From the NCBI GenBank assembly GCA_016179685.1, contig JACPCR010000061.1, forward strand, positions 28,336 to 92,335: a DNA stretch of 64,000 nucleotides, in the 5' to 3' direction. Positions 1 through 64,000 of the stretch are shown piece after piece; the stretch's first letter is position 1, and each line of letters starts with the position of its first letter. Both the position numbers and the translations under genes were made by a program. Origin of the DNA: Planctomycetota bacterium (GTDB lineage: Bacteria > Planctomycetota > PUPC01 > JACPCR01). The notes beneath the pieces are model-generated. The model ran no database searches. It saw nothing but the letters and a program-made list of their open reading frames with translations, and had not been told where the DNA came from.

Positions 1-146
1 TTCGATCGGATAGGTGGCATCGGGCGGCCATCGGCGCGACCGCTCGACGCGTTCCACATACCGTGCCGCAAGAAGATAGACGCCCAAGGCGCACATCAAG
101 AAGAGAAGATGCTTCATGGACGGGTTGCAGGGTCGAGTTGGCTTCC

Positions 147-1829
147 CTATTTCACCGATCTTTCCGGCTTGAAGATGTCGTAAACCCACCAGCAGATTCC
201 AGAAACGACGGAGAGGATTGCTGCATGCGCGATCGCTCCGGCGGTGAGCACCGAGAGGGTCAATACGATCGATTCATCTCCCGATTTCAGGAACGAAAGC
301 TCGTCGAACCGGGTGCCCATCTGGACCGCCGGGCTTGCAAGGTCCATCAGGAAGTAGAGGCCGATAAGGAGCAGGGCCGACCAAGCCATTGAGGCATGGA
401 GTGACGTGGGCTTTTTCCCCGGATTCTGCGAAGGATGCAGGCAGAGCCCGAGAAGGAGTCCGGTCACGGTCCCAACGTTCAAAATATGCTCCAGAAAAGG
501 AGCATTCGCGCTGATGCTGAGGGGGCCGCCGGTCACGTTTCCAAGGATTGCGCCCGCGAACAGTCCCACAAGGGGAAAGACGGGACGATGCCATCGCGGG
601 ATACGCGCGACCCCGTCCGTAGAAATTCCCGAGGACTCGGATGCAGCCCGCGGAGAACACTGCGCGCCGGAGGCATCAGGCTGGCTGATTTCTGCCAGCC
701 TCTGATGGATCAAGCGTTGAAGCCACTCCAGCTCCTTCCAGGACAGCCCGTGCCCGAAGCGGATGGAAGCTCGGTCCGACCTTGCCACGAGAAACCCGGC
801 GAACTCCTCGTAGGCCATATCCAGGTGGCCGTTGGTGTCACGCCGGACGAGCGCGACTTCCTCGAGTTCCTGGATCGGGAAATCCACGGTCTTGCGAAAG
901 ACGAGCCCCTTGAAACAGGCTCGGAGGCGCTCGGGTGAAAGGTCGACGTCGGCAGAGAGGCCATACCGGACCTTGAGCCACCCCAAAAACGTGCACAAGG
1001 GAGGCAGTATGCCGACCAGGGGATTGCCCAGGAAGCCTACGGGAATCGTCCAGAAAAGAAAGCCGACGACCGAGACCCTGGCCAAAGTCATGGTGGCCGG
1101 CCGCGGCACCCGGATTCGCAAGTGACCGTCAGGCGATTCTTCAACCTCAGATCGGCAGTCAGCAGGCCTGTCGGGTGGCGATGCAGGTGCGGGGGCAGCC
1201 GAGGCCACTCGTTCCCGGAGAGAAAGGTCAAGCTCGTGGTAGCCGCGGGTGACGCCCTGGGTCGCATCGTGTATAGGAAAGCGCAAAAAATGCGCTGCGG
1301 CCTCGGCGATTGGGACGGCACTCTCCCACGTGCCCGCGCGCCCGAGCAGGACAGGCTCGGATTCTCCCGACAAGCTGATGCAATAGACGGTGTTCGTTCT
1401 CCCTTTACCAGCCGGCTCCTCTCTCCGATCCAGGAGGACCTTCGAATAGCCGGACAACTTCCCACGCGTCCTCCACACCCAGACGCCCATGGCCAAGCCA
1501 GTGGAAAATGTCCCCTTGCGCCGGTCCAGCACGACCTGTTCCCGTCCGAATAGCAGGGCCGAACCGTAGAATGCGATCAGTATGAGAAAACAAATCAACA
1601 CCATGACGATGAGGGTGACGAAGGGGATGGGAATAACCCCTCTCCAGAGCATTCGGCCAAATTGGAGTTCCCCCATTATGCCGATGACAAGCAAGGCGAC
1701 CGCTAGAACGAATGAAGCCCCCCTGGAGCGCTGCTTGAAGATCAGGCGCTCAGATTCCCAGGAGTCGATACCGTACCGAACATGGGGGCCGCTAGGCGGG
1801 GGGAGGATGAGCTCAATCGATATGGGCAT
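147..1829 (-). CDS. hypothetical polytopic membrane protein
   Basis: 560-aa ORF with several long hydrophobic segments and ordinary amino-acid composition. No recognisable catalytic motif. The overlapping + strand ORFs are Arg/Gly-rich. Confidence 0.55.
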   Translation of the reverse strand: MPISIELILPPPSGPHVRYGIDSWESERLIFKQRSRGASFVLAVALLVIGIMGELQFGRMLWRGVIPIPFVTLIVMVLICFLILIAFYGSALLFGREQVVLDRRKGTFSTGLAMGVWVWRTRGKLSGYSKVLLDRREEPAGKGRTNTVYCISLSGESEPVLLGRAGTWESAVPIAEAAAHFLRFPIHDATQGVTRGYHELDLSLRERVASAAPAPASPPDRPADCRSEVEESPDGHLRIRVPRPATMTLARVSVVGFLFWTIPVGFLGNPLVGILPPLCTFLGWLKVRYGLSADVDLSPERLRACFKGLVFRKTVDFPIQELEEVALVRRDTNGHLDMAYEEFAGFLVARSDRASIRFGHGLSWKELEWLQRLIHQRLAEISQPDASGAQCSPRAASESSGISTDGVARIPRWHRPVFPLVGLFAGAILGNVTGGPLSISANAPFLEHILNVGTVTGLLLGLCLHPSQNPGKKPTSLHASMAWSALLLIGLYFLMDLASPAVQMGTRFDELSFLKSGDESIVLTLSVLTAGAIAHAAILSVVSGICWWVYDIFKPERSVK

Positions 1830-2028
1830 GCCTAATTTTTCAACGACTGACCCGGAGACGAATCGTTCGTCCCTCCGCGTTTGGATGGGGCTCGAGCAGG
1901 GGCTTCAGCGGGGGGATGTCTTCGAGGGCAGTCCCGTTTAGTGTAATATCTTCTAGGTTGACCAATCCGGTGAGCGGAGTCAGATCGGAAGTTAACATGT
2001 TTTATAATATGGACTTATAATTGATGCT

Positions 2029-2056
2029 TTGACAGCAAACAAATTGATGCTATGAT
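2029..2056 (+). promoter_or_regulatory. sigma70-type promoter (TTGACA-N16-TATGAT) upstream of vapBC
   Basis: -35 hexamer ttgaca at 2029-2034, 16-nt spacer, -10 hexamer tatgat at 2051-2056. It lies inside a conspicuously AT-rich stretch (about 1935-2110) in an otherwise about 68% GC window. Confidence 0.55.
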
Positions 2057-2126
2057 GCCACTTTCTGCTGAATGCCGATTATCCATCAGTCAAACAGAAT
2101 CAAAATTGCTTAACAGGGGAATGGCC

Positions 2127-2393
2127 ATGCGGACAACGATTACCATCGACGACGACTTGTTCGCGACCTTGAAACAGGAAGCTTTCAAGAATCACATGTC
2201 GTTCAAAGAGATAGTTAACAGAAGCCTTCGGTCCGGTCTCAAAGCGACCACCCACCCAGGTCAATCCCGGCGTTATATCTGCAGGACGTTTCCCATGGGG
2301 TATCCACCGCTGGTGAATATTGATCGTGCCCAAGAAATTGCCGACCTGCTCGAGGAAGAAGAAATCGTCCGAAAACTCGAACTGCGAAAATGA
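2127..2393 (+). CDS. vapB: type II antitoxin VapB, ribbon-helix-helix family
   Basis: MRTTITIDDDLFATLKQEAFKNHMSFKEIVNRSL fits the RHH strand-helix-helix pattern. Its stop overlaps the vapC start (ATGA at 2390-2393). Start 2127 was chosen for GGGGA spacing; 2121 is also possible. Confidence 0.75.
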   Translation: MRTTITIDDDLFATLKQEAFKNHMSFKEIVNRSLRSGLKATTHPGQSRRYICRTFPMGYPPLVNIDRAQEIADLLEEEEIVRKLELRK

Positions 2394-2821
2394 AAGTTGT
2401 TGACATCAATCTCTTGCTCTATGCCGTCAATGTTGACGCACCCCACCATGCCAGGGCCCGGGCCTGGTGGGAGGAAACTCTCTCAGGTGAAGAACCCGTT
2501 GGACTAGCGTGGTCGGTTGTGCTGGGTTTTCTGCGGGTCTCAACGAGCGGCCGGGTCATGCCTCACCCTCTCAAGCCCGACCAAGCCCTGGACTTGATGG
2601 AGGAATGGCTGGGGTTGCCTCCTGCAACAATATTGTTGCCGACGGAGCGTCATTGGGAAATTTTCAAGGCTTTGCTTCTGCCCCTGGGCATGGCTGGCAA
2701 CCTCACGTCGGACGCCCATCTAGCTGCCTTGGCGATCGAGCACGGTGCTCGATTATACTCTTCGGACAATGATTTTGGCAGGTTTCCGCACCTCCGCTGG
2801 GTCAATCCGCTTGCTGCTTAA
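2390..2821 (+). CDS. vapC: PIN-domain ribonuclease toxin VapC
   Basis: 143 aa beginning MKVVDINLLLYAV with an early acidic residue, and a C-terminal SDAHLAALAIEHGARLYSSDNDF motif typical of PIN/VapC. Translationally coupled to the upstream antitoxin. Confidence 0.85.
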   Translation: MKVVDINLLLYAVNVDAPHHARARAWWEETLSGEEPVGLAWSVVLGFLRVSTSGRVMPHPLKPDQALDLMEEWLGLPPATILLPTERHWEIFKALLLPLGMAGNLTSDAHLAALAIEHGARLYSSDNDFGRFPHLRWVNPLAA

Positions 2822-2869
2822 TACGGAAACGTTACGCTTCCGCATTGCATAGTCATTCCTTGGCAAGCC

Positions 2870-5315
2870 CTAAGATTCAAACATCGCACGCCACCGTGTT
2901 GCCGAAGCCGTCGTCGTCACCGGAACAAGCCATGCCCCTCCGCTCCCGCGCCGGGCCGTGACGGGTTGGCCGTCCACCTCAGCGCCCCGCATGGCCATGC
3001 CGGATGCGCTGATGGCCACGTAGCCCTGATGACCTGCGGGACGCACGGCTACGCCGGACAGGACTCGAGTTTCCAAGTTCCACCGCACGTCTTCCAGCTC
3101 GGCCCCGCAACTCTGGTGGAAGCTCGTCCCGGCCACCCATGGGTGCGGCCGCGGCCGGCGCAGGCACAGGAGCTTGACGCCGGGCCCGGCAAAGGTGATG
3201 TCCAGCCAGCCAGGCTCGCCGCCGACCGACAGGTCCTGATGGTCGCCTGGGTGCACGTAACCCTTTGGATTGACACGCTTTGACGGAATCAGCCCGAGAA
3301 ACTGGCCCGACCAGAATTCATAGGCCCAGTACTTCTCGGACGGGCAAAGCCCCACCCGCTCGAAAGGGAGGGCGAACCGGGCGATTTTTGGCGGCTGACT
3401 CGATCCTCCCGCGGTGTCGAAGGCGAAAAACGCCACCAAGTCCCATTCGTCCCAGTCCCGTTTGAAGTGAAGATGCCAGACACAGCCGGGCGGGTGCTCA
3501 CGGACCTCCGTGGCGTTTGCCTTTTCGCCCTTGCAGACCGCCACGTAATCGGCATTCCCAGGGTCATACGCCGGCTCGAAAAGATCGACCGCTCTGGCGG
3601 ATGCGTCCGGCGGCGGAAGTGTGGCCTCGAGCACTTGCCACCGTTCCTCCGGCAGCGACTGGAGGGTGTCCCCGACGTCGATCTGGCCGCCGCTGAGGAA
3701 GGCGGCGGTCGCCCGCATCCGGGCTTCGTCGAGGGTGCCGGGCAGTCCGACGCACAGGCAGGAGGTCTGGATCAGGCCCCACCGGCGATTCTTGAACAGA
3801 TGGCACGCCATGGAGCGAAGATTCGCCCGCTGGAAATCCCAGGTGATGCAGCCCGTGTTGCCCGTGTCGTTGCAGGTATACAGCAGAGGCCACTGGCCCG
3901 TCCCCGGCAGCTCGGGCCCGCCGCAGTTGAGCAGAAGCGCGCCGGGCAGCTCCTCACGGAGAATCCGGGCGCCCCTGCGGGCGGCCTCCACCCCGGACCC
4001 CGCAACCATGCGCCGGTCGAACCGCCTCTTGGCCAGGGCGTGGCAGGCGAAGCCGAGGAAATCGCCCTTGAAGTAGCGCACTCCCTTTCGATGCAGCGCC
4101 CGAACCTTTTCCCGCAAGTACTCCTGCGCGCCCGGGTGGGTCAGGTCCAGGATGAATATCTTCCCGTGCGGCTGCCAGAACCAGGTCCAGGCCTCCGCGG
4201 GCTTACCCTGTTCGTCCAGGATGAGCCACTCCGGGTGCTCCCTGGCCACGGGATCGAACTCGCTGACGGCGAAGGGTGCTTTCCAGACGCCGAGCTCGAG
4301 GCCCAGGCCTTTCAATTCTCCGGCCAGCCATGCGAGCCCCCGGGAAAACTGTTCGTTCTCCTCGAACACGCTCGGCAACTGGCCCTTCTCCCACCCGAGG
4401 TCGGCCTCGATGATCTTCATGCCCAGAGGAGCGAGCCGCTCGGCCGCTATCCGGGCGGTCCCGAGAATCCGGTCCTCCGTCACGCCCAGTCGATAGGGAT
4501 ACCAACTGCACCAGGAAACGACGGGTCCTGGTGGAATCTCGGGCCGATGCCGGGCCCGCACCAGGTCGCCATACGATTCCATCAACACGTGCGGGTCAGG
4601 CCCCACGAGGAGGACCGCATCTTCAAGCTCGACGGTCTCGCCGGGTATCAGCAGCAGGTCCCCGCCGTCGAAGCCGAGAGCCCATCGCTCGACGTTCCCT
4701 TCCGCACCGGTGCGCAGCTCGATCTGTCCGTTCCAACGCTCGCTGGTCTCGTATCCGGCCAGGAACGCCTTCTTTTCCCCGCGGTCATAAAACACGGCAA
4801 AATGGGTGGAGGCCAGTTGCCGCGGCTTGAGCGTCTGCGGCCCGGGCGATCCGGGTTCCGAACCCGACGCGGCCGTGATTTTCGGCGACTCCTGAAGCGC
4901 CACGACGTCCCCGTGGTATGCACCCTGGACCAGCACGCGCACCTGTCCCGGCCGAGAACCGAAACGAATGGACGACCCGGCCTGGTCCGTCTGCAGCAGT
5001 TCCACTCGGTTCAGCACCGCCTCGGTCCGGCCCGTGTAAGAGAGCTGGCTTCGCCATTGCACGCCGCAGCAGCCCGCTGGAAGGGCTTGAAGCCGAAACC
5101 GCGCTCCGCCTTCGAGCTCGTATTCTGCGGTCACTCCTCCGGCAGCCGCCGGAGTCGCCGCTTGCCACCGGAGGACCCTGCGGCGGATGCCCTCGAGCCA
5201 CACCGCCGGCGCGAGGCCGGCCAGCGAGAATCCTTCCCAGCCCGGGCATCGAAGGTGAACGAATCCGGACGAATCCATCGACGTTTCCAGCCGAAGGTCA
5301 CTTGAATCTGCCATG
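2870..5315 (-). CDS. glycoside hydrolase, alpha-galactosidase-like (GH36/clan GH-D-like)
   Basis: IEADLGWEKGQ (DDGW-like) and RYFKGDF (K-x-D nucleophile-like) motifs, and about 815 aa of TIM-barrel-like sequence. Start set at ATG 5315 (MADSSDLRLET); the 65 aa upstream in the track ORF are Arg-rich and probably not coding. Confidence 0.5.
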
Positions 5316-5365
5316 GGGAACACCGGTCCTGGGTTACGAAGATTCCGAAGCGCTCGCGTACGCTT

Positions 5366-5604
5366 AGCCGACGCGTGGTGGCAGGCGGCCACGCCTGCCT
5401 TCCCCTCCGAGGCGCGCACGCGTAGCCGACGCTTCCCAACGGGATGAACTCCGAGGGGGGGCGGACGCACAGCGACCGCGCTACCTGGCCCCCGGCGCGC
5501 TCGTGCGCGCAACGCGTAGGGGGAGCGGACGCACAGCGACCGCGCTACCTGGCCCCCGGCGCGCGTCGTAGCATGCGGCCGCGCCTGCCACCCCCTCCGG
5601 CGCG
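5366..5604. repeat. tandem direct repeats (about 65-bp period) in an intergenic region
   Basis: Exact 40-nt duplication gcggacgcacagcgaccgcgctacctggcccccggcgcgc at 5461-5500 and 5525-5564. It is flanked by degenerate copies of cgcgtag... and ggcggccacgcctgcc motifs. Confidence 0.7.
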
Positions 5605-5741
5605 CTGGCGCACTTCGGCTACGAAATGAAGATTATGCGTGGAGACTCGACTGGCAGGCAAGTCTCATCGGCGCGGGAATCCCGCCGGGGGGGCGCAGCG
5701 GAAAACTTTCACAAGCCAACTGAAGCCCTTCGGCTTTTGCA

Positions 5742-8700
5742 TCATGGCATCAGCTTTTCAGGCCGGTCCGTCTGGCCCTTGCCGTCGTCTCTGTTTCCGG
5801 AATCGGGTCCCAGCTTTCCCGACGACCTCAAGGATTCCAGGTGTGAAGCGGCCTGGCGATCCCGCGCGTTGACTTTCAGAGCGGACTGGTAGCTTTCGGC
5901 CGCGTCGGAGAAACGCCCGAGCTTTTCGTAGATCAGTCCCATCCGCACGCAGGCCGGGCCGATTTCGGCCTGAGCCGCAACCGCAAGCTGTTCGAGCGCC
6001 TCGTCCGGCCGGCCCAGGTTGTCCAGCACCAGCCCGAGATTGAATCGCAGGCGGGGTCGCTCCGACTCCGTTGCCAGGGACACGGCCTTTTCCAGGAGCG
6101 GGAGCGCCTCTTCGAATCGGCCGCGCCGCACCATCAGGACGCCCAGATTCGTATGAGCCTGGGTGGAATTCGGGTCGAGCTTCAGGGCAAGCTCGAAGGC
6201 CTCGATGGCCGATTCCAATTCCGCTTCGCCCGCTGCCCCGCGTTCCGGCTGCCGGGCGACGAGCAGGACCCCGAGGTTGCAGGCCGCTTTGGCGAAGAGG
6301 TCGCTCGGGGACCCCAGGTTCTGAAGCCGGCGTCTCAGCCGCTCGGGGCCGCTCTCCTCCAGGGCCAGGATCGGGGGCAGGAGCGTCAGCAGCTCCTGGA
6401 GTGCCAGACACGCCCGATCGGTCTGTTTCGCCTCGTAGAGCCTGCCCGCGTGGTCATTGAGCAGCTCATACAGAGCCAGTAGAGCCTCCAGGTCACCGGG
6501 ATGAGCGGCCTGGGCCGCCCGCACGCGGTCGAGCGCCTTGTCCACCTTCTCCACCTTGAGCCACATCGCGCTCATGTGGAGATGCCACACGGCCTGGCGT
6601 ACCTGGGCCAAGCGCTTCATTTCCTCCTGGCCCGCGGCCCCCTCGGCCAGAATGGCAGCGACCGGCTTCATCGTCGTCTCGAATTGCAGGACAGGGTCCA
6701 GGTAGCTGCGGTACATCTGCCGCGGCATGTCGAACTCGAGCCGTGCATTGTCGTCCGTGTGGAGAAGCCCCGGGCCCGCCAAGCGCGCCGCGCCTTCGCC
6801 ATCCGTCAGGAAGTGCGCTAGTAGCGTCGCTGCATCGGCGACACCGATCAGCTCGACGTCGGCCTTGACCTGGGGCCGATCGAGCCTTGGACCCAGCTTC
6901 GCCAGGTCCACTCGAAGCGGCTGCTTCGAGCCGATCAGCAGCAAGTCCGCCGAGCTGGCATACCAGATTCCCATTTCCGGAAACACCTGATGAAAGGTGC
7001 GCAGGATCAGGTGGAACGTGGGCAGGTCGAGCTGGTAGGTCTGCAGCCACTGGCACATGATTCCATCGTCGCTGAGCCGCTCCCGGCACTTCTGCCAGAA
7101 TTCCAGGGTGAAAAGGTCGCCCACGCCGGCCATCCACGGGTTCGACGGCTCGGACGTGATGACGTCATAACGGTGATCGGTGAGGAACACGTGATTGCGG
7201 CCGTCGCCGATCAGAAGCCTCGCTGCCGGATGATTCAGGCAGTCCCCGTTGAATTCCCGGAAGAACAGGCTGACCGCTTCGGCGACCTCCGGAGAAATCT
7301 CCACGCAGTCGGCCCGGTCGGGCCCGTGGGTCAGAATGGAACCCAGGGTCATGCCGCTGCCGAGCCCGATGACCAGGACCTCGCGGGGCGACGGGTGCAG
7401 CAGGGCGGGCAGGTGGCCCAGGAGCTTCTGGGTGTTCATGTCGCCCACGGAGGTGGCATCGACCTTCCCGTTCACGGCGAGGTGAAGGACGCCGGGCGAT
7501 GATTCCTTCACCGTCACGGTGCAGGCCGTGCCGTCTCGGCTGTACCGGATGGCGCCGTGCAGCCTGGCCACTTCCTCGACGATCGCCCGCGGATCGCTTT
7601 CTGGCTTGAGCTTCATGACTCCATAGAGGAACGGGGCGCTCGTCATGGAGTGCATGTCCCAGCGCGGGAGGAGGAAGACGCAGAGGGCGGCGAGGCCGAT
7701 GACGGCCGCGGCGCGGTTCACCCGTTTGGCCAGGCCCCAGGTCCGGAAAGACAGGAGCACGATGCTGCACGCGCCGAAATTGAGGGCCGCCCCAAGGATG
7801 AGCGTGTCCTGCACCCCGAGGCCAGGCAGCCAGAGGAATCCCGCGCTCAGGGACCCCAGGATGGCGCCCAGCGTATTGACGCCGTAGACCTCCGCGGTGG
7901 ACCGTCCGAGGCTCTCCAGACGCCGCGTCCAGATGGCCGCCGTCAGGGGAAACATCGCCCCCATCAAGGACGTCGGGATCACCATCAGCCCGAAAAGATA
8001 CAGGAATTCGGTCCACTGCAGCCACCCGAAGGCGTCCCGATACCGCGCTAAGGCGGCCAGCACCCACACCGGGAGACGGCCGATGAGAAACACCATGACG
8101 AGGGTGAAGACTCCAATCCAGGCCTGGGCTGCACCGACCCAGGGGATCAACTCTCTCGTCGGGCGTATCCACGCGGCCAGAATCAGGCTGCCCAGTCCGA
8201 TCCCCAGGATGAAGGCGGTGAGCATCAGGCTGAAGGCGTAGGTGGAGGAGCCGAGGAGCAGGCTGCAGACGCGGGCGAGAGCCACCTCGTCCGCCATGGC
8301 CGCAAAGCCCGAGACGCCGAAGGCGATGAGCGAAGCCCGGGCCTCCCAGGGAGTGAAGACAACCGGCTGCTCCGGGCCCCCTGACGTCACCTCGGAATCC
8401 GCGGCCTCGGTCGCTTGCTCTGCCGGCACCTGCCTCCGGCCCAGGAAAAGAACCGCCACAAGGCCCACGGCCACGTTGACCCCCACGGCGGTCCAGACCG
8501 TGGCCTGGACGCCCAGCTTCGGGATCAGAAAGAATCCTGTCAGAACCGTCCCGGTCACCGCTCCAAAGGTGTTCAAGGCATACACGAGCGCGACGGCCCG
8601 GCCGAAACCCTCCGCTCGACGCACAAACGCCCGGAGGAGAAGCGGGAGGGTGGCCCCCATGAATGTCGTCGGGACCAGCAGGAGCAGCCCGCACGCCAGC

Positions 8701-9056
8701 GTCCTGACCAGCACCAGGGTCGCCGAGGCGCCGCCTTCCGCCTGCCGGTAGAGCGCTGCGTAGAGTGGCGTCAGAAGGTCCAGAAGTTTTGGGAGAACGA
8801 GGCAATAGAACCCCACGCCGATCTCGAGCAGGCCGTAGAGCCGGACCGGGTTGTTCCGGCGGTCGGCCATGCGGCCGCCCCAGAAGCTGCCGAGGGCGAG
8901 ACCGCCCATGAAGGCGGCGAGGACCGTGGCCGTGGCATGGACCGAATTGCCGAACACGTGGCCCAGCAGGCGGCTCCAGACGATCTCGTAGACGAGGCCG
9001 CACGCGCCCGAGAGGAAGAAACAGGCCAGCAAGAGCAGTGTTCGCCCGCGCACCAT
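5742..9056 (-). CDS. fused MFS-like membrane domain / spermidine synthase-like aminopropyltransferase / C-terminal TPR repeats
   Basis: N-terminal about 450 aa with many TM helices. Central VLVIGLGSGMT...DVITSEPSNPWMAGVGDLFTLEFW segment is a spermidine-synthase (class I SAM MTase) fold. C-terminal has repeated TPR-like helices (NLGVLLVARQ..., AHTNLGVLMVRRGRFEEA...). ATG at 9056. Confidence 0.8.
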   Translation of the reverse strand: MVRGRTLLLLACFFLSGACGLVYEIVWSRLLGHVFGNSVHATATVLAAFMGGLALGSFWGGRMADRRNNPVRLYGLLEIGVGFYCLVLPKLLDLLTPLYAALYRQAEGGASATLVLVRTLACGLLLLVPTTFMGATLPLLLRAFVRRAEGFGRAVALVYALNTFGAVTGTVLTGFFLIPKLGVQATVWTAVGVNVAVGLVAVLFLGRRQVPAEQATEAADSEVTSGGPEQPVVFTPWEARASLIAFGVSGFAAMADEVALARVCSLLLGSSTYAFSLMLTAFILGIGLGSLILAAWIRPTRELIPWVGAAQAWIGVFTLVMVFLIGRLPVWVLAALARYRDAFGWLQWTEFLYLFGLMVIPTSLMGAMFPLTAAIWTRRLESLGRSTAEVYGVNTLGAILGSLSAGFLWLPGLGVQDTLILGAALNFGACSIVLLSFRTWGLAKRVNRAAAVIGLAALCVFLLPRWDMHSMTSAPFLYGVMKLKPESDPRAIVEEVARLHGAIRYSRDGTACTVTVKESSPGVLHLAVNGKVDATSVGDMNTQKLLGHLPALLHPSPREVLVIGLGSGMTLGSILTHGPDRADCVEISPEVAEAVSLFFREFNGDCLNHPAARLLIGDGRNHVFLTDHRYDVITSEPSNPWMAGVGDLFTLEFWQKCRERLSDDGIMCQWLQTYQLDLPTFHLILRTFHQVFPEMGIWYASSADLLLIGSKQPLRVDLAKLGPRLDRPQVKADVELIGVADAATLLAHFLTDGEGAARLAGPGLLHTDDNARLEFDMPRQMYRSYLDPVLQFETTMKPVAAILAEGAAGQEEMKRLAQVRQAVWHLHMSAMWLKVEKVDKALDRVRAAQAAHPGDLEALLALYELLNDHAGRLYEAKQTDRACLALQELLTLLPPILALEESGPERLRRRLQNLGSPSDLFAKAACNLGVLLVARQPERGAAGEAELESAIEAFELALKLDPNSTQAHTNLGVLMVRRGRFEEALPLLEKAVSLATESERPRLRFNLGLVLDNLGRPDEALEQLAVAAQAEIGPACVRMGLIYEKLGRFSDAAESYQSALKVNARDRQAASHLESLRSSGKLGPDSGNRDDGKGQTDRPEKLMP

Positions 9057-9068
9057 TTACCCCCATCC

Positions 9069-9116
9069 TAGTAGACGCGTTCGCAAGTGCACCCGCACCT
9101 GCGAACACATCTACTA
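9069..9116. repeat. palindromic hairpin element, family copy 1 (12-bp inner stem, accc loop, 7-bp outer stem)
   Basis: tagtaga-cgc-gttcgcaagtgc-accc-gcacttgcgaac-aca-tctacta. Inner and outer arms are perfectly complementary. The apex AAGTGCACCCGCACTT is shared with hairpins at 39317, 45594 and 45809. Confidence 0.7.
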
Positions 9117-9144
9117 TAGGAAACCCCAGCGAAATAGGGAAGCC

Positions 9145-9203
9145 CGATATTCCATAAGTGGCCAGTTCACAAGTGGTTAAATTTGAATGACTCTTGAATT
9201 TCG
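9145..9203. repeat. conserved 59-nt intergenic block, copy A
   Basis: cgatattccataagtggccagttcacaagtggttaaatttgaatgactcttgaatttcg; 55/59 identical to 45713-45771. Internal direct repeats aagtgg x2 and ttgaat x2. Sits 150 bp upstream of the aminotransferase ATG. Confidence 0.65.
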
Positions 9204-9353
9204 ATGGGGCTTCAAGAGCGAGTCACCCTATTTGCCAGACACCTCGTCTTGCGCCGTACCGAGTGCAATCCTGCCTGCTCCCCGTACAATGCTTTTCATT
9301 GTTTCCGGCAACGCGGAAATTGTTTCCCAGCTTTCTTGGTGGCGACGTCTTCC

Positions 9354-10649
9354 ATGGGGCACCCTGCAGGAAACGGGACATCGCCGGAAACTCTCGTTTC
9401 CCGCCGTGAGATGCTCGGCGCAGCCGCGGCCACGCTCGGCCTGCTGGCAGGCGGCGGGCTGTCCTCCGCGGCCGGCGGGGAAGAAGAGGACAGCCTCGAT
9501 TCGCTCCGGGGCCCCGCCGGCGTGCTCTGGGACCGAGTTCACAAACAGTTCCGGCTTCGCGGGGGACTCGCCTACCTCAACAACGGGTCCCTCGGCCCCT
9601 GCCCCGTCCAGGTGGTTCAGGCCGCCATCCAGGCCTGGCGCTCCCTCGAAGAAAACCCGGCGGATATGGCCTACGGGCCCCTTCTCGAGAAAATGGAAGC
9701 GGCCCGGACCCGCGCCGCAGGTTTCCTCGGCTGCGCCACGGAGGAATTGGCCGTCACCGGCAATACCACAGAGGGCATGAATGCCGTCGCCCAGGGCATA
9801 CGCCTCGAAGCGGGCGACCGCATCCTCACGACGGACCAGGAACACCCCGGGGGCCTGGCTGGCTGGGGATACCGCCAGAAGCACGAGGGCGTCCCGGTGG
9901 ACCTCGCGGCCCTGCCGACACCGCCAGCGAGCCCAGAGGCCATCGTCGAATCGATCCAACGAGGCCTCACGAAGGCAACACGGGTCATCAGCGTCAGCCA
10001 CGTCACCTATACGACCGGCCTCCGCATGCCCATCGAAGCCATTGCGAGCCTGGCCCGTGCGAACGGTGCGCTCCTGGTCGTTGACGGGGCGCAGGCCCCG
10101 GGGGTGCTGGACGTCGATGTCACACGCCTGGGGTGCGACGCCTACGCCACCAGCGCGCACAAGTGGATGCTCGCGCCTAAAGGCACCGGCCTGCTCTACG
10201 TCCGAAAAGAAAGTCAGGAAAGGATCGCGCCCCTCCTCCTCCAGCACGGATACCGGTCGTATACGGCCTCGACCGGCACCCGCAACGTTCCCGCCCTCAT
10301 CGGACTCGGCGCGGCCGTCGAGTTCCTCCAGCGGCTGGGGAAAATCGACATCGAACGCCGCGCCCTGACCCTGCGCACTCATCTCTACGAGGTGCTCCAG
10401 ACCCTTCCCGGCATCCAAGTGGTCAGCCCGCCCCCGGGCGACCTCGCCTCCAGCCTCCTGACCTTCACGCTCCCCAACGGGAAACAACCGGCAGCGGTCG
10501 CCAAGACTCTGGCCGAAGAGTATGGAGTCATCGTGCGTGTCATGTCCCACGGAAACGTACAAGGCATCCGCGTTTCCACCCACATTTACAATTCAGAAGC
10601 AGATTTGGACCGGCTGGTGTCCTCACTCCGCAAGGGGCTCGGCAAGTAG
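9354..10649 (+). CDS. class V aminotransferase (PLP-dependent, cysteine desulfurase / isopenicillin-N-epimerase-like) with Tat-type signal
   Basis: Twin-arginine motif SRREMLGAAAATLGLLAGG. Class V fold motifs LNNGSLGPCP, TTDQEHPG and the SAHKWMLAPKGTGLLY lysine-containing PLP site. ATG at 9354. Confidence 0.75.
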   Translation: MGHPAGNGTSPETLVSRREMLGAAAATLGLLAGGGLSSAAGGEEEDSLDSLRGPAGVLWDRVHKQFRLRGGLAYLNNGSLGPCPVQVVQAAIQAWRSLEENPADMAYGPLLEKMEAARTRAAGFLGCATEELAVTGNTTEGMNAVAQGIRLEAGDRILTTDQEHPGGLAGWGYRQKHEGVPVDLAALPTPPASPEAIVESIQRGLTKATRVISVSHVTYTTGLRMPIEAIASLARANGALLVVDGAQAPGVLDVDVTRLGCDAYATSAHKWMLAPKGTGLLYVRKESQERIAPLLLQHGYRSYTASTGTRNVPALIGLGAAVEFLQRLGKIDIERRALTLRTHLYEVLQTLPGIQVVSPPPGDLASSLLTFTLPNGKQPAAVAKTLAEEYGVIVRVMSHGNVQGIRVSTHIYNSEADLDRLVSSLRKGLGK

Positions 10650-10695
10650 CGAAGCCATGCACCTCAGCGAAGCGCATGGTGCATGGCTTCGCTAC
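10646..10695 (+). terminator. perfect 18-bp stem-loop directly after the aminotransferase stop (no U-tract)
   Basis: gtagcgaagccatgcacc / ggtgcatggcttcgctac arms with a 14-nt loop tcagcgaagcgcat. The loop near-duplicates part of the stem, allowing an alternative pairing. Starts 1 nt upstream of the TAG stop (10647-10649), overlapping the last codons, and continues into the 3' UTR. Confidence 0.4.
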
Positions 10696-10753
10696 TCCAT
10701 GGATTGAATTTCCGAAACTGTTACCCGAGTTCGCCGGTGGGTATCGACTTGTC

Positions 10754-10774
10754 TGACACCTGACACCTGACACC
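10754..10774. repeat. (TGACACC)x3 tandem heptamer immediately upstream of CDS 10788
   Basis: tgacacc tgacacc tgacacc followed by ttttt. Ends 14 nt before the ATG at 10788. Confidence 0.8.
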
Positions 10775-10787
10775 TTTTTCTCTGAAC

Positions 10788-12167
10788 ATGTCCTGGATTG
10801 AACCCTTCTTCCCCTATCACGACTGGCGAGGGCAGGTCTGGTTCGACCTCCTGGGCATCGGTTTTCTCTGCGTGTTCTGGGATACCCGGAAGTTGTTCTC
10901 GGTCCGGAATCTCGACTTGCTGGTGCTTTGCTCCTGGATTCCGCTGGGAGAATACGAGAAGGGCCCTCTGGCCGTAACGACCCTGCTGGGGTATCTGCCC
11001 CTCCTCTACCTCTGGCCGCGGCTGCTCTGGATGCTCCTGCGTCCCCCTCCCCCGCCACCCCGGCCCAACCTGCACGATCGCGCCCTCCACGTCCTGTCTT
11101 TCGTCCTGCTGGCCTACAGCATCGGCCTCACCCTCTCGGCGCCCTTCCCCTTCGGCCGAGTGGGACAGACCCGGTGGTGTCTCTCCGAGTCCTCGATCGT
11201 CGGCGTCCTCGGGGCCGACCAGTTTCTTCAGTGCCGGCCTCCCTACGGCCACCTTGCGGCATCACAGGAACGGCCCAAGACCATCTATGCCATCTACGGG
11301 CCGTCCTATTTCCTCTCCTTCGTGCCCGGCGTCCTTGCCGCCGGCGTAGGACGGCCGTTCACGGACTGGGCCGCCGCAGCGCGCTGGACCACCATTGCCC
11401 TGCTCCTGGTATCCTTTTTTGGGCTGCGCCGATTAGGCCATCGCCTGGGAGGGCCCCGTGCCGCCGCGACCCTGGGCTTCGCCTGGTCCGTCCTCCCTTA
11501 CCTCCACTCCGCGTCGTACTGGAGCTGGACCGGCAATCTCCTCCCGGCCGCCTTCACCATCCTGGTCTTGCTCGCCTCGGCCACCCGAGAAGGCGCGGCC
11601 CTCGGCCTCTCCGTGGCCAATGCCACGGCCGCCTCCTACTACCCGGCCGCCTGGCTGGCCCTCTGGCCCCTTGGGCTGCCACGCCGCGAAAAACTGGAAT
11701 TCTGGATTTACGCCTCCTGCCTCCTCCTCCTCTTCTTCGGCCTCGCCGTCGCCCAACCCCACGGAATGGCCAGATTCTGGAGTCAGGTCAGCACCTACCT
11801 CATCCCCGGCCGAATGCCCGAATGGCGCTACCAGTGGAGTCCCTACACTTACCATCCCTGGATGCACGCCTTGCGCTATGCCGCACTCGTCGCCTTCCTC
11901 CCGGTCGTGCTCTGGACCGGGTGGCGTCTCTTTTCCCGGTCCGCCGCACCCTCCCTTCAGACCCTCGCCGCCTCATCCGCGCTGCTCGAAATTCACGCAC
12001 AACTCTTTAAAATCCATGCTCCGGGCCGAATGACCCTCTGGTCGCTCCCCTTCCTCCTCGTGCTCCTCATCCCCTGCGGGCCCGACCCAGAAGCCGGAAG
12101 TGAAGGCCTTGGAGACCCGCTCGAAGAAACTCCACCCGCTGCCCGGCCTGACCTTGAACCGAGGTAA
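10788..12167 (+). CDS. hypothetical polytopic membrane protein (possible GT-C-like)
   Basis: 459 aa with about 10 hydrophobic helices, a Pro-rich loop and a C-terminal acidic tail. No diagnostic motif. Confidence 0.55.
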   Translation: MSWIEPFFPYHDWRGQVWFDLLGIGFLCVFWDTRKLFSVRNLDLLVLCSWIPLGEYEKGPLAVTTLLGYLPLLYLWPRLLWMLLRPPPPPPRPNLHDRALHVLSFVLLAYSIGLTLSAPFPFGRVGQTRWCLSESSIVGVLGADQFLQCRPPYGHLAASQERPKTIYAIYGPSYFLSFVPGVLAAGVGRPFTDWAAAARWTTIALLLVSFFGLRRLGHRLGGPRAAATLGFAWSVLPYLHSASYWSWTGNLLPAAFTILVLLASATREGAALGLSVANATAASYYPAAWLALWPLGLPRREKLEFWIYASCLLLLFFGLAVAQPHGMARFWSQVSTYLIPGRMPEWRYQWSPYTYHPWMHALRYAALVAFLPVVLWTGWRLFSRSAAPSLQTLAASSALLEIHAQLFKIHAPGRMTLWSLPFLLVLLIPCGPDPEAGSEGLGDPLEETPPAARPDLEPR

Positions 12168-12223
12168 ACCTTCCGCCGTCCGATTGCCTCCCGGATGCTA
12201 CAACCCTACTCCAAGGAGATGCC

Positions 12224-13600
12224 ATGCAACGCATCGCTCCTGTCCTCATCCTCCTCGCCAGCACGTGCCTGGCCCCCGGTGTCCCCGCTTCCGCAGAGCC
12301 TCCGCTCAATCCACTCGCCGGCGGCGGCCGATTCGCCGGCCTCTTCCTGAGCGATGAGCTGGCCGTGGAAATCAAGGTCGCGCCCGGCGGCTATGCCGGT
12401 TCCATACGGCTGGGAGACCAGGCCTTCACGCTCAAGGCCCGCGAGGTCGGCGGGACCCTCGAAGGTGGTTTCCAGAGCCAGGGACACGATTTCTCTTTCC
12501 AGGCGACCCTGAAAGACAGGACTCTGACCTTCACGACTGAAGGCACGACTTACACGCTCCAGAAGCAAAGCTTGAACCCCTTGGCCAGGCCGGCGCAGCC
12601 CGTGCGGCCCAGGCGGGACGTGCCGCAACGACCGCCGGAACAAAGCCCAGACGGCGAGGCGCCAGGCGACGCGCCAGGCGAGGTGGAACAGGTCGCGCCG
12701 GGCGGCGTGCCGGACGAAGCGCCGGGCGAGGCCGCCCGACCCCAGGCGGACGCCGGAGAAGGTCCGCGGACGGGCAAGACCTACCGACACCCCCTGGGCT
12801 TCAGCTTCGGATACCCGGCCACCTGGAACGTTCAGGAGACGCAAGCGGGGCTGCAGCTCGTGCCACCGGACGTTGCCACGAGCGCCCAGGGCGCCCTCGA
12901 AGCTTATCTGATCATCGGCCAGCCAGCCGCAGGCATCACGAAGCCCGACGATCCCCGCGTCGTCCAGTTCTTTGACCAGCAAGTGCTCAGCTTTGCCCCT
13001 TTTCTCCAGCGGTCCCAGAAGTTCGAGGTGTTGAAGACCGGCGGCCAGGCGGCGGCCGGCTACCTCTGGGAAGGGAAGAGCCCCATCGGCGTGCAGAGTC
13101 GCATGAAGGCCTACGTGGTCATTCTCAAGGGATACGCCATCGGTCTCATCGCCGTGGGCGCTACGGAGCGCATTGAGGCTCGGGAGGGGGTCCTCAGGGA
13201 AATGTTCACCACGTTCGGCTTTGGAGAGGGCGAGAAGGACCCCCGGCTGGTCGGCGCGTGGCGCTACGAGCACTACTATTCCACCAAAGACTTTTCCTCC
13301 ACCTCCATCAAGACCACGGTGCTCCGGCCAGACGGATCGTTCAGTTCGAGCGGCCAGACCATGGCCAACGCCCAGCACCGCGACGGCGGCGGCGACCTCA
13401 CCGGCTCGACGATGCTGGACACGGGCGAGAGCGCGGGCGACCGCGGCCGCTGGGGCGCGGGCGGCAGCAAGCTGTTCCTGATCTGGGACGACGGCTCCTA
13501 TGCGGAATACCAGTACCACGTCGAAGGCCAGCCCGGCGCCCGCAACCTGCTCCTCGTCACCCCCGACGGCAAGAAACAGCTCTGGACCGAAGTGCAGTAA
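12224..13600 (+). CDS. hypothetical secreted protein
   Basis: Signal peptide MQRIAPVLILLASTCLAPGVPASA. AAGGAG RBS 8 nt upstream. A Pro/Ala/Glu-rich linker, then a globular C-terminal domain. Confidence 0.6.
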   Translation: MQRIAPVLILLASTCLAPGVPASAEPPLNPLAGGGRFAGLFLSDELAVEIKVAPGGYAGSIRLGDQAFTLKAREVGGTLEGGFQSQGHDFSFQATLKDRTLTFTTEGTTYTLQKQSLNPLARPAQPVRPRRDVPQRPPEQSPDGEAPGDAPGEVEQVAPGGVPDEAPGEAARPQADAGEGPRTGKTYRHPLGFSFGYPATWNVQETQAGLQLVPPDVATSAQGALEAYLIIGQPAAGITKPDDPRVVQFFDQQVLSFAPFLQRSQKFEVLKTGGQAAAGYLWEGKSPIGVQSRMKAYVVILKGYAIGLIAVGATERIEAREGVLREMFTTFGFGEGEKDPRLVGAWRYEHYYSTKDFSSTSIKTTVLRPDGSFSSSGQTMANAQHRDGGGDLTGSTMLDTGESAGDRGRWGAGGSKLFLIWDDGSYAEYQYHVEGQPGARNLLLVTPDGKKQLWTEVQ

Positions 13601-13601
13601 G

Positions 13602-13630
13602 TTGACAGCATGGCCTGTATTTGCTAAGTT
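13602..13630 (+). promoter_or_regulatory. sigma70-type promoter for acs (TTGACA-N17-TAAGTT)
   Basis: ttgaca 13602-13607, 17-nt spacer, taagtt 13625-13630. A GAGGTGA RBS precedes the ATG at 13671. Confidence 0.5.
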
Positions 13631-13670
13631 TCCTGCGCTTTTCGTCGAGGTTCCCGTTTGAGGTGATCCC

Positions 13671-15653
13671 ATGAACCAGGAAGCGACGGCGTCAGCGGCT
13701 GAGAAATACTACCCTTCTCCCGACTTTGTCCGGAAGGCCTACGTCAGCAGCCTTCAGAACTACCAGGAGATGTATCGCCAATCGGTCCAGGACCCTGAGG
13801 GATTCTGGGCAAAGATTGCAGAGGAATACTACTGGCAGAAGAAATGGGACAAGGTCCATACCCACAACTTCAACCTCGACCGGGGCCCCATCGATCTGAA
13901 GTGGTTCATCGGTGCGAAAACGAACATCACCTACAACGTGCTGGACCGGCACCTCGAAGACCGAGGCGATCAGGTCGCCCTCCTCTGGGAAGGCAACGAC
14001 CTGGGCGAGGACCGGAAATTGACCTACCGGCAGCTCTTCCGGGAGGTGTGCCGATTCGCCAACGTGCTCAACGCCAAGGGGGTGAAGAAGGGCGACCGCG
14101 TGGCCATCTACATGCCCATGGTGCTCGAACTGCCGGTGGCCATGCTGGCCTGCGCCCGCATCGGCGCTGTCCATTCCGTCGTCTTCGGAGGTTTCTCCGC
14201 CGAGTCCCTGGCGGACCGCATCCTGGATTCCCGGGCAAAAATCCTGATCACCGCGGATGGGGTCATGCGCGGCAGCAAGGTCATCCCTCTCAAGCAAGTG
14301 GCCGATGAGGCCATGGCCACCTCCGAAAAGAGGGGTTTTCACGTCGAGGCCTGCATCGTTTATCAGCGCCTCGGCCAGAAAGCTCAAGCCCCGTGGAATC
14401 CCAAGAGAGACTCCTGGTGGCACGACCTCATGGCCAAAGCCAGCGACCAGTGCGACCCGGTCTGGATGGACGCCGAGGACCCCCTTTTCATGCTGTACAC
14501 CTCGGGCTCGACGGGCAAGCCGAAGGGCGTCTTGCACACCGTCGGCGGCTACATGGTCTATACGGGGGTGACGTTCAAGTACATCTTCGACTACCATCCG
14601 GGCGACATCTGGTGGTGTACCGCGGACATCGGCTGGGTCACCGGTCATAGCTACATCATCTACGGTCCCTTGAGCCAGGGCGCCATCTCCCTGATGTACG
14701 AGGGCACGCCGGTCCACCCGGACCCGGGCCGGTTCTGGGCCATCGTGGACAAGTACCAGGTCAACCAGATTTATACCGCGCCCACGGCCATCCGGGCGCT
14801 GATGAGCTTCGGCGACGACTGGGTGAAGAAGCACAGCCGGAAGTCGCTGCGTCTGCTGGGCACCGTGGGCGAGCCGATCAATCCGGAGGCCTGGCGGTGG
14901 TATCACCGCGTCGTGGGCGACGGCCGCTGCCCGGTGGTGGACACGTGGTGGCAGACGGAGACGGGGGGCATCTTGATCACGCCGCTGCCGGGCGCGTGGC
15001 CGCAGAAGCCGGGCTCGGCGACGCTGCCCTTCTTCGGCGTTATTCCGGCTGTTCTGGACGAGAAGGGCAACGAGCTTCAAGGCGAATGTTCGGGCCTCCT
15101 GGTGATCAAGAAGCCGTGGCCCGGCATGATGCGCACGGTCTACGGCGACCATGAGCGCTTCGAGAAGACCTACTTCGAGGCCTACAAGGGCTACTATTTG
15201 ACGGGCGACGGATGCCGCCGCGACGCGGACGGGTACTACTGGCTCACGGGCCGAGTGGACGACGTGATCAACGTGAGCGGACACCGGATCGGCACGGCGG
15301 AGGTGGAGAGTGCGCTGGTGAGCCACACGGCGGTGGCCGAAGCGGCCGTCGTCGGTTTCCCCCATCCCATCAAGGGCTTGGGCATCTATGCGTACGTTAC
15401 GCTGAAGGCGGGCCGGGAATACACGGCCGTGCTCAAGGACGAGCTCAAGAAACAGGTCCGCAAGGAGATCGGCCCCTTCGCCCAGCCGGACGTGATCCAC
15501 TGGGCGCCGGGCCTGCCCAAGACGCGGTCGGGGAAGATCATGCGCCGCATCCTCCGGAAGATTGCCGAGGGGCAGATTTCGGACCTGGGGGACACCACGA
15601 CGCTGGCCGATCCGGCGGTAGTGGACACGCTGCTCGCGAACAAAGGCAAGTGA
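13671..15653 (+). CDS. acs: acetyl-coenzyme A synthetase (AMP-forming)
   Basis: 660 aa with the conserved N-terminus ...[35 protein letters not shown]-binding motifs [27 protein letters not shown] and TWWQTETGG, and C-terminal [17 protein letters not shown]. Confidence 0.95.
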
Positions 15654-15763
15654 TCGACGGCGAGACGGCAGCTTCACCGCCGCACTCTGAGAAATCTTTG
15701 CGCTCCGATCCGAACACTCACCCTCGAACCCGCGCGGGCGGAATCTGGTCCGCGTCGCGACGG

Positions 15764-17851
15764 ATGCTTCCTGCCTGCCACCGCCTCCTTCTTTCCCTTC
15801 CGGTCCTTCTGCTGCGTTCCGGAGGCGCGTCCAGTGCGGACTGGGCTCTCGAAGGCTACCGTTGCCGCCGCGAGCTCGAGGTCCGCGGCGAGCCCGCCGG
15901 AGAGGGCGAGATTGCCCGCGTCCGATTCCTGACCCTGGGTTACGCCCGGCCCGACGGGTCCGATGTGCGCGCCGTCGGGCCAGACGGCATCCTGCCCTCC
16001 AGCGTCCTATCCATGAGACACGACTTGTGCCGCCTCGCCGTAGGCCTGAGGCCCGGCCTCCGGCGCTTCTGGGTCTACTACGGACACCCGGGGCCTGGCG
16101 AGCCTCCCGCACCCGCGCTCGATGCCTGGCGGGGACTCTGGCTTGAGACCAGGCGCTACAATGGAGGCGAGTGCCGCAACTGGGCCGAGATGGAAGAAAC
16201 GATCCGCAAGTCGGGCCCCTCTCTGGGCCGCGATGTCGCGCCCCAGGTCTTCCACGGCTACAACCCCTTCGGGCCCTCGGACCATTACGTCAGCCTGTAC
16301 GAGGGATGGCTGAGCGTCCCGCGGAGCGGGGAATACGTCTTTGCCACGACTTCCGACGACGCGTCGTTCCTGTTCGTCGGCGGGCGGCTCGAGGTCTCGA
16401 AAACAGGCTGGGGCCCCGCGCCCCACCACGCCCGGCACGTGAGCGGACCCGTCAAGCTGGAGCAGGGCCGATCCTACCCGTTCCGTTACTGCCACGTCGA
16501 GGGGACAGGGGAACAAGCCGCGGTGGCCGCGTGGAAGCCGCCGGACGAGGAGTTCCAGCTCATCCCCGCCACCGCTTTCCCGGGCGTGCGCGAGTGTGCG
16601 CCCATCCATCATGACCTGCGGGACTGGCCCATCGCGCCGGATTTCATCGTCGTCAACGAAGGGGAGGCGCCCCTGCAAGGCAAGACCTACTTCCGCCATG
16701 CCTTCCGGGACACCACGCCGGGCGACACGCTTTCTTACGAGCCATTCTGGGACTTCGGAGACGGCGGCACGAGCAAGGACCGCAATCCCGTGCATATTTA
16801 CCTGGAGCCCGGGCTCTACACGGCCTCCTTCTCACTGAGCCGCGCCGGCCAGTCCTACCGCGTCGCGCTCCGCGTCGAGGCCAACTGGGACTGGGAAAAC
16901 CCGTTCAGGCCATCGTCGGACGAGGTGTCCGATTACTATCCCTTCCTGAAGAAGTACGATTTCCCGCGCCTGAGCACGCCCGCGCTCGAGAACGCCCTCG
17001 AAATATTCCGCTTCCTGCGGAAGCCGGATGAGCTGCTCGCCGTTTCACACGCCCTGCTGCTGCGCGACGAGGTGGCGGCGGACGAGGCCAGGCTGTTCGC
17101 TACCGCGCTCGAATACGGCCGCCAGCTCCGGGACCGGCAGAAGGCCTACGGGAAGGCCGTCGAAGCCTTCCTCTTCGCGGACGAGCGAGTGAGAGACCCG
17201 GCGCGGAAGGCCCGCCTTCGCCTCGAAATCGGCGACGTCTTCTTCTTCTTCGAGGAGGACTACGAGCGCGCCCGGGCGGCCTACCTGGGCCTTCTGAAGG
17301 ACTTCGCGGAGTTGAAGGACAGCGTGCTCCGCCAGGCGCAGATTCGGCTCGGAGAGATCGACATGCGATACGGGGATGCCTCGAAGGCCCTTGCTGCTTT
17401 CCAAGCGGCGGAGAAAATGCCTTCGCCGAAAAGGGCCTTCGACCAGGACCTGGCGGTTCTGGGCGGCCTTCCCCTGCGGGTGGAGGACTACCTGCGCCGC
17501 GGCGAGCTCGATGCGGCCGAGGAGGAGCTCGACCGATGGGAGTGGGAATACCCGATCGAACGGCTCGCCGGCTGCTCGACCCTCTGGCGGGTGCGCCTGG
17601 CCCAGGCCCGAGGCCAGCAGGAGGAGGCCATCAAGCTCGCCCGGATTCTCGTGCACGCTTCGCCCCGAAGCGCTTATGCGGCCGAGCTGCTCCTCGAGGC
17701 CGCAAAATCCTACGGAGCGCGAGGCGACCTCGATTCCGCCCGCAAGATGTTCGAACGCATCCTCCAGGACTACCCCGAAACGCCGCTGCAAGGCGAGGTC
17801 AGGGCTCGACTGGACGCCCTCAAGGCCCCGAAAGAAACACCCGGCAAGTAA
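15764..17851 (+). CDS. secreted PA14-domain / PKD-domain / TPR-repeat protein
   Basis: Signal peptide MLPACHRLLLSLPVLLLRSGGASSA. PA14-like GEYVFATTSDDASFLFVGGRLEV. PKD-like FWDFGDGGTSKDRNPVHIYLEPGLYTASFSL. C-terminal TPR-like helical repeats. The track ORF at 15212 overlaps acs, and that upstream part was rejected. Confidence 0.75.
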   Translation: MLPACHRLLLSLPVLLLRSGGASSADWALEGYRCRRELEVRGEPAGEGEIARVRFLTLGYARPDGSDVRAVGPDGILPSSVLSMRHDLCRLAVGLRPGLRRFWVYYGHPGPGEPPAPALDAWRGLWLETRRYNGGECRNWAEMEETIRKSGPSLGRDVAPQVFHGYNPFGPSDHYVSLYEGWLSVPRSGEYVFATTSDDASFLFVGGRLEVSKTGWGPAPHHARHVSGPVKLEQGRSYPFRYCHVEGTGEQAAVAAWKPPDEEFQLIPATAFPGVRECAPIHHDLRDWPIAPDFIVVNEGEAPLQGKTYFRHAFRDTTPGDTLSYEPFWDFGDGGTSKDRNPVHIYLEPGLYTASFSLSRAGQSYRVALRVEANWDWENPFRPSSDEVSDYYPFLKKYDFPRLSTPALENALEIFRFLRKPDELLAVSHALLLRDEVAADEARLFATALEYGRQLRDRQKAYGKAVEAFLFADERVRDPARKARLRLEIGDVFFFFEEDYERARAAYLGLLKDFAELKDSVLRQAQIRLGEIDMRYGDASKALAAFQAAEKMPSPKRAFDQDLAVLGGLPLRVEDYLRRGELDAAEEELDRWEWEYPIERLAGCSTLWRVRLAQARGQQEEAIKLARILVHASPRSAYAAELLLEAAKSYGARGDLDSARKMFERILQDYPETPLQGEVRARLDALKAPKETPGK

Positions 17852-17862
17852 GACGAGCATCC

Positions 17863-19233
17863 ATGGAAACCCTCATGTCCCTCCCAACCCTGGCCTCGGC
17901 CCTCGAATACCTCTATCGGTTCACCGATTACGAAAAGATGGGCCGCTATAAGTACTCCAGGTCCACGTTCGACCTCGAACGCATGGACCGGATGCTGGCC
18001 TGGTGCGGCCACCCGGAACGGCAGATTCCGGTGCTGGTCCACGTCGCGGGCACGAAGGGGAAGGGGAGCACGTGCGCTTACACGGCCGCGCTGACCGAGG
18101 CCTCGGGCAGCCGCACAGGCCTCTATACCTCCCCTCATCTCGAAGGAGTCCGCGAGCGCATCGTCGTCCGCGGGCAGCCGATCGGGGAGGAGGCTCTGCG
18201 GGACTTGATTGATTGGATTCGGGCCTACCTCGAGCGTCCCCAAGAGGGCCTCCCGCCCACGTTCTTCGACATTTTCACCACCATGGCCTTCCAGCATTTC
18301 CGCCAGCAGCAGTGCGGCGTCGGCGTCATCGAGGTCGGGCTCGGAGGCCGGCTCGATTCGACCAACGTCATCCTTCCCACGGTCACCGCGATCACCCCGA
18401 TCCACTATGACCACACGGACAAGCTCGGCGAGGAGCTGCACCAGATCGCTGGCGAGAAGGCGGGAATCCTGAAGCCCGGCGTCCCGGTCGTCGTCGGCAT
18501 CCAGATCGATGAGGCCGCTCGAGTCCTTCAAGACCGGATTCGGGACTTGGGCGTCCCGGCCTGGTGGCTCGGCCGGGAGGTCCGGATACGAGCCGAGCCG
18601 GGCGACGGCTGCTGTTTCGAGGTCGAGACGCCGGTCCGGCGACACCCGGGCCTGCGCCTCCGGGTGCTGGGCCGTCACCAGAGGGAGAATGCGGCCATCG
18701 CCCTGGGACTGAGCGACTGGCTCGGACAACTGAAAGAGATGCCGTTGAGCGCCCGAGCGGCGGCAGATGCTCTCGCCGCGCTGAGGCTGCCGGGCCGAAT
18801 CGAGGTCTTTGGCCGACGCCCGCCTGTCATCCTCGACAGCGCTCACAACGCCCTTTCGGCCATGGTCCTGTCCCAGACGATTCGTGAGCATTTTTCACCC
18901 CGTCGGACTTATCTTGTCCTGGGCATCGCCTCGGACAAGAACCTCCGGGCCATCCTGGAGCATCTGGCGCCGCTGGCGACTCGCATCGCGGCCACCGCCG
19001 CCCATAATTCGAGGGCGCTGCCTCCTGGGGACCTCGCCGAGCAGATCGGGAATATCTCGGCGGTACCCGTCGTCTCAATTTCTGAGCCCGCGGAGGCCCT
19101 GGCCCGGGCGCGGGACTGGGCACAGGCCGATGACCTGATTGTTGTGGCCGGCTCCTTTTACCTGGCTGGCGAGATCCGGCCCATCCTCCACCAACTGTTC
19201 CCTGAACGGGCCGAAGAGGAATACCCGACATGA
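17863..19233 (+). CDS. folC: bifunctional folylpolyglutamate synthase / dihydrofolate synthase
   Basis: Mur-ligase P-loop VHVAGTKGKGST, then TSPHL, then EVGLGGRLDSTNVI. ATG at 17863 (METLMSLP). Confidence 0.85.
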   Translation: METLMSLPTLASALEYLYRFTDYEKMGRYKYSRSTFDLERMDRMLAWCGHPERQIPVLVHVAGTKGKGSTCAYTAALTEASGSRTGLYTSPHLEGVRERIVVRGQPIGEEALRDLIDWIRAYLERPQEGLPPTFFDIFTTMAFQHFRQQQCGVGVIEVGLGGRLDSTNVILPTVTAITPIHYDHTDKLGEELHQIAGEKAGILKPGVPVVVGIQIDEAARVLQDRIRDLGVPAWWLGREVRIRAEPGDGCCFEVETPVRRHPGLRLRVLGRHQRENAAIALGLSDWLGQLKEMPLSARAAADALAALRLPGRIEVFGRRPPVILDSAHNALSAMVLSQTIREHFSPRRTYLVLGIASDKNLRAILEHLAPLATRIAATAAHNSRALPPGDLAEQIGNISAVPVVSISEPAEALARARDWAQADDLIVVAGSFYLAGEIRPILHQLFPERAEEEYPT

Positions 19234-22200
19234 AAGCACAGCGGAGCGTGCTCGTGGCCCATTACGCCGGGTTGGCGCTACTGGGTGGACTTTCCCTGGC
19301 CGCCGCGGAGTCGCTCGCTATTCCTCTGCCTGCAAACTTCGTCATCCGGGGAAACCTGGAATTCTCCGGCCGGACCGCCTCCCCGGCCCACCTGGAATTC
19401 CAGACGGGATCAAACTGCATCGTCCGGATCAGCCTGGCCAGGGATCAGGTCATCCTCGAAGCCGAGCAGCCCCCCCAGAAAACCCACCTCGGCGCGGCCC
19501 GACTGGCCAGCCCGCGCCCCAAGAAATGCACCTTCACCGTCTGCCGTGACGGCGAAGCCCTGGCCTTCCTTTCGCCCGGTTATGCAACGGGGCGGTGGCG
19601 ACTGCCCGGCCCCGAGGCGCCGGAGACGCTCCCCACGCCCGAAGTCGGCACTCGCCCAGCAGAGGAAGAAACGTGGAATCTGATCGTCCGAGAAGGCGCC
19701 GGCGTCCGCATCGCCGACCTTCGCCTCCAGCCCACTACCCCGGTGGAATTTTCGGACGATTTCATGAGATCGGACGAAGGGTCGGGAACCTGGAATCCGC
19801 TCCGGGGCCTGTGGGCTCTGGATGAGATTCCTTATCCCACCTGGAGCGCCAGCCCCTTCCGCTTGAAGGGAACGGGGCCCGGCGTGGCCCTCACCACCTC
19901 GGGTTTCTGGTTCTGGCACGATTATGCCATGCGATGCGCCGTCCGGCCGGGCGGGGACAGCCTGGGCTGCGGGATAGCGCTCTACGCCCAGGGCCCGAGC
20001 GACATGATCCTTTTCCGCTGGAAACGCCGGAATCCTCGCGAGGAGGACGAGCCGCGGCACGTCCAGGGCGCCCTCGAGCTGCTCCTTGTCCACGACGGCG
20101 AGGAAAGACTTCTGGCTTCCCAGGAAGCGTGGCTCGACCCTTCTCAGTGGTATGAGCTTGCTGCCGGCGTGTGCGAGGGCCAGGTCTGCGCCTTCGTGGA
20201 TGGAATCCGCCTGTTCCAGGTCTCCTGCCCAGAAGCGACCCTCGGCGGCATCGGGCTCTGGGCCCTTGACGGGGCCCTCTTTGATGACGTCGAGGCCAAG
20301 AGCTTCTCCCCCGGACTGCTGGCCGCCCCGAAAAACGATCCGGATGAATTCCTCGAGCGCCTCTTCGGGCACCGCCGCGTGGTCGTTGGCGAGCGATTCG
20401 CTCGCGATGCCTTGATGCAGGAATGGGCCAACGCCCAGGGAGAATGGGTGTCCCGGCCCGATCCCCGCGGGCAGCTCCTCTGGCACATCGGCCTCTTCGG
20501 GCCCCGCGTGCGACTCCGCTGGGACTGCTCGTGGAAGCCCGGCGCAATCCCGGACCCGGTCCTGTGGGCGATGACAACGGACGGCCGGGACCTCTCGAGC
20601 GGATACCTGCTGCGCCTGGGGCCTGAAACCCTGCTCCTGCGGGGGGACCGGACGCTCGGCCGCGGGACCTTGCCGGCACAGATCGAGTCCCTGGAATGGA
20701 CACGCCAGGATGGACGCCATACCCTCCGGGCCAATGGGCAGACCGTCCTTTCCGCCGAGGACGCCGAGCCTGCCGGAGCGGGAAAGGTCGGCCTCCTTCT
20801 CCCGGGCACGAGCGGGCTCATCCTGGATGCTGGCCGGCTGACGGCGGACTCTCCCGCCTGCCACGACACCACCTTCGGCACCGCACCGGTGGACTGGCGG
20901 GCCGCCGCGGGCGTGTGGGACATCACGTCCCGCTGGATTTGTACGCCGAAGTGGTCCTGGTTCGGCGGCCTCAGCCACGAGGCCGCGGTCATCTGGAGCA
21001 AACGGGCGTTCCTGGGCGACCAGGTCATCGACCTCCACAGCGCGGTCATGATGGACTTCGGGGCGGCAGGCGGATACCGCCGTCTCGGTGACATCAACCT
21101 GAGCTTCTGCGCGGACGGGGCCAGCCTGGGCAGCGGCTATACCCTCATGTATGGAGGCTTCAACAACACGAGGACATGCCTCTGGCGGCAGGGAGAGGTC
21201 GTAGCCGAGCGATCGGACCGCCTCTATCCCGACAAGAGCCGGGGCGCACACAAGAACTGGTACAACCTGCGTGCGGAGAAAATGGGACCCTCCGTCCGCT
21301 TCTACCTCGCCGATGAATTGATCCTGGAGTATCGCGATCCCCAACCCCTTCCCGGCGGCCACGTCGCCCTCTGGACCTGGGACGGCGGCATGATGATCCC
21401 TCGGGTGCGCATCTACGCCGAGTCGGAGATGACCCCGCCTCGCGAGACCCTCTTCGCCGCTCCCGACGCGTCGCCCGGCTCGGCCGACGAATACCGGAGC
21501 CGGGAGGCCCGGATACGGGATGAAACCGGCCGCGCCTGCCTCCGGTTCGTCAATCCCCAGTCCGGCGGAGATTTCTCCTCGGCCTTGCCGATCGGCGAGT
21601 TCGACGCCTTGAAGACGGGCGTCCTGTCCTTCGACTACCGGATTCCAGCGGAGGCGCGGCTGCATCTCTACCTCGAAGCGAACGGCCGCGATTTCTACGT
21701 CGCTCTCAACGGACCCGAAACGCCGTCGGAACACGCTATCCGGCAGGCGACCGAGGTCTCGGGCAGGCGCATCAACGTCTCTGCCCTCACGGGCCGCGTG
21801 CGCCGTCCCGCCCGGCTCGCCTCGCTCCCCATCTCCGCCGACGATTGCTGGCATCACGCCGAGATCGAGCTTGCAGACCTGCTGCGCCCGTTCTTCCCCA
21901 GAGCATCCGCCATCCGAGTTCGCGGCGTCCATCTTGCCAACTGGTGCAACGCGGATTACCTCATGTGCGGCCTCACCGGCAATCCCGCAGGCTGCACCCT
22001 GTTCCTGGATGATGTCCGATGCCGCCGAGGAGCATCCGCCGCGGTCGCCGGGGCCGCCGGGGCCGCGGCGGCCCCGGAGCCTTCCGATTCCTACGAGGCC
22101 GATTCCGGCCTGTGGTATCCCGCAGAGGAATCCCCACCGTTCAAGATGTTCCTGGATGCGGCCCCAGAGCGTGAACGCGAGCGCGCCCTCCGGATTGAAG

Positions 22201-23636
22201 CCGGGGCGCTCGGATTCAAGGCCGTCCTTCTGGACCGCCGCTTCGATATCCGCAGGCATCCGACCCTCTGCCTGGACTATCGCGCAGAGCAACCTCTGGG
22301 CCTCTCACTCGCTGTACGGGTCGGCGGACAGTGGCAGCCCCTCGCGGCCGCATCCGCCCTCGGACTCGCCCTCGACGGCCAGTGGCACTCCGCGCAAATC
22401 AACCTGTCGAACTGGCTCGCCCGACGAAACGCCGCCCGGTTGCCGATCATCGAGGCCATCGGCCTGGCCGCTACGCCGAAGGAAAGCCCCGAGGAGACCG
22501 CCCTTTGGGTTGATAACCTGAGCCTTCCGGCCCAGGCCTTCCCCGCAGATACAGCGCCGCCGTCCATCGTTGCACGCACGCCCGGGCCGGAAGCTGACGC
22601 CGCTGCCCAGACGATCCAGTTCGAAATCCGGGACGAGGATAGCGGGCCGGACCTCGCCTCGCTGCGCATCGAGGTCGAAGGCCGCGTCTTCGACCTCAGC
22701 CATCCGGATGCGACCTATAAGCCGCTGGCTGGCAAGGAGGCGCTGCGCGGCGGCATCTTCTCCGTCCTGCTGAGACAACCCCCTGTGGACCGGAAAAAAA
22801 TTCGCTGCGGCATCCAGGCCAGGGACCGCGCTGGGCACGACCTGCCCGCGCCCGAGGAATGGACATGGACCATGGATTACCGGCAGGACGGGCAGCCGCC
22901 GCCAGCCCCGTTCGTCTCCTACCTGCCGAGCAGGCGCATGACCTGGGACGACTTCGAGAACACCATGGGGGAATGGAGCAGCCGCTCGGGCGCAGTGATG
23001 GAGCGAACGACCGCCAGCGCCGCCACGGGCCTGCACAGCCTCGAAGTCCGAAGCGGGAGCGCCTTTGCCGTCTATACCCCCTTTGACGCCAGCAAGTTCC
23101 CCGTCGTCCGCTTCGACTATTGCCTGAAGCCCGGCGCGAGCTTCGATTGGCTCGTCCGGATCGATAACACGAACTGGCAAATCCGGTGCGGGCCTGGCCG
23201 GCCGAGGGCGGACGTCCTCTCCGTGGTCCCCGGCATCGTGAGCGACGGGCAATGGCATCGGGCCGAGTTCGACCTGCTCGCTTGCCTGGAGAAACGGCCC
23301 GACCCGGGCGTCGATTTCATCGTCGAGCACCTGGCCACGCAGCACAGGGGAAACGCCGGATGCTGGCTCGACAACTTTACCCTGAGCGCCCGAGGTGAAA
23401 CCGAGCCTTTGTTCCAGTGGTCCCGGCCGGTGGACGCGACGGGAATTCGGGGCTACAGCTTCGTGCTGGACGAATCCGCGGACACCCTTCCCGACGAGGT
23501 CCTGGATACCAAGGAAACCAGCCATGCCTTCAAAGGGTTGAAGCCCGGGTCCCATGTCCTCCACGTGCGGGCGTGCGATGGCGCGGGCAACTGGGGACCG
23601 GCTGGACACGCGCAGGTGGAGGTGGTCAGGAATTAG
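19230..23636 (+). CDS. giant secreted hypothetical protein (1468 aa) with C-terminal fibronectin-III-like domain
   Basis: Signal peptide MKAQRSVLVAHYAGLALLGGLSLAAA. Start overlaps the folC stop (ATGA). Beta-rich Trp/Gly-rich composition. C-terminal IRGYSFVLDESADTLPDE...LKPGSHVLHVRACDGAGNWG resembles fn3. Confidence 0.7.
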   Translation: MKAQRSVLVAHYAGLALLGGLSLAAAESLAIPLPANFVIRGNLEFSGRTASPAHLEFQTGSNCIVRISLARDQVILEAEQPPQKTHLGAARLASPRPKKCTFTVCRDGEALAFLSPGYATGRWRLPGPEAPETLPTPEVGTRPAEEETWNLIVREGAGVRIADLRLQPTTPVEFSDDFMRSDEGSGTWNPLRGLWALDEIPYPTWSASPFRLKGTGPGVALTTSGFWFWHDYAMRCAVRPGGDSLGCGIALYAQGPSDMILFRWKRRNPREEDEPRHVQGALELLLVHDGEERLLASQEAWLDPSQWYELAAGVCEGQVCAFVDGIRLFQVSCPEATLGGIGLWALDGALFDDVEAKSFSPGLLAAPKNDPDEFLERLFGHRRVVVGERFARDALMQEWANAQGEWVSRPDPRGQLLWHIGLFGPRVRLRWDCSWKPGAIPDPVLWAMTTDGRDLSSGYLLRLGPETLLLRGDRTLGRGTLPAQIESLEWTRQDGRHTLRANGQTVLSAEDAEPAGAGKVGLLLPGTSGLILDAGRLTADSPACHDTTFGTAPVDWRAAAGVWDITSRWICTPKWSWFGGLSHEAAVIWSKRAFLGDQVIDLHSAVMMDFGAAGGYRRLGDINLSFCADGASLGSGYTLMYGGFNNTRTCLWRQGEVVAERSDRLYPDKSRGAHKNWYNLRAEKMGPSVRFYLADELILEYRDPQPLPGGHVALWTWDGGMMIPRVRIYAESEMTPPRETLFAAPDASPGSADEYRSREARIRDETGRACLRFVNPQSGGDFSSALPIGEFDALKTGVLSFDYRIPAEARLHLYLEANGRDFYVALNGPETPSEHAIRQATEVSGRRINVSALTGRVRRPARLASLPISADDCWHHAEIELADLLRPFFPRASAIRVRGVHLANWCNADYLMCGLTGNPAGCTLFLDDVRCRRGASAAVAGAAGAAAAPEPSDSYEADSGLWYPAEESPPFKMFLDAAPERERERALRIEAGALGFKAVLLDRRFDIRRHPTLCLDYRAEQPLGLSLAVRVGGQWQPLAAASALGLALDGQWHSAQINLSNWLARRNAARLPIIEAIGLAATPKESPEETALWVDNLSLPAQAFPADTAPPSIVARTPGPEADAAAQTIQFEIRDEDSGPDLASLRIEVEGRVFDLSHPDATYKPLAGKEALRGGIFSVLLRQPPVDRKKIRCGIQARDRAGHDLPAPEEWTWTMDYRQDGQPPPAPFVSYLPSRRMTWDDFENTMGEWSSRSGAVMERTTASAATGLHSLEVRSGSAFAVYTPFDASKFPVVRFDYCLKPGASFDWLVRIDNTNWQIRCGPGRPRADVLSVVPGIVSDGQWHRAEFDLLACLEKRPDPGVDFIVEHLATQHRGNAGCWLDNFTLSARGETEPLFQWSRPVDATGIRGYSFVLDESADTLPDEVLDTKETSHAFKGLKPGSHVLHVRACDGAGNWGPAGHAQVEVVRN

Positions 23637-23700
23637 GAGAGCGCTGCCTCAAACCGGCTCGTTCTCCGGATTGAAGCGCTTCCACACTTCCGAGAAGCAT

Positions 23701-24462
23701 ATGGCAAGAGTCCATGATCCTGGGAAGAAGAAACGGAGCACGGCACGAAGAGTTGCCAGGACGGTGAGAACTCGGCCGGTAGGATCGAAACCTGCCCCCA
23801 CCGGCGCACGCGGGAAGAACGCGGCAAGAATCCGAGGCATCGCTGAGGGACTCCGCCATCTCTACCCGGACGCCACCTGCGAGCTGCGCCACGATAACCC
23901 GCTCCAGCTCCTCGTCGCGACCATACTTTCGGCCCAATCCACTGACAAGAGGGTCAACCAAGTGACCGAAACGCTTTTCGCCCGTTATCAGACTGCGGAG
24001 GACTATGCACGGGCCGACCCTGCTGAGTTCGAACAGGAAATCCGGTCCACAGGCTTCTACCGCAATAAGACCCGAAGCGTGTTGGGCGCTGCTCGCCGCC
24101 TCGTCGAGGGTTACGGTGGCCGTGTGCCGGAAACGATGGAAGAGCTTCTGACGCTGCCGGGAGTAGCACGAAAGACGGCGAACGTCGTGCTGGGCACGGC
24201 CTTCAGCAAGCCGGCCGGCGTCGTCGTGGATACCCATGTCAAGCGCTTGGCCTGGCGTCTGGGCCTCTCGAACGAGAAGGTCCCGGAGAAAATCGAGCGG
24301 GACCTCATGGAGCGATTTCCCGTGAACGAATGGATTTTCATGGGGCATGCCCTGATCTGGCACGGTCGGAGGGTCTGTCATGCCCGTATGCCCAAATGTG
24401 GACAATGTGCCTTGGCGGGCGTGTGTCTGAAGCGCGGACTGGGGATGTCGATGAAGAGGTAA
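23701..24462 (+). CDS. nth: endonuclease III (DNA-(apurinic or apyrimidinic site) lyase)
   Basis: HhH-GPD motif LPGVARKTANVVLG with the D of VVDTHVKR, and the 4Fe-4S cluster CHARMPKCGQCALAGVC. ATG at 23701. Confidence 0.9.
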   Translation: MARVHDPGKKKRSTARRVARTVRTRPVGSKPAPTGARGKNAARIRGIAEGLRHLYPDATCELRHDNPLQLLVATILSAQSTDKRVNQVTETLFARYQTAEDYARADPAEFEQEIRSTGFYRNKTRSVLGAARRLVEGYGGRVPETMEELLTLPGVARKTANVVLGTAFSKPAGVVVDTHVKRLAWRLGLSNEKVPEKIERDLMERFPVNEWIFMGHALIWHGRRVCHARMPKCGQCALAGVCLKRGLGMSMKR

Positions 24463-24938
24463 ATGGCTGTATGCCCGTCTTCAATGACCCTCATCATTTC
24501 AATTTGACAGAAGGTATCGAAATTTAATGATATGGCAGTCGCCGCCACGGCTCGTTGTCTGGATTACGGTGTTCTGGTCAGCGACCGCGACGAGGCGCTT
24601 TTTAGATCCGTAGCCGGTCTCGAAGTCGTCAAGTTGGGTTAGACCGTCGCAGGCGTATACCCCCGGGACTTCCCGGCACGGCGGAGCAAGGTAACTGCTG
24701 AGTGGTCGTCACCGGAGGCCTGTTTCTGTGAGTCCCGAAGGGACGTCCGAAATGAGCCCAGGGCACCAGTTCGCCGAAGCCCCGCGAAGGCGAACGCAGC
24801 CCTGGGAAGGGAAGCGCATCAACCACAAGAGTCCCGTAGGGACGACAGAAGTTTTCGCTAAGGAGTTACGGAGCAAGAGCCTCATCATTTCAACCGGTAT
24901 GCCGCAGCGAGAGGCGCGACTGAATCTGAGTGACTCAC

Positions 24939-24967
24939 GTGACGGTGTCGAGTCGCTCCGGTATAAT
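24939..24967 (+). promoter_or_regulatory. candidate promoter (gtgacg-N17-TATAAT) upstream of the MBL-fold gene, overlapping a palindrome
   Basis: Perfect tataat at 24962-24967. A -35-like gtgacg lies 17 nt upstream. The gtgactcacgtgac palindrome is adjacent and may be an operator. Confidence 0.35.
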
Positions 24968-25032
24968 GTGTATGTGAACCACAAAGTGACCGCTCGCATG
25001 CACTCTCGACTCCTGAAGTTGGCGAAAGCTCA

Positions 25033-25809
25033 TTGAAGATCACCATCCTGGGTTCTGGGACTTCGCACGGGGTGCCGATGATCGGCTGTTACTGCCCCGT
25101 CTGCACCTCCTCGAACCCCCAGAACCGGCGATTCCGTCCCTCCGTCCTGGTCAGCCAGGGGGAGCGGAACATCTTGGTCGACGCTGGCCCGGACATCCGC
25201 TTGCAGGCCATCACCTTCCGCGTGAACCATCTAGATGCCGTGATGTTCACTCATTCCCATGCGGACCACATTCTTGGCGTCGATGACCTCCGGCTCTACA
25301 ATTACCGGAGCGGCAAGAAGCTGCCCTGCTACGCCGACGCCGCAACTTTGAAAAGGCTCGCCACGGTCTTCGATTACGCGTTCGACGACCGAGTAACCGA
25401 GCAGAGCCGGCCGATGCTCCTCCCGGTTGAAATTCAGGGTCGGTTCGACCTTTTTGGACTCTCGGTGTCGCCTTTGGAGCTTTATCACGGGAAGCTCCAA
25501 ATCTTGGGATTCCTGTTCGAGGATGCGGCCGGCCATCGGTTCGGCTACGCTACGGATTGCAGTTTCGTCCCGGCCCAGGCCGAGGAGCGACTGCGAGGAG
25601 TCGATTTGCTCGTCCTGGATGCCCTGCGCTATGATCCTCATCCGACGCACTTCAGCCTGGCGCAGGCCGTCGAGGTGGCCCGTAAACTGTCGCCCCGGCA
25701 AACCTTATTCACCCATATCACGCACCAGCTCGAACAGGGGACCGTCAATGCCAGCCTCCCGCCCGAGATTCAGCTTGCCTTTGACGGGCAGGTGATCGAT
25801 TTCCCATGA
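25033..25809 (+). CDS. MBL-fold metallo-hydrolase, PhnP-like
   Basis: ILGSGTSHGVP, Cys cluster GCYCPVC, and HxHxDH (FTHSHADHILG). The track start is TTG at 25033, so the exact start is uncertain. Confidence 0.7.
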   Translation: MKITILGSGTSHGVPMIGCYCPVCTSSNPQNRRFRPSVLVSQGERNILVDAGPDIRLQAITFRVNHLDAVMFTHSHADHILGVDDLRLYNYRSGKKLPCYADAATLKRLATVFDYAFDDRVTEQSRPMLLPVEIQGRFDLFGLSVSPLELYHGKLQILGFLFEDAAGHRFGYATDCSFVPAQAEERLRGVDLLVLDALRYDPHPTHFSLAQAVEVARKLSPRQTLFTHITHQLEQGTVNASLPPEIQLAFDGQVIDFP

Positions 25810-25938
25810 GTCCGCGGCGGCGGCAGCGCGGGGGAGACTCTTGCAGCAGCCGAGGCAGCCGCTGGATGTCTCGCCCGGCAAGAAGGTGGGGAGGCTGGCC
25901 CCGCCGAATGGGTGGCCAATCCAGAGGTCTGAACGGTC

Positions 25939-28704
25939 ATGCTGGCCGACATTCTTCATCGTGAAATCCTTCCGAGGGTGGAGAAGCCCAGCCGTTACCT
26001 CGGCACGGAGCTGAATACGGTCCGTAAGGACCCTGCCTGCGTGGATTTCCGGATTTGCCTGGCTTTTCCCGACAGCTACGACATCGGCCTGGGCAACCTC
26101 GGGCTGCAGATTCTTTACCACATTCTGAACCGGCAGCCGCGTGTCTGGGCTGAACGCGTTTATGCGCCGGGCCTGGACATGGAGGCGCAGCTCCGCCGAC
26201 GTGGCCTGCCCCTCTTCAGCCTGGAGAGCCGGACGCCGCTCGACCAGTTCGACGCCATCGGTTTCACGCTCCAGTGGGAGCTGACCTACACGAACATTTT
26301 GAATCTGATCGATATGGCTGGCCTTCCCGTGCTCGCCCGGGAACGGGACGAGCGCCATCCCGTTCTTCTGGCAGGCGGGCCTTGCGTGTTCAATCCCGAA
26401 CCTTTATGCGATTTCATGGATGCCTTCGTCATGGGCGATGGCGAAGAGGTTGTACTCGAGGTCGCCGAGGCCCTTGTCGATGCCAAGGGAAGCAGCCGCG
26501 GCGCGCAGCTCGAACGACTCGCTCGAATTCCCGGCGTCTATGTGCCCGCCCTCTACCCCATGCGCCCAACGGAGGATGGGTCGCTCATCATGCCGGAGGA
26601 CGCCCGCCCCATCGTCAAGCGCACGGTCGCCGCCCTGGACACGGCCGCGTTCCCCACGGAATACATCGTCCCCTACACCCGACAGATTCACGACCGCGTC
26701 AGCCTCGAAGTCCTCCGCGGCTGCACGCAGGGCTGCCGGTTCTGCCAGGCGGGCATGGTCACGCGGCCCGTCCGCGAGCGCACGCTTCCGGATCTCGACC
26801 GGCTCATGGAGGAGACCATGCGGAAGACCGGTTACGAGGAAATCTCGCTGGTGAGCCTCAGCACCTGCGACTACAGCCAGGTCAAGACGCTGGTCCAGCA
26901 GAGCGTGGCGAGGGCCGTTCCGGAAGGGGTTTCCGTCTCGCTCCCTTCGCTGCGTCTCGATTCCTTTTCCGTCGAGATGGCGGACATGATCTCGGTGATG
27001 GGAAAAAGCGGGCTGACCTTCGCGCCCGAGGCGGCGACGAACCGGATGAGGGCGGTCATCAACAAGTGGATACCGGACGAAGACCTGCTGGAGATGGCCC
27101 GGGAGGCCTATGAGCGCGGCTGGGACCACATCAAGCTCTACTTCATGATCGGATTGCCGACGGAGCGGGAGGAGGACGTTCTGGCCATCGCCGACCTGGC
27201 CAACCGGGTCCTCGGGGTGGGCAAGTCAGTCCTGCGCAAGGCGCGGCTGAACCTGGGGGTCTCCACCTTCTGCCCGAAGCCGCACACGCCATTCCAGTGG
27301 GATCGGCAGATTCTCCTGGAGGAGACGGAAGCGAAGCAGGACCTGTTGATGCGAGGTCTTCGGCCGGGTATCAAATTTGGACGGCACGACGCCCGGGAGA
27401 GCTTTCTCGAGGGGGTGCTCTCTCGGGGTGATCGGCGGACGGGCCGGCTGCTCCTCGAAGCGCACCGTCTGGGTTGCCGCTTCGACGGCTGGCGTGAGCA
27501 CCTCGACTGGTCGAAGTGGCAGGAAGCTTTCCGCCGCTGGGGCTTCGACGCGGCGGACCAGCTTCGGGCCCGCCGGCTCTCCGAGCCTCTGCCCTGGGAT
27601 CACATCGATAGCCTTGTCCCGAAGAGCTGGCTCATAGCGGACTACTGGCGATCCCGCGGTCTCGTGTGGCAGGGCGACTGCCGCCATGCTCGTTGCAATC
27701 AATGCGGCGTCATCGACCGAGAAAAAGACCTCTGCGTATCCATGTTGCGGAAGAGCCACAAGGACCGGAAGGCCGAGAATGCCCGCCAGTTCCCGCGGAT
27801 CGAGCGGCCGCCAGAACCCCCGCCAGCCGCCAGGTTGCGCCTCCGCTTCGCACGCCGCGGGCTCGTCCGGCTGCTCTCTCACCTTGAAATGATGAACATG
27901 TTCCTCCGGGCCATCCGGCGCGCTCGATTGCCGGTCAGCTACACCCAAGGTTTCAACCCTGGCCCCAGGGTGGCCTTCAGTTGTGCCCTTCCGGTAGGCC
28001 TCGAAACCGAGGGCGACTACATGGACATCCACCTCCGGGCAGCGGTGCCGCCTGAAGAGGCCCGGGAGCGGCTCAACGCTGTATTGCCGGAGGGCTTTGA
28101 AATTCTCCGGGCAGCGGAGGTGCCACTGAGAAGTCCCGCGCTCATGGCGGTCGTCGCGGGCGAGCGATACCTCGCCCGCATCGAGGGGCCCGTCCGACGG
28201 AGCCCGGAGGCGCTGGCGGACGCCGCCCCTGAAGTGGAAGGGGAAGGAGGTGGCAGCGCGGCCGGCGCGGCGGCATGTCCATCGAAAGACCTTCTCGATA
28301 GGATTCTGGGCGCTGCCAGGTGCATGAAAAGCCGGGATGCCCTCTGGGTGGACAAGGAAAGCAAGAGAGGGAGAGTCCGCCGGGAAAATCTCCTCGGATC
28401 GATCGAAGAAATTCGGGCCATTCGGGAGAGCTCGGGGCGCCTGGCCGTTGAAATGCTCCTGCTCAAGCAAGGCGAGACCAAGGCGAGTGCGAGGCAGGTC
28501 CTCACCGCCCTCGCGCCTGAAATCGCTTTCGAGGACTGGCGCATCGTCAAGCTCGAAACCTATGTTCGCACTCCCTCCGGCCTGGCGGGCCCCATCGATG
28601 CGCCGGACGCGCTCCGGCCCGGCGGGCCCGGCCCGGCCATCGTGCCGGATTCGTCCGGCACGGAATCCCATCCGGCGCAGCCCGCCTCCCTTTCAGCTCG
28701 GTAA
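25939..28704 (+). CDS. radical SAM enzyme with B12-binding-like N-domain fused to a DUF2344-type C-domain (TIGR03960/TIGR03936-like fusion)
   Basis: CxxxCxxC (LRGCTQGCRFCQAG) about 250 aa in, preceded by a Rossmann-like B12-binding-type domain. C-terminal about 300 aa matches the radical-SAM-linked DUF2344 pattern. 921 aa. Confidence 0.75.
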   Translation: MLADILHREILPRVEKPSRYLGTELNTVRKDPACVDFRICLAFPDSYDIGLGNLGLQILYHILNRQPRVWAERVYAPGLDMEAQLRRRGLPLFSLESRTPLDQFDAIGFTLQWELTYTNILNLIDMAGLPVLARERDERHPVLLAGGPCVFNPEPLCDFMDAFVMGDGEEVVLEVAEALVDAKGSSRGAQLERLARIPGVYVPALYPMRPTEDGSLIMPEDARPIVKRTVAALDTAAFPTEYIVPYTRQIHDRVSLEVLRGCTQGCRFCQAGMVTRPVRERTLPDLDRLMEETMRKTGYEEISLVSLSTCDYSQVKTLVQQSVARAVPEGVSVSLPSLRLDSFSVEMADMISVMGKSGLTFAPEAATNRMRAVINKWIPDEDLLEMAREAYERGWDHIKLYFMIGLPTEREEDVLAIADLANRVLGVGKSVLRKARLNLGVSTFCPKPHTPFQWDRQILLEETEAKQDLLMRGLRPGIKFGRHDARESFLEGVLSRGDRRTGRLLLEAHRLGCRFDGWREHLDWSKWQEAFRRWGFDAADQLRARRLSEPLPWDHIDSLVPKSWLIADYWRSRGLVWQGDCRHARCNQCGVIDREKDLCVSMLRKSHKDRKAENARQFPRIERPPEPPPAARLRLRFARRGLVRLLSHLEMMNMFLRAIRRARLPVSYTQGFNPGPRVAFSCALPVGLETEGDYMDIHLRAAVPPEEARERLNAVLPEGFEILRAAEVPLRSPALMAVVAGERYLARIEGPVRRSPEALADAAPEVEGEGGGSAAGAAACPSKDLLDRILGAARCMKSRDALWVDKESKRGRVRRENLLGSIEEIRAIRESSGRLAVEMLLLKQGETKASARQVLTALAPEIAFEDWRIVKLETYVRTPSGLAGPIDAPDALRPGGPGPAIVPDSSGTESHPAQPASLSAR

Positions 28705-28713
28705 GCCGCGATC

Positions 28714-29661
28714 ATGAGCCGAACTTTGAAGCTTCCATTACTGCAACCGGAGAGGGACCTGTCGCGCGAGCGCAAGCCGGACTGGCTTCGCGTGCGTTTT
28801 CCGGGCGGCGGGGAGTATCCGCGCCTGGCCAGTCTCTTCACACGCCTCAGGCTGCACACCGTCTGCGAGAGCGCCCATTGTCCGAACATGGGCGAGTGCT
28901 GGGCACACGGCACGGCCACCTTCATGATCCTCGGAAACGTGTGTACCCGAAGTTGTGGCTTCTGCGCTGTTCCGACGGGCAGGCCGCAGGGGCTCGATCT
29001 CGGAGAGCCTGCCCGCGTCGGCGAGGCCGTCGAGAGCCTCCGTCTCGACTACGTGGTCATCACGTCCGTGAATCGCGACGAGCTTCCTGACGGAGGCGCC
29101 AGCCTCTTCGCCGCCACGGTCCGGGAAATTCGACGCCGTTGCTCCCAGACCCGCGTCGAGCTGCTGATTCCCGACTTCATGGGCAACGCGCAGGCGCTCG
29201 CCGAGGTGATCGAAGCTGCGCCGGACGTGCTCAATCACAACCTGGAAACGGTCCCGCGGCTCTACCCCTGGATGCGCCCCCAGGCCAAGTTCACCCGGTC
29301 ACTCGAACTGCTGCGCCGGGCCAAGGCCATGGCCCCTGGCCTGCCGTCCAAGTCCGGATTCATGGTCGGAGCCGGCGAGGCCATGAAGGAGCTCCTCGAT
29401 GCCATGGGACAGGTCGCCGACACCGGCTGCGATATCCTGACCATCGGCCAGTACCTCCGGCCGACGAAGGAACACCATCCGGTCTTCAAGTATTACCACC
29501 CGGACGAATTCGACGAGATCAGGCGGCGGGGACTCGCCATGGGTTTCCGACACGTCGAATCTGGGCCCCTGGTCCGCAGTTCCTACCATGCCTGGGAACA
29601 GGCGAAAGCCATGGAAAATTCAGACCCGCGGATTCCCTGTCCCGGGAGGCCGACGGTCTGA
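28714..29661 (+). CDS. lipA: lipoyl synthase
   Basis: CESAHCPNMGEC, then the radical-SAM CTRSCGFC, and conserved FMVGAGE and SGPLVRSSYHA. Confidence 0.92.
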   Translation: MSRTLKLPLLQPERDLSRERKPDWLRVRFPGGGEYPRLASLFTRLRLHTVCESAHCPNMGECWAHGTATFMILGNVCTRSCGFCAVPTGRPQGLDLGEPARVGEAVESLRLDYVVITSVNRDELPDGGASLFAATVREIRRRCSQTRVELLIPDFMGNAQALAEVIEAAPDVLNHNLETVPRLYPWMRPQAKFTRSLELLRRAKAMAPGLPSKSGFMVGAGEAMKELLDAMGQVADTGCDILTIGQYLRPTKEHHPVFKYYHPDEFDEIRRRGLAMGFRHVESGPLVRSSYHAWEQAKAMENSDPRIPCPGRPTV

Positions 29662-29700
29662 TGCGCAAGCGAGGTCTTTCATGATGCGGGAGGGTTGAAC

Positions 29701-30756
29701 ATGTCGATGGATGGGCTGAATGAACTGGGTGAGCGGATTCTGGCGGGCGGCGAGCCCGCCACGGAAGAAGAGGCCGTTCAAATCCTGGAGGCGGACCCTT
29801 CGGAGGTGTTCGAGCTGGCGGCCTGGGCGAACCGCATTCGCAAGCAATTCAAGGGTGACAAGGTCCACCTCTGTGCCATCATCAACGCCAAGTCGGGAGG
29901 CTGTCCGGAAGACTGCACCTTTTGCGCCCAGTCGGCCCATTACGACACCGGGGTGCAGCGCCACAATTTTCTGGGCCGGGAGGAGGTGCTTCGCGCCGCC
30001 CGCGATGCCCGCATGAGCGGAGCCCAGGCTCTCGGCATCGTCACCGCCTGGCGCGGCCTCAAGGACGGACCCGTGCTCGATGAGGTCTGCCAGCGCATCC
30101 GCGAACTGGCAGAAAGCGGGATAGTGCGGGCCGACGCGTCCCTCGGCATCATCGAGAGTCCGGAGGTGGCCCAACGACTGAAGGACTCGGGCCTGCACTG
30201 TTACAACCACAACTTGGAGACCGCCCGGAGCCACTTTCCCAACATCTGTTCCACGCATACCTTCGACGATCGCATCCGGACCATTCACCATCTCAAAACT
30301 GCCGGCCTAAAGGTCTGTTCCGGTGGGATTTTCGGGATGGGTGAGACGGTCCGGCAGCGCGTCGAATTGGCGCTGGAGCTCCGCCGGCTCGACGTCGACA
30401 TCGTGCCGCTCAACTTCCTGCACCGCATTGTTGGCACGCCCCAGGAGAAGAACGAGCCCTTGCCGCCCCTCGAAATCCTCAAGACCATTGCGATGTTTCG
30501 CTTCGTGCTTCCGCGCAAGGAGATCATGATCGCCGGCGGACGCGAAGTGAATCTCCGGGACCTTCAGAGCCTCATCTTTCATGCGGGCGCCAGCGCCCTC
30601 ATGGTGGGGAACTACCTGACGACCCAGGGCCGCGGCGCCCGCGCCGATCTCCAGATGCTCAAAGACCTGGGACTCGACCCGAAGTGGCCCGGATGGGACC
30701 ACGACGGCGAGGCGGCTCGTGAGGCCGGCGTGGCGCTGGCCGCCACACCGACGTAA
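29701..30756 (+). CDS. bioB: biotin synthase
   Basis: CPEDCTFCAQS radical-SAM motif, NHNLET, and the Cys-containing GLKVCSGGIFGMGE. A GGGAGGG RBS precedes the ATG at 29701. Confidence 0.9.
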   Translation: MSMDGLNELGERILAGGEPATEEEAVQILEADPSEVFELAAWANRIRKQFKGDKVHLCAIINAKSGGCPEDCTFCAQSAHYDTGVQRHNFLGREEVLRAARDARMSGAQALGIVTAWRGLKDGPVLDEVCQRIRELAESGIVRADASLGIIESPEVAQRLKDSGLHCYNHNLETARSHFPNICSTHTFDDRIRTIHHLKTAGLKVCSGGIFGMGETVRQRVELALELRRLDVDIVPLNFLHRIVGTPQEKNEPLPPLEILKTIAMFRFVLPRKEIMIAGGREVNLRDLQSLIFHAGASALMVGNYLTTQGRGARADLQMLKDLGLDPKWPGWDHDGEAAREAGVALAATPT

Positions 30757-30791
30757 GTTCTTCGTTGCTCGAGCACAGAAATCCGCCCACC

Positions 30792-31184
30792 ATGTCCGAT
30801 ACGCCACAACCTGCCAGCGGCAGGAGAATTCTCGTCATCGCCGAGATGTTCTTCGCCTCCAAGCTCAAGGGCGAGGTCCAAAAGGCCGGTTACGAGTACG
30901 TGCCCGCAGCGGCCGAGAAATCGGCCCTCGAGAAGGCGGGGTCCCTCAGGCCCGACGCCATTGTGCTCGATCTCGCCAAGACACGATTCGACGTGCCCGG
31001 CTTCCTCTCGCGCCTGCGAGCCGAACCGGAGCTCTCCGCCATCCCCGTGATCGGCTTCAGCGGCCATCTCGACACCCAGCGGATGCAGGAAGGACAAGAG
31101 AAGGGCTGTACCCTGGTCGTCAGCAACGGCCAAATCACCGGAAATTTTCCCTCGGTCCTTCAGAAGGCGCTCCCGAAAGGTTGA
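30792..31184 (+). CDS. stand-alone response-regulator receiver (CheY-like) domain protein
   Basis: RILVIAEM (acidic pocket), phospho-acceptor-like D in AIVLDL, and a later conserved K. No output domain. Confidence 0.55.
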   Translation: MSDTPQPASGRRILVIAEMFFASKLKGEVQKAGYEYVPAAAEKSALEKAGSLRPDAIVLDLAKTRFDVPGFLSRLRAEPELSAIPVIGFSGHLDTQRMQEGQEKGCTLVVSNGQITGNFPSVLQKALPKG

Positions 31185-31346
31185 TGGAGCGCCAGAATTC
31201 GACCTTCACGATCAACGGTCCGCAGGGAAACCGCCTGGCGAAACGCCGAAAACACCCTCTCCATCACCTCTTCCGGAAACGTGGGGATTGCCTTCCGCCG
31301 GATGAAACGATGCTCTGCGTCGGCAAGGAAGTTTCCATGATCCGGT

Positions 31347-32410
31347 TCACGCATGCTTCGCCCGCAATCGGGATGCGGCCGCACACATGGCCTTCAGTTT
31401 CAGATACGCCTCGTCCAGGTCCATCGGATTCTGCACCGAAGGTGCGAAGCCACAGTCGGGATGAAGAACGATGCGCTCGCGCCCCACATATTTCATCGCC
31501 TCCTCGACGCGCGTGACGATCTCGTCCGGCGTCTCGACTCGGCGTTCACAGTGATCGACACAGCCGAGCCCGAGGCGTGTACCGGGGGGAAAGTGCGCGA
31601 GGGAATGCAAGCCCCCGGCGACCGGGGTGGCGTATTCCATGCAGATCATGCCCACCCGTATCCTGGCCAGTGCCGGCAGGATGAGATCATAGGGGCCCTC
31701 GCTTCCGTGGCGATGGTCGAAGTGCGCGTGGCAGAGGTGCATCGCGGTGTCGATACCGGTCACGCCGTCCAGTGTCTCGTTGACCATGTCGGCACAGAGG
31801 TCCATCTCGTAGTGCGTATCTTCGATGCCCTCTTTTTTCCGGAACTTCGGATCGACCAGGACGCTCAGCCACGGCTCATCGAGCTGGACGGTATCGGCTC
31901 CGGCGTCCTTTACCGCCTCGATCTCGCGCCGGAGAATGGGCACACAGGCCCGCATCAGTTTCTCGCGGGTCGGGTAGGCGGACCGGGAATAGTCCGGATG
32001 CCACATGCGCCGGCCGATGATGTAGGGCGAGGGTAGCGTCGCCTTAACACGGCGGTCCGTACGGCCGCGGACGAAGCGGACCTCCTCCGCGGCGATGGGC
32101 CGGTAGTACTCGAGGGGCGACACGGCCGCGGGATAGGGGATGCCCCCGCTCGGGTTCAAATCCTTCTGGAATCCGCGGACACGCTCTGCAAAAACCTTGA
32201 CGTAGCTCTCACGCCTCCACTCGCCGTCCGTGATCTCATCCAGACCCGCCCGCTCCTGCAAGGCAATCGCCAGCGGAATCGCCTGGTCGAGCCGCTCATC
32301 CGCGTCCCGCTCCGAGATTTTCCCGTCCTTGCGATCCAGGATCAGGTCGCGCAGCCACGCGAGACGCGGCAGGCTGCCAATGACGGTCGTGGGGAAAAGC
32401 ACATCAGACA
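31347..32410 (-). CDS. cobalamin-independent methionine synthase, short single-domain form (MetE C-terminal-domain-like)
   Basis: VIGSLPR N-terminal motif. Zn ligands in HLCHAHF and LHPDCGF. GGAGGAT RBS before the ATG at 32410. The track ORF begins 71 codons further upstream and is likely over-extended. Confidence 0.75.
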
Positions 32411-32775
32411 TTGGGTATCCTCCATGCAGGTGTTCATGCCCCATGGGCATGAGAAATCCTTCGATCCCGACGCCCGCTACGCGACGGCCCCGAGAAACTT
32501 GAATGAGACCACCATGTCCCCCTTTTTTCAACCCCCCGCACGCCAGCGAAAACGGGAAGAGCCGGGAAGCCGCGGCAGGATCCAAGAACCATCTTGAGCC
32601 AATCCTATCAAGATGGAACGGCATCGCTTCGCGATTGACATTCCGAGATTGAGAAGATACACGAGGGGCTACAGGTGTTGCGCCTCCGCAGAATCCCGCT
32701 GGGGGGCTTTTGACTCGTACGCCGGAACGGGAGGCATTGGGGCATCCCGTTCCGGCGTACGAAGGAGTTCATTTC

Positions 32776-33798
32776 ATGAAGCTCGGCCTCGGTCTTTATA
32801 CCAGCATGTTCACGGACGACAACCTCCGTTTCGCCCGTCAGCTCGGGGTGACTCATCTCGTCGCGCATCTGCCGTTCCCTCCGGGCGACGGCGTGTGGGA
32901 ATTCCTCGATATGCTTCGGCTGAAGAAGTACGCCAATTCCTTCGGTCTGGAGCTGGAGGCCTTCGAGAATTTCCATCCCGCCCATTGGCACAAAATCCTG
33001 CTGGACCTGCCCGGCAAGGAGGTCCAGATGGAAAACCTGAAAACGACGATCCGGAACATGGGCAGGGCTGGCATTCCGGTCATGGGCTACTATTTCAGCC
33101 TTGCCGGGGTCTGGGGCCACTGGCGGGCCGGCAACAACAACACGGGCGGCCGCGGAGGCGCCGGCATCAAGAGCTTCGATTACGACCTCGTCCGTGACGC
33201 TCCCTTCATCCGTCTGGGCGAGGTCTGGGGCGGCTGGAAGGTCGATGAGCATGCCACGCCCGGCACCCTCGGCGAAGTCTCCCAGGAAGTCCTCTGGGAG
33301 CGCTTCCGCTACTTTCTGGAAAACCTCGTTCCCGCCGCCGAGGAGTCTGGCGTCAGACTGGCGGCGCACCCGGACGACCCGCCCGTTCCGGTGCTGCGCG
33401 GCGTCGGCCGACTCCTCACCAGCCATGAAGGTTACAAGAGGCTGATCGAGATGAAACCGAGCCCATCGAATGCGCTCGAGTTCTGCCAGGGCACGGTCGC
33501 GGAGATGGGGCAGGACATCTACGAGGCCATCCGCTACTTCGGCTCGAGGGGAAAAATCGCCTACGTCCATTTCCGAAACGTCCGCGGGGATTTTCCGAAC
33601 CGGTTCGACGAGGTCTTTATCGACGAGGGCGACGTGGATATGGTCCGGGCGATGCGGGCCTACCAGGAGGTGGGATACGATGGGGTGTTGATCCCGGACC
33701 ACACGCCGCACGTCACCTGTCCGGCGTCCTGGCACGCCGGGATGGCCTATGCGCTCGGCTACATGCGGGCCTGCTTGCAGCACCTGGGGGCCGCGTGA
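32776..33798 (+). CDS. uxuA: D-mannonate dehydratase (UxuA family), paralog 1
   Basis: AAHPDDPPVPVLRG, GDVDMV and VLIPDHTPHV match UxuA signature regions. GAAGGAG RBS before the ATG at 32776. Confidence 0.85.
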   Translation: MKLGLGLYTSMFTDDNLRFARQLGVTHLVAHLPFPPGDGVWEFLDMLRLKKYANSFGLELEAFENFHPAHWHKILLDLPGKEVQMENLKTTIRNMGRAGIPVMGYYFSLAGVWGHWRAGNNNTGGRGGAGIKSFDYDLVRDAPFIRLGEVWGGWKVDEHATPGTLGEVSQEVLWERFRYFLENLVPAAEESGVRLAAHPDDPPVPVLRGVGRLLTSHEGYKRLIEMKPSPSNALEFCQGTVAEMGQDIYEAIRYFGSRGKIAYVHFRNVRGDFPNRFDEVFIDEGDVDMVRAMRAYQEVGYDGVLIPDHTPHVTCPASWHAGMAYALGYMRACLQHLGAA

Positions 33799-33845
33799 GG
33801 ACACTCGCCCCATCCCATTTCCGGGACCTCTAAGAGGCAGCAGCC

Positions 33846-34199
33846 ATGGGACTCACTTATATCGAAGGAGTGGTGGCCGGGCCCACCGGAAGACGAAGGA
33901 CGTTGGAATTCCTTGTTGACAGTGGCGCCATGTACTCTTTATTGCCCCACAAGGATTGGAAATCGATCCGGTTGGCTCCCAAACGGTCCATGGTCTTCAC
34001 CTTGGCTGACGGCACGAAAATAGAGCGCCGAATCTCGGAATGTCATATGGCTCTGCCACAAGGGGAAGGCCACACCCCTGTTATTCTTGGCGAACCCGGC
34101 GATGAGGCTCTTCTCGGAGTGGTCACGCTGGAAAACTTGGGCCTTGTCTTGAATCCTTTTAATCGGACCCTACAACCCATGCGCATGCTGCTGGTATAG
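33846..34199 (+). CDS. small retropepsin-like (clan AA) aspartic protease domain protein
   Basis: 117 aa with hydrophobic-hydrophobic-D-S-G-A (FLVDSGAMYS) and the C-terminal GxxxL pattern of the retropepsin fold. Inserted between two uxuA paralogs. Confidence 0.6.
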   Translation: MGLTYIEGVVAGPTGRRRTLEFLVDSGAMYSLLPHKDWKSIRLAPKRSMVFTLADGTKIERRISECHMALPQGEGHTPVILGEPGDEALLGVVTLENLGLVLNPFNRTLQPMRMLLV

Positions 34200-34327
34200 C
34201 CCGTATCCCTGTTCAGAAGCGCGGGTGCACTTCTGAACAGGGATACGAGGGAAGATGCGGCGCGGGTCCGCCCGGGGCACCCGGACTTGCAGCCTCTGAA
34301 TTTCCATCCCGTCGAAGGAGTTTACCC

Positions 34328-35350
34328 ATGAAACTGGGACTCGGCCTCTACCCGAGCATTCTGACGGACGACAACCTCAAGTTCGCCCGCCAGCTCAGCG
34401 TGACTCACATCGTCGCCTGGATGCCCCTTCCCGTGGGCAACGGCGTCTGGGAGTTCGCTGACCTGCTCCGTCTGAAGAAGTACATCAACTCTTTCGGGCT
34501 GGAGCTGGACGCCCTCGAGAATTTCCAACCTGCCCACTGGGACAAGATTCTCCTGGACCGACCCGGCAAGGAGGCGCAGATGGAGAACCTGAAGGCGACC
34601 ATCCGCAACCTGGGCAAGGTCGGCATTCCCATCATGGGTTACTATTTCAGCCTCGCGGGGGTGTGGGGGCACTGGCGGTCCGGCAGCAACAACTCGGCCG
34701 GCCGCGGCGGAGCAGGCCTGACCAGTTTCGATTACGACTTGGTGAAGGATGCTCCACTGATTCCCAAAGGCGAGGCCTGGTGCGGCTGGAAGGTGGAGGC
34801 GGACCCTGAGCCGGGCACGATCGGCGAAGTGGCCCACGCGGAGATGTGGGAGCGCCTCCGCTACTTTCTGGAGAGCCTCGTTCCCGTCGCCGAGGAGGCC
34901 GGCGTACGGCTCGCGGCGCACCCGGACGACCCGCCCGTGCCGGTGCTGCGCGGCACCGCGCGTCTTTTGACGTGCCATGAGAACTACAGGCGTCTGATCG
35001 AGATGAAGCCGAGCCCGTCGAACGCGCTCGAGTTCTGCCAGGGAACCGTCGCGGAGATGGGGCAAGACACCTACGAGGCCATCCGCTACTTCGGCTCAAG
35101 AAAGAAAATCGCTTACGTCCACTTCCGCAACGTCCGCGGGGACTTCCCGAACCGGTTCGACGAGGTCTTCATCGACGAGGGCGACGTGGACATGGTCCTG
35201 GCGATGCGGGCCTATCTGGAGGTGGGATACGATGGGGTGCTGATCCCGGACCATTCGCCGCACGTGACCTGTCAGTCGCCCTGGCACGCCGGGATGGCCT
35301 ACGCCCTCGGCTACATGCGGGCCTGCATGCAGTTCCTGGGCGTGAAATGA
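34328..35350 (+). CDS. uxuA: D-mannonate dehydratase (UxuA family), paralog 2
   Basis: About 80% amino-acid identity to 32776-33798 with the same RBS. The C-terminal 150 codons are nearly identical at nucleotide level. Confidence 0.85.
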   Translation: MKLGLGLYPSILTDDNLKFARQLSVTHIVAWMPLPVGNGVWEFADLLRLKKYINSFGLELDALENFQPAHWDKILLDRPGKEAQMENLKATIRNLGKVGIPIMGYYFSLAGVWGHWRSGSNNSAGRGGAGLTSFDYDLVKDAPLIPKGEAWCGWKVEADPEPGTIGEVAHAEMWERLRYFLESLVPVAEEAGVRLAAHPDDPPVPVLRGTARLLTCHENYRRLIEMKPSPSNALEFCQGTVAEMGQDTYEAIRYFGSRKKIAYVHFRNVRGDFPNRFDEVFIDEGDVDMVLAMRAYLEVGYDGVLIPDHSPHVTCQSPWHAGMAYALGYMRACMQFLGVK

Positions 35351-35360
35351 GCGCGCGGTC

Positions 35361-36533
35361 ATGAAAATCTCAGACGTTCGATGTCACCTGATGAGCGTGC
35401 CCAGGCCCGACGGGCCCGGCGCCTGCCGCAACTGGCTCTTCGTCGAGGTGGAAACGGATGCTGGCCTGACGGGGCTCGGCGAGGCCACAACGGAATACCA
35501 CGAGCTGGCCGTGAAGGCCCAGATCGAAGCCGAGCTGCGGCCGAGGCTGCTCGGGATGAATCCGGCAGAGATCGAACGCATCTGGCAGATGGGATACCGT
35601 GAATTCTGGTGGCGGCGCGGGGTCGTCCATACCAGCGCCTTCAGCGGCGTGGACATGGCGTTATGGGACATTGCTGGCAAGGCGGCGGGCCTGCCCGTTT
35701 TCCAGCTCCTGGGCGGCAAGGTTCGTGAAACGGTCCGCCTCTATATCCGATACGGACCCGAATTCTACGGCGTTGACCGCGACACCGCGGCACACCGATG
35801 CCGCGCCATGGGCTTTGATGCCTTCAAACACGGCTGGGGCACGCCCACCCGGCCCTACGACGGCGACCGGCAGGTCGAAGTCTCTATCGCCGAGAACGCC
35901 CGCTTTCGCGAGCTGCTCGGGCCGGAGGTGGCCCTGATGGTGGACGCCGCTGGAATGTTCTCGCCGCAGCAGGCCCACCGCCTCCTCGAGCAGCTCCGCC
36001 CCCTCCGGCCGCTATTCGTCGAGGAACCCACCGCCCAGGACACGGTCGAGCCAACGCTCCGGCTCAAGCGCTCGTTTCCCGACGTCCTGCTGGCGCTCGG
36101 GGAGCGGATGATGACGCGGTGGGATTTCCGCCCCTGGTTCGAGCCGCAGGCCATCGACGTCTGCCAGGCCGACATTTGCCATACCGGCGGGATCAGCGAA
36201 TTGGTGAAAATCGCACATTTCGCCGAGATCTATGGAATCCAGATGGCGCCCCATAATCCTTATGGCCCCGTGGCGCTCGCCGCCTGCGCACACGCCTGTG
36301 CCGCCATGCAGAACTTCCTCATCCTGGAATACTGCCCGATCCAGCCCTGGTTCGACCAGGTGCAGGCCCTGAAGGTCCCGGTCCACCAAGGCCGCGTGGA
36401 TATGAACGAACTGGGGCGGCGGCCCGGACTCGGCGTGGAGCTGGACCGGGAGATCGTCGCCTCCCGCGCCGGCTGCATCCGTCTGGCGTGGAATCGGGCC
36501 ACGACGGCGGACGGTTCCACGCCGTTGCTTTAG
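35361..36533 (+). CDS. enolase-superfamily sugar-acid dehydratase (mandelate racemase/muconate lactonizing enzyme fold; ManD/galactonate dehydratase-like)
   Basis: N-terminal capping domain with LFVEVETDAGLTGLGE. Barrel metal ligands in MVDAAG, VEEP and a later D/E. HNPYGP-like C-terminus. Confidence 0.75.
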   Translation: MKISDVRCHLMSVPRPDGPGACRNWLFVEVETDAGLTGLGEATTEYHELAVKAQIEAELRPRLLGMNPAEIERIWQMGYREFWWRRGVVHTSAFSGVDMALWDIAGKAAGLPVFQLLGGKVRETVRLYIRYGPEFYGVDRDTAAHRCRAMGFDAFKHGWGTPTRPYDGDRQVEVSIAENARFRELLGPEVALMVDAAGMFSPQQAHRLLEQLRPLRPLFVEEPTAQDTVEPTLRLKRSFPDVLLALGERMMTRWDFRPWFEPQAIDVCQADICHTGGISELVKIAHFAEIYGIQMAPHNPYGPVALAACAHACAAMQNFLILEYCPIQPWFDQVQALKVPVHQGRVDMNELGRRPGLGVELDREIVASRAGCIRLAWNRATTADGSTPLL

Positions 36534-36570
36534 CATATGCGTACGGCAATGCACCCTTACTTCTGTACGC

Positions 36571-37443
36571 GTGCACGAGTTGAATCGAGATGGCTCTTGG
36601 AGAAGACATGAGGCATCGCCGGTTGCGTTTCGGCCTGGTCGGAGCAGGCGATTTCGGACCCGAGCTGGCGCGATACCTGGCGGAAGTCGCCGATGTGGTC
36701 GCGGTGGCCGATCCAAGCCCCGAGGCACGGTCGAAATCTTCGCCCGGACCGAGGGCCGTTGCCTGGGCCAGGCCGTGGACGCGGAGGGCAGCCTCCACGC
36801 CGCGCATGTGCCGGGCAACGTGCTGCGGATCACACCTCGGGGCGACATCCACACCTATGCGACCGGCCCCGGCGGCCGAAAATTCCTCTGTGCGAATTAC
36901 CCGGCCTTCGACCGCAAGGGATGGATGTATCTTTCGGACAGCGGCGACTGGTCCGACACGATCAACGGGGCCATTTACAAAATCCCGCCCGGCGGTGGCG
37001 AAGCCAGGCCATGGTTTCCGGAGGCCGTAAACACGCCGAACGCCATCGCGCTGGACGCGGACGAGAAATACCTCTATTACGTAGAGACCTATGGTCCCGG
37101 CATCTGCCGCATCGAGGTCCGGCCCGATGGGGCGGCGGGCCGCCACGAGCGAGTCGTTCACATGCCCGGCTGGGTTCCCGACGGCATCGCCTGGGACACC
37201 GAGGAGCGCCTCTGGATCGCCTGCCACCGGCCTGACGCCATTTATGTGTTCGACTTGCGAAGCCGCAAGCTGGACCTCTTCGCCCACGACTGGAGGGGAG
37301 AGGCGCTGCGGGGGCCAACGGACGTGGCCTTCGCTGGGGCCGAACGGAACATCCTGCTCGCCTCCTCGCTGGACAACCTCGTGATCCACCGGTTCGGCGA
37401 CGTGGGTGCCCGCGGGCTGCCCCTCAACCATCCCAAGTGGTGA
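36571..37443 (+). CDS. SMP-30/gluconolactonase/LRE-like beta-propeller hydrolase with anomalous Arg-rich N-terminus
   Basis: From VEIFARTEG onward (about 36730) there are clear lactonase-type blades (YLSDSG, YYVETYG, DGIAWD, NLVIHRF). The first about 53 codons of the ORF read the alternate frame of the Gfo/Idh/MocA remnant and look non-native. Confidence 0.55.
   Translation: MHELNRDGSWRRHEASPVAFRPGRSRRFRTRAGAIPGGSRRCGRGGRSKPRGTVEIFARTEGRCLGQAVDAEGSLHAAHVPGNVLRITPRGDIHTYATGPGGRKFLCANYPAFDRKGWMYLSDSGDWSDTINGAIYKIPPGGGEARPWFPEAVNTPNAIALDADEKYLYYVETYGPGICRIEVRPDGAAGRHERVVHMPGWVPDGIAWDTEERLWIACHRPDAIYVFDLRSRKLDLFAHDWRGEALRGPTDVAFAGAERNILLASSLDNLVIHRFGDVGARGLPLNHPKW
36590..36735 (+). pseudogene. 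N-terminal remnant of a Gfo/Idh/MocA-family oxidoreductase (Rossmann GxGxxG) out of frame with the downstream SMP-30 domain
   Basis: RLRFGLVGAGDFGPELARYLAEVADVVAVADPSPEA in frame 2 is the canonical Gfo/Idh/MocA N-terminus. After about 45 codons, protein-like sequence switches to frame 1. Confidence 0.35.
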
Positions 37444-37536
37444 GCCCCAACCCGATGGCCTACTGAGAATCAGGTCTGCACGGCTCTGCCGGGCACTCGC
37501 TTCCCACCGGGAATGAAGCCGCGGTAAAATAACCCC

Positions 37537-38511
37537 ATGCGCCAACAGCCATACAGCTTCGGCTTTGCCGACACCCTCCTGGCAGAGGTCGGCGGGGTCT
37601 CGCTCGGCGCCCTCCATCACGACGTGGACGCCATCTGCCGGAGCTACGACGCCATTCGGACCGTGGCTGACCGCATGGGAGTGCCGGCGCCTCGGCCGAG
37701 GCTGGCCGGCTTTGCCTATCCCCATGTTTCCACCCTGGGTGCGCGGATCGCCTGGGTGGCCGATTCCGAGCCGAAGCCTTTGCCGGTCATCCGCACGCCC
37801 GAGGATATCGACCGGCTGGCCGAGCCGGAGGATTATCTGAACAGCGGCGTCGTGCCGGAACGGCTGCACACCTTGGAACGGCTGTTGGGACGGCGTCCGG
37901 ACGCGGGCAGAGGGATCGGCCACACCTATGAAGGCCCCGTGACGACCGCCGTATTGCTCATGGGACCGGCCTTTTTCACGCTTCCTTACGACGACCCGAT
38001 TCGAGCGCATCAGCTTCTGGGCTTCTGTGTTCGAAGCGCTTTGAACTATGCGCGAGCGATCCGAGAGCATTTTGGCGGCGGAGATGAGCCCCGGCCGGTG
38101 GGCATACCCGACGATTTCGCCGGGATTTTCAGCCCGGCGCTGTTTGCCGATTTTGTTGTGCCCTACTGGAATCAGATGTACGAGGGACAGCGAGCCACGA
38201 AACGTTACTTGCACAGTGAGTTGCTTCGAAGCGAGCACCTGGCGTTCCTGTCGGGCCTCAAGATTGACCTGTTCGACCCCTCAGCGGACCAATACGTGAC
38301 AGCGGAACTCCTCCGGCATTCTTGCCCCGTGCCGTTCACCTCGCGGATTCTGACCTATCACGTTCGGCATCGGACGCCGGAGGAATTGCAGGCCCTATAC
38401 CGGCATCTGGCCGGATTCGATCCCGTGTCGATCGATTTCCATCAGTGGACGCTGGAGGAAGAGCCAAAGATGCTGGCGCTCCTCGAGGTGGCCCGTCAAT
38501 TGGACCGGTAA
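37537..38511 (+). CDS. hypothetical protein, uroporphyrinogen-decarboxylase-like (URO-D/MtaA-type TIM barrel) fold suspected
   Basis: 324 aa with ordinary composition and weak resemblance to URO-D family spacing. No firm motif. Confidence 0.4.
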   Translation: MRQQPYSFGFADTLLAEVGGVSLGALHHDVDAICRSYDAIRTVADRMGVPAPRPRLAGFAYPHVSTLGARIAWVADSEPKPLPVIRTPEDIDRLAEPEDYLNSGVVPERLHTLERLLGRRPDAGRGIGHTYEGPVTTAVLLMGPAFFTLPYDDPIRAHQLLGFCVRSALNYARAIREHFGGGDEPRPVGIPDDFAGIFSPALFADFVVPYWNQMYEGQRATKRYLHSELLRSEHLAFLSGLKIDLFDPSADQYVTAELLRHSCPVPFTSRILTYHVRHRTPEELQALYRHLAGFDPVSIDFHQWTLEEEPKMLALLEVARQLDR

Positions 38512-38622
38512 TCGCGGGGCACCCTTTCCGGTGTATGGAATACCGCACCGTTCAGGACCATGCGGGAATTGGCAAAGTTCCGATAGAGGGACCGTTCATC
38601 AGACTTGTGAGGCGCGATCAGC

Positions 38623-39363
38623 ATGACGACCAGGGCCAGAAGAAGACCTTCCTTCGGTTCTCCGGATTTGAGGCTGCCCGACGATCTGCGGGGGCCCCTC
38701 TTGCAGCATCTCGCGGACCTCCGGCAGCGTTACCTTCAGCGCGGCTGGGGCGGCAGCACCGGTTTCGGCCAGAGGCCGGCCCTCCTGGTGATCGACCTCG
38801 CGCTGTTCTGGACGGATGCCCAGCAGCAGATCGGCAGCTCGCTCGACTCCGTGCTGCACGCCGCCCGCCGCGTGCTCCGTGCCGCTCGAAAAGCGAAGAT
38901 TCCCGTCTTCTTCTCGACGTACGACTACGATCCGGCTGAGCCGCCGAGCCCGCATTCAAGGAAGCTGAAACTCGCTCTGAAGCCGGGCGATCAGGACTTG
39001 TTCAAGCTGGACCCCCGGCTGAAGCATCGGCCCGGAGAGAAGGTCATCCGGAAGAAGTACGCCTCATGCTTCAAGGGCACCAATTTTCACGAGATGCTGG
39101 CGGCCCTGGGCGTGGACACGCTGATCGTGACGGGGATCAGCACCAGCCACTGCGTGTACGCGACGTGCCGGGACGCCACGGACAGCTTTCACGTCATCGT
39201 GCCGCGGGAGGCGGTCGGCGAGCGCTGCGAGCTCATGCACGAAGTGTTTCTGCACGACATCGGAATGGACCTGGCCGACGTTTTGCCCGCGGAGGAAGTC
39301 ATCGCTTACCTGGCTCGTAGACGTGTAGGGAAGTGCACCCGCACTTCCTTACACGCCTACTAA
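38623..39363 (+). CDS. isochorismatase-family cysteine hydrolase
   Basis: ALLVIDL (Asp), K in KKYASCFKGT, and Cys in VTGISTSHCV form the isochorismatase catalytic triad pattern. The 3' end overlaps the convergent gene's stop and encodes a hairpin. Confidence 0.75.
   Translation: MTTRARRRPSFGSPDLRLPDDLRGPLLQHLADLRQRYLQRGWGGSTGFGQRPALLVIDLALFWTDAQQQIGSSLDSVLHAARRVLRAARKAKIPVFFSTYDYDPAEPPSPHSRKLKLALKPGDQDLFKLDPRLKHRPGEKVIRKKYASCFKGTNFHEMLAALGVDTLIVTGISTSHCVYATCRDATDSFHVIVPREAVGERCELMHEVFLHDIGMDLADVLPAEEVIAYLARRRVGKCTRTSLHAY
39317..39360. repeat. palindromic hairpin element, family copy 2, embedded in the 3' end of the isochorismatase CDS at a convergent gene junction
   Basis: gtag-a-cgtgtagggaagtgc-accc-gcacttccttacacg-c-ctac. 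One G:T wobble position. Same apex as 9069, 45594 and 45809. Confidence 0.65.
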
Positions 39364-42300
39364 CGGCCGTAGACCGCCACGGTGTTGTCCATGTTCCCGG
39401 CGATGAGGATTTCGCCGTCGGGGCTGAACTGAAGGACCGTTGCGGTCCCCTTGTGCGGCAGCCTCTGGAGCATCTGGAGAGAGAAGAGGTCCCAGACCTG
39501 CAGGCCGCCGGTGGCCGAAGAGAGGGCGAGAAACTGTTCCTTGGGCGAGACGGCCATGGCAAGGACCTTGCCGCCATGGGGATCGAGGACCCGGCGCAGC
39601 TTGAGGGTCGAGGTATCCCAGAGGCGGACCAGGCCGTCGATGCCGCCGGTGGCGAGGGTGCGGCCGGTGGGAAAGAAGGCGGCAGAGGAGACGCCGCGGG
39701 CACCCGTCTCGAAAGAGCCGACAACCTGGTACTGAAGGAGGTCCACGAAGTCGCACTTGGAGGGCCGCAAAGCGACGGCGTAGAAGCCGTTGGGCGAGAC
39801 CGCCACGCCGTGAACCGGCCTGACGCCCTGGGGCAGCTTGGCGGAGCCGTCCCAGAGCTCGATCCCCATCTTCGCATCGGCGGTCTCGCTTTCCTTGTCG
39901 AGCCGGGCCTGAGCGTCCGGTGGGAGGTCACCCGCTGCGCCGGGCCCCTGTCCCGTGCCTGCGCCGGGCGGGAGATCGGACCCGCTCGGGGGACCCGGAA
40001 CTTCTTTGTCCGGTTTCTGGAGCAGCTTGACGCTGCTGCCGCTCGGGCGGAGCTCCCCCTCGACGAAATCGGGGACCGCATCGCCGATGGGTCTGCGCGG
40101 CGGGGCTTTCCCGGCCGGCTTCTTCACACCCTTGTACTTCTCGATGTTCAGACGCCATCTCGATTCCCCCTTCACCGTCTCCATCACGGCGTAAACGCCG
40201 CGCTCCTGCTCCGGAAGAACCCAGGTCGCATCGAGGTCCGGCGTCTTCCATGGGAATGTGCCCACCAGGTTGAACTTCTCGCCCAGCTCGAATTCCTTCA
40301 CTTCTCGGTCGGTCGAGACCAGGAGATGGTGCGTCCTGGCGTGGAAGGCGACCATCAGCACCGGGCGGTTTTCCCTCTGTTCGGCGGCGCGTTCGCCGGT
40401 GCGCGTCTCCCAGACGTCGATGCGGCCGCTCGGGGAGGCGGCGGCGAACCATTTCCCGTGGGAAGAGACGGCGATGGAGGTTAGCCCGGCGTCGGTATAG
40501 CGGGGCAGGCCCAGGGCATGAAGGAGCTGCAGAGGAGGGGCCGGGGGCGGCTCGGAGGGCTGGGGGAGAGCAACGACGTCCGAGCCTTTGACCCAACCGG
40601 CGATGCGCCGCGAGCCCAGGATGGTCACAATGCGGTAGGTAGGCTGGCGTTCCTCGGCCAGCAAGAGGGGCCAGGCTGCGGGCAGCTTGCCGACCATCTT
40701 GTCGCCGTCCATGACGTGGGTCTCATCGGCGCGGGTTGCGGCCAGGCCGGGTACGGCGATGTCCGAGCCCGACTTCTGAAGCGAAGCCTCCTCCATCCAT
40801 CCCAGCACTTCCTGGCCTGAAACGGCCAGTTGCACGCCGTACCACTTCCCCTTCTTGTCACGGACGGTCACCGCCTGCCCCTGTTTGAGATTGAGCAGGA
40901 GCTGATTGCCCTGGTAGAGAGGGGCCTGGTCGGAGGCGACGACGAGAGTGGCCCCGACGGGGAGGGATTCTTCCTCGACCTGGAGGAGGCCGTTCTCCTC
41001 GAGCTGGTCGATGGACACCTGGATGATGAAGGCCAGGTCCAGGTTCTGGGCGTTGGTCTCGAGGCCTTTATAGAGAGTCGAGAGGGCTGAACGGTCGCCC
41101 AGGTCCCCGAGCGTGCGGGCCGCGGCCATGCGGACGGCGACGGGCCCGGACTCGAGGAACGGGAGGAGGTCGGGCACCAGTTCAACCACTTTCTCCTCGC
41201 GGACGGTCTTGATGGCGGCGAGGACTCGGGGCTCGTTCTGGATATGCAGCTCGTTTTGCAGGCGCTTGATGGCCTCGGGCGAGGCGAGGGCGGCGAAGCC
41301 GGCCAGCACGTCGAGACGCTGGGCATCCTTCGCCTCGAGGGCAAGCTTCTGGAGGACCGGAAGGACGGAGGCGTCCTTGAGACGAGCGAGGGACTTGGCT
41401 GCCGCGATCCGGACCCGGATGTCCGCATTCGAGAGCAGAGGCTGCAGGACGGATTTCACCTCCTGGCCTCCGAGGCGGCCAAGCGCCTCGATGGCCGCCG
41501 TTCGGCTGGCGATGCCAGCCTGGGACCCGGCGAGCCGGACGAGTGCGGGCAGGGCGGTCTTGGCCTTGAGGATGGTCAAGGCCTCGATGGCGAGGAGTTG
41601 GGCGCTTTCCACCTTGGAATCGAGGACCTTGATGAATCGTTCGTCGGCTGCTCGCGAGCCGAGCAGGGCGAGCAGCTCGATGGCCCGTTCCCTGGCAACG
41701 ATGTCCCGCGAGTTCAGGTCCTGGACGAGCGGGGCCTCGACGGAGGACCCCATCAGGCGCACGATCGAGGTCAAAATCTGCCGCTGGGCGGGTACGGACC
41801 ACGAGAGATCGCGAAAGAGTTCCAGGAGGATTTTGGGGCCCCTGGCCGCCACCGTGCGGATCACTTCATCGCTGTTGATATCCTCGGCTTCCTCGCGGAG
41901 CTTCTGCAACAGGGTCGCCGTCGGTATCCGGTCCATCCGCGAAAGGTCCAGGTAACGCCGGGTCTCCCAACCGCCGATGAACTCCCGGAAATCATTCTCG
42001 TCTCGGATTTTAAGAATCTCCCCGTTGGCCAGGAGGATGAGGTTGAGACCCTCGTGGTTGCCAGCCTTGTCCCAGACGAGGGGCCGCAGCGCCGGGAGAT
42101 TGAGGTCGATCTTCTCCTGCACGATATCGAAGGCCGACTGGTAACCGACCAGGAACTCGCCGATCTTTCCAGGATTCGGGTCGCCGGGGCAGGTCAGGCC
42201 CTTGCGCGGGTCCACGAGTTTTTCCTTGGCCAGGTCCACCAGCTCGTCCGGGTAGTACTTTCCTTCGCCCTTGGCTTCAACGAACTTGTGGAGCGCCTGG

Positions 42301-42425
42301 CCGATCGCCTTCAGCCGGTTTTCGCATTCCGCGACCTCCTCGACGGCTTCCGGGACGGCCGGGCCAAAGAGAAGGAGGCCGAGTCCGAGGAAGAGGCGGG
42401 CGGGGATGTGCGGTGGCGTCATCAT
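39360..42425 (-). CDS. large secreted HEAT-repeat / WD40 beta-propeller protein
   Basis: Signal peptide MMTPPHIPARLFLGLGLLLFGPAV. PBS-lyase-type HEAT repeats (ERAIELLALLG, LAIEALTILK, RIAAAKSLARL, RMAAARTLGDLGD). C-terminal WD40 blades (LVRLWDTST, LQVWDL). Confidence 0.7.
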   Translation of the reverse strand: MMTPPHIPARLFLGLGLLLFGPAVPEAVEEVAECENRLKAIGQALHKFVEAKGEGKYYPDELVDLAKEKLVDPRKGLTCPGDPNPGKIGEFLVGYQSAFDIVQEKIDLNLPALRPLVWDKAGNHEGLNLILLANGEILKIRDENDFREFIGGWETRRYLDLSRMDRIPTATLLQKLREEAEDINSDEVIRTVAARGPKILLELFRDLSWSVPAQRQILTSIVRLMGSSVEAPLVQDLNSRDIVARERAIELLALLGSRAADERFIKVLDSKVESAQLLAIEALTILKAKTALPALVRLAGSQAGIASRTAAIEALGRLGGQEVKSVLQPLLSNADIRVRIAAAKSLARLKDASVLPVLQKLALEAKDAQRLDVLAGFAALASPEAIKRLQNELHIQNEPRVLAAIKTVREEKVVELVPDLLPFLESGPVAVRMAAARTLGDLGDRSALSTLYKGLETNAQNLDLAFIIQVSIDQLEENGLLQVEEESLPVGATLVVASDQAPLYQGNQLLLNLKQGQAVTVRDKKGKWYGVQLAVSGQEVLGWMEEASLQKSGSDIAVPGLAATRADETHVMDGDKMVGKLPAAWPLLLAEERQPTYRIVTILGSRRIAGWVKGSDVVALPQPSEPPPAPPLQLLHALGLPRYTDAGLTSIAVSSHGKWFAAASPSGRIDVWETRTGERAAEQRENRPVLMVAFHARTHHLLVSTDREVKEFELGEKFNLVGTFPWKTPDLDATWVLPEQERGVYAVMETVKGESRWRLNIEKYKGVKKPAGKAPPRRPIGDAVPDFVEGELRPSGSSVKLLQKPDKEVPGPPSGSDLPPGAGTGQGPGAAGDLPPDAQARLDKESETADAKMGIELWDGSAKLPQGVRPVHGVAVSPNGFYAVALRPSKCDFVDLLQYQVVGSFETGARGVSSAAFFPTGRTLATGGIDGLVRLWDTSTLKLRRVLDPHGGKVLAMAVSPKEQFLALSSATGGLQVWDLFSLQMLQRLPHKGTATVLQFSPDGEILIAGNMDNTVAVYGR

Positions 42426-42547
42426 CGCGGTTTCGTGGCGATATCCGGAATTTCAATCGCGTGGCTCATCATGAAAGCACAGGGGGGCGGGGAGCAGACC
42501 TCCGCCTTCATCAATCAGGACTCGCCGCCAGCAACCGTCTCGTGTCT

Positions 42548-44092
42548 TCAGTCTTCAGCCTTCAGCATGGCCTTGGCGAAGGCGCAACTCTCGCAGTTCC
42601 GGTCGTCCCGTTCGAAATCGGAGTAGAGCTGGTAAAGCCCCTGCTGCCGGCAGGCGGAAGTCACGACCGCGGAGGCGCGGGCTTCGTCGCCGAACACCCG
42701 TGCGGCCATGAACCGGGTGACGTTCGTCGGCGGCAGCGGCTGCCATTGATGATACACCTGGTGGAGGAGCGATTCCAGGCCAGGGTCTGGCCGCTGGAGG
42801 GCCCGGGCAAGGAGAGCGGGGAGGGCGACATTGACGAGCATGACGCCGATCCGGTCGCGCCCGATGAGGCGTGAGGGCCTGGTGGCGCGCCGGTCTCCGA
42901 AGGCGCACCGGAGCGACCAATAGGGGTCCCTGCCCGGGGAGAGCTCCGACTCCAGGGCTTGGGTGATGCGGCGTGATTCCTCCCGGCTCAGAGGTTGCCT
43001 CGAAAGACGCGGGTCATCAGGGATCGCTTTTTCGAGGGAGGCCACGAGTCCGTGGTCGAGGCGTCCGGCGAGCCAGTGGCTGGCGGCAGCGAGCCGTCGG
43101 GCGGGAAAGTTCACGGGCCTCGTGCCGGAGAGGTCCCAGTCAGAAGGCTGCATGTGGACGAGGCCTGTAAGGGCCGGCAAGCCGGCCAGGACTTCCGAGT
43201 AGGCCTGAAGCAACTTCTCGGTTTCGGCGTCGGCCAGGCCCGGAAGCCAGCCTTCCTGCGGCCACAGGCCGGAAAGCCGGAAGAAACAGGCCTGGAGGGC
43301 GATGGGACCGAGGGCGGCGGCAGGGGCGAGCGCCCGGAGGGGAGCGTTCCGGGCCAGGGTCTCAAACGCGTCCTGATTCCTCTTGTAGCCGAGCGATGCC
43401 ATCCAGGCTTCATAAAAAGCCTGGTCTTCACCGGCCTGCCGGGCCCGGCGTGCGAGGGCGCGGGCCTTCCGGAGGATGCGTTCGTCGCCTGCGGCCTCGA
43501 GAAACGAGGCCACCCAGGCCCCGTCCACCCGATTCTCCCGCAGGTAACGGTGGCACAGCCCCGCGGTGGGGGCCGAAGGGATTGGAAAGTGCTCCTGGGA
43601 GAGCGTGTCCAGAAGCTCGCCCAGGTCCCGGTCCAGGTTGTCCTCGACCACGAGCTGCCGGACCGGTTGACCTTGTTCGTTCACCACGAAGTCGCTCTCG
43701 CGGTCGTTCCAGAGGATCACATGGAGGAGGACGCGGTTATAGCGGGGGTCACGATGATGCTCGTGCCGATACCAATCGGACGCGCCGAGGTGGATTTCGA
43801 CGTCGCCGCGCTGGACGGGCTCGTCCCCGAAGGCGAGTTCTGCCTTGAGGAAATCGGGGCCGCCTTCGGGATTCCACCAGCCGGGGGTGACGATCCGGAC
43901 AGACTCACCGTCGAGCGTATGAAGGCTTCCGAGGGCGAGGTGCTGCCCGTACCAGATGCAGCGGACGACGCGCTCGCGGACCGGCACGCCGCGATAGTGG
44001 CCTTTCTCTTCGACCACGCCGGTGGCCCGTTCCACCGCCTCGCGATAACGTTCCATGAAACGGTACGGCGGGATGTTTTCTGGCTGGAGCAT
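42548..44092 (-). CDS. DUF2851-family protein (conserved, function unknown)
   Basis: 514 aa with the characteristic ...GDVEIHLGASDWYRHEHHRDPRYNRVLLHVIL... region of DUF2851 proteins. Confidence 0.65.
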   Translation of the reverse strand: MLQPENIPPYRFMERYREAVERATGVVEEKGHYRGVPVRERVVRCIWYGQHLALGSLHTLDGESVRIVTPGWWNPEGGPDFLKAELAFGDEPVQRGDVEIHLGASDWYRHEHHRDPRYNRVLLHVILWNDRESDFVVNEQGQPVRQLVVEDNLDRDLGELLDTLSQEHFPIPSAPTAGLCHRYLRENRVDGAWVASFLEAAGDERILRKARALARRARQAGEDQAFYEAWMASLGYKRNQDAFETLARNAPLRALAPAAALGPIALQACFFRLSGLWPQEGWLPGLADAETEKLLQAYSEVLAGLPALTGLVHMQPSDWDLSGTRPVNFPARRLAAASHWLAGRLDHGLVASLEKAIPDDPRLSRQPLSREESRRITQALESELSPGRDPYWSLRCAFGDRRATRPSRLIGRDRIGVMLVNVALPALLARALQRPDPGLESLLHQVYHQWQPLPPTNVTRFMAARVFGDEARASAVVTSACRQQGLYQLYSDFERDDRNCESCAFAKAMLKAED

Positions 44093-44478
44093 GGAGTCCG
44101 GCGCTACAGTCTAAGGGTGTAACTTCTCCGCGCCCGCTAGCGCGGGCACCCGGCGGAGAAGTTGAAAGGTGTCAGTTGATTCCTGAACCCTGACACCTTT
44201 TCCAGCCTTGTTCGGTTGCGGGCCTCGCCCGCCTTAGGCACTTGGGACGCCAAACTTGGAAACTTTTTTCGATCTGCGCCGCTTCGCGAATGATCTTTGC
44301 CGGGTTTAGAAGGTTCGGCTTTTTGCCATGGATCGCAGATCCCGCCGGGATGGCAAATCTGAAATCCGCGAGCCCAAAGGAGAAATGCCGCCGCCCTTCG
44401 GGCGTCTGCATTTCTTGTGAAATCCGCTTGCCGGCGGATTTCAACAAAAACTTCTGCGGACCCGCCAGGGGCGGCGGG

Positions 44479-45480
44479 TTAAGACCCCTCGTGCTCGTCC
44501 TTCGGCTCGCGGCGCATCAGGTCGCGGACGGCCCGAGCGGGACTCTTGTGCTGGAAAAGGACACGATACACCTCCTGGCAGATGGCCATTTCCACGCGGC
44601 ATCGGGCAGCCAGACCGCGGACGGAGCGCGTCGTGTCGACACCTTCGGCTACCTGTTCCATGGAGGACCGGATTTCCTCCAGTGATTCGCCACGACCCAG
44701 GCGTTCACCGACGGCCCGATTCCGGCCGTAGGGGCTTGCGCAGGTTGTGTAGAGGTCGCCCACCCCGGCCAGCCCGGCGAAGGTCTGGGGCCGGGCGCCG
44801 AGGGCCTTGCCGAGCCTGGCGATCTCGGCCAGACCACGAGTGAGCACTGCGGCCTTCGTGTTGTCGCCGTAGCCGAGCCCGTCGCAGATGCCCGCCGCAA
44901 TCGCAATGACGTTCTTCACCGCTCCGCAAAGCTCTACGCCGATGAGGTCCGAATTGGTATAGACCCGGAAATTGCCGCCGTTGAACAGCTTCTGCGCCTG
45001 CCGGGTGAGGGTGCGGTCCTCGGAAGCGATAACGACGCTGGTCGGCCGGCCCCGAACGACTTCCTCGCAGTGGCTGGGACCCGAGATGGCGCCGACCGGC
45101 ACGTTTCCCAGAACGTCGCGAATGACCTGGCTGCCTCGAAACAAAGTGCGGTTCTCGATGCCTTTCGATCCGCTGAGGACCGGCACGCCTTCGGGATAGA
45201 CTGGGCGCACGTGCTTCAGGGTCGGCCGGATGAACTGGGTGGGGACGGCTTCAACGACGAGCTGAACACCATCGAGCGCCTCGGCGGCATCCGTGACCAG
45301 GTGCACTTCGGGCGGAAGCTTGATGCCCGGGAGGTACTTGGCGTTTTCCCGCGTCTCCATCATCGCCCGCACGTAGTCCGAGCTGCGCCCCCAGAGTTTC
45401 ACGGCGCAACCCCGATCGCGGAGGTGGATGGCCAGGGCCGTGCCCCAGCCGCCTGTGCCCAGGATGCAAATGTTTCTCAT
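44479..45480 (-). CDS. gpsA: NAD(P)H-dependent glycerol-3-phosphate dehydrogenase
   Basis: ILGTGGWGTALA Rossmann motif, AVKNVIAIAAGICDGLGYGDNTKAAVLTRGLAE, 333 aa. Confidence 0.92.
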   Translation of the reverse strand: MRNICILGTGGWGTALAIHLRDRGCAVKLWGRSSDYVRAMMETRENAKYLPGIKLPPEVHLVTDAAEALDGVQLVVEAVPTQFIRPTLKHVRPVYPEGVPVLSGSKGIENRTLFRGSQVIRDVLGNVPVGAISGPSHCEEVVRGRPTSVVIASEDRTLTRQAQKLFNGGNFRVYTNSDLIGVELCGAVKNVIAIAAGICDGLGYGDNTKAAVLTRGLAEIARLGKALGARPQTFAGLAGVGDLYTTCASPYGRNRAVGERLGRGESLEEIRSSMEQVAEGVDTTRSVRGLAARCRVEMAICQEVYRVLFQHKSPARAVRDLMRREPKDEHEGS

Positions 45481-45593
45481 CGCTGGAATCCTGTGACCGA
45501 GAACGCGAACGCCGATTCCGAAGCGGACCCGTTAATCCGCCAAGCCGGATTTCTTATGCCGCCGGGATGAGAAATCCAACTTATCCTCCGCCG

Positions 45594-45639
45594 AGCAGAC
45601 GAGTTAGCAAGTGCACCCGCACTTGCTAACTCGTCTGCT
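45594..45639. repeat. palindromic hairpin element, family copy 3 (perfect 21-bp stem, accc loop, followed by TTTT)
   Basis: agcagacgagttagcaagtgc-accc-gcacttgctaactcgtctgct, then tttgg. Relative to copy 1 the stem carries a compensatory C:G to A:T change (ttCgc/gcGaa versus ttAgc/gcTaa). Confidence 0.75.
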
Positions 45640-45712
45640 TTTGGAAACCCCTCCCTCCCGTAGGGATTCCGCTGGGAAACGGGAGCACTGCGGGAGGCGA
45701 AACAAGAAAACT

Positions 45713-45771
45713 CGATATCCCATAAGTGACCAATTCACAAGTGGTTAAATTGGAATGACTCTTGAATTTCG
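45713..45771. repeat. conserved 59-nt intergenic block, copy B
   Basis: cgatatcccataagtgaccaattcacaagtggttaaattggaatgactcttgaatttcg; 55/59 identical to 9145-9203. Confidence 0.65.
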
Positions 45772-45808
45772 CCTCCCATCTGAATCCCTGCTGGAGGGGT
45801 TTCCGGCT

Positions 45809-45854
45809 AGCACACGTGTAAGGAAGTGCCCCCGCAATTCCTTACACGTGTGCT
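45809..45854. repeat. palindromic hairpin element, family copy 4 (perfect 17-bp stem, 12-nt loop gtgcccccgcaa)
   Basis: agcacacgtgtaaggaa / ttccttacacgtgtgct arms. The stem sequence is related to copy 2 (cgtgtaRggaagtgc). Confidence 0.7.
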
Positions 45855-46320
45855 ATGTAGAAGGAATGATCTCCCATGTCGTTACTATAATGAGAAGCCT
45901 CAGTCGGTCAACTCCATCGGATGCACCCGTATTGCCCCAGGGATGCGGGGCCGGGGGGCGTTGCCGCTGATGTGCGGCGGTTACACAGTCCAACCATTCA
46001 CAGACTTGACGCGACAGCGCTCAGCGAGAGACCGAAGACTCCCCATCCACCGTCACACGAATGCGCTCAAGCACATTTCTGCTAAAATGCCGACCATATA
46101 TTTCCATGCCTGAGGTCTGCCACGAATGACCCACGGTGTTCGCTGTGTCCATGTGACAGGCCATGTGCGGGGTGTATGGAGGTCAAGTCTGTTTGGGCTT
46201 TCGCTGTTCAGCATCACGGTAACTTTCTGTAAAGCAAGAGTTTAAAGCTCACACCATAACTGCTCGATGAGTTCGGGTAAGACGATCGGGTCAAAGCTAA
46301 GAGTTACGAACGGAGAACCC

Positions 46321-47103
46321 ATGAAGACCAACCTGGCTCGGAAAAGGCTTCGTGACGGGCAAGCGACGATCGGCACGTGGGCCGTCTATGATTCGCCGGA
46401 CCTTGTGGAGCAGATGGCGCACCAGGGCCTCGACTGGGTGGCCCTCGACTGGCAGCACGGCCAGTTTACCGAATCGACGCTGAATCAGGCGCTCGGCCGT
46501 TTCCTCGCCGTCTCCTCGTGCCCCATCGTCCGGGTTAAAGCGATCGATCCGGGCAACATCAACCGGGTCCTGGACATGGGGGCCATGGGAATCATCGTTC
46601 CCATGATCGAGAACGCGGAACAGGCCAGGGAGGTCGTCCGGGCCGCCCATTACCCGCCGAGGGGCGTGCGGTCCGGCGGGGGCGTGCGCCTGGGTCTGAT
46701 CGGGGGGGGCGGTTTCCCCGAATATCTCGGCCGCGCCCAAGAGGAAATCCTGGTCGTTTTGATGGTGGAGACCGAACCGGCGATCGATAATGTCGTCTCC
46801 ATCATGGAGGTGCCGGGCGTCGATGCGGTGCTGATTGGGCCCGGAGACCTGATGATCGATGTCAAGGCCCGGGGGCATGACGAGGCGCGCCACGAACATC
46901 TCGTCCTCCAGGTGGCCGAGGCCGCCCGCAAGACGGGCACGGCCGCCGGATACGTCTGCACGACCCGTGAGATCGTGGAGAAACGGATGGCGCAAGGCTT
47001 CCGATTCCTGAGCTACCGGTCCGATCATGCCATTCTCATGGACGGCTTCACCGACCTTCGCACCCAGTTCAAGGCCTGGACGCGGGAGGGTCAAGCGAGA
47101 TGA
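46321..47103 (+). CDS. HpcH/HpaI-family 2-keto-3-deoxy-acid aldolase
   Basis: GTW...DSPDLVEQMAHQGLDWVALDWQHG ... MGIIVPMIENAEQA ... ETEPAIDNVVSIMEVPGVDAVLIGPGDL matches the HpcH/HpaI class II aldolase pattern. GGAGAA RBS before the ATG at 46321. Confidence 0.8.
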   Translation: MKTNLARKRLRDGQATIGTWAVYDSPDLVEQMAHQGLDWVALDWQHGQFTESTLNQALGRFLAVSSCPIVRVKAIDPGNINRVLDMGAMGIIVPMIENAEQAREVVRAAHYPPRGVRSGGGVRLGLIGGGGFPEYLGRAQEEILVVLMVETEPAIDNVVSIMEVPGVDAVLIGPGDLMIDVKARGHDEARHEHLVLQVAEAARKTGTAAGYVCTTREIVEKRMAQGFRFLSYRSDHAILMDGFTDLRTQFKAWTREGQAR

Positions 47104-47852
47104 GAAGCATCCGAGAGGCTCTCTGGCTTTGGGGGACGAAAGTCAACGGCCTGGAAAGCATGGGATTCCCGCCCTCGCGGATGAGCGTCGCACGAGGCTT
47201 GCAGGCCCTGCGCCTGGACCAGGCCATGATGTGCGGATTCCTGCCGCCTGCGGAGGAGGAATACGCCCCGGTGAGCCATTGCCGCAAGCTGCTCTGGGAA
47301 ATGAGCTTCGAGCCGAATTTCGCTTTCGAGCGGCCCATGTCCCCGATCGTCGAGCTGCATCGGCGACATCCGAACGTGACCGGCGTATTACTGGACGACT
47401 TCAGCTCCATCGAGATCAAGAAAGGTGCCCGGCCAGAGGTTCTCGCCCGCATGCGCGAGGCTCTGCCCCCGTCACTCCAGCTCTGGATCGTTGTTTATTC
47501 CATGAACCTGGGCATCTCGAATCTCCCGGACTACCTGCGGCACGTCGATGGCATCAGCTTCTGGGTCTGGCACGCGAAGGACCTTCCTCGGATAGCGGAA
47601 TGGGTGGCGCGCTGCCGTGACCTGGCCGGCCCCAAGCCCATGATTGCCGGTCTGTATTTCTATGATTTCGGGGATGGGAAGCCGCTGACGGCCGATGCCA
47701 TGGCCCAACAAGTGGATTCGGGAGTCGAGCTTGTCCGATCGGGTCATTGCGAAGGTCTGTGCCTCTTAGGCTCCTCCATCATGGATATCGGGCTGGAGGC
47801 GGTGGACTGGACCCTCGGGTGGGTGGAGCGGAACGGCGACGCGGCGGTCTAG
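47100..47852 (+). CDS. hypothetical protein
   Basis: 250-aa ORF with normal composition, translationally coupled to the aldolase (ATGA overlap). No recognisable motif. Confidence 0.45.
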   Translation: MRSIREALWLWGTKVNGLESMGFPPSRMSVARGLQALRLDQAMMCGFLPPAEEEYAPVSHCRKLLWEMSFEPNFAFERPMSPIVELHRRHPNVTGVLLDDFSSIEIKKGARPEVLARMREALPPSLQLWIVVYSMNLGISNLPDYLRHVDGISFWVWHAKDLPRIAEWVARCRDLAGPKPMIAGLYFYDFGDGKPLTADAMAQQVDSGVELVRSGHCEGLCLLGSSIMDIGLEAVDWTLGWVERNGDAAV

Positions 47853-48011
47853 TGTGCCGATTTCGAAGCGCGGGAATATTTCAGAACTCGAGTACTGGAG
47901 GGGCATTCTCGGGTAGGACGAATCGGCGCGGTCCGAAAGTCGCGCCCGGCCTGTGTTGCGAGAGCCCGAGGGATGGATAGAACGATGAGGAGTCATGAGG
48001 GGATACATTGA

Positions 48012-48374
48012 ATGGGAAGGACTCCTGTTACCGTGATAGTTTGTAATCCGGCCCAGCTTGACCGAACGTGGGAAGGGCTTTTTCTCGTGGATACTGACGC
48101 CGTGGATTGCTGGGTAGCCGGCGAATATTTGCGGGGTATCGGTATCGAGCCCCGCGGAAAACGTTTCTATGAATGGGCTGATGGCTCGGAGGTCAAGTTC
48201 GATATCGCGACGGGGGAGACCAAATTTATGGGCGATATGGTGGGAACGACCGTCATTTTCGTCTCCGATGACGCCGAACCCATTCTGGGTGTCACGGCAT
48301 TGGAGTCCGCAGGTATTGAAGTGAATCCGCGCAGCCAGCGAATGAAGCGCCTGCCGGCGCCGCGTCTAAAATAG
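48012..48374 (+). CDS. small retropepsin-like (clan AA) protein, paralog of 33846-34199 with D-T-D in place of D-S-G
   Basis: Alignable to the first copy (LFLVDTDAVD versus FLVDSGAMYS; GVTALESAGIEVNP versus GVVTLENLGLVLNP). 120 aa. Confidence 0.55.
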   Translation: MGRTPVTVIVCNPAQLDRTWEGLFLVDTDAVDCWVAGEYLRGIGIEPRGKRFYEWADGSEVKFDIATGETKFMGDMVGTTVIFVSDDAEPILGVTALESAGIEVNPRSQRMKRLPAPRLK

Positions 48375-48505
48375 TCAACGCACGCATTTTTGACGAATCG
48401 CCCATTCGCTTCGAAGGACCGTTAAGAAACGGCATCCTGTCGAGGGGGCCTGATGCCCCTTGCGGACGTGCCTCCCACAAGGGTGTCGTCATCGGAGAAA
48501 CGCCT

Positions 48506-49834
48506 ATGCCTCTTCACTTCAAGCCCGTGGTCGAGGTCGAGCAGGACGTCTATCGTTATGAGCCGGCGAACAACGGCGCATCGCCGTTGTGGTGTCACGG
48601 ATCGACTTGCCTCGCGCGCATCGGGTCGGACGTCTTCGCCACCGGGCTCGAGACCCTTCCAGACCAGAAGCCGCTGCTCAACTGCCGCTGGATGCTGTTC
48701 CACCGGCGTGATGACGAAAAAGAGTTCCACCTTGTCTGCCGCGACCTTCGCGAGCGCACGCGTGAGCCGAGTCCCATCGCCTGTTCTCAGGACGGCCGCT
48801 TCTTTGTCTCAGTGAATCCCACGCTCACGGACCTGACGAAGTACAGCGGTCCCGCCAGGCCGCAGGTGCTCGAGCTGACGGTGCGGGACCCGTTTGCGCC
48901 CTGGAAGAGCCTGTCCCCGCGCTGGGAGGGTGAGCCGGCCTTCACCGAGCACTCCTACCGCACCTTCACGGCCGACGGAAGCCGAGGCGAGTTGCTGCTC
49001 CTGCAGAATACGGGCTATGACCGCGCCTGGTGGAGCTTCCGGGACTCGAACGGCGAGTGGTCCGCCTGCGGGCACGTCGACTGGCCCTGGGGCGGCGAAT
49101 ACGTTAAGCCGCAGCCGGTCCGGCTCTGCTACCCGAACGTGGTTCTTGCCGACCGGGCCGTTCATTTCTTCGGTGTGAGCGACATTGTCGAGCCGAATCC
49201 GGCATGGAAGGCTTACAAGAAGGAGATCACGGGCCGGGAATGGGATTTTGACTTCCGCCGACTTTTCTATTCCTGGACGCCGGATATCACGCGGCAGCCC
49301 CTTCATCCGTGGATCGAGGTCGCCAGCCGAGAGAAGACTTGCGGCTGGCTTCAGATGGGCGACCTCTGGCTCGCGCCCGACGGGGCGGTCCACCTGCTCT
49401 GGCACGATCGAAGCCTGGACGAACGCCTGCGGCAGAAGTTCTTCCCGGGCGAACGCCTCACGATTTCACTGGAGTACGCCGTTCTGCGGGACGGGCGGAA
49501 AGTGTTTCAGGGGACCCTGGCCGTTTCCGGCGATGGCGGCACGGGCGAGGTCCCCGGCGCCGGCCGCTTTCAGGTCGCCGAGGATGGCCGTCTTTTCGTC
49601 CTGTATGCAGTCACCTTGGCCGGAGGCGCCATCGAGAATCGGATTCTGGAGATTCGGCCTGGCGGCCACGCCACCGGTCCGATGCGGATTCCGCTGGCGA
49701 AGCCCTTCGTGCCGATGTTTTTCACGGCGACGACTCGAGGCGGCTCGCGCCCTTCGAACGTCATCGATGTGCTGGGCCACGGCGCGGGCGACCCACAAAC
49801 GATCCGGTACGCCCGCATCCGGATCACGGAGTAG
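48506..49834 (+). CDS. hypothetical protein (beta-rich, Trp-rich; possibly propeller or sialidase-like)
   Basis: 442-aa ORF with a GGAGAA RBS and normal composition. No firm motif. Confidence 0.5.
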   Translation: MPLHFKPVVEVEQDVYRYEPANNGASPLWCHGSTCLARIGSDVFATGLETLPDQKPLLNCRWMLFHRRDDEKEFHLVCRDLRERTREPSPIACSQDGRFFVSVNPTLTDLTKYSGPARPQVLELTVRDPFAPWKSLSPRWEGEPAFTEHSYRTFTADGSRGELLLLQNTGYDRAWWSFRDSNGEWSACGHVDWPWGGEYVKPQPVRLCYPNVVLADRAVHFFGVSDIVEPNPAWKAYKKEITGREWDFDFRRLFYSWTPDITRQPLHPWIEVASREKTCGWLQMGDLWLAPDGAVHLLWHDRSLDERLRQKFFPGERLTISLEYAVLRDGRKVFQGTLAVSGDGGTGEVPGAGRFQVAEDGRLFVLYAVTLAGGAIENRILEIRPGGHATGPMRIPLAKPFVPMFFTATTRGGSRPSNVIDVLGHGAGDPQTIRYARIRITE

Positions 49835-50124
49835 ACCCGGGGATTCGCTCAAAGGGGCCGTTCGGCCGTGCTTCGCGAAGCTCGAGGCGGCCGTTCCGGC
49901 GCAGTGGAGAGGTGTTCGACTGTGATGAGGAAGGCATGCAGGCTCAATGGCGGCGCCTTCACGTTCGCGCGTGCGGGCGTAGGGAGTTGCCGCCGTTTTC
50001 ATACCGGTGCGCTCACGACTATTTTCTGGCCTATGTGCGTGCGCGTGCTGGACACATGGATCAGAATTCAAGAATCGCGCCCGGGCGTACGGGAGTGAAT
50101 ACCCATTCCATTTTTGGAAAGCCT

Positions 50125-53100
50125 ATGGACGAGCCACGACATTCGTTTCGAATTGCCTGGATGGGTCTGTACCTCTGCTGCATTTTTTTTGTCGGCGAGT
50201 TTCATGCCACCGCGGCCCCATCTTGGGCCAAGGAATTCCCGCCCGACCCTCCCGTGCCGCTGTCGTTGCCCATCGATCTCGAGGCGGCCAAGAAGGAGTG
50301 GAAGATCGTCGGCGAGCCGAAGGTGATCGAGGACGAGATTCTCAAGCGCAAGGTTTTCATGGTGCCGCTCTACCAGGGCTTTTATCCGAGGTCCCTGGCC
50401 AGCTTTTCAGGCTCTTACGCTGCTGAAATGCTCGTGAGGCTGTCGGACCCGAAACAGGGCTATGGTGGAGCGTCGCTGCGAGTGGGCGTTCGGGACAAGA
50501 ACGGCGCGGCCTCACCGGCTTACTCGATCTCGATCGGAAGGTACTACGAACGTGGATACATCCTCACACCTGCCTTGGGTGAATCGACGCTGTGGACCCA
50601 GCCGCACCGGCTGCCCGGCGAGCGCAAGACCTCCTGGTCGGTCTGGGACCCTCTTTACGGCATGGAGCGATTCCCGCCGGACAAGATTTCGCCGCTCTGG
50701 GACGAGGACTTTCGCATCGGTGTAGAGAACGGCATGGCCAAGGTGCCGAAGGTGCATGAGCGCTGGCATCGAGTGCGGATCGAGGTGCGGGATGGCCGCG
50801 CCCGGTGCTACCATGGCGGCATGCTCGTCGCCGACGAGGAGAACCGCGTGCAGGCCGACGGCGCGGTCCAGCTCGATCTGTCCGGGGAGGCCCGCGTGGC
50901 CTCGCTCGTGTTGCAGCCCCTCGTGGACCGGCCCAGCGCCTACTATCCCGTGCCGCTGGATGACATTCTGAATGCTCGGGGCCCCGTCGATCCCGCGACT
51001 TTGCCGGCCGCGGGACGGGAGGCCTCCGTCGCCGGCGTCCCCTTCCTCTTCCCGCCTCGGAGCGACCAGGCCGACCACGTCGACGTGGGTCAGAGCTTTT
51101 TCCGCTACGGGCTCGGCCAGGGCTACGGGGACGCGGACCCGATGACCACGTGGCCGACGGTGACGGTGCTCGATCCGGCCATGATCCGGCTGAGGGTGCC
51201 GAACCAGGCCTACCAGCGCCTATGGATTCTGGCGGCATCGGATGGCGAGCCGAACAGCACGCCGGTGATGACCGTTCGTTTCTACAGGGGCTACAAGGGG
51301 TGGCCGCTGGACGCGGCGACCCGCGTCCCGGAGTTCACGGCGAAGTCCTCGCCGAAGGAGGCGCTGCAGATGCCCATCGAGACCGTGGATGGGGGCGACC
51401 GCATCCATCTGAAGCCGCGCCCGGTATTCGAGCCCGAGCGCCTGAAGGTGAGGATGACCGATGGCAGTGCGGGCAGCCTCTGGCTCGTCCCGATCGAACT
51501 GGATGCGGGTGCGCTGGCATCGGACTTTAGGGAGGAGCCGGCGCTCTGCATCGAGCTGACGAAAGAAGTGAAGGACTACCGCGCTTTCCCGGACCCCATG
51601 TTCTACGGCAGCTACCCGGCTGGCCTGCCCAGCGCCGTGCGCGTTTATGCCCTCACGCTGGAGAGGGCGCCGGTTTCCGTCATCTCCTCCGGCACCCGTC
51701 ATGGAAAGGTTTATCCCTCCCCCGAGCAGCCGGTCTGGGCGGTCGATCTCAAGAGCCAGTCGGCCTCCGATACCGTGGCGACGCTGCGGGTCGAGTGCGT
51801 CTCTCCGGGCGGCCGGCGGCAGACCTTCATCGAGGGCGTTCATGTCCCCGCGGGGCAGAAGGCCCGGCTCGAGTTCCTTCCCGAGCTGCCGGAGTTTGGC
51901 CTGTATGCCGTGCGAACGACCGTGACCACTGGGAAGGATGCTCAAGCGCGGAACGGGACGTTCCTGAGGTTACCACCGGACACGCGTGTGACGAACGAGC
52001 ACAACAGCCGCTGGGGCCTCTGGTGCTGGGGTGGGGGGCACGAGACGGAATCGGACCCGGACAACAACATGCAGATTCTGCGGGCGCTGGGCAGCCGCAT
52101 CGGCGGGCAGTTCGAATACGAGAAGCGGCAGAAGTGGGGCATCGGCCCCACGGCTTCCCTGTGCTCGAATCTTTACTTCGACCTTCCGGAATGGTCGAAG
52201 AAGGAGCCGTATGATCCCGCCGAATACGAGAAGTTCAAGGAGACCTTCTCCAAGGAAATCGAGGACCGGATCAAGAAGGACCCGGGCATCGAATACTTTT
52301 CCGTCTTCGCCGAGCACATGATCTCGCTGCCCATCACGCACAACATGCCGCCGGAAATGTTCGGCAAGCCATGGCACGAATACACGGAGGCCGAGAAGGT
52401 GTCCATCCGTGCGCATTTCATCAGCGCGAAGGCCGCCTTCGAGGCATGCCGCAAGGCCGCCCCGAAGGCCAAGTTCCTTTTCGGGCACTGCGGCCCCCTC
52501 TTCTCGCTCCCCTTCATGCGCATGGGCTACGACAAGCAGCTTTTCGACGGCTACGGCGTGGACTCGCCGCAGTTCGAGCGCATGCCCGAGCGGCCCCCGC
52601 GGTCCGTCGAAGCCAATATCATGTATTTTCTCAAGGAGGACATGAAACGGCTCGGCTACGACAAGGAGCTGGTGCACGTCGAGTCCTACTATCCTTCGAG
52701 CCATCCGTTGGCGCTCGGCTTCCGCCGTTCCGCGGACAGCGTGGTCCGGACGGCCGTCTTGTCTCTGGCGCTCGGCTCGGACCGTTTCTTTGCCTGCTGG
52801 ACGACGCACGACTGCGAAGGCTACTGGGGCAGCCAGCACTACGGCTGCATCGGCATGATCAGTCGAAAGCCGGAGTACAACCCGAAGCCGGCGGCCGCGG
52901 CCTTCGCCACCCTGACCCAGATGCTGGACACTGCCCTGTACGACGGCTGGCTTCCGACCGGCTCGCGCACCGCTTACTGCGTGCGCTTCAAGGACTCCGA
53001 TAAATGGATATACAGCCTTTGGACCCTGCGGGGGACACGGCCGATAACGCTCCACGCGCCGGCGAACTGCAAGCTGGTCCGGGTGGACGAGAATGGCAAC

Positions 53101-54336
53101 TCCACGCCGATGGCGCTCGTCGAGGGGCGGGCCACGGTCACGCTTTCCGAGACCGCTTTCTGGGTCGTAGCACGGGGCGCACCCATCGAAAAGGCGGAGG
53201 TCGGCGCGCCCGACTACAGCGCCGAGTCCCTCATCGCCCGTTCCAGCGGGGAGGCGATCGCCTCCCCGCGCGGGCCGGCCGCGCGATATCTCCTCGAGGA
53301 CTTCGAGGCCCGGGAATGGTCCACCAGCGCTGAACGCGATGTCCGTTACGATACGAATTGCTGGGACGTGGTCCGCACGCCGGGCCCGTTCCAGTTCGAA
53401 CGCGTCCACTCGCCTGAACGGCAGTCCCGGGTCGTCCGGGTCACCCTGACCGAGCGTCCCGGGGGCAAGCCGTTCGTGAGTTGGTACGGCAGCACTGCGC
53501 CGGCCCGTCCTCTCCCGATTCCCGGAAAGGCGCGGGCGTTGAGCGTGCGGGCCAAGGGCAATTCCGGCTGGGGCCGAATCGTTTACGTCGTCCAGGACGC
53601 CAAGGGCGAGGTCTTCCAGAGCGTGGGAACAAAAGACGACTGGAACTGCGACGACGTTCATTCCTGGTCCTATTTCAACTTCGACGGCTGGCGAACCATG
53701 GAATTCCCGTTGCCGGCCAATTCGCCCGGTGACGATTACCGTGAAATGGACAGTGTCTGGTGGAATCACTCGGAAGAGGGGATTGTCGATTTGCCCCTCC
53801 AGCTTGTCCGGATATTCATCGAAATGCAGACTCACCAGATTTACGTGGATGAGATGCTCCCCGTCGAGAATCTGACCATCGAGCTGGACGACCTCGAGGC
53901 GGTATACGACGATCCGGAGGACATGACGGAGAAGCCGGTCCTCGTCCAACGGTCCGCTGCCGGCACGTTGAAAGCCAGGGCCACGGGCGGCTCGCTGCCG
54001 AACCCGATCGCCGGGCTGCGAGAGGCCGGCGTAGGGGCCGCGACGGAGATTCTGAAGGCCTACCGGCCCGAGCGGGAGTATGACGGCACCCGCATTCATC
54101 TCTCGCTCCGGCCGGTCGAAGGCGTCAAGGAATACCAGGTCTGGGTCAGCGCCTACGAGGACGGGCGCGGCGCCGTGGCTCACCTGAAAACGAAGGAGAC
54201 CGAGCCCCTGGTGACAGGCTTGAAGCCGAATGTCCCGCTCTATTTCTTCGTCACCTACACCGATGCGCAGGACAAGCCGTCCAAGCCCTCGGCCGTCCGG
54301 CGGACGGTGCTCAAGGACGAGTTCCCGATGAAGTAG
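50125..54336 (+). CDS. giant secreted hypothetical protein (1403 aa) with central TIM-barrel-like region and C-terminal fn3-like domain
   Basis: Start chosen at ATG 50125 (MDEPRHSFRIAWMGLYLCCIFFVGEFHATAAPSWA, a signal/anchor). The upstream 270 codons of the track ORF are Arg/Gly-rich. The C-terminus EYQVWVSAYEDGRG...LKPNVPLYFFVTYTD is fn3-like. Confidence 0.65.
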   Translation: MDEPRHSFRIAWMGLYLCCIFFVGEFHATAAPSWAKEFPPDPPVPLSLPIDLEAAKKEWKIVGEPKVIEDEILKRKVFMVPLYQGFYPRSLASFSGSYAAEMLVRLSDPKQGYGGASLRVGVRDKNGAASPAYSISIGRYYERGYILTPALGESTLWTQPHRLPGERKTSWSVWDPLYGMERFPPDKISPLWDEDFRIGVENGMAKVPKVHERWHRVRIEVRDGRARCYHGGMLVADEENRVQADGAVQLDLSGEARVASLVLQPLVDRPSAYYPVPLDDILNARGPVDPATLPAAGREASVAGVPFLFPPRSDQADHVDVGQSFFRYGLGQGYGDADPMTTWPTVTVLDPAMIRLRVPNQAYQRLWILAASDGEPNSTPVMTVRFYRGYKGWPLDAATRVPEFTAKSSPKEALQMPIETVDGGDRIHLKPRPVFEPERLKVRMTDGSAGSLWLVPIELDAGALASDFREEPALCIELTKEVKDYRAFPDPMFYGSYPAGLPSAVRVYALTLERAPVSVISSGTRHGKVYPSPEQPVWAVDLKSQSASDTVATLRVECVSPGGRRQTFIEGVHVPAGQKARLEFLPELPEFGLYAVRTTVTTGKDAQARNGTFLRLPPDTRVTNEHNSRWGLWCWGGGHETESDPDNNMQILRALGSRIGGQFEYEKRQKWGIGPTASLCSNLYFDLPEWSKKEPYDPAEYEKFKETFSKEIEDRIKKDPGIEYFSVFAEHMISLPITHNMPPEMFGKPWHEYTEAEKVSIRAHFISAKAAFEACRKAAPKAKFLFGHCGPLFSLPFMRMGYDKQLFDGYGVDSPQFERMPERPPRSVEANIMYFLKEDMKRLGYDKELVHVESYYPSSHPLALGFRRSADSVVRTAVLSLALGSDRFFACWTTHDCEGYWGSQHYGCIGMISRKPEYNPKPAAAAFATLTQMLDTALYDGWLPTGSRTAYCVRFKDSDKWIYSLWTLRGTRPITLHAPANCKLVRVDENGNSTPMALVEGRATVTLSETAFWVVARGAPIEKAEVGAPDYSAESLIARSSGEAIASPRGPAARYLLEDFEAREWSTSAERDVRYDTNCWDVVRTPGPFQFERVHSPERQSRVVRVTLTERPGGKPFVSWYGSTAPARPLPIPGKARALSVRAKGNSGWGRIVYVVQDAKGEVFQSVGTKDDWNCDDVHSWSYFNFDGWRTMEFPLPANSPGDDYREMDSVWWNHSEEGIVDLPLQLVRIFIEMQTHQIYVDEMLPVENLTIELDDLEAVYDDPEDMTEKPVLVQRSAAGTLKARATGGSLPNPIAGLREAGVGAATEILKAYRPEREYDGTRIHLSLRPVEGVKEYQVWVSAYEDGRGAVAHLKTKETEPLVTGLKPNVPLYFFVTYTDAQDKPSKPSAVRRTVLKDEFPMK

Positions 54337-54345
54337 CACATCGTC

Positions 54346-54933
54346 ATGGGGAAGAAGCGTTCGGCCCGGTCGGTGATCCTGACGTTGGCAGGGGCGACAG
54401 TTGCAGGCCTTCTCATCCACTTCGCCATTGCACGGCTTGGCGGGACCGGCCGCATCTCCCTGGAGCGTTTGCTCTCTTCGCGCACCGAAGTGCTGATGGA
54501 AGAGGTCGGGCGCTTCGAGGGCTATCCCGTGGCGACTCGGCGGGAGGTCATCTCGTTGTTGAGGTCGGTCCTGCGCCGGGATGAAGAGAGCGAGCGTCGT
54601 TTTCGTGCGGCTCTGGCGCTGCACCAACTTCAGCCGCCGGATGTTGAGGAGGACTTTCTTGAAGCGCTAGCGGACTCGGAGGCCAGGGTCCGGGCGAGTG
54701 CGGCCACCTCGCTGGGCGCCTACGGATACGTGCCGGCGGTGCCGGGCCTGGTCGGCTTGCTCTGCGACCCGGACGTCACGGTCCGAAGGAGCGCCATCTA
54801 CGCTCTGGGCGAGATCGGCAGCCACGACTGCATCGAAGCCCTGAAATCGCTGCCCCGAGACGCCCTCGAGGACTCCCTCACCCGGCAGCGCGTCCAGGCC
54901 GCGCTCGAGTCGGCCGATCGGGCACGACCCTGA
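54346..54933 (+). CDS. HEAT-repeat (PBS-lyase type) protein with N-terminal membrane anchor
   Basis: Hydrophobic segment SVILTLAGATVAGLLIHFAIA. Repeats ARVRASAATSLGAYG and VTVRRSAIYALGEIG. Confidence 0.6.
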   Translation: MGKKRSARSVILTLAGATVAGLLIHFAIARLGGTGRISLERLLSSRTEVLMEEVGRFEGYPVATRREVISLLRSVLRRDEESERRFRAALALHQLQPPDVEEDFLEALADSEARVRASAATSLGAYGYVPAVPGLVGLLCDPDVTVRRSAIYALGEIGSHDCIEALKSLPRDALEDSLTRQRVQAALESADRARP

Positions 54934-54949
54934 CAGCGGTGTTCCTGTG

Positions 54950-56452
54950 ATGCGATCATCGTTTCCCTATCTCCTGGTGGCGACCCTGCTGGCCGCGGGT
55001 CTCTCCGCTGGAAATCTGACCAAGGAGCTCTGGTTCGACGAGGCCTACACGCTCGGGCACTTCATCGCTCGCGGCTTTTTCGGGGTCTTCACCGACTACC
55101 ATTCCACCAATAACCATATCCTTTTCACTTTTCTCCTCGTGGGGTGGGTAAAGCTCCACCTGCTGCTCGACTGGCCCGAATGGTGTCTGCGCTTGCTGCC
55201 CTGGTCCTTCGCCCTTGCCTCCGTCGCCTGCCTCCACGCCGCGGTGCACGCCTGGCGCGGTCCCCTGGCTGCCTTTTACGCCGCCGTCCTTCTGGGGACA
55301 TCCCACGTCTTTCTCAACTTCTCATGCCAGGTTCGAGGCTACTCGCTTTCGGCCCTCGAGACCTCGCTCGCCCTGTGGCTGATCCTTCGGCTTCTGGAGA
55401 GGCCAACACGGATTGGCCTGGCCGCTTACGCGCTCGTCGCTCTGCTGGCCGTAGGGACGATTCCGACGAACGTGTTGCCCCTGAGCGCCCTGGCGGCGTG
55501 GGGCATCATCGAGCTGGTACACCGCGGCGCGCTGAAGAGCGCGGCCGGCCTCCGAGCCGCCGCGGTCATCGCTCTGGCCCCGCCGTCGGGCCTGCTCTGG
55601 TATCTCTGGCATCCCCGCGTGCGTTCCCAGTTCCTCCAACTCGTGCCGTCCGAGCCGGCCAGCTTCACAGCGGCCACGCGGGTCTGGGCTGACCTGGGGT
55701 ACGCCCTCCTTACCGACCTTCTCTGGCTGACGCCGCTTTTCATCGGCGGCGTTCTACTTCTGGGTCTTAGGCCGGACCTCGACGACGAGCGGAGTCGGCC
55801 CAGGCCTGGGTATTTTCTGCTCGCGGCGCTGACGCCGCTCCTGCTGGTCTTTCGCTTCAACAGCCTCTCGTTGTCGCGGGTCTTCTTCCCCTTCTTCCCC
55901 TGGTGGTTCGCAGGCCTGGGAATAGCTCTCGATGAAGCCTGCCGCCGCCTCGCACGGCGGTGGCCCAGGCTCGGACAACCTTTGCGCCTGCTCATCCTGG
56001 GCGTAGCGGCCCTGGCCGCATGCCGGGAGGCGACGTTCGTCACGGGGTATCGGGAGCGCTTGGCCTCGGAGCGGCCTCAAGGCGTTTATGACCAGTATTA
56101 CCAGGTGGACTTTTCGCCCCATGGGGTGATCGACTTTTTGAGCCGGGCCGGCGACTCGGGCCCCGGGGTCGCCCTGACGGACGAGAGCGACCATTATGCG
56201 CTGAAGTTCCACGCCTTTCTGTATGAATTTGCGCCCTTGTACTCCGCCGGAGGCGTGGGGTCTCGCGAGGCTTTCGCCGATGCCCTCGCCTCCGGCCGCG
56301 ACGTCTACCTGGTCTCCAACGGCCTTCTCAATGCCTGGTCCATGCTGGCCAAGGTCACGGAGAAAGAATTCAAGCTGGATGACTTGGCTCTTGTGCGGGA
56401 CACTGGCTTTTTCAAAATCTACGTCCTGCCTCGGCAGGGACTTCATCCGTGA
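54950..56452 (+). CDS. polytopic membrane protein, GT-C-type glycosyltransferase-like (PMT_2/GT39-like), paralog 1
   Basis: ELWFDEAYT (a D-E motif in the first extracytoplasmic loop) and about 11 TM helices. ATG at 54950 is preferred over the GTG at 54947. Confidence 0.5.
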   Translation: MRSSFPYLLVATLLAAGLSAGNLTKELWFDEAYTLGHFIARGFFGVFTDYHSTNNHILFTFLLVGWVKLHLLLDWPEWCLRLLPWSFALASVACLHAAVHAWRGPLAAFYAAVLLGTSHVFLNFSCQVRGYSLSALETSLALWLILRLLERPTRIGLAAYALVALLAVGTIPTNVLPLSALAAWGIIELVHRGALKSAAGLRAAAVIALAPPSGLLWYLWHPRVRSQFLQLVPSEPASFTAATRVWADLGYALLTDLLWLTPLFIGGVLLLGLRPDLDDERSRPRPGYFLLAALTPLLLVFRFNSLSLSRVFFPFFPWWFAGLGIALDEACRRLARRWPRLGQPLRLLILGVAALAACREATFVTGYRERLASERPQGVYDQYYQVDFSPHGVIDFLSRAGDSGPGVALTDESDHYALKFHAFLYEFAPLYSAGGVGSREAFADALASGRDVYLVSNGLLNAWSMLAKVTEKEFKLDDLALVRDTGFFKIYVLPRQGLHP

Positions 56453-57618
56453 AATCCATTCCGGTTGCCCTTATTTTGGTACTCCTGCTCGGCGCGGCCC
56501 TATCCGCGCCCTACCTGTGCAAAGACTTCTGGTTCGACGAGCGCTGGACGATCACGGACTTCGCGCCCCTGGGCTTCTGGGGCGTCTTCACGGAATACCG
56601 CCAGCCCAACAATCACATGGTCTTCACGTCGGTGCTCGTCCTCTGGATGAAGGTCTGCACGCTGCTGGACCTGCCGGAGAAGTGTCTGCGCCTCCTCCCG
56701 TGGCTTTTTTCCCTGGGCGCGGTCGCCGCCCTCTTTCTGTCCGTACGCGCTTGGCGCGGACCCCGCGCAGCCGTATGGGCCGGGGTGCTGCTCGTCACCT
56801 CCCATTTCTTCCTGCTGCACTCCTGTCAGGTCCGAGGCTATGCCCTTTCCTGCCTCGAGTGGTCCCTGGGCTTTGGCCTGACCTTCAGGATACTCTCGCG
56901 GCCCTCCGGTCCACTCCTCACTGCCTACGCCTTGGTGGCCACCTTGGCGGTGGGCACGGTGCCCACGAATCTGCCCATCTTCTTCTGCCTCGGCCTCTGG
57001 ATGGCCGCGGAATTGAAACGACAAGGCGATTGGAGTAGGGCGTATGGCAAGCTGCGGGCCGCCGCATGCCTGTTCGTTCCCTTGCCCGGCCTAGCCTTTT
57101 ATCTCGTGCATCCTAGGGTCCGCCAGCAATTCTTCGGTCACTCGATGAATCCTTTCTTCTGGAAGGACGTGAGGGAGCTGTACGAGGAGCTGGGGCATCG
57201 GCTGCTGCCGGATTTCCTGTGGTTGCTCCCGCTGGTCGCCGCGGGCCTGTATGCCGCCTGGCGAGGCGGACCGCATGGAAACACCCAGGACGTCCGACTC
57301 GGCCCAAGCCTCCCCCTCTTCGCTCTGGCTTCGGTCATTCCGTTGGCGGGCGGGCTCTTTCTGGCCTACTATGCCCGCAATTTTGTGCCGATGCTGCCCT
57401 GGTGGTCCGCAGCCTGCGGCCTGGCGCTGGACGAAGCCTTCGTGTGGCTTGAGACGGGGTGGCCGCGAGCACGCCGATGGGCAGCGGCGCTCCTGGTGGT
57501 GGTCGTCCTGTCGGCCGCGGCACGCGAAGTCCTGCTGTTCCGCAAGCTGGGCGGCCGCTGGGTGCCCGCCGCGGCCGTCTCGAAGTCGGACACGTCCGAC
57601 ACGTCCGACTCCTGCTGA
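56449..57618 (+). CDS. polytopic membrane protein, GT-C-type glycosyltransferase-like, paralog 2
   Basis: DFWFDERWT motif and the same helix layout as paralog 1. GTG start overlaps the upstream stop (GTGA). C-terminal SKSDTSDTSDSC is encoded by a short tandem repeat. Confidence 0.5.
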   Translation: MKSIPVALILVLLLGAALSAPYLCKDFWFDERWTITDFAPLGFWGVFTEYRQPNNHMVFTSVLVLWMKVCTLLDLPEKCLRLLPWLFSLGAVAALFLSVRAWRGPRAAVWAGVLLVTSHFFLLHSCQVRGYALSCLEWSLGFGLTFRILSRPSGPLLTAYALVATLAVGTVPTNLPIFFCLGLWMAAELKRQGDWSRAYGKLRAAACLFVPLPGLAFYLVHPRVRQQFFGHSMNPFFWKDVRELYEELGHRLLPDFLWLLPLVAAGLYAAWRGGPHGNTQDVRLGPSLPLFALASVIPLAGGLFLAYYARNFVPMLPWWSAACGLALDEAFVWLETGWPRARRWAAALLVVVVLSAAAREVLLFRKLGGRWVPAAAVSKSDTSDTSDSC

Positions 57619-57629
57619 AGGGTGTGAAA

Positions 57630-59513
57630 ATGCTTCTGAGGCTATGGCAGGCTCTCCTCTTGTGCAGCCTATCACCCGCCTCGGGCGAGCCGGCGGTGAG
57701 GCGTGTGGTTCTTCTGCCGCTCATCCCGGCGAATCCGGCAGCCGAGAAGGTGGTGGAGGAGGTCGGGAAGCTCCTCGTGAACGAACTGGAGGTTCAACCC
57801 GAGCTGTCGTGTCGGGCATTGAGTCGTGCGGAATTACTGGCCCTCGAGCCGTGTCCCTTGAAGGCGTTCGTAGCATCGGCGAGCCACGCGGGCGGTGGGG
57901 CGGACGTGGTGCTCCTGGCCAGGGTTTCGGTCTTCGAGGCGTTGAGGGAGCTGGACATGACCCTTTTCGACGGCGGGGGAGAGGTGCTGGGCTGCGTTTG
58001 GGACCACGGCTACGCGGGGCCGAACGGGGGGCGTTTCGACCGGGTGGGCCGCGACGATCTGGCTCTGCCGAACGCGATGGAATACCTGGTAGGGAATATT
58101 CTTCAGGTCATGGATTTTCCGGCCCGGCCCAAGAGGTTGATCGCGGTGAGTCCGTTTGAGGACGCGGTGAGTGCGGGAGACTACCGGGAAGGTGTTGCCG
58201 TCCTGCTGGCGACGTGCCTATCGGACTCGGGTGAGGCGTGGGGCCTGGCCCGGCCGGGGGAGGTGACGGCACGCTGGGCGGGTCCTTTGGCCGAATCCAT
58301 GGAAGGGGCCTGCGGCGAGGCGACCCAGGCGGTGAAGGGGAAGGTCCACCTCGTGGGCGAGATTCCGACCATCCAGCTTTCCTTGGAAAGAAGCGGCCGC
58401 GAGGCGGAGACGGCCCAGCAGTCCTTTCAGGGGCCGCAAGCGCTGCGCGGGACGGTCCAGCAGCTCGCGCGGGCGCTGCGTTCCGGAGGCTCGGACCGGC
58501 TCATCTGGTCATTCCGGTCGGCGGCCCGCGCTTCCGGCTCGCCCGTCTTCAGCGAGGGAGCGGTCCATTTTACGGCGGAGGACGAACACCTCTATTCCAT
58601 CAGTCTGGCCAGTGGCGAGCTGCGCCATCAGGCCCTCGTGGAACACTCGGCACACGGCATGGGCACCGTCGGACTGGCCGGCCCCTTCCGGCTCGGCCAG
58701 GCGCTGGCCGTGGTGACCGAGAGAGGGAGCATCATCGGCTACTCGCCCAAGGACCTGAAGCCGCTTTGGCGAGCCTCCGTCGGATCGGCCCCGAGACCGG
58801 TCGGCCTGACGTCATCCGGCCTGTTTCTGGCGGCCGGAGACGAGTTGACCCTGGTCCGTGAGGATGGAAAGGTCGCATGGACCGCTGCGGTGTCGGGAAC
58901 GGTTTCCGGGGGGTGCGAGGCGGGCGGACGCTGGTTTTTCGGGAGCGGCGACCAGCGCTTCCACGGGGCGTCTGTCCTGGATGGCCAGGAAGCCTGGGCC
59001 ACCGATCTGGACGACCGACCGTGTGGCATACCTGCCGCGGACGCCGAGAGCATCTACTTCGGCACGGAGGATGCCCGATTTCACGCAGTCCGGCAGGCGA
59101 ATGGCGAGCGGCGGTGGTCGATCGATCTGGAGGACAGTGCGACCGGAGCTGCCCGGTTCATGGGCGGCCTGCTGCTCGTGCCCTGCTCGAGCGGATCGCT
59201 TTACGGAGTCGATCCCGCGGCAGGTCGGGTCTTCTGGAAGCAGAATCTCTGCGGGCGCGGCACGCCGCTGCTCGTGCCCGCTGGCGGCCGGATACTCCTT
59301 GTGCGGGCGGACGGCGTGCTCGAAGCCCGGTCGAATTTCGAGAAGACGCCGGACTGGACTTTCCAGATGCCGGCGCGGGCGCGGTTTCCGGCGCTCTTCA
59401 TTTCCAAGGCCGAGCTGGACGGGTCAGAGGATTTGGACGTCGAGGACCGCAGCTGGATCGTCGTTGGGGACGAGGCGTGCAACATGTTTGCTTTAGATGC
59501 GGGAGGTGAATGA
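57630..59513 (+). CDS. secreted PQQ-like beta-propeller repeat protein (BamB-like fold)
   Basis: Signal peptide MLLRLWQALLLCSLSPASG. Repeated G-x-hydrophobic-x-A-hydrophobic-D-x-x-x-G-x-x-x-W units (GSIIGYSPKDLKPLWRA, GKVAWTAAV, DARFHAVRQANGERRWS, GSLYGVDPAAGRVFWKQ). Confidence 0.65.
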   Translation: MLLRLWQALLLCSLSPASGEPAVRRVVLLPLIPANPAAEKVVEEVGKLLVNELEVQPELSCRALSRAELLALEPCPLKAFVASASHAGGGADVVLLARVSVFEALRELDMTLFDGGGEVLGCVWDHGYAGPNGGRFDRVGRDDLALPNAMEYLVGNILQVMDFPARPKRLIAVSPFEDAVSAGDYREGVAVLLATCLSDSGEAWGLARPGEVTARWAGPLAESMEGACGEATQAVKGKVHLVGEIPTIQLSLERSGREAETAQQSFQGPQALRGTVQQLARALRSGGSDRLIWSFRSAARASGSPVFSEGAVHFTAEDEHLYSISLASGELRHQALVEHSAHGMGTVGLAGPFRLGQALAVVTERGSIIGYSPKDLKPLWRASVGSAPRPVGLTSSGLFLAAGDELTLVREDGKVAWTAAVSGTVSGGCEAGGRWFFGSGDQRFHGASVLDGQEAWATDLDDRPCGIPAADAESIYFGTEDARFHAVRQANGERRWSIDLEDSATGAARFMGGLLLVPCSSGSLYGVDPAAGRVFWKQNLCGRGTPLLVPAGGRILLVRADGVLEARSNFEKTPDWTFQMPARARFPALFISKAELDGSEDLDVEDRSWIVVGDEACNMFALDAGGE

Positions 59514-59514
59514 C

Positions 59515-62500
59515 ATGCCGCGCAGGATGGATTCCCTTCGACTCGGGGCAGGCGCTTCAGTCGTGCTGCGGATTCCATGCGCAAGCGAAGAAGGGTCTCC
59601 CAGCGAATTCTTCTGGACCCGTCCCCGTGCCGCTTTGCTGATTCCCTGGGCTTGCCTGGCGATGGCGGTATTTCCGTTCCGCCAGTGCCCGGCTCAGGAC
59701 CTCGAGCCCGAGGAGGACACGGAGCTGGAAGCGGAAATGGAGGAGGAGACGGACTTTCAGTTTCTCGCCGACAGCGTGTATCTGGAAGCAGAGGAGTTCG
59801 AGGGGGTTTCGGCCGAAACGAAGCCCGGGGAGAAGGCCGGGTGGAAGGCCGAGGCGGACTCCTACGTGTGCCGCGAGGTGGCCGAGCCGTTGCCCGAGGG
59901 TGGGAAAATCCAGAGGCGGTTCGAGGTCCCCGCGGCCGGGGACTATGCGCTCTGGGTGCGGTATTTCTTGAAGCCGGAGCTGGCGGACCCCTTCGAGCTG
60001 GTCGTCCGGCAGGGCGACCAGGAACGGTTTCGAGGGAAGTTCTATGACCGGCCGGTGGAACGCGGCGTGACGGCCGCCGATCTGGAGAAGGGGCGGGGAC
60101 TATGGATAGACGACCCGGCGGTGCGGGAAGGGATATTCACCTCGGAGACTTTTGTGTGGGACCGGCGCGAGGTGAAGCTGGGGCCGGGTGAGGCATCCGT
60201 GGAACTGGAACACCACCCGCGTCCCTATCGGCAGCCGACGCGCTTCCGCGTGGACGGGTTGCTCCTGACGCGCTCGAAGTCATACCGGCCCGCCTTCCGG
60301 GACTTTCGGACCCTCTTCGTGCGCGTGAAGGTGCTGGAGATCGAGCCGGCGGATGCGGAGTTCACCTGCGCGTTCACGCTGCTGAGGCATGACGGGCACT
60401 ACACGTTCCGGGATGGCAGTCCGCGCTGGTGGTATGGCGGCGTGTGGGGCGTCACGGGGCCAAAAAAAGCGCCTTTGAAGGCCGGGGAGTACTCGGACTG
60501 GGTGAACATGGACGTGCACCTGAAGGAAGGCGCCCTGCCCTGTACCACCGCCGTGGAGTTGAAAGGGAAGAGCTTGGGCCGTTGCAGGGTCCAGCTCGAG
60601 GCCGCGTGGGGCATGCAGGACTCCCAGGTGGTGAAGCGGGTAGTCGAGGAGGGGATGCTGCCCCTGGCAGGTTTCGTTCTGCCCTGCCAGGACGTCAGGT
60701 CCAGAGACGAGGTGGTCCGCAGCGTCTGGCCGCAGCGATACCGTGATACCGTCCGGGGTATCTCCGAAGAGGCTTTGAAGCGCCTGGAGCTGGTGAGGTC
60801 GTTCGAGAGGTCCGCTCGGGCGCGGCCCGAGAAGGTCTGGGTGAGCATCGGTGCGGGCGGCTTTGGCGGCTATCACTCCTCGCCGGCCGTGTCGGAGGCG
60901 GAGGCGGAGGTGCTGGAGCGCATCGGGGCCAATGCGGGGGGGACCGGCGTGCCGGAGATCGATGGGCGGCACGGCATCGGCCCCGCTGGCTTCGGAGGAG
61001 CTGCGGACCCGCCGACGTATTATTCCGGAACGGTCTGCCCGTCGGGCCCCGCTTATGCCCGCGGCATCCGCGCGCATTACGAGCGCGAGGCCGCAGCCAT
61101 CCGGAAGAGCCGGCCCGGCGCGATCGAGTCCTACCGGCGCTTCAAGCTCGGCGACGAGATCGGCTACGCGACGACCGTCGCCCATGCGCGGCAGTGCTAT
61201 CACTGCATCCGGGCGTTCCATCGTTTCCTGGCCGAGAATGGATACCGGCCCGAGGATTTCGGCGAGAAGTCCTGGAATCCCTCCCTCCTGCCCCTGGAGA
61301 AGGACGCGGCGGAGGGCCGGATCGGACGCCTGCTCTACTTCAATACGATGCGGTTTCTAGCGACCCTGACGGGCCGGACCTACGCCCAGGCCACCCGGGC
61401 GGTCGAGGAGCACTTCTCACCCGACGTGAGGACGTATGCCAACTTCTCGCCGCACCCCATCACCCTCGGCAGCGGCATGGGCATGGACTGGTTCGAGCTT
61501 TCCCGGCAGCGCGGCGTCACCTTGGGCTGGGTCGAGGGCTGGATCACCATGGGAAGCTGGGGCGGACCTGGACTCCAGATTCTGTCCTACCTGACCGAGA
61601 TCATCCGGTCCGCTCACCGGAAGCAGCCGCCCGGCCCCCTGGGCTACTATCTGGTGGGCTCGACCGGCGGCATCCGGACCCAGTTCAACACGTTCCTGGC
61701 GCATGGGGGCAAGATGGTGGACGTCTACGGCTACGGCCCCCAGTATGCCGCGACGGAAACCTACTTCGCGGAGGACCCGGGCTCTTTGCGGGGCTGCGCC
61801 GACGGCATGACCTCGCTGGGGAAAGCGGACGCGCTCATCCACGCAGGATCGGACCGTCCGGCGGATACGGCGCTTCTCTACTCCCGGAGCGCGGAGCTGT
61901 GGCAGGAGGATACGGCGATCAATACGAACCGGAGGCTGATCTACCTGGCGCTGCTTCACCAGCATCTTCGAGTGGATATCCTGACGGAGGACGACCTGGT
62001 GGGCGGCGTCCTGGAGAAATACCGGGCGCTTTACCTCACTGGATTGAACGTGCGCCGTGACGGGCAGAAGGTGATTAGGGACTGGGTGGGCCGGGGCGGC
62101 GTGGTCTGGGCGGACGCGGGTTGTGCGATCCGGGACGAGTCGGACAGCCGATGCCGCGACCTGGACGAGGTTTTCGGCGCGAGCCACGTGCGGCTCGTCC
62201 AGGTGAAAACGAGCTACCACGAGTTCCAGTTTCCGAAGCTGAAAGACCTGGATGCGGCGACCTATGAGGCCTCGGAGCATTTTCCTGCCGGCCCGGCTCG
62301 GGTGGTGGGATACCGGGAGACCCTGAAGGCGGAGGGCGGGGAGGTCCTTGCCACGTTCCAGGATGGCAGCCCTGCGGCTCTGGTGCACGGTTTTGGGAAA
62401 GGCAAGGCCTTCCGTTTCGCCTATTTTCCCGCTTTCACGTACCGCCTGTACGCCACGCCGGAGGCGCTCTCGCTGCCGAACGGATACCGGGAGGAGGAGC

Positions 62501-62787
62501 GGCGCATCATCGCGCGTGCGGCGGTCACCGCGGGATGCCGGGGTCCCGTGGCCCTATCGGACCCCCTGGTGGAGCCGGGATTACTCGAATCCGCCGGGGG
62601 CCGGGCGCTGATCCTGGTCAACTTCCGTTTCAAGGAAATCCCGAAACTGGACGTGCGGGTGAGGTCCGTGCCCGGCGTCGGCCTCGTCGAATCGGTCTAT
62701 CAGGGTCCCTTGGACTTTCGGCAGGAGGGGGCGGACGTGTTATTCTCGATGCCGCTGGGAACTTCGGACGTGGTGATTTTAAGATGA
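59515..62787 (+). CDS. large hypothetical protein (about 1090 aa) with a C-terminal region resembling a GH42-type trimerisation / class-I-glutamine-amidotransferase-like domain
   Basis: A GGGAGG RBS precedes the ATG at 59515. An internal hydrophobic segment (AALLIPWACLAMAVFPF) suggests a signal or anchor. The ALLYSRSAELWQED...YRALYLTGLNVRRDGQKVIRDWVGRGGVVWADAG pattern resembles beta-galactosidase trimerisation domains. Confidence 0.55.
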   Translation: MPRRMDSLRLGAGASVVLRIPCASEEGSPSEFFWTRPRAALLIPWACLAMAVFPFRQCPAQDLEPEEDTELEAEMEEETDFQFLADSVYLEAEEFEGVSAETKPGEKAGWKAEADSYVCREVAEPLPEGGKIQRRFEVPAAGDYALWVRYFLKPELADPFELVVRQGDQERFRGKFYDRPVERGVTAADLEKGRGLWIDDPAVREGIFTSETFVWDRREVKLGPGEASVELEHHPRPYRQPTRFRVDGLLLTRSKSYRPAFRDFRTLFVRVKVLEIEPADAEFTCAFTLLRHDGHYTFRDGSPRWWYGGVWGVTGPKKAPLKAGEYSDWVNMDVHLKEGALPCTTAVELKGKSLGRCRVQLEAAWGMQDSQVVKRVVEEGMLPLAGFVLPCQDVRSRDEVVRSVWPQRYRDTVRGISEEALKRLELVRSFERSARARPEKVWVSIGAGGFGGYHSSPAVSEAEAEVLERIGANAGGTGVPEIDGRHGIGPAGFGGAADPPTYYSGTVCPSGPAYARGIRAHYEREAAAIRKSRPGAIESYRRFKLGDEIGYATTVAHARQCYHCIRAFHRFLAENGYRPEDFGEKSWNPSLLPLEKDAAEGRIGRLLYFNTMRFLATLTGRTYAQATRAVEEHFSPDVRTYANFSPHPITLGSGMGMDWFELSRQRGVTLGWVEGWITMGSWGGPGLQILSYLTEIIRSAHRKQPPGPLGYYLVGSTGGIRTQFNTFLAHGGKMVDVYGYGPQYAATETYFAEDPGSLRGCADGMTSLGKADALIHAGSDRPADTALLYSRSAELWQEDTAINTNRRLIYLALLHQHLRVDILTEDDLVGGVLEKYRALYLTGLNVRRDGQKVIRDWVGRGGVVWADAGCAIRDESDSRCRDLDEVFGASHVRLVQVKTSYHEFQFPKLKDLDAATYEASEHFPAGPARVVGYRETLKAEGGEVLATFQDGSPAALVHGFGKGKAFRFAYFPAFTYRLYATPEALSLPNGYREEERRIIARAAVTAGCRGPVALSDPLVEPGLLESAGGRALILVNFRFKEIPKLDVRVRSVPGVGLVESVYQGPLDFRQEGADVLFSMPLGTSDVVILR

Positions 62788-63112
62788 ACTGCAACGACGA
62801 AAACGACAAGAAGAGATTCAGGGACAGGTGGGGCGATACCGCCACGTACTCAAGAGAGCCCTCTTGGCCCTGTCCGCCGGAGCGGCCCCGCGGAGGTGGA
62901 AGCCGCCGCAAAGGCGGGAAGGAGTTGGGGTCAAGGACGTGGAGAAGTTCGCGGAGGCAGCGGTTCTATGAAATAGGATCCGAGCCAACAGCACCGCAGG
63001 TCAATTCGCCTGAAGGGGTACGATGATTCCCAGGCCGGGGCGTCTTTCGTCACGGTCTGCGCGAAGAATCGTTGAATCGCATCTGGGAATACATCATCAA
63101 CAAACCGTTACG

Positions 63113-64000
63113 ATGGGAATGGGACCAGGAAAGCCCGTTGTCGGCGTGGTTTTGACGCCTCCAGGCGAGGGCGGCATCGGGGTCCTGCAGGTAGTCGGGA
63201 CCGATGCCGTGAAGGTGCTGGAGCTTGTGTTCCGCGGCAAGAGCGACGGGCCCCCGGGCGGCCCCTGGACGCCGGGCGAGCTGCGGCTGGGCAGGCTCAT
63301 GGACGGGAAGGATGTCCTGGACGAGGCGATGGTCTGCGTCCTGCCGGGCGACCCGCCCGCAGTCGAAATCCAGTGCCATGGGGGTCAGGAGACGATCCGG
63401 CGCATCCTCCGCTGCCTGGAGGCGCAGGGGGTCAAGCTGGTGAAGCCGCCGGAATGGCTGAGCCTGAGCGCCTGTCGGATGGGGCTGGACCGCATCCAGT
63501 GCGAGGCGGCGGAGGCGATACCCTGGGCTCGGAGCGAACTGGCGTTGTCGCTGCTCCTGGCGCAGCACGAGGGAGCGCTTTCAGGGTTCGTCCGGGACCT
63601 GGCGGGGGGCCGTGTCGGCAAGGCGGAAGTCGAGGCCCTGCTGCGGCGGCCGCGCTGGGGCGAGGTTTTGTGCTGCCCCCGCCGGGCCGTGCTGGCAGGC
63701 CCACCCAACGCCGGCAAGAGCAGCCTGTTCAACCGCCTCCTCAAGGAGGATCGCGTGATCACCGCAGAGTCGCCCGGGACGACGCGGGATGCGATCGCCG
63801 AGGAAGTGCTGGTCCGGGGCGTTCCCGTGGTGCTCGTTGATACGGCAGGCCTGAGGGAAACGGAGCACCCGGTCGAGAAGCTGGCCATCGAGGTTTCGGT
63901 GCGGGAGCTGGCCCAAGCGGACCTGGTCTTGTTCGTTTTCGATGCTTCGCTTCCACTCGACGAGGCGGTTCTCGGGAATTACCGTTCGGTGTGCGGGCGC
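63113..64000 (+). CDS. mnmE: tRNA modification GTPase MnmE (TrmE), 5' partial (runs off window end)
   Basis: N-terminal GVVLTPPGEGGIGVLQVVG and CHGG motif. G-domain G1 GPPNAGKSSLFN, G2 TTRD, G3 DTAGLRE. No stop before 64000, so it is absent from the ORF track. Confidence 0.88.
   Translation, partial: MGMGPGKPVVGVVLTPPGEGGIGVLQVVGTDAVKVLELVFRGKSDGPPGGPWTPGELRLGRLMDGKDVLDEAMVCVLPGDPPAVEIQCHGGQETIRRILRCLEAQGVKLVKPPEWLSLSACRMGLDRIQCEAAEAIPWARSELALSLLLAQHEGALSGFVRDLAGGRVGKAEVEALLRRPRWGEVLCCPRRAVLAGPPNAGKSSLFNRLLKEDRVITAESPGTTRDAIAEEVLVRGVPVVLVDTAGLRETEHPVEKLAIEVSVRELAQADLVLFVFDASLPLDEAVLGNYRSVCGR

Follow-up and report, generated by a model that had tools for sequence, protein, structure and literature searches.

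Four hairpins with a common apex, the first of them at positions 9069-9116, were described in an earlier note on a 64 kb stretch of DNA from an uncultured planctomycete, which raises the question of whether such structures constitute a family of repeats and, if so, what kind of element they are and how they came to occupy their present sites. The analysis covered the whole of this stretch, referred to here as the window, the genes of which correspond to locus tags HYU36_07990-08185 and proteins MBI2191908-MBI2191947 (GpsA, MR/MLE and others being identical) on a contig of 101 kb. The window has a GC content of around 64% and carries a mixture of ordinary housekeeping genes and genes typical of Planctomycetes. 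The hairpin DNA is 100% identical across Logan assemblies from several sequencing runs and, as these assemblies are independent, the hairpins are not an assembly artefact; comparison of the same assemblies found no strain variation at the hairpins. A further 1.3 kb of sequence from the same organism (100% identity), obtained from Logan contigs extending past the window, contained no hairpin.

Copies and anatomy of the hairpin family

All four of the hairpins first noted are present, at 9069-9116 (copy 1), 39317-39360 (copy 2), 45594-45639 (copy 3) and 45808-45855 (copy 4), each on the + strand and scoring 73.5, 74, 77.4 and 72.7 bits, respectively, against a covariance model. The proposal that the family numbers four was too low, however, as it missed two copies and two more distant relatives. 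Copy 5 (34200-34249, 71.1 bits), which surfaced through a search for the apex motif, is inverted, with the family top on the - strand (AAGTGCACCCGCGCTT), while copy 6 (36530-36578, + strand, 58.6 bits), which surfaced through a repeat finder, is decayed, being recognisable by its sequence with most of its stem gone. One of the relatives, at 32715-32762 (29.8 bits, E 6e-7), has a 21 bp stem, a 6 nt loop, a different top and the foot CTCGTAC...GTACGA, with the model match spanning 32710-32767; the other, at 10645-10696 (15.3 bits, E 0.03), combines a perfect 19 bp stem and the foot GTAG...CTAC (AGTAGCG...) with a 14 nt structured top unlike that of the family, the match spanning 10639-10702. The covariance model was built on the six copies and run without filters over the whole window, as the earlier note had suggested on a genome-wide scale, and it returned these six at 59-77 bits and the two weaker relatives, with no other match in the 64 kb. 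The family therefore stands at six clear copies and two distant relatives, all intergenic or at gene ends, and every copy counted comes from this one window.

This concentration exceeds chance by both measures applied. The common apex, AAGTGC-ACCC-GCACTT, was correctly recognised from the outset: allowing up to two mismatches, this 16-mer occurs five times in the window, compared to an expectation of 0.26, and no shuffle reached five occurrences. Likewise, there are six long hairpins (at least 16 pairs, with at most two mismatches) in the window, against approximately 0.05 per simulated sequence, based on a control of 20 first-order Markov sequences that contained one such hairpin in total.

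Searches beyond the window used several resources. No Rfam family matched the window at the gathering score, and permissive mode gave matches at chance level only (E of at least 0.2). Scanning a genome collection with a degenerate 14-base motif, a pattern that proved too unspecific, produced 117 listed matches, all attributable to chance and lacking palindromic context. Neither JGI metagenome contigs, scanned with an exact 20-mer, nor viral contigs, scanned with an exact 16-mer, yielded a true copy, the matches being chance and non-palindromic in both cases.

As an inverted repeat of approximately 48 nt, the unit can be divided into three zones. The foot is semi-conserved, reading C-T-[A/C]-G-[T/C]-A-[G/C/T] on the 5' side and C-T-[A/G]-C-[T/G]-A-G on the 3' side. 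It takes the form GTAG...CTAC in three of the eight units (copies 1 and 2 and the 10645 relative), the others having GCAG (copy 3, with CTGC), GCAC, GTAT, GCAT or GTAC; in every copy this tetranucleotide is base-paired with the 3' end, leaving no unpaired tag. In the middle stem, the sequence differs from copy to copy and complementarity is retained. The top (columns 22-37) is nearly invariant and consists of the 6 bp helix AAGTGC/GCACTT around the loop ACCC. The six copies can be aligned without gaps across 58 columns, and dispersed units are approximately 80% alike.

Stem lengths range from 19 to 22 bp across the family. The stems had been described as individually perfect, which holds for copy 3 alone (21-22 bp, -41 kcal/mol). 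In copy 1, a 48 nt hairpin whose + strand carries the loop ACCC, three A.C/C.A mismatches of the + strand correspond to G.U pairs on the - strand, and the RNA folds with -26.7 kcal/mol for the former as opposed to -38.1 kcal/mol for the latter; the stem of copy 2 contains one A.C and one G.T mismatch; and copy 4, with the loop CCCC, has a single G.A mismatch in a 22 bp stem. The asymmetry between G.U and A.C was considered as an indicator of the strand under selection and dropped, as the copies are inconsistent in this respect. Predicted RNA folds are highly stable (-27 to -43 kcal/mol, z-scores of -8 to -12) except for that of copy 6, in which the structure has been lost (z -1.1).

On a model of a 22 bp stem with a 4 nt loop, 90.9% of the cells in the alignment of six copies are paired. 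Compensatory, two-sided changes occur at 11 of the 22 stem pairs, giving a covariation score of 0.506, and none of 500 shuffles attained the observed pairing, compensation or covariation score. Moving the partner by one to three columns, as a control, reduced pairing to 23-48%. Columns 18-21 contain three, three, one and two double changes. These results bear out the proposal that covariation in the stem reflects selection for, or a mechanism preserving, the hairpin, along with the two comparisons on which it had been founded: copies 1 and 3 do differ by a double change that maintains pairing (ttCgc/gcGaa in the former, ttAgc/gcTaa in the latter), and the stem core cgtgtaRggaagtgc is indeed common to copies 2 and 4.

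Genomic setting and comparison with relatives

Copies 1 and 3 each lie within a longer repeat (9057-9203 and 45581-45771), composed of a 12 nt left flank, the hairpin, the 9-mer GGAAACCCC and a 75 nt AT-rich core. The conserved left flank of copy 1, TTACCCCCATCC (9057-9068, + strand), is matched by TTATCCTCCGCC at 45581-45592, and on the - strand this flank gives a GGRGG resembling a Shine-Dalgarno sequence, with TAA after it. The GGAAACCCC arm lies 3' of copy 1 (9119-9127, + strand) and again 3' of copy 3, with its reverse complement in front of copy 4. The core, which is bounded by GCGAAA...TTTCG, is represented by one copy at 9129-9203 and another at 45697-45771 (both + strand) that are 88% identical overall and 93% identical over the inner 59 nt. 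The conserved block that had been seen between copies 3 and 4 is consequently real, and it is not confined to that pair, since it follows copy 1 as well.

Between copies 3 and 4, a left arm at 45643-45696 (GGAAACCCCTCC...AGGGATTC...GGGAGGCGAAA) pairs with a right arm at 45764-45804 (TTTCGCCTCCC...GAATCCCT...GGAGGGGTTTCC) that is its reverse complement, both given on the + strand. The 281 nt doublet region folds (-151.9 kcal/mol, z -13) into two terminal hairpins and, surrounding the core, a long central helix, and the loops of both terminal hairpins are on the + strand. With inverted arms around a core, copies 3 and 4 are arranged in the manner of a REPIN doublet, copy 1 having the appearance of one half of the same composite. 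Neither scans nor reading of the sequence gave a convincing match to sigma-70 or ECF-type promoters in the hairpin arms or the core.

Divergent regions, at three sites, contain four of the eight hairpins. Copy 1 is 12 nt upstream of the ATG (9056) of a - strand gene encoding a fused MFS/spermidine synthase protein, within the divergent intergenic region 9057-9353. This region is taken to extend to 9353, rather than to 9203, because the ATG at 9354, which is the start annotated by NCBI, is followed by a Tat signal; a start codon at 9204, abutting the core, was rejected, as GC content at third positions resembles that of non-coding sequence until around 9384. The doublet of copies 3 and 4 is inside a 786 nt divergent region between gpsA and a gene for an HpcH aldolase. 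As had been pointed out, TTTT comes after copy 3, and no credible gene on the + strand precedes this copy. The 32715 hairpin is located 34 nt upstream of the first UxuA paralogue, also in a divergent intergenic region.

The remaining hairpins are at the 3' ends of genes, where they are associated with the stop codon TAG. Copies 5 and 6 and the 10645 hairpin lie between tandem + strand genes. Copy 5 directly follows the TAG (34197-34199) of an aspartyl-protease-like gene and is separated by 78 nt from the second UxuA paralogue, which lies downstream of it; the MR/MLE gene stops at the TAG in the foot of copy 6 (36531-36533); and an aminotransferase gene (9354-10649) does so at the TAG in the foot of the 10645 hairpin. 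Copy 2 is situated between convergent genes, where its foot overlaps the TAG (39362-39360) of a - strand HEAT/WD40 gene. Hence each of the four genes whose 3' end carries a hairpin (ends at 10649, 34199 and 36533, and at 39360 on the - strand) terminates in TAG, compared to five of the 32 other genes in the window (Fisher's test, approximately 0.002, for a small sample and a test made post hoc). No other target-site signature was found. Elsewhere in the window, as behind gpsA, gene ends carry short hairpins that are unrelated to the family.

Copy 2 has altered the sequence of one of its neighbours. The C-terminus of the HEAT/WD40 protein coincides to the residue with those of its orthologues, and copy 2 is for this reason placed exactly at the native stop of that gene. 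On the + strand, the isochorismatase ORF crosses the entire hairpin and stops at a TAA (39361-39363), such that its last 15 residues (RRRVGKCTRTSLHAY) are encoded by copy 2; twelve homologues end 3-21 residues past a conserved YL, most of them within 12. One unit has therefore overwritten the last codons of the isochorismatase gene.

The nearest relatives identified through GpsA are only 68-73% identical in that protein, and four of them share the gene order methyltransferase-YdjY-gpsA-DUF2851-HEAT/WD40 with the window. The covariance model had no match in about 62 kb from these four syntenic relatives, and a repeat finder detected a single 18 nt hairpin of the class of at least 16 bp in the same sequence. 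Synteny with the window stops exactly at two hairpin sites, the doublet of copies 3 and 4 on the upstream side of gpsA and copy 2 on the downstream side of the WD40 gene. Since the four relatives lack the hairpins, the family represents a gain of the lineage of the window and not an old conserved structure; judging from these sequence comparisons, the hairpins are a lineage-specific expansion.

Origin of the family and rival explanations

The hairpins are probably a lineage-specific family of dispersed, REP-type palindromic repeats of the long, 'double-foot' type. This reading is based on the dispersal of mostly extragenic copies, the compensatory changes, the GTAG...CTAC foot, the inverted doublet, the decayed copy, the overwritten gene end, the placement at stop codons and the lack of any copy in the relatives. 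The units would have spread as single-stranded DNA hairpins, mobilised by an HUH-Y1 tyrosine transposase, of either the RAYT or the TnpA(Y1) class 3 type, that is predicted to be encoded elsewhere in the genome; a Pfam scan of 30 ORFs in the window found no match to a transposase, including those of the Y1/RAYT type (PF01797-type). Such an enzyme is predicted to recognise both foot and top, and this would account for the conservation of sequence in these two zones and of pairing alone between them. With regard to the criteria for MITEs, each unit is itself an inverted repeat, and on reading the flanks of copies 1-6 no direct duplication of a target site was seen, which is also what HUH-Y1 transposition predicts. 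Following insertion, units may be co-transcribed with their neighbours to give RNA hairpins of -27 to -43 kcal/mol, which could, probably as a by-product, insulate genes from one another or serve as barriers at 3' ends.

Several observations count against the REP-type reading, among them the lack of a Y1/RAYT match in the ORFs scanned, the origin of all copies in a single 64 kb window and the lack of a target-site signature besides TAG. Conservation is higher in the top than in the foot, and recognition by a RAYT guided by the foot alone would produce the reverse. Half of the hairpins are in divergent promoter regions, a setting in which REPs are as a rule uncommon; GTAG is present in three of the eight feet only, and there it is paired; the stems are longer than the catalogued 5-13 bp; and no independent population of copies emerged from the scans of JGI metagenome and viral contigs.

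Alternatively, the hairpins might be non-mobile RNA elements at transcript 3' ends, functioning as terminators that lack a U-tract or as barriers to exonucleases, and resembling one another through local duplication or through convergence on a stable GUGC-ACCC-GCAC top. This would accord with the location of four or five of the eight at the 3' ends of genes (copies 5 and 6 and the 10645 hairpin between tandem genes, at the stop; copy 2 where two genes converge), the great stability of the hairpins (-32 to -43 kcal/mol), the TTTT after copy 3 and the mismatches compatible with G.U pairing in copies 1, 2 and 5. However, copies 1, 3 and 4 and the 32715 hairpin, being in divergent regions, lack an upstream gene that they could terminate, the four syntenic relatives end the same genes without such hairpins, and other gene ends in the window make use of the unrelated short hairpins. 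Convergence, moreover, leaves the 49 nt of alignable sequence and the shared flanks unexplained, and the orientation of the G.U pairs does not match the transcribed strand, copy 5 pairing better on the strand opposite to that of the neighbouring genes. Transcript ends are on this evidence an unlikely origin for the family. The narrower suggestion of intrinsic termination, hinted at in the earlier note, is rejected: terminator scans called none of the units, a T run follows copy 3 only, the relatives dispense with hairpins at the same gene ends, and half of the units are in divergent promoter regions.

Recognition by a protein could account for the same structure if the top were read as an RNA or single-stranded DNA tetraloop hairpin, or as the 6-4-6 palindrome AAGTGC-N4-GCACTT, in a regulatory or punctuation motif. 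A near-invariant top over a compensated middle stem is the pattern that loop recognition combined with a structural need would generate, and units occur upstream of three genes on the - or + strand (copies 1 and 3 and the 32715 hairpin). Against this, the neighbouring genes have no common function (MFS/spermidine synthase, gpsA, uxuA-like, isochorismatase and WD40), operators have no need of a palindrome extended to 22 bp, one copy is decayed and one inside a coding end, and the motif is absent from the relatives. Binding sites of this sort are thought quite unlikely, and they would be compatible with REP-type repeats, because the recognising protein could be the transposase. A related scheme, to which a similarly small probability is attached, is a punctuation system linked to stop codons and confined to this lineage, in which the hairpins would be more than passive REP-like DNA: a dedicated protein would read AAGUGC-ACCC-GCACUU, the foot would supply or overlap the TAG of the upstream gene and translation termination would be coupled to formation of the hairpin, with the doublet as a master or regulatory locus such as a small RNA gene between two units.

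For copies 1, 3 and 4 only, the AT-rich core and its arms might be the functional entity, as a small RNA gene or a portable promoter or leader that the hairpins bound or insulate. The core is better conserved than the adjoining hairpins (93% over 59 nt, compared to 80%) and AT-rich within a genome of 64% GC; both of its copies are in divergent intergenic regions, in the same orientation to a - strand gene and with the Shine-Dalgarno-like left flank; the doublet region is strongly structured (z of -13); and one G-to-A change in GUGR...UCAC preserves pairing. Yet there are just two copies of the core, too few for an analysis of covariation, Rfam has no match even in permissive mode, no sigma-70-like promoter was called in or beside the core, the relatives lack it, and copies 2, 5 and 6 exist as solo hairpins without it, so that a primary role for the core is quite unlikely.

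Finally, the top on the - strand, AAGTGCGGGT, is near the core of the Haemophilus uptake signal sequence (USS), AAGTGCGGT, with which it agrees at eight of nine bases, and the hairpins might on that account be DNA uptake sequences arranged as inverted pairs; in Pasteurellaceae, inverted pairs of USS can function as terminators. However, 9-mers from the top are found almost only, and 10-mers exclusively, within the hairpins, with none scattered through coding DNA, and the two halves of the top constitute one 6 bp palindrome rather than two uptake sequences. This k-mer distribution refutes the idea for the window, and the probability remaining to it is negligible.

If the hairpins are REP-type repeats, they bear upon elements that have been well studied in Proteobacteria and hardly at all in Planctomycetes, as they would extend the double-foot, long-hairpin type to an uncultured member of the phylum. 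From the unusually clear pattern of a semi-conserved foot, a covarying stem and an invariant top it can be predicted which features a cognate enzyme, or a protein that binds the hairpin, has to read, and the coincidence of the foot with TAG stop codons is a testable hint of target choice. Set against four hairpin-free syntenic relatives, the gain provides a compact case of a recent expansion of hairpin repeats in a poorly studied phylum. There are also implications for annotation, in that such units explain three features of the present case: C-terminal tails that are spurious, ORFs extended too far at their starts and breaks between contigs assembled from short reads.

Relation to known hairpin elements

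The likeness to Rho-independent terminators is confined to the GC-rich hairpin directly after a stop codon in four or five of the eight cases; seven of the eight lack a U tract, the stems are three times the usual length, and the units have sequence in common, some of them also being located in divergent promoter regions.

Closer parallels exist among the hairpins associated with tyrosine transposases. Class 3 TnpA(Y1) enzymes are found mainly in Planctomycetes and Acidobacteria, and in one host around 600 copies of atypical hairpins that flank their genes are present (PMC6006769). The host phylum and the non-canonical character of the hairpin repeats are common to these and the family in the window; by contrast, the published 5' foot, CnGA, fits copy 3 only (CCGA), and no class 3 gene is among the window ORFs scanned.

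Bertels and Rainey (2011, PMC3116915) described REPINs as pairs of REPs in inverted orientation, the hairpins of which show compensatory substitutions. Similarly, copies 3 and 4 fold into one large hairpin together with their inverted arms and a spacer, and both the half unit (copy 1) and the decayed unit (copy 6) resemble singlets derived from REPINs. The differences are that each 'REP' in the window is a 48 nt, near-perfect palindrome, that the spacer core is better conserved than the units, that both loops are on the same strand and that a single doublet was seen in the window.

The GTAG REPs catalogued by Di Nocera et al. (2013, PMC3733652) are short, dispersed, palindromic stem-loops that are mostly extragenic, as are the units in the window. 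They also correspond in the alternative complementary residues and G.T pairs that are common in REP stems, in the documented presence of units within gene ends, in the occurrence of dimers and in their Planctomycete hosts, Rhodopirellula baltica harbouring both GTAG REPs (GTAG-20/21) and many tyrosine transposase genes. Whereas the catalogued GTAG/CGTC families have stems of 5-13 bp and loops of 2-20 nt, however, the stems in the window are about twice as long (21-22 bp), with a 4 nt loop that is within this range; GTAG, an unpaired tag in REPs, is paired with a 3' CTAC in the window, in three of the eight units; and the best-conserved part of the family is its top.

'Double-foot' long REPs begin with GT[AG]G and end with C[TC]AC, and such units can result from a central deletion within an inverted REP dimer (Quentin et al. 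2018, PMC6006769). The GTAG...CTAC ends of copies 1 and 2 and the 10645 hairpin are of this form and, when the loop of 2-5 nt belonging to the definition is included, it is copies 1 and 2 (loop of 4 nt) that agree, the top of the 10645 hairpin being 14 nt. The remaining copies have degenerate feet, and the known type is associated with TnpA(REP) of subclass 2.4. The designation of the hairpins as an undescribed REP/BIME-like family was accordingly sound in its choice of REPs as the best fit and as regards the sequence, and too broad as regards the kind: they are best read as a new sequence family of a kind already described, that of REPs, double-foot long REPs and REPINs, also found in Planctomycetes.

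Gene ends, a gene start and assembly breaks

The isochorismatase-family protein encoded at 38623-39363 is 246 aa long in the MAG record, and its 15-residue C-terminal tail, RRRVGKCTRTSLHAY, is the translation of copy 2 (39317-39360) of the hairpin family, the dispersed REP-like palindromic repeats of approximately 48 nt; the tail is therefore a by-product that matters for annotation. Among the 36 genes of the window, TAG is the stop codon of all four whose 3' end carries a hairpin, as against 5 of the 32 others, and the CTAGTAG foot of the family carries two in-frame TAGs per strand. At another locus, the true gene start is the ATG at 9354, preceded by the stretch 9204-9353; as a twin-arginine signal (SRREMLGAAAATLG) follows this codon, the encoded enzyme is probably exported.

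In the short-read assemblies, perfect palindromes appear to cause breaks. Two independent Logan contigs, assembled from sequencing runs of the same organism, end at 44137, the centre of a further palindrome (44121-44163) with the arrangement AACTTCTCCGCGCCCGC-TAGC-GCGGGCACCCGGCGGAGAAGTT and GCACCCG within it, and another ends at 45625, inside hairpin copy 3 (45594-45639).

Other repeats and duplicated genes

Between the start of gpsA and copy 3, an imperfect 20-nt inverted repeat with 80% complementarity is found at 45542-45582, near which the minus strand has a conserved flank resembling a Shine-Dalgarno sequence followed by a possible 15-codon frame with a TTG start. The 10-mer CTCGTAGACG at 8985-8994, located in the MFS/spermidine synthase coding region 75 nt from copy 1 (9069-9116), is the same sequence as the 5' foot of copy 2, a match probably attributable to chance.

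A small aspartyl-protease-like gene lies between two UxuA-like paralogues (32797-33798 and 34328-35350), which share 78% identity across 300 nt. Both paralogues have a long hairpin upstream: a distant relative of the family at 32715-32762 for the first and copy 5 (34200-34249, minus strand) for the second. Direct repeats of 54 nt, 93% identical and 64 nt apart (5447-5500 and 5511-5564), lie either within the 5' end or upstream of a melibiase-like gene on the minus strand (2870-5512).

Base composition

GC content falls to about 0.60, against 0.65, at 1-4000 and 24000-26000. The former stretch encodes a VapC (PIN) toxin (2390-2821) with a small ORF upstream, as well as a membrane protein for which Pfam gives no match; in one Logan assembly, a variant of this protein differs by a single residue. 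Cumulative GC skew descends from 0 to a minimum of -0.55 at about 36000-38000, where no replication genes were seen, then rises to +0.09, a turn having no simple match to gene orientation.

A second small repeat

Three tandem CTGACACC units followed by TTTTT (10753-10779) are situated directly upstream of a gene starting at 10788, and a related inverted pair, GGTGTCAG...CTGACACC, followed by TTTT, is present in the DUF2851-gpsA intergenic region (44168-44203). This motif is a second small repeat, bearing no relation to the hairpin family.

Follow-up and report, generated by a model that had tools for sequence, protein, structure and literature searches.

A candidate composite palindromic repeat in two divergent intergenic regions of an uncultured planctomycete

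A 59-nt block conserved between two intergenic regions of an uncultured planctomycete is the best-kept portion of a longer, non-coding and hairpin-rich repeat. We consider it about evenly likely that this repeat is a lineage-specific, non-coding composite palindromic element of the REP, BIME, MITE and IS200/IS605-miniature kind, and the most probable identity of the unit is a small DNA repeat, selfish or neutral, rather than a shared gene switch. A preliminary description of the block had offered three options, namely a shared promoter/operator module, a small-RNA gene or a miniature mobile element. The miniature mobile element fits best, the promoter/operator module is unsupported and the small-RNA gene falls in between.

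Results

The block occurs at 9145-9203 (copy A) and 45713-45771 (copy B) of the window, the whole 64-kb stretch of DNA that was analysed. Both sites are exact matches to the degenerate pattern, both lie on the + strand and their identity is 55/59, as previously stated; the degenerate 59-mer had no match in 100 dinucleotide-preserving shuffles, and none is expected by chance. The description of the block was correct but too narrow, as the homology exceeds 59 nt. Read from 5' to 3', the unit consists of a 44-48-nt family hairpin, GGAAACCCC, a 75-nt AT-rich core and GGGGYTTC(C). The core (GCGAAAY...TTTCG; 9129-9203 in copy A and 45697-45771 in copy B, both on the + strand) contains the 59-mer and is identical at 66 of 75 positions between the copies. 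The hairpin-plus-linker stretch agrees at 46 of 55 positions, and GGGGYTTC(C) lies 3' of the core at 9206-9213 in copy A and at 45796-45804 in copy B. The flanking DNA of the two copies is unrelated. This organization, a single homologous unit that runs from the hairpin through linker and core to the closing stem between unrelated flanks, agrees with the hairpin-plus-block unit that had been suggested. A search of the 64-kb window with nhmmer and a covariance model returned no third copy.

The core has a GC content of 37-41%, compared with 64% for the 64-kb window. Nine substitutions separate the cores of copies A and B, and eight of them are transitions. Within the last 38 nt of the core only 1 of 38 positions differs, compared with 18 of 100 in the remaining unit (Fisher p = 0.024, post hoc). 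The better conservation of this 38-mer, the nearly invariant 3' half of the core (TTCACAAGTGGTTAAATTKGAATGACTCTTGAATTTCG, one difference between the copies), hints at what may be a constrained site. A longer duplicated coding segment that contains the block had been named as a result that would speak against the readings offered. The duplicated unit is indeed longer, but it is non-coding: there are stops in most frames, the substitutions lack codon periodicity, and the ORFs that begin at a shared ATG within the block (9187 and 45755) diverge directly after it.

Each block is preceded on its 5' side by a family hairpin, as had been noted. In copy A this hairpin (H1A, 9069-9116, + strand) carries GTAG at the foot of a 22-bp stem that contains three mismatches, and its apex reads AAGTGC-ACCC-GCAC. 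It ends 29 nt short of the block, and on its other side the - strand MFS/spermidine-synthase gene has its start codon (9056) at a distance of 12 nt. The hairpin of copy B (H1B, 45594-45639, + strand) has a perfect 21-bp stem with the loop ACCC and ends 73 nt before the block. GGAAACCCC follows each upstream hairpin after a gap of 2-3 nt. The shared linker first written as ggaaacccc...taggga is therefore only partly common to the copies: GGAAACCCC is shared, but the 'taggga' positions are non-homologous and in copy B fall inside an insertion. The second family hairpin reported downstream in copy B was found at 45808-45855 (H2B, + strand), with the apex AAGTGC-CCCC-GCAA and a loop that is C-rich on the same strand as that of H1B. 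The internal direct repeats described for the block (AAGTGG twice and TTGAAT twice) are both intact in copy A, but in copy B they are degenerate (AAGTGA/AAGTGG and TGGAAT/TTGAAT).

GGAAACCCC and GGGGTTTCC are reverse complements, as are CGAAA and TTTCG, so that an outer and an inner stem enclose the core. In copy A, the outer stem is formed by GGAAACCCC at 9119-9127 and GGGGCTTC at 9206-9213 (both + strand), which pair at 8 of 9 positions with one mismatch that reads A.C on the + strand and G.U on the - strand; within it, the 5' CGAAAT of the core pairs with its 3' ATTTCG, and the core carries an internal hairpin, CCATAAGTGGCCAGTTCACAAGTGG, at 9152-9176 (+). Copy B has the same plan with longer arms. 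Its 5' arm (45643-45696, +) consists of GGAAACCCC and, next to it, a 44-45-nt extension that copy A lacks, its internal core hairpin lies at 45720-45744 (+), and its 3' arm (45772-45804, +) consists of a 22-24-nt extension (CCTCCC..GAATCCCTGC..GGA) followed by GGGGTTTCC. The outer GGAAACCCC/GGGGTTTCC pairing spans 12 bp in this copy, and the two insertions (44 nt in the 5' arm and 22 nt in the 3' arm) pair mutually through TCC/GGA, GTAGGGATTC/GAATCCCTGC and GGGAGG/CCTCCC. As a consequence of this mutual pairing, a 166-nt stretch of copy B folds stably (-73 kcal/mol, z = -6.1 versus shuffles). Copy A adopts the same closed shape but folds no better than its shuffles (z = -0.9 on the + strand and -1.95 on the - strand).

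The small hairpin of the core, CCAUAAGUGRCCARUUCACAAGUGG, has an apex (AAGTGA-CCAAT-TCAC) that resembles the family apex AAGTGC-ACCC-GCAC. In an alignment of the two copies 98% of the proposed pair cells form. This two-copy alignment contains no compensatory double change at aligned pairs and a single pair that alternates between G-U and A-U, so the fold rests on pairing capacity and matched arm lengths and not on covariation.

These folding properties bear on an alternative that we regard as unlikely, although of some weight, in which the unit acts as a structured RNA. It would represent either two paralogous small RNAs or a 5' leader common to the leftward genes, with a conserved single-stranded core closed by the stems GGAAACCCC/GGGGYUUCC and CGAAA/UUUCG. 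The 3' half of this core would serve as a seed or protein-binding site. The same closed architecture in both copies despite the difference in stem length, the mutual complementarity of the additional arm segments in copy B, the pairing-preserving G-U to A-U substitution in the internal hairpin and the unusual conservation of the last 38 nt of the core are all consistent with such an RNA. The absence of compensatory double changes at aligned positions and the unexceptional fold of copy A argue against it. Evidence from G-U pairs as to the transcribed strand is contradictory as well, since the internal hairpin favours the + strand while the outer stem of copy A favours the - strand. No Rfam family matches the unit at gathering thresholds, with only noise at E<10, and a search for trans targets complementary to the conserved 3' half of the core returned none beyond the two copies themselves. 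The 6S-like and CsrB-like RNAs were ruled out, given the missing Rfam match and the location of the GGA motifs within stems.

The closed geometry also raises the distinctly improbable alternative that only the 64-75-nt core is mobile, as a very small element, its ends imperfect (CGAAAY..AAG / CTTGAATTTCG), that enters pre-existing palindromes beside REP-like hairpins precisely at their centre. The core does lie at the dyad centre in both copies (copy A, CCCCAG|ATGGGG; copy B, GGGAGG|CCTCCC), conservation is highest in the core whereas palindrome length varies, and insertion sequences that target REPs are documented (PMC3333891, PMC1525189). However, any stem-closed loop mimics an insertion at a palindrome centre, and the geometry does not discriminate between the two. 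In addition, the outer GGAAACCCC and the upstream hairpin are themselves homologous (the 46/55 stretch above), which makes two independent insertions less parsimonious, and no target duplication accompanies the core.

The hairpins that accompany the two copies belong to a larger family. Five members were observed in the 64-kb window against 0.49 expected, starting at 9069, 34202 (inverted), 39317, 45594 and 45808, each 44-48 nt long and near-perfect with a 20-22-bp stem. The apex AAGTGC-NCCC-GCA is conserved, and the lower stems are variable with compensating changes; two compensatory pair changes separate H1A from H1B. The closest relative of H2B is the hairpin at 39317-39360, which is 91% identical to it over 35 nt. 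Two members, H1A and the 39317 hairpin, carry GTAG at the foot and a third, H1B, carries GCAG (GYAG), in each case within the paired stem; no GTAG/GYAG tag was seen in H2B or the 34202 hairpin. This set of hairpins is likely a REP-like family of the genome.

The two solo members of the family lie away from the block. The hairpin at 39317-39360 (+ strand) occupies the convergent junction of an isochorismatase and a HEAT/WD40 gene. The isochorismatase-family ORF (38611-39363, +) reads through this entire hairpin to its stop codon and overlaps the stop of the convergent HEAT/WD40 gene (39360). The last ~15 codons of the isochorismatase-family gene seem either to have received the hairpin as an insertion or to be supplied by it. 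The second solo hairpin, in the opposite orientation (34202-34247, - strand), is associated with two tandem UxuA-like (mannonate dehydratase family) paralogues (32776-33798 and 34328-35350) that are 80% identical. Each paralogue is preceded by a long hairpin, the first by one with a different apex (32715-32762, 13 nt before the ATG) and the second by the 34202-34247 family member, 80 nt before its ATG. A perfect 19-bp hairpin with a 14-nt loop (AGTAGCGAAGCCATGCACC...GGTGCATGGCTTCGCTACT, 10645-10696) starts at the stop of the aminotransferase gene downstream of copy A and carries GTAG at its foot; it may represent a second palindromic repeat family or a terminator.

Copy A lies between an MFS/spermidine-synthase/TPR fusion gene (5742-9056, - strand) and a class-V aminotransferase gene (9354-10649, + strand), the product of which likely carries a Tat signal. 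The neighbours of copy B are gpsA (44479-45480, - strand) on the left and an HpcH/HpaI aldolase gene (46321-47103, + strand) on the right. Both copies are indeed upstream of + strand genes, as had been observed, but they are equally upstream of - strand genes, since both intergenic regions are divergent, and the copies share the same orientation within them. Of the 19 gaps in the window, only about 3 are of the divergent type, so the placement of both copies in such gaps is mildly non-random (roughly p = 0.02, post hoc).

This placement is in favour of a DNA-level promoter or operator, a proposal that we consider very improbable; the divergent gene pairs would be controlled together by a regulator or nucleoid protein bound to the block. 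The AT-rich character of the block within a GC-rich genome and the short direct repeats of copy A are in keeping with it. However, no sigma-70-like hexamer pair was found in the block on either strand, and comparison by eye with sigma-54, ECF and Bacteroidetes-type promoter consensus patterns, as had been recommended, revealed none of these. The distances from the block to the neighbouring start codons are inconsistent (151 nt in copy A and 550 nt in copy B for the + strand genes; 88 nt and 232 nt for the - strand genes), each pair of direct repeats has a degenerate member in copy B, and the repeats are spaced irregularly and differently between the pairs (15 and 11-12 bp start to start). Furthermore, the motifs are not enriched in the other intergenic regions of the window, and the genes that flank the two copies are functionally unrelated, with no obvious common pathway. 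Inspection of the block by eye detected no IHF, DnaA-box, parS or dif pattern, and neither block contains an intrinsic terminator.

The genomic context also returns to the structured-RNA alternative. When read on the - strand, both copies present the same order of core, hairpin, a 12-14-nt stretch with a Shine-Dalgarno-like run between hairpin and start, and a start codon, which is the ATG of the MFS gene in copy A and the TTG of a 15-codon ORF upstream of gpsA in copy B. A sigma-70-like - strand promoter predicted at 45911-45884 would place all of copy B in the leader of gpsA. These features favour transcribed leaders, but no promoter or terminator was found around copy A, and the neighbouring genes are functionally unrelated. 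The suggested small-RNA gene has a low probability. The unit folds well, but neither copy is delimited by a promoter-like site or a U-tailed terminator, and an Rfam match, covariation and a homologue outside the genome are lacking. A riboswitch-like leader is likewise at variance with the missing covariation and Rfam match, with the unrelated genes and with the absence of the unit upstream of orthologous gpsA.

Additional sequence features were observed in and around the two intergenic regions. At 45883-45891, TACTATAAT includes an exact TATAAT on the + strand, with the aldolase gene 430 nt further downstream, and on the - strand provides the TATAGT of the predicted TTGACC-16-TATAGT promoter facing gpsA; it may be a bidirectional promoter core. 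Five GGAAAC/GTTTCC motifs lie within 100 nt at 9301-9401, which covers the end of the copy A intergenic region and the first aminotransferase codons. They include the palindrome GGAAAC-TCTC-GTTTCC, and two 10-mers of this region match the 5' extension of copy B, but no convincing link of the cluster to the element was established. Beyond the aminotransferase gene, a tandem repeat, (CTGACAC)x3, occupies 10752-10776 just upstream of the ORF that starts at 10788. This ORF (10788-13600) and those at 19206-23636, 49252-54336 and 59515-62787 are large (up to 1,694 aa) and have no Pfam domain, as is the case for two adjacent paralogues (54845-56452 and 56383-57618) that are 46% identical. These large ORFs and the paralogue pair are lineage-specific proteins with no assigned function.

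Searches for the element in other sequence collections gave no convincing relative. Patterns of 19-25 nt from the core had either chance matches in AT-rich DNA or none among GTDB genomes and JGI metagenomes, a scan of IMG/VR viral contigs with the core pattern found no match, and BLASTN against plasmids and phages was equally negative. In ~94 kb of related planctomycete loci, neither the block nor the hairpin apex nor GGAAACCCC occurs. In the data scanned, the element thus appears lineage-specific and restricted to this uncultured planctomycete. The lack of a homologue in relatives, even upstream of orthologous gpsA, weighs against a conserved structured RNA.

Relatives of the neighbouring genes were compared for synteny. 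The nearest homologues of the aminotransferase are at most 60% identical and non-syntenic. Relatives with a GpsA that is 68-72% identical keep the order gpsA-DUF2851-HEAT/WD40, and in these relatives gpsA is preceded by other genes within a co-directional methyltransferase-YdjY-gpsA operon with gaps of 3-37 nt. The methyltransferase and YdjY genes are absent from the window. Because gpsA of the relatives lies in such a tight co-directional operon, copy B sits exactly at a synteny break. This location and the absence of the unit from the sampled relatives are in line with the mobile element that had been suggested. The gpsA-DUF2851-HEAT/WD40 block of the window (39360-45480) adjoins family hairpins at both ends (39317 and 45594), and its ancestral downstream neighbours, a 382-aa protein and a TPR protein, are missing here. 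As both block ends adjoin hairpins and ancestral neighbours are missing, the family hairpins mark rearrangement junctions.

Several Logan assemblies contain the same organism with identical sequence. Their contigs (k=31) run straight through copy A. At copy B, contigs stop at 45625 (the same contig in three samples), and three contigs, which come from at least three runs, begin again at 45746; these two positions bracket the left part of the copy. In a de Bruijn graph, such breaks would be explained if 45596-45775, from H1B through the core plus 4 nt, were repeated elsewhere, or if 45626-45745 were polymorphic. This evidence for copy B is no more than suggestive, because other reproducible contig ends (10676 and 44428) fall in unrelated hairpins (10645-10696 and 44411-44450). 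The coincidence of contig ends with hairpins suggests repeated or polymorphic sequence there.

The two copies are direct repeats 36.5 kb apart, and the possibility that they represent attL and attR of a 36.5-kb island was rejected. The interval between them consists of housekeeping and metabolic genes, including the syntenic gpsA block, and it shows no integrase, no tRNA and a flat GC content.

Discussion

The unit is best explained as a composite palindromic repeat with two parts. The first would be a REP-like hairpin that belongs to a family of at least five members in the window, and the second a larger palindrome (GGAAACCCC...GGGGYTTCC) centred on the 75-nt AT-rich core with its own small hairpin. 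The unit would have been copied as a block between sites, either by hairpin-dependent single-strand transposition with an HUH/Y1-transposase encoded elsewhere or by recombination, and would then have drifted, leaving the nine core substitutions (eight transitions). Transcripts of the leftward genes probably include it in their 5' leaders, where it would form stable hairpins. An effect on the neighbouring genes, if any, would be a by-product, such as RNA stability or insulation, and not the action of a dedicated switch.

Several observations do not fit a simple selfish repeat. The known copies number only two, both from the 64-kb window, and neither has a direct repeat at either candidate boundary that would represent a target-site duplication. 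Pfam scans of the window ORFs detected no Y1 transposase, TnpA or TnpB. Both copies occupy divergent, promoter-bearing gaps in the same orientation, which is unusual for REP-type repeats, and the paired arm extensions of copy B are more easily explained by selection on an RNA or single-stranded DNA fold than by drift. The unusual conservation of the 38-nt segment belongs to the same list. It is because of these points that the structured-RNA reading stays alive. More specifically, we regard as quite doubtful, though worth stating, that a new family of functional folded nucleic acids, restricted to an uncultured planctomycete lineage, is represented by the unit. It would then be a pair of regulatory small RNAs or leader RNAs with the 38-nt 3' half as active site, or a guide- or scaffold-like non-coding remnant of a hairpin-dependent (HUH or IS110-like) element that targets palindrome centres.

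Should the composite palindromic repeat be the correct reading, a barely sampled planctomycete lineage would add one such element to the catalogue of REP-, BIME- and MITE-like repeats, and repeats of this type would be seen to sit at strand-switch and synteny-break points. Such a result would be useful for annotation and for the analysis of genome rearrangement, and it would not be surprising. Its importance would be greater if a folded RNA or a recombinase recognition site underlies the co-varying arm lengths and the nearly invariant 38 nt, since the element would then give access to regulation or mobility, both little known in this phylum.

In comparison with known repeat systems, the unit can be filed in general as an interspersed palindromic repeat, and it is not a strict member of any of the named families compared. 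Miniature elements derived from IS200/IS605 include the PATEs, which carry subterminal hairpins at both ends. Like these miniatures, copy B is bounded by two hairpins of the same family on the same strand (apex AAGTGC-NCCC-GCA), its outer edges have neither inverted terminal repeats nor duplications, and the internal core hairpin resembles the family apex. Unlike them, copy A has no right hairpin, the left flanks share no conserved target tetranucleotide (..CATCC versus ..CGCCG) and no TnpA or TnpB domain was found in the window. Nested-palindrome MITEs, such as ERIC/IRU and the Correia elements, resemble the unit in their size (~95-160 bp), in the capacity of the whole element to fold into one long imperfect hairpin, in the occurrence of length variants through internal insertions or deletions and in likely co-transcription with neighbouring genes. 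The pairing of GGAAACCCC with GGGGTTTCC provides the terminal inverted repeats of a MITE. The unit differs from these elements in that no flanking target-site duplication was found, two copies rather than many are known in the window, the central 60-75 nt are non-palindromic and the unit is linked to a separate hairpin family.

REP hairpins resemble those of IS200/IS605 elements (PMC3333891), and REPs as well as repeats linked to tyrosine transposases have been reported in Planctomycetes (R. baltica), while composites of REPs with unrelated stem-loop repeats are known in Pseudomonas (PMC3733652). GTAG-tagged REPs and REPINs are mobilised by RAYT (Y1/HUH) transposases (PMC3733652, PMC2817692). 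REP stems span 5-13 bp, REP subfamilies carry alternative complementary stem residues, and REP-type repeats favour convergent or co-directional gaps (PMC3733652). The hairpin family described here shares with GTAG-tagged REPs a conserved part, subfamilies with compensating stem changes and GTAG/GYAG at 3 of 5 hairpin feet. It differs in three respects: GTAG is paired in the stem rather than unpaired, stem length is roughly double, and the window showed no RAYT gene.

The BIME-1/RIP (RIB) elements of E. coli consist of REP hairpins that flank a conserved L linker, often with an IHF site (PMC3333891). Several differences separate the unit from these mosaics. Its hairpins measure 44-48 nt and not 20-40 nt; unlike the inverse hairpins of BIMEs and REPINs, H1B and H2B have the same orientation (loops ACCC and CCCC, C-rich on the + strand), and copy A has one hairpin; the linker is enclosed by nested stems; and the copies lie in divergent promoter regions, not at operon 3' ends, and in a different phylum. 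Inspection of the unit gave no clean match to the IHF consensus WATCAANNNNTTR, the best candidate (TCACAAGTGGTTA) agreeing at 7 of 9 positions. The likeness lies in the mosaic of palindromic REP-like hairpins with a well-conserved non-palindromic linker, in the extragenic and interspersed location, and in copy B, which reads as hairpin, conserved AT-rich core, hairpin. By this comparison, the unit appears most like the BIME-1/RIP mosaics (PMC3333891) and the nested-palindrome MITEs in its working.

Follow-up and report, generated by a model that had tools for sequence, protein, structure and literature searches.

Results

A radical SAM gene of a family without assigned function lies directly upstream of lipA and bioB in a 64,000-nucleotide stretch of planctomycete DNA (the window), and the question is whether its product serves lipoate and biotin synthesis, repairs the clusters of LipA and BioB, or does something else. 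The window carries, at positions 25033-31184, five closely packed genes in the order MBL hydrolase, 921-aa fusion, lipA, bioB and a degenerate receiver-like ORF (Table 1). A sequence-only reading of this DNA had described three consecutive radical SAM genes on one strand with short gaps. Both parts of that description were confirmed: the fusion, lipA and bioB scored above curated HMM cut-offs, and all five genes are on the forward strand with spacers between 8 and 129 nt. From 5' to 3' the spacers measured 129, 9, 33 and 8 nt, so that the gap between the fusion gene and lipA, formerly given as 10 bp, is corrected to 9 nt. No convincing terminator was found inside the block, and the run from the MBL gene to the last ORF would most likely be a single transcription unit.

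Table 1. Features of the gene block, in window coordinates
Feature	Coordinates	Strand	Evidence
Sigma-70-like promoter candidate, GTGACG-17-TATAAT	24939..24967	+	Consensus scan, 10/12 matches; pattern match only
MBL-fold metallohydrolase, PhnP / RNase Z / Apyc1-like subgroup	25033..25809	+	Pfam Lactamase_B_2, 144 bits
Radical SAM fusion protein, 921 aa (TIGR03960 + TIGR03936/DUF2344)	25939..28704	+	Curated HMMs
N-terminal B12-binding-like (Rossmann/flavodoxin-like) domain, aa 55-203	26101..26547	+	Pfam Radical_SAM_N2, 200 bits
Radical SAM cluster motif, C262-x3-C266-x2-C269	26722..26745	+	Invariant, 78/78 family members sampled
Second Cys motif, C581-x4-C586-x2-C589-x9-C599, candidate auxiliary [4Fe-4S] or metal site	27679..27735	+	Family alignment
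DUF2344 domain, aa 631-883, TruA-type pseudouridine-synthase fold	27829..28587	+	Pfam, 148.2 bits (cut-off 23.8)
lipA, lipoyl synthase	28714..29661	+	TIGR00510, 358 bits (cut-off 310)
bioB, biotin synthase	29695..30756	+	TIGR00433, 392.5 bits (cut-off 225); BATS domain present
Receiver-like (flavodoxin-fold) protein, 139 aa	30765..31184	+	Pfam Response_reg, 23.1 bits (gathering score 30.2)

Neighbouring genes of the block

LipA contains all of its motifs, namely the auxiliary CX4CX5C (CESAHCPNMGEC), the CX3CX2C of the radical SAM cluster (CTRSCGFC) and RSSY (VRSSYHA). The true start of bioB is probably the ATG at 29701. In the Type I BioB of E. coli the [2Fe-2S] cluster is bound by C97, C128, C188 and R260, whereas Type II enzymes carry a [4Fe-5S] cluster and have, in E. 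coli numbering, Cys at 43, Ser at 97 and Cys at 128 and 188 (PMC10813225). As read from the alignment, the window BioB keeps C188 and R260, with S43 replaced by Cys, C97 by Gly and C128 by Asp. A canonical Type I enzyme was ruled out by the Gly and Asp at 97 and 128; the Cys at 43 is as in Type II, but positions 97 and 128 are not. Variants with G, A or D at position 97 are given as uncharacterised groups (PMC10813225), and the window gene is predicted to encode a non-canonical auxiliary-cluster type. The annotated ORFs of the window that lie up to about 15 kb to either side include neither lipB nor lplA nor bioADF; because these pathway partners are missing nearby, the genes appear to be grouped by enzyme class and not by pathway.

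The gene upstream of the fusion had been called a PhnP-like MBL hydrolase. Its MBL fold stands, but identity with PhnP itself was rejected, since TIGR03307 gave 117.6 bits against a cut-off of 272. The best curated match was NF038231 (GPMC-system MBL), with 308 bits under a cut-off of 360, and a literature search on the 'GPMC system' returned nothing. An HSHADH motif was seen in the sequence. Weak family matches comprised RNase Z, PhnP and cyclic-nucleotide phosphodiesterases, and the nuclease-family scores were all far under their cut-offs.

The last ORF of the block had been taken for a stand-alone receiver domain, a description that did not hold. Its Pfam score is sub-threshold and, at the positions that correspond to CheY, the acidic pair is lost (it reads AE/AD), the conserved Lys is absent and the acceptor position is Asp. 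An orthologue that is 51% identical comes after lipA in one related lineage (L003), where the phospho-acceptor Asp is replaced by Glu. The ORF probably encodes a pseudo-receiver, as judged from these residues.

Family and domains of the 921-aa fusion

The fusion exceeded both curated cut-offs, with 673.1 bits for TIGR03960 (cut-off 462.3; residues 9-599 against model positions 2-605) and 171.2 bits for TIGR03936 (cut-off 71.9), which bears out its earlier classification as a 921-aa fusion of these two types. Pfam assigned Radical_SAM_N2, Radical_SAM and DUF2344 domains, and the protein is 100% identical to an entry named 'TIGR03960 family B12-binding radical SAM protein [Planctomycetes bacterium]'. 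Its sequence is ordinary for the TIGR03960/TIGR03936 family, which is very large and uncharacterised; the DUF2344 profile alone collected 12,708 clusters at 50% identity, and a literature search on TIGR03960/TIGR03936/DUF2344 proteins found no functional study.

The AF2 model of the fusion had a pLDDT of 88.7 and a pTM of 0.89. Its best Foldseek matches were the methylase MgmA and the cobalamin-dependent CysS, TokK and OxsB, followed by MiaB, MtaB and RimO. The model resembles the class B enzymes MgmA, TokK and CysS, but also the B12-independent AprD4 and MiaB. A PDB search by sequence with the fusion profile gave weak radical SAM matches and nothing more. The N-terminal domain was assigned to Radical_SAM_N2 and had no PF02310 match; a few relatives do have a PF02310 entry. 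The NCBI family name contains 'B12-binding'; binding of cobalamin by this domain is putative.

A second Cys motif conserved across the family

The sequence-only reading had raised the possibility of a second Cys cluster in the fusion, as expected of enzymes with auxiliary Fe-S clusters, and such a motif is present. C581, C586 and C589 are invariant in 78/78 sequences; 73 of these have a fourth Cys no more than 30 residues further on, usually as CG[VI]C; in the window protein the fourth Cys is displaced (x9 vs x2 in the family). The family alignment contained no invariant Cys before residue 262. C310, considered as a fifth cluster ligand, was discarded, as it is invariant in close relatives only and elsewhere is Gly, Ser or Ala.

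This motif is one of the points that would speak for the fusion as a partner of the sulfur-inserting radical SAM enzymes, in which it would either resupply or repair the auxiliary clusters or sulfur that these enzymes sacrifice, or itself insert sulfur from the same supply. The model also superposes on MiaB and RimO with a TM of about 0.6, and a sulfur-supplying helper for Type II BioB has been sought and none found (PMC10813225). However, the second Cys motif is family-wide and thus unspecific to the lipA-linked members, and the three-Cys site of methylthiotransferases is missing from the N-terminal domain.

The DUF2344 domain has a TruA-type fold

In Pfam, DUF2344 belongs to the pseudouridine synthase clan (PMC7955657). 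The model of this domain had a pLDDT of 86.4, and its 24 best Foldseek matches in the PDB were TruA, PUS3 and Pus1 structures together with mitoribosome-assembly chains (6sga/9hny), with E-values of 7e-9 to 6e-5 and TM values of 0.45-0.59 against TruA, PUS3 and Pus1. We take the chains of the trypanosome mitoribosomal small-subunit assemblosome (6sga) to be catalytically inactive, pseudouridine-synthase-like assembly factors. Sequence comparisons were less informative: hhalign of the DUF2344 alignment with E. coli TruA covered 13 columns with a probability of 0.2, and the DUF2344 profile run against PDB sequences found TruA alone, at an insignificant E-value of 0.35.

The catalytic Asp of E. 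coli TruA lies in the loop after strand 2, in the motif GRTD. The corresponding loop of DUF2344 reads S-x-G-F-H-P-x-P-K and has no Asp or Glu at its conserved positions in 55 sequences, the register having been set from the order of secondary-structure elements and not from superposition. As modelled, the DUF2344 half is a TruA-type fold without the catalytic Asp. Such a fold suggests RNA as the substrate, and not lipoyl or biotin chemistry or cluster repair; it is not obvious what a TruA-like domain would do for a cluster bound to a protein, which weighs further against a partnership with the sulfur-inserting enzymes.

Gene neighbourhood in close relatives

The close clade was defined as relatives at least 60% identical to the fusion and comprised 12 metagenomic lineages, which probably belong to the same planctomycete/PVC lineage as the window. 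The neighbourhood proved to be conserved, with rearranged orders, lipA and/or bioB adjoining the fusion gene in most of these relatives. Since the adjacency recurs, the three neighbouring radical SAM genes are not a product of chance. lipA was found no more than three genes from the fusion gene in 8/12 lineages, in four gene orders (fusion-lipA, fusion-bioB-lipA, lipA-x-fusion and MBL-lipA-x-fusion), and the flanks of the blocks were unrelated. Further neighbours were NadA, IspH, RicT, Nth, radical SAM enzymes of the AmmeMemoRadiSam and KamA-like kinds and, at a distance of three genes in L131, MiaB. The BioB proteins of these blocks fall into two non-orthologous lineages that are 35% identical, and those of L003 and L088 have Cys at both 97 and 128.

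Adjacency that survives rearrangement, the occurrence of both BioB types beside the fusion gene and the presence of miaB, which encodes a third sulfur-inserting radical SAM family, are all in keeping with a partner of the sulfur-inserting enzymes, but NadA, IspH and Nth sacrifice no clusters. We consider that partnership improbable.

An explanation of another kind is that lipA-bioB landed downstream of the fusion gene in the ancestor of the clade and has not yet been separated from it, the order then being without significance for function or regulation. The link does not extend beyond relatives at least 60% identical, and nth, with no evident connection, has likewise stayed upstream both in the window and in L006, so that some of the synteny may simply have been inherited. 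Metagenomic relatives at 52-59% identity showed neither the lipA/bioB link nor RNase E/G. Mere inheritance is harder to reconcile with four gene orders in wholly different flanks, with a BioB type replaced in place, with the very tight spacing (9 nt in the window, with reading frames that overlap by 4 or 16 nt in L130, L002, L006 and L003) and with the strong enrichment of the neighbours for Fe-S enzymes. On this evidence inherited order alone is unlikely, though it deserves some weight. The commonest neighbour of the fusion gene in relatives at 52-59% identity, judged by eye, looks like an acyl-CoA dehydrogenase.

Comparison of twelve upstream regions gave no 10-mer common to three or more of them, a point in favour of inherited order, and an Rfam search upstream of the blocks found no SAM, cobalamin or other riboswitch. 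As no shared operator or riboswitch was found there, co-regulation of the blocks is an assumption on our part.

Gene neighbourhood in other phyla

The scan of other phyla took the best 80 of at least 600 matches, a non-random sample with no planctomycete in it. Neither lipA nor bioB occurred within 8 kb of the fusion gene in any of these 80 loci. In 49 of the 80, from many phyla, the next gene downstream has the same orientation and encodes RNase E/G, often followed by rplU-rpmA-obg, with L21, L27 and Obg in about 20 of these loci. Co-occurrence with lipA and bioB, proposed as a check of the original idea, was thus seen within the clade at least 60% identical and failed in the loci sampled from other phyla (0/80), whereas the association with RNase E/G reported for the family was recovered in 49/80. 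The lipA/bioB link is confined to a single clade. A fusion that served LipA and BioB fits poorly with a family of which most members sampled here lie upstream of RNase E/G and many lie with ribosomal genes.

RNase E/G as the standard neighbour elsewhere brings the MBL gene into consideration. The upstream MBL protein, which would then be a PhnP / RNase Z-like phosphodiesterase, might replace RNase E/G as the partner of the fusion, the two forming an RNA-processing pair with lipA and bioB as passengers. Orthologues with 56-77% identity adjoin the fusion gene in L002, L088, L129 and L130, directly upstream as in the window, a Lactamase_B-family gene lies two genes upstream of it in L134, and L088 has an extra RNase Z-like gene just upstream; the weak family matches listed above, RNase Z among them, agree with such a role. 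Set against this are the low nuclease-family scores, the situation in L134, where the MBL gene adjoins lipA instead of the fusion gene, and the lack of an MBL orthologue in the 80 loci of other phyla (best 80 of at least 600). We regard this pairing as quite unlikely.

Discussion

On balance, we think it probable that the fusion is a radical SAM enzyme directed at RNA, that its gene is placed, in this lineage, amid co-regulated genes for Fe-S and radical SAM enzymes, and that the protein is probably no helper of lipoate or biotin synthesis. A tRNA or rRNA substrate would be bound by the TruA-like module, and the radical SAM core would make the 5'-deoxyadenosyl radical for a nucleotide modification, which may be a cobalamin-dependent methylation. 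A second cluster would sit at the four-Cys site, and a basic linker would join the region of this site to the TruA-like domain. One lineage keeps genes for [4Fe-4S] and radical SAM enzymes together, for which co-regulation in response to common needs for clusters, SAM and reductant would be the likeliest reason.

The original proposal of a shared cofactor or a cluster-repair role survives only loosely. The neighbours are [4Fe-4S] or SAM-dependent enzymes (LipA, BioB, NadA, IspH, MiaB, RicT and Nth), but the TruA fold and the absence of lipA and bioB from all 80 loci of other phyla (best 80 of at least 600) speak against lipoyl or biotin chemistry and against cluster repair. The fusion probably takes no part in lipoate or biotin synthesis or in the repair of LipA and BioB clusters; an Fe-S-rich neighbourhood is nevertheless also to be expected of a factor acting on Fe-S enzymes. 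A bolder version, in which the TIGR03960/TIGR03936 protein would be a fourth auxiliary-cluster-using and possibly sulfur-inserting type of radical SAM enzyme, acting on RNA, and would share operons with LipA, BioB and MiaB in planctomycetes through one dedicated route of sulfur or cluster resupply, is a long shot and the least probable of the readings given here.

TIGR03960/TIGR03936 is among the largest radical SAM families without an assigned function, and the proposed RNA-directed enzyme, which would have a TruA-like domain for targeting and a second metal site, gives it a testable lead. That one lineage groups Fe-S and radical SAM genes by enzyme class bears on regulation and cluster supply. 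The window's own share in this is modest, namely one more family member and a lineage-specific context.

Comparison with known systems

Helpers of LipA and BioB offer the most immediate parallel to the gene order. NfuA and IscU are helper proteins of LipA. BsaP/Rv1590 is described as a helper of mycobacterial BioB (PMC11099021). What is shared is the idea that a gene beside lipA or bioB possibly aids turnover; no relation of sequence or fold was found between the fusion and NfuA/IscU or BsaP/Rv1590, and, unlike these helpers, the fusion belongs to the radical SAM enzymes itself and carries an RNA-type domain.

MiaB, MtaB and RimO, sulfur-inserting radical SAM enzymes with tRNA or ribosomal protein S12 as substrate, resemble the fusion in having three modules: a radical SAM barrel stands between an N-terminal domain that is flavodoxin-like and a C-terminal domain that binds the substrate and is RNA-binding in MiaB and MtaB (Foldseek E of about 1e-10, TM about 0.6, rmsd 5-6 Å, about 450 columns). 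The methylthiotransferases, however, have a three-Cys UPF0004 N-terminal domain and a C-terminal TRAM, whereas the fusion has no conserved Cys triad in its N-terminal domain, no TIGR00089 or UPF0004 match and a TruA-like DUF2344 at its C-terminus, and its second Cys motif sits after the barrel.

The class B radical SAM enzymes MgmA (9ccb), CysS, TokK and OxsB are the best structural and sequence matches of residues 1-600, with a Foldseek E-value of 2e-14 and a profile E-value of 2e-6 for MgmA, but none of the four has a pseudouridine-synthase-like domain.

For that part of the protein the likeness is to TruA, PUS3, Pus1 and the chains of 6sga, on whose TruA fold the entire DUF2344 domain superposes. 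Unlike TruA, DUF2344 occurs together with a radical SAM enzyme, either in one polypeptide or as the product of a neighbouring gene, and the Asp of the catalytic loop is replaced.

Within its own family the window protein shares its fused architecture with most relatives, members from other phyla being 50-60% identical. The difference lies in the surroundings: elsewhere the gene is usually found upstream of RNase E/G, whereas in the window and its close relatives it stands among lipA, bioB and other genes for Fe-S enzymes.

Organization of the block

Five plus-strand ORFs, separated by spacers of 129, 9, 33 and 8 nt in this order, occupy positions 25033-31184 of the window, which derives from the metagenome-assembled genome of a planctomycete, and their HMM scores uphold, with small corrections, the gene block described in the sequence-only reading. 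All three LipA signature motifs were present. A sigma-70-like site precedes the block, no convincing terminator was detected within it, and it is flanked upstream by nth and downstream by a MetE-like gene on the opposite strand. The remainder of the window encodes functions unrelated to the block, and lipB, lplA and bioADF were absent among its annotated ORFs. A class V aminotransferase gene with a sub-threshold cysteine-desulfurase match lies about 15 kb upstream, not adjacent to the block. A clear match to Acido-Lenti-1 RNA, oriented away from the block and carrying a 32-nt insertion in its first hairpin loop, sits within the 570 bp of lower GC content that separate nth from the MBL gene; this match escaped the whole-window scan at default filters.

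Features of the window and of other loci carrying relatives of the fusion (L-numbers)
Feature	Positions	Strand	Match or remark
Class V aminotransferase	9204-10649	+	SufS-family 173 bits (cut-off 475)
nth	23554-24462		
Acido-Lenti-1 RNA	24731-24806	-	Rfam RF01687, 44.9 bits (gathering score 37), E 7e-9
Sigma-70-like site	24939-24967		pattern match
MBL-fold hydrolase	25033-25809	+	Lactamase_B_2 144 bits; NF038231 308 (cut-off 360; nearest curated model, 'GPMC system' MBL); PhnP 118 (cut-off 272)
Radical SAM fusion	25939-28704	+	TIGR03960 673 (cut-off 462); TIGR03936 171 (cut-off 72); Pfam Radical_SAM_N2, Radical_SAM, DUF2344
lipA	28714-29661	+	TIGR00510 358 (cut-off 310)
bioB	29695-30756	+	TIGR00433 392 (cut-off 225)
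Receiver-like ORF, 139 aa	30765-31184	+	Response_reg 23 bits (gathering score 30.2 not reached)
L002 bioB	6512-7561		compared, with window bioB, against L003 and L088
L003 bioB	2750-3856		
L088 bioB	10714-11853		
L003 receiver-like	4839-5216		
L088 MBL genes	6194-6967, 7152-7928		one of the two is an additional, RNase Z-like MBL gene just upstream
L053 unfused DUF2344	3519-4223		
L131 Fe-S enzyme gene run	6005-14928		
L132 Fe-S enzyme gene run	8001-12532		
L133 Fe-S enzyme gene run	3283-7713		
L134 Fe-S enzyme gene run	4327-10067		

The window BioB was only 35% identical to the BioB proteins encoded beside the fusion in L003 and L088, yet both types are recognised by the BioB model. At the E. 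coli positions S43, C97 and C128 it carries Cys, Gly and Asp, respectively, with C188 and R260 kept, a pattern that departs from canonical Type I and would also differ from standard Type II. Variants with G, A or D at position 97 are listed as uncharacterised in the Type II BioB paper (PMC10813225). In related genomes the BioB of 35% identity, whose gene likewise adjoins the fusion, has the Type I pattern. The receiver-like protein, 51% identical to that of L003, accompanies lipA/bioB at both loci; neither the acidic pair nor the conserved Lys is present, Glu replaces the phospho-acceptor Asp in L003, and the protein looks like a pseudo-receiver.

Sequence and predicted structure of the fusion

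The 921-aa fusion is identical to the NCBI entry 'TIGR03960 family B12-binding radical SAM protein [Planctomycetes bacterium]', encoded on a 101-kb contig, and, showing every defining feature tested, is a member of a known yet uncharacterised family. A search for functional literature on the TIGR03960/TIGR03936/DUF2344 family found none; the DUF2344 profile retrieved 12,708 clusters at 50% identity. Two Cys motifs emerged from alignments of 16 and then 60 relatives (50-76% identity): the invariant CX3CX2C (C262/266/269) and, further on, C581-x4-C586-x2-C589-x9-C599. When the comparison was widened to 78 sequences from many phyla (38-100% identity), C581, C586 and C589 were invariant, and a fourth Cys followed the third within 30 residues in 73, mostly as CG[VI]C. 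Conservation of C310 failed in this set.

The AlphaFold2 model built from the 60-sequence alignment was confident (pLDDT 88.7, pTM 0.89). Foldseek comparison with the PDB gave three groups of matches: MgmA (9ccb, E 2e-14) together with the cobalamin-dependent radical SAM enzymes CysS, TokK and OxsB and the B12-independent AprD4; the methylthiotransferases MiaB, MtaB and RimO (TM about 0.6, rmsd 5-6 Å); and TruA, PUS3 and Pus1, which matched the C-terminal part. When DUF2344 was modelled separately (residues 622-921, pLDDT 86.4), TruA-family pseudouridine synthases were the best matches, the others within the top 24 being chains of trypanosomal mitoribosome assembly complexes (E down to 7e-9 and TM 0.5-0.59 across these matches). 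This fold agrees with the inclusion of DUF2344 in the Pfam pseudouridine synthase clan (PMC7955657). The DUF2344 and TruA sequences could not be aligned by hhalign, and the loop register was set by the order of secondary-structure elements. TruA carries its catalytic Asp on the loop after strand 2; the matching DUF2344 loop is a conserved S-x-G-F-H-P-x-P-K without an acidic residue, which leads us to read the modelled domain as a putative non-catalytic RNA-recognition module.

Gene neighbourhood of the fusion

Gene order around the fusion (F) in the window and related loci, with identity to the window fusion
Locus	Identity	Gene order
Window		MBL-F-lipA-bioB-receiver-like
L002	76%	MBL-F-lipA-bioB
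L129	67%	MBL-F-lipA...
L003	65%	F-bioB-lipA-receiver-like
L088/L110	63/61%	RNase Z-like-MBL-F-bioB, then ahcY on other strand
L130	63%	MBL-F-lipA-bioB
L006/L127	60%	nth-YfhO-F-lipA
L131	61% over 83% of length	lipA-TolB-like-F-ispH-AmmeMemoRadiSam radical SAM-miaB-ricT
L134	62% over 80% of length	dnaG-rpoD-nadA-MBL-lipA-(55 aa)-F
L132, L133		F-ispH-ricT
L128	55%	no such neighbours

Relatives of at least 60% identity form a close clade whose neighbourhoods differ from those in other phyla. In this lineage only (the L131-L134 contigs being probably planctomycete), the fusion lies amid genes of the [4Fe-4S] enzymes LipA, BioB, NadA, IspH, MiaB, another radical SAM protein, RicT and Nth, a grouping that follows enzyme class, not pathway. 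Of the 12 lineages, 8 have lipA no more than three genes away from the fusion, arranged in four gene orders with unrelated flanks; that inherited gene order alone accounts for the fusion-lipA-bioB adjacency is unlikely. RicT was identified by the NCBIfam model 'regulatory iron-sulfur-containing complex subunit RicT', and in Bacillus the RicT complex is tied to RNA processing that depends on RNase Y. L131, L132 and L133 share the trio F-ispH-ricT, two genes separating ispH from ricT in L131.

A family-alignment scan with one genome per species covered Desulfobacterota, Bacillota, Actinomycetota, Nitrospirota, Hydrogenedentota, Myxococcota and others, with no planctomycete. Among the best 80 of at least 600 matches (38-58% identity), none had lipA, bioB, MBL or nth within 8 kb of the fusion, and RNase E/G lay directly 3' on the same strand in 49, with rplU, rpmA and obg coming next in about 20; other loci had rnpA-yidC, or PBP2-rodA upstream. 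DUF2344 was encoded by its own gene right behind the radical SAM gene in 16 of these 80 loci (L008-L087, e.g. L053), so the two halves operate as a pair, fused or split. Metagenomic relatives at 52-59% identity had neither the lipA/bioB nor the RNase E/G context. The MBL hydrolase, kept upstream of the fusion in six lineages, might be the real partner in the place that RNase E/G holds elsewhere, a rather unlikely proposal that is compatible with an RNA-directed fusion.

Discussion

Across the family, the fusion gene keeps company with genes of RNA processing and of ribosome biogenesis, and its product bears an RNA-type domain. The simplest account is that the fusion would be an RNA-directed radical SAM enzyme, its gene co-clustered, and probably co-regulated, with other cluster- and SAM-requiring enzymes; co-regulation is only what we infer, because neither a shared motif upstream of the blocks nor a riboswitch was found. 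The role in cluster repair or sulfur chemistry shared with LipA and BioB that was proposed from the sequence alone draws on the recurrence of both genes (and once of miaB) beside the fusion, on its second Cys site and on its MiaB-like architecture, but the other-phylum loci without lipA or bioB and the TruA-like domain make it very unlikely. The Fe-S gene context is lineage-specific, new to us and of modest weight.

The fusion may depend on cobalamin, by analogy with MgmA or TokK. In its mode of working it appears closest to those radical SAM enzymes that modify RNA and carry a flavodoxin-like domain at the N terminus, MiaB among them, but it falls outside that group, lacking the N-terminal Cys triad and the TRAM domain.

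Follow-up and report, generated by a model that had tools for sequence, protein, structure and literature searches.

An old tandem pair of UxuA-family genes in a Planctomycetota genome, with signs of past gene conversion and a retropepsin-like gene in the spacer

Among bacterial paralogs, the textbook case of concerted evolution through gene conversion is the tufA/tufB pair of Salmonella, and where patchy conversion is opposed by selection, "islands of divergence" are the expected pattern. Most work on REPINs concerns Proteobacteria. Solved structures of UxuA, a D-mannonate dehydratase, come from Streptococcus suis (3BAN, 3DBN and 3FVM), Enterococcus faecalis (1TZ9) and Escherichia coli (4EAC). 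The proteins with which the small gene of the locus can be compared include APRc of Rickettsia, described as a retropepsin-like protease linked to the cell surface (PMC4140852), RimB of Pseudomonas, described as part of the RimABK ribosome-modification complex (PMC11957791), and the Rlo proteins of P. aeruginosa, described as secreted retropepsin-like proteins (PMC12239564).

In the window, which is the whole stretch of 64,000 nucleotides that was analysed, two UxuA-family genes lie in tandem (Table 1). The order on the same strand is UxuA-like, UxuA-like, MR_MLE dehydratase, SGL (SMP-30-type) lactonase-like, URO-D-like and isochorismatase-like. The uxuA pair is best explained as the putative front of a sugar-acid catabolism-type cluster in this Planctomycetota MAG. 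The gene calls of other assemblies place the start of the MR_MLE gene 30 nt further downstream than position 35361. The spacer between the two uxuA copies is 529 bp long (33799-34327) and holds a single ORF, which is intact and encodes the small retropepsin-like protein already located there by an earlier, sequence-only reading of this DNA.

Table 1. Features of the tandem uxuA locus, in positions of the window
Feature	Position	Strand	Evidence or remark
Palindromic hairpin upstream of copy 1, 21-bp arms	32715..32762	+	-51.9 kcal/mol (32700-32790), z = -7.2
Copy 1 leader / ribosome-binding motif CGAAGGAGTT	32760..32769	+	Sequence comparison of copies
UxuA-family TIM-barrel gene copy 1, 340 aa	32776..33798	+	PF03786, 194 bits
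Copy 1 3' third, codons 226-340, putative old conversion tract	33451..33798	+	Copy 2 partner 35003-35350
Stand-alone 117-aa retropepsin-like (clan AA) ORF	33846..34199	+	PF13650, 26.0 bits; GC3 outlier
REP/REPIN-like hairpin in spacer, 21-nt arms, 4-nt loop	34202..34247	-	-39.2 kcal/mol, z = -9.2
Copy 2 leader / ribosome-binding motif CGAAGGAGTT	34313..34322	+	Sequence comparison of copies
UxuA-family TIM-barrel gene copy 2, 340 aa	34328..35350	+	PF03786, 196 bits; 85% aa identity to P0003
Enolase-superfamily (MR_MLE) acid-sugar dehydratase-like gene	35361..36533	+	Starts 10 nt past copy 2

Both proteins matched PF03786 far above its cutoff (194.1 and 195.7 bits against 23.7; profile positions 13-326 of 352). 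The scores against the curated models were all below cutoff, with 117.2 and 120.2 against 199.55 for TIGR00695 and 143.5 and 150.7 against 191 for NF003027. Since these equivalog and subfamily cutoffs were missed, the genes are called UxuA-family or UxuA-like here, and not proven mannonate dehydratases. A sequence search of the PDB with the UxuA-like protein returned solved UxuA structures only (E 7e-36 to 1e-23), and the HPDDPP, C-x-G, (V/M)H-x-RNV and PDH motifs could be aligned with 3BAN and 1TZ9. HPDDPP (residues 198-203), C237, H265/R267/N268 and D308/H309 were invariant in both copies and 14 homologs, and every invariant column of this 16-sequence family alignment was kept by both copies. 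These residues presumably correspond to those around the metal and active site of the solved UxuA enzymes. Enzymatic activity of the copies on sugar acids would be predicted. The protein resembles UxuA D-mannonate dehydratase in its PF03786 match, its motifs and the sugar-acid type of its gene cluster. It differs in being shorter (340 aa against 367-414 aa in three structures), in belonging to a distinct subfamily of about 340 aa, labelled "mannonate dehydratase" or "TIM barrel protein" depending on the source, and in the pairing of its genes with an enolase-superfamily dehydratase, whose best match, galactonate dehydratase, stays below cutoff. The subfamily is scattered across many phyla at 50-66% identity. 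A PADLOC scan of copy 1 gave no match.

The two ORFs, each of 1023 nt (340 aa plus stop), were aligned in register without gaps. Identity was found at 272 of the 341 codons (79.8%), in good agreement with the about 80% amino acid identity claimed before, and at 81.1% of the nucleotides (86%, 90% and 67% at codon positions 1, 2 and 3). The 3' end is the more similar part, as had been stated, but the figure of about 90% over about 450 nt was too high: identity is 86.2% in the last 450 nt and 77.1% in the first 573 nt, and 88-92% (in 90-nt windows) is reached only in the last ~350 nt. The longest in-register identical run is 27 nt. The identical ribosome-binding site reported earlier was found again, as the motif CGAAGGAGTT before both copies, its distance to the ATG differing by 1 nt between them. 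Upstream homology reaches about -35 (CATCCCGT...CGAAGGAGTT); copy 2 has a gap of 9 nt in this stretch. No homology above shuffled controls was detected past about -35, nor between the two downstream regions 3' of the stop codons.

The age of the pair was estimated from synonymous divergence. The NG86 method gave a dS of 0.65 for the whole pair, with 0.79 in codons 1-225 and 0.42 in codons 226-342. Since dS is about 0.4 even in the 3' third and no identical run exceeds 27 nt, the duplication is judged to be old, and the recent event proposed by the sequence-only reading is not upheld. A dN/dS of 0.124/0.651 was obtained; both copies have been kept intact under purifying selection. The nearest foreign homolog, P0003, comes from another organism and context and served as the sole close outgroup. 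Within codons 1-225, 32 residue changes were unique to copy 1, 11 to copy 2 and 10 to P0003; by this estimate, the copy 1 protein has changed about three times more than the copy 2 protein in the 5' two-thirds.

The phylogenetic signal was found to switch along the gene. In neighbour-joining (not maximum-likelihood) trees of short segments, codons 1-225 grouped copy 2 with P0003 at 96% bootstrap, and codons 226-340 grouped copy 1 with copy 2 at 90.5%. Derived states common to copy 2 and P0003 were counted at 8 sites in the 5' part and 1 in the 3' part, and those common to the two copies at 1 and 6 sites, respectively. The topology switch in these site patterns had a permutation-corrected p of ~0.02. 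Incongruence of this kind between segments is the mark of paralogs under gene conversion. Synonymous-codon identity between the copies exceeded the codon-usage baseline by 0.52 at the 3' end, against 0.15-0.29 elsewhere, and stayed at ~0 in the comparisons with the outgroup gene. These results fit an old gene conversion between the copies, by which the 3' third may have been homogenised.

The most serious alternative, although an unlikely one, is a single duplication after the split from P0003 with no conversion at all, the 3' similarity being due to tighter purifying selection and codon bias in the catalytic C-terminal part and the 5' pattern to a fast copy 1. All UxuA-family homologs compared are better conserved in the C-terminal half, and simple constraint therefore accounts for part of the likeness at the 3' end. 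Taken alone, the uneven spread of synonymous differences over the two copies is marginal (maximum chi-square, permutation p = 0.07). Synonymous differences become somewhat rarer from 5' to 3' in the outgroup pairs too, although the trend is weaker there, which indicates that a regional effect contributes. Synonymous divergence between the copies is below that to the outgroup across the whole gene. In the 5' part, the protein site patterns and the synonymous sites conflict on whether the duplication or the split from P0003 came first. The sites that group copy 2 with P0003 amount to 8 of the 32 unique changes of copy 1, about the same fraction as the comparable class for copy 2 (3 of 11); the homoplasy fraction on copy 1 is thus not raised, and these sites could be long-branch homoplasy. 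What this alternative accounts for poorly is that six of the seven derived residues common to the copies lie in the last third, that the topology switches at 96% and 90% bootstrap with a corrected p of ~0.02, and that the above-baseline synonymous identity of the pair rises more than threefold from 5' to 3'. These points favour the old conversion.

Of the gene conversion suggested by the sequence-only reading, the part that stands is that the 3' portion appears younger and has a different history; the suggestion that exchange is ongoing does not hold. No long identical tracts exist (27 nt at most), a search of 5.8 billion proteins yielded no chimeric or deletion variant among the homologs, and the six contigs recovered for this region match the window. 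No association was seen in the "islands of divergence" test, which looked for clustering of synonymous differences near amino acid differences. The repeats had also been considered substrates for deletion or amplification. In view of the old divergence, the 27-nt maximum run and the absence of such variants, they would today be poor substrates for RecA-type events, as judged from general knowledge of what homologous recombination requires. The pair is like tufA/tufB in its excess similarity over part of the length and its shifting phylogenetic signal. It differs in that the putative conversion is partial (3' third only) and old (dS ~0.4), and the copies, which are ~19% diverged with identical runs of no more than 27 nt, are no longer kept alike.

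An independent origin of the two copies, each taken up from a different foreign lineage and placed beside the other by chance, is very improbable and largely refuted. A greater similarity to foreign lineages than to each other had been named as the sign of such an origin, and the outcome was divided: the protein of copy 2 is nearer to P0003 (85% identity) than to copy 1 (80%), but the synonymous sites say the opposite, with a dS of 0.65 between the copies against a saturated ~1.85 between either copy and P0003. The spread of the subfamily over many phyla would also suit independent acquisition. Against it, copy 1, copy 2 and P0003 form one clade in 97% of bootstraps, the leader of about 35 nt, including the identical 10-mer, is common to both copies, and GC3 is host-like in both (0.83 in copy 1 and 0.86 in copy 2). 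These observations place the copies in one lineage and confirm them as tandem paralogs. Besides P0003, no homolog above 66% identity was found among 5.8 billion proteins, and the copy 2 query added no close relatives. The 80 GTDB loci with the closest homologs contained no recent tandem uxuA pair, no conserved downstream MR_MLE gene and no nearby retropepsin-like gene, so that synteny was uninformative.

The small ORF in the spacer scored above the cutoff of PF13650 (26.0 against 24.3 bits) and below those of PF13975 (26.8 against 28.2) and TIGR03698 (37.8 against 57.35). Its stretch FLVDSGA (residues 22-28) contains the active-site motif D-[TS]-G-A as D-S-G-A at residues 25-28, and D25, G27 and A28 were invariant in 31 homologs. 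The AlphaFold2 model was of low confidence (mean pLDDT 56.5, with the C-terminal 30 residues below 50). The best 50 structural matches in the PDB were all HIV-1 protease and were weak (E ~1e-3, TM-score 0.40-0.56). A PDB sequence search returned nothing meaningful, and PADLOC and PHROGs scans gave no match. The ORF is like stand-alone retropepsin-like proteases of clan AA in its single domain of retropepsin size, its D-S-G-A motif and its C-terminal hydrophobic-hydrophobic-Gly stretch. Compared with APRc, RimB and Rlo as those reports describe them, it is a bare single domain without a conserved partner gene. No experimental work on the 117-aa subfamily was found in the literature.

With a GC3 of 0.60, against 0.81 +/- 0.03 for 17 other genes, the small ORF is a compositional outlier, and its non-coding flanks are native-like (64-65% GC). 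Its homologs number in the thousands, with 117 aa and 73-82% identity across distant phyla and saturated synonymous sites. In the places examined they stand alone between unrelated genes and have no fixed partner gene, and in 80 other genomes no uxuA homolog was found beside a retropepsin-like gene. Because the family is so conserved, stands alone and has no fixed neighbours, the gene is likely to have entered the spacer as a later horizontal insertion rather than to have been the agent of the duplication. It is doubtful, but conceivable, that the 117-aa family is a self-spreading, context-independent single-gene element or a stand-alone protease of toxin or defence type; if so, its arrival between the uxuA copies would be one case of an undescribed general colonisation of operons. 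As separate observations, homologs were seen repeatedly near toxin-antitoxin genes and lie co-directionally in unrelated operons, and the window contains two retropepsin-like members, 28% identical to each other, both of atypical codon composition.

The hairpin in the spacer begins 3 nt past the stop codon of the retropepsin-like gene. It is a member of a repeat family of this Planctomycetota genome, with the motif AAGTGCNCCCGC within palindromes of 21-bp arms. The apex motif occurs in 5 copies in the 64-kb window, against 0.11 expected by chance, and all copies are hairpins of 21-22 bp located between genes or at gene ends. In the alignment of the family, 94% of the stem cells are paired and 15 of the 22 pairs are altered on both sides. 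The hairpin upstream of copy 1, which is very stable and ends 14 nt 5' of the ATG, can be aligned with the family with its pairing retained; it has the same arm length and a CGTA head, but its apex is different. An integron cassette (attC), composed of the small ORF and the hairpin, was considered and rejected, as the flanks of the homologs share neither DNA nor hairpin and the hairpin belongs to the repeat family of the genome. Like REP/REPIN elements (Bertels and Rainey 2011, PMC3116915; Nunvar et al. 2010, PMC2817692), the family consists of short, repeated extragenic palindromes whose arms change together. Some copies carry a GTAG-like head, but GTAG itself is present in only 2 of 6, the other heads being GTAT, GTAC, GCAG and GCAC. 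The family also differs in its size of 5-6 copies, all inside one 64-kb window, in its loop of 4 nt and in having the apex (AAGTGC-NCCC-GCACTT) as its conserved part.

Scans for sigma-70 promoters and intrinsic terminators over positions 32300-35500 gave nothing at the expected places, and neither hairpin is followed by a U-tract. An Rfam scan of positions 31000-37000 (E up to 1) gave three matches at chance level, none of them at the hairpins or leaders. Copy 1 and the small gene probably share a transcript. The spacer hairpin would probably serve to form the mRNA end, to stabilise the mRNA or to terminate transcription in part, at the boundary between copy 1 with the small gene and copy 2 with the cluster genes that follow it, the termination role being a guess for a hairpin that lacks a U-tract.

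The proposal that the insert mediated or followed the duplication can be divided: the second half is plausible from the composition of the gene, and the first is unsupported. It is highly improbable that the duplication was brought about by the retropepsin-like gene or its carrier, as by a mobile cassette that copied the neighbouring gene on insertion or repair. The position of the compositionally foreign gene exactly at the junction of the copies is suggestive, as are the repeat-family hairpin adjoining it and the related hairpin before copy 1. However, the spacer lacks genes for a transposase or recombinase as well as terminal inverted repeats and a target-site duplication, and the small gene itself codes for a protein of protease-like fold rather than for a recombinase. 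Elsewhere the flanks of its homologs have no DNA in common, and in the places examined the homologs are never found between duplicates. A REP-like element, to be expected 3' of copy 2 after unequal crossover from REP to REP, is absent there.

The arrangement was also compared with six recovered contigs. Assemblies from five different sequencing runs in Logan were 100% identical to the window over their lengths; one contig of 17.4 kb, assembled from a single run, reaches across both copies and the small ORF between them, and the contigs of the four other runs cover part of the spacer and copy 2. An NCBI contig (L005, from an "Armatimonadetes" bin) was 99.8% identical except for an unmatched head of 45 nt; this head was considered as a structural variant and attributed to a contig-end artefact. 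That one uxuA gene was assembled twice, the concern raised by the sequence-only reading, has practically no probability left, with only the general risk of MAGs and several short contigs ending within the spacer in its favour, since the copies differ at 19% of nucleotides, which rules out a collapsed or duplicated assembly as source, their longest identical run is below usual k-mer sizes, and independent assemblies of five runs agree exactly, one of them bridging both copies.

The reading preferred here, with a probability of roughly 0.6, is that of an old tandem duplication with later conversion of the 3' third and, separately, the entry of a foreign retropepsin-like gene and a REP/REPIN-like palindrome into the spacer. 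We infer the following order of events. A UxuA-family gene with about 35 nt of leader would have been duplicated in tandem long ago. Both copies would then have stayed intact, with copy 1 gaining about three times as many amino acid changes in its 5' two-thirds. Later, gene conversion may have evened out the 3' third, where the best-conserved family motifs lie, in an event that would itself be old, and the copies would now be too diverged for efficient recombination. Separately, the 117-aa gene, foreign and promoter-less in appearance, and the palindrome would have entered the spacer.

The uxuA locus is a case of ordinary genome evolution and not a new system. Its value is modest: it offers a clean, datable tandem duplicate of an enzyme gene, with proteins that have diverged asymmetrically and, if the preferred reading is right, with a partial, now extinct conversion tract, in a poorly studied phylum. 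The "mannonate dehydratase" labels on the subfamily of about 340 aa, which curated equivalog models do not support, are a warning. More useful are two by-products of the analysis, namely a very conserved, uncharacterised stand-alone retropepsin-like family, for which tests of toxicity and proteolysis would be cheap, and a family of REP/REPIN-like palindromes in a Planctomycetota genome.

The two UxuA-like genes could be aligned in register without gaps, with 79.8% amino-acid identity, as the sequence-only reading had estimated (about 80%), and 81.1% nucleotide identity (86%, 90% and 67% by codon position). The 10-mer CGAAGGAGTT was found upstream of both, bearing out the claim of an identical ribosome-binding region. 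Homology of the leaders extends to about -35 (CATCCCGT...CGAAGGAGTT), interrupted in copy 2 by a 9-nt gap, and no homology between the flanks was detected upstream of this point or 3' of the stop codons. The spacer measures 529 bp and contains one intact 117-aa ORF, in line with the earlier description. Five separate sequencing runs have Logan assemblies with 100% identity to the window, and a 17.4-kb contig among them (L001) covers copy 1, the small ORF and copy 2; an assembly duplication was therefore rejected. The tandem UxuA-like pair with a small ORF between its members is thus confirmed. The 101-kb parent contig is assigned to a Planctomycetota MAG by its source labels.

Coordinates of the features in the window
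Feature	Position	Strand	Remarks
UxuA-like copy 1	32776-33798	+	1023-nt ORF
117-aa retropepsin-like ORF	33846-34199	+	own AAGAGG motif upstream
UxuA-like copy 2	34328-35350	+	1023-nt ORF
Enolase-superfamily (MR_MLE) dehydratase-like gene	from 35361	+	10 nt 3' of copy 2
Second retropepsin-like ORF	48012-48374	+	120 aa
Leader hairpin (possible palindrome family member)	32715-32762		just upstream of copy 1 ribosome-binding site; z = -7.2
Palindrome	9068-9117	+	centre near 9092
Palindrome (spacer hairpin)	34202-34247	-	centre near 34225; 21-bp arms; 3 nt 3' of small ORF stop; -39 kcal/mol, z = -9.2
Palindrome	39315-39362	+	centre near 39338
Palindrome	45594-45639	+	centre near 45616
Palindrome	45808-45855	+	centre near 45831

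Two further observations concern copy 2. A 1.8-kb contig bearing it (L005; GCA_016184355.1, JACPCY010000364.1) was binned as an 'Armatimonadetes' MAG. Its first 45 nt (L005 1-45) have no match in the Planctomycetota window, to which the rest is 99.8% identical. Mis-binning and a contig-end artefact are the likely causes, which accounts for the disagreement between the taxon labels of protein P0002. In the copy 2 leader (34298-34311) there is also the 14-nt string GAATTTCCATCCCG, which occurs within copy 1 (32967-32980, codons E-N-F-H-P) and differs at the homologous site within copy 2. About 0.02 such matches are expected by chance in this 3.2-kb region (estimate); the string may be a rearrangement relic or a chance match.

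Both copies matched Pfam UxuA (PF03786; 194 bits for copy 1 and 196 bits for copy 2) and, more weakly, the xylose-isomerase-like TIM barrel. Their sole sequence relatives of solved structure are UxuA of S. suis, E. faecalis and E. coli, with which the HPDDPP, C-x-G, H-x-RNV and PDH motifs align; these motifs are invariant in both copies and 14 homologs. The copies differ from known UxuA in scoring below the NCBI curated mannonate-dehydratase cutoffs, and they belong to a subfamily of about 340 aa whose source names are 'mannonate dehydratase' or 'TIM barrel protein'. They are therefore called UxuA-like, with mannonate as an unproven substrate. The best match of the MR_MLE gene was galactonate dehydratase, below cutoff, and it is followed on the same strand by SMP-30/gluconolactonase-like (SGL), URO-D/MtaA-like and isochorismatase-like genes. 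Judged by domain content, the copies and downstream genes look like a sugar-acid catabolic cluster. The gene mix around the copies (28714-32411, 35361-39363) is unusual: besides the downstream genes just named, it includes two same-strand radical SAM genes (LIAS_N-type and BATS-type) on the upstream side and then, directly before copy 1, a MetE-like (Meth_synt_2) gene with divergent transcription.

A search of 5.8 billion proteins revealed one close relative of the copies besides each other, P0003 (341 aa), encoded in single copy and in an unrelated context (L007) in a different metagenome. The three form a clade with 97% bootstrap, and all other homologs are at most 66-68% identical to the copies, depending on the alignment. 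No recent tandem pair was present in the best 80 GTDB loci, where adjacent old UxuA-family paralogs (30-40% identity) are frequent. In Chloroflexota, Poribacteria and Latescibacterota the closest homolog often lies beside or near such a distant paralog (L022-L098; for example tandem in L057, L066, L073 and L083, divergent in L045-L052). Multi-copy UxuA-like clusters are therefore recurrent, though those pairs are ancient.

The copy pair is not young. The NG86 dN/dS was 0.124/0.651 overall and the longest in-register identical run was 27 nt, so the proposed recent duplication does not hold. The last 450 nt, described as about 90% identical, are indeed more alike than the first 573 nt, but at 86.2% versus 77.1%; only the final 350 nt or so reach 88-92% (90-nt windows). 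Likewise, dS was 0.79 in codons 1-225 and 0.42 in codons 226-342. Copy 2 grouped with P0003 in codons 1-225 (96% bootstrap) and with copy 1 in codons 226-340 (90.5%). When sites were polarised with 40 outgroups, the derived residues common to the two copies numbered one in the 5' part and six in the 3' part, against eight and one for copy 2 and P0003. For this switch of signal along the gene, p was about 0.02 (permutation test, any breakpoint allowed). Synonymous-codon identity of the copies above the codon-usage baseline rose from 5' to 3' (0.15, 0.23, 0.29, 0.45, 0.52), and the same excess against the L007 gene was about zero, with 0.13-0.15 at the 3' end.

These data are best read as homogenisation of the 3' third through gene conversion between copies that were already diverged, in an event that is now old as well. 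The conversion suggested earlier thus stands as a past and partial process, but not as an ongoing one. Constraint accounts for part of the 3' similarity, since the C-terminal half is more conserved in every homolog. Heterogeneity along the pair was marginal for synonymous differences alone (p = 0.07), and a weaker synonymous trend in the same direction was observed in outgroup comparisons. No sign of patchy conversion countered by selection emerged when the copy pair was tested for it.

In the 5' part, protein and synonymous evidence conflict on the order of duplication. The protein site patterns suggest that duplication preceded the split from P0003, whereas at synonymous sites the copies are nearer each other (dS 0.79) than P0003 (about 1.9, saturated). 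The eight sites common to copy 2 and P0003 amount to 25% of the 32 unique changes of copy 1, and the equivalent class to 27% of the 11 of copy 2; given these similar fractions, the eight may represent long-branch homoplasy. The duplication may have preceded or followed that split. On either view, copy 1 shows about three times the change of copy 2 over the 5' part, with all family-invariant residues retained.

The 117-aa ORF contains the D-S-G-A active-site motif (FLVDSGA) and scored above the PF13650 cutoff (26.0 vs 24.3), just under that of PF13975 and far under that of TIGR03698. The best 50 PDB matches of its low-confidence model (mean pLDDT 56.5) were all HIV-1 protease (E about 1e-3, TM-score 0.40-0.56). 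Based on the motif, the PF13650 match and these structural matches, the label 'retropepsin-like' seems reasonable but is not proven. Its GC3 is 0.60, versus 0.81 +/- 0.03 in 17 other window genes, and its non-coding flanks have a native GC of 64-65%, and by this contrast the ORF itself stands out as foreign, or at the least as atypical. Nothing points to a capacity to move DNA, so the idea that the insert mediated the duplication is not sustained and its arrival after the duplication is more likely. The second retropepsin-like ORF is 28% identical to it (tblastn E 2e-8), has LVDTDA in place of D-[ST]-G-A and no Pfam match, is a stand-alone gene with a same-strand gene on either side and has the same atypical GC3 of 0.60.

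The family of the small ORF, which includes homologs P0122-P0240, gave 4907 matches. Almost all of the best 120 have a length of exactly 117 aa and an identity of 73-82%, and 44 columns are invariant in 31 sequences. Source labels include Poribacteria, Chloroflexia, Anaerolineae, Acidobacteriota and groundwater metagenome. Nucleotide identity is just 68-73% and synonymous sites are saturated, which means very strong constraint and not very recent transfer. Clustering of the wider family at 50% yielded 1659 clusters (E <= 0.001) or 462 (E <= 1e-10). The gene was found alone and co-directional with its upstream gene in seven distinct contexts (loci including L008, L014, L100, L103, L104 and L106): among its unrelated neighbours are uxuA-like genes; a gene of no named function with a radical SAM gene; a subtilase gene with dap genes; HepT with polysaccharide-synthesis genes; glutamate dehydrogenase with D-Ala-D-Ala ligase; and an array of toxin-antitoxin-type small genes. 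No flank DNA and no neighbour gene recurred among these contexts, and a literature search yielded no experiments on the family. Toxin-antitoxin modules (HicAB, MNT/HepT, ParE, UPF0175) are frequent in the vicinity of family members. On L014 (1-6400; JGI 3300031278 contig) about 16 small same-strand ORFs precede the homolog and more follow, several with toxin-antitoxin-type domains; upstream of it, a 130-aa retropepsin-like ORF overlaps a 79-aa upstream ORF in the manner of a two-gene module. The array looks like a cassette or toxin-antitoxin island.

The spacer hairpin belongs to a palindrome family of which the window contains at least five copies, with arms of 21-22 bp, lower stems that co-vary and the apex AAGTGC-[A/C]CCC-GC..TT. 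Five occurrences of the apex motif compare with 0.11 expected by chance in the window, and all five palindromes are intergenic or at gene ends. The leader hairpin has equal arm length and the CGTA head with a different apex, and a remnant of its 3' arm is present in the copy 2 leader. When it was aligned with the five, 94% of stem cells were paired and 15 of 22 pairs had changed on both sides, values reached in none of 500 shuffles. The behaviour in the window is like that of REP/REPIN elements (PMC3116915, PMC2817692), and the palindromes are a candidate REP/REPIN family. A simple REP-to-REP unequal crossover fails to explain the duplication, as no such element lies 3' of copy 2.

A single transcript would begin upstream of 32715 and cover both copy 1 and the small ORF. 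In enteric operons, REP elements stabilise or partly end transcript segments and so set gene ratios. The REP-like hairpin may similarly stabilise or partly end the segment of copy 1 and the small ORF, which would set the ratio of copy 1 to copy 2 and the downstream genes. Both UxuA-like enzymes would be functional, with a possible shift in specificity or partner interactions of copy 1 through its N-terminal two-thirds. All features here are further cases of known kinds of feature, and the most interesting remaining items are the highly conserved stand-alone retropepsin-like family and the palindrome family.
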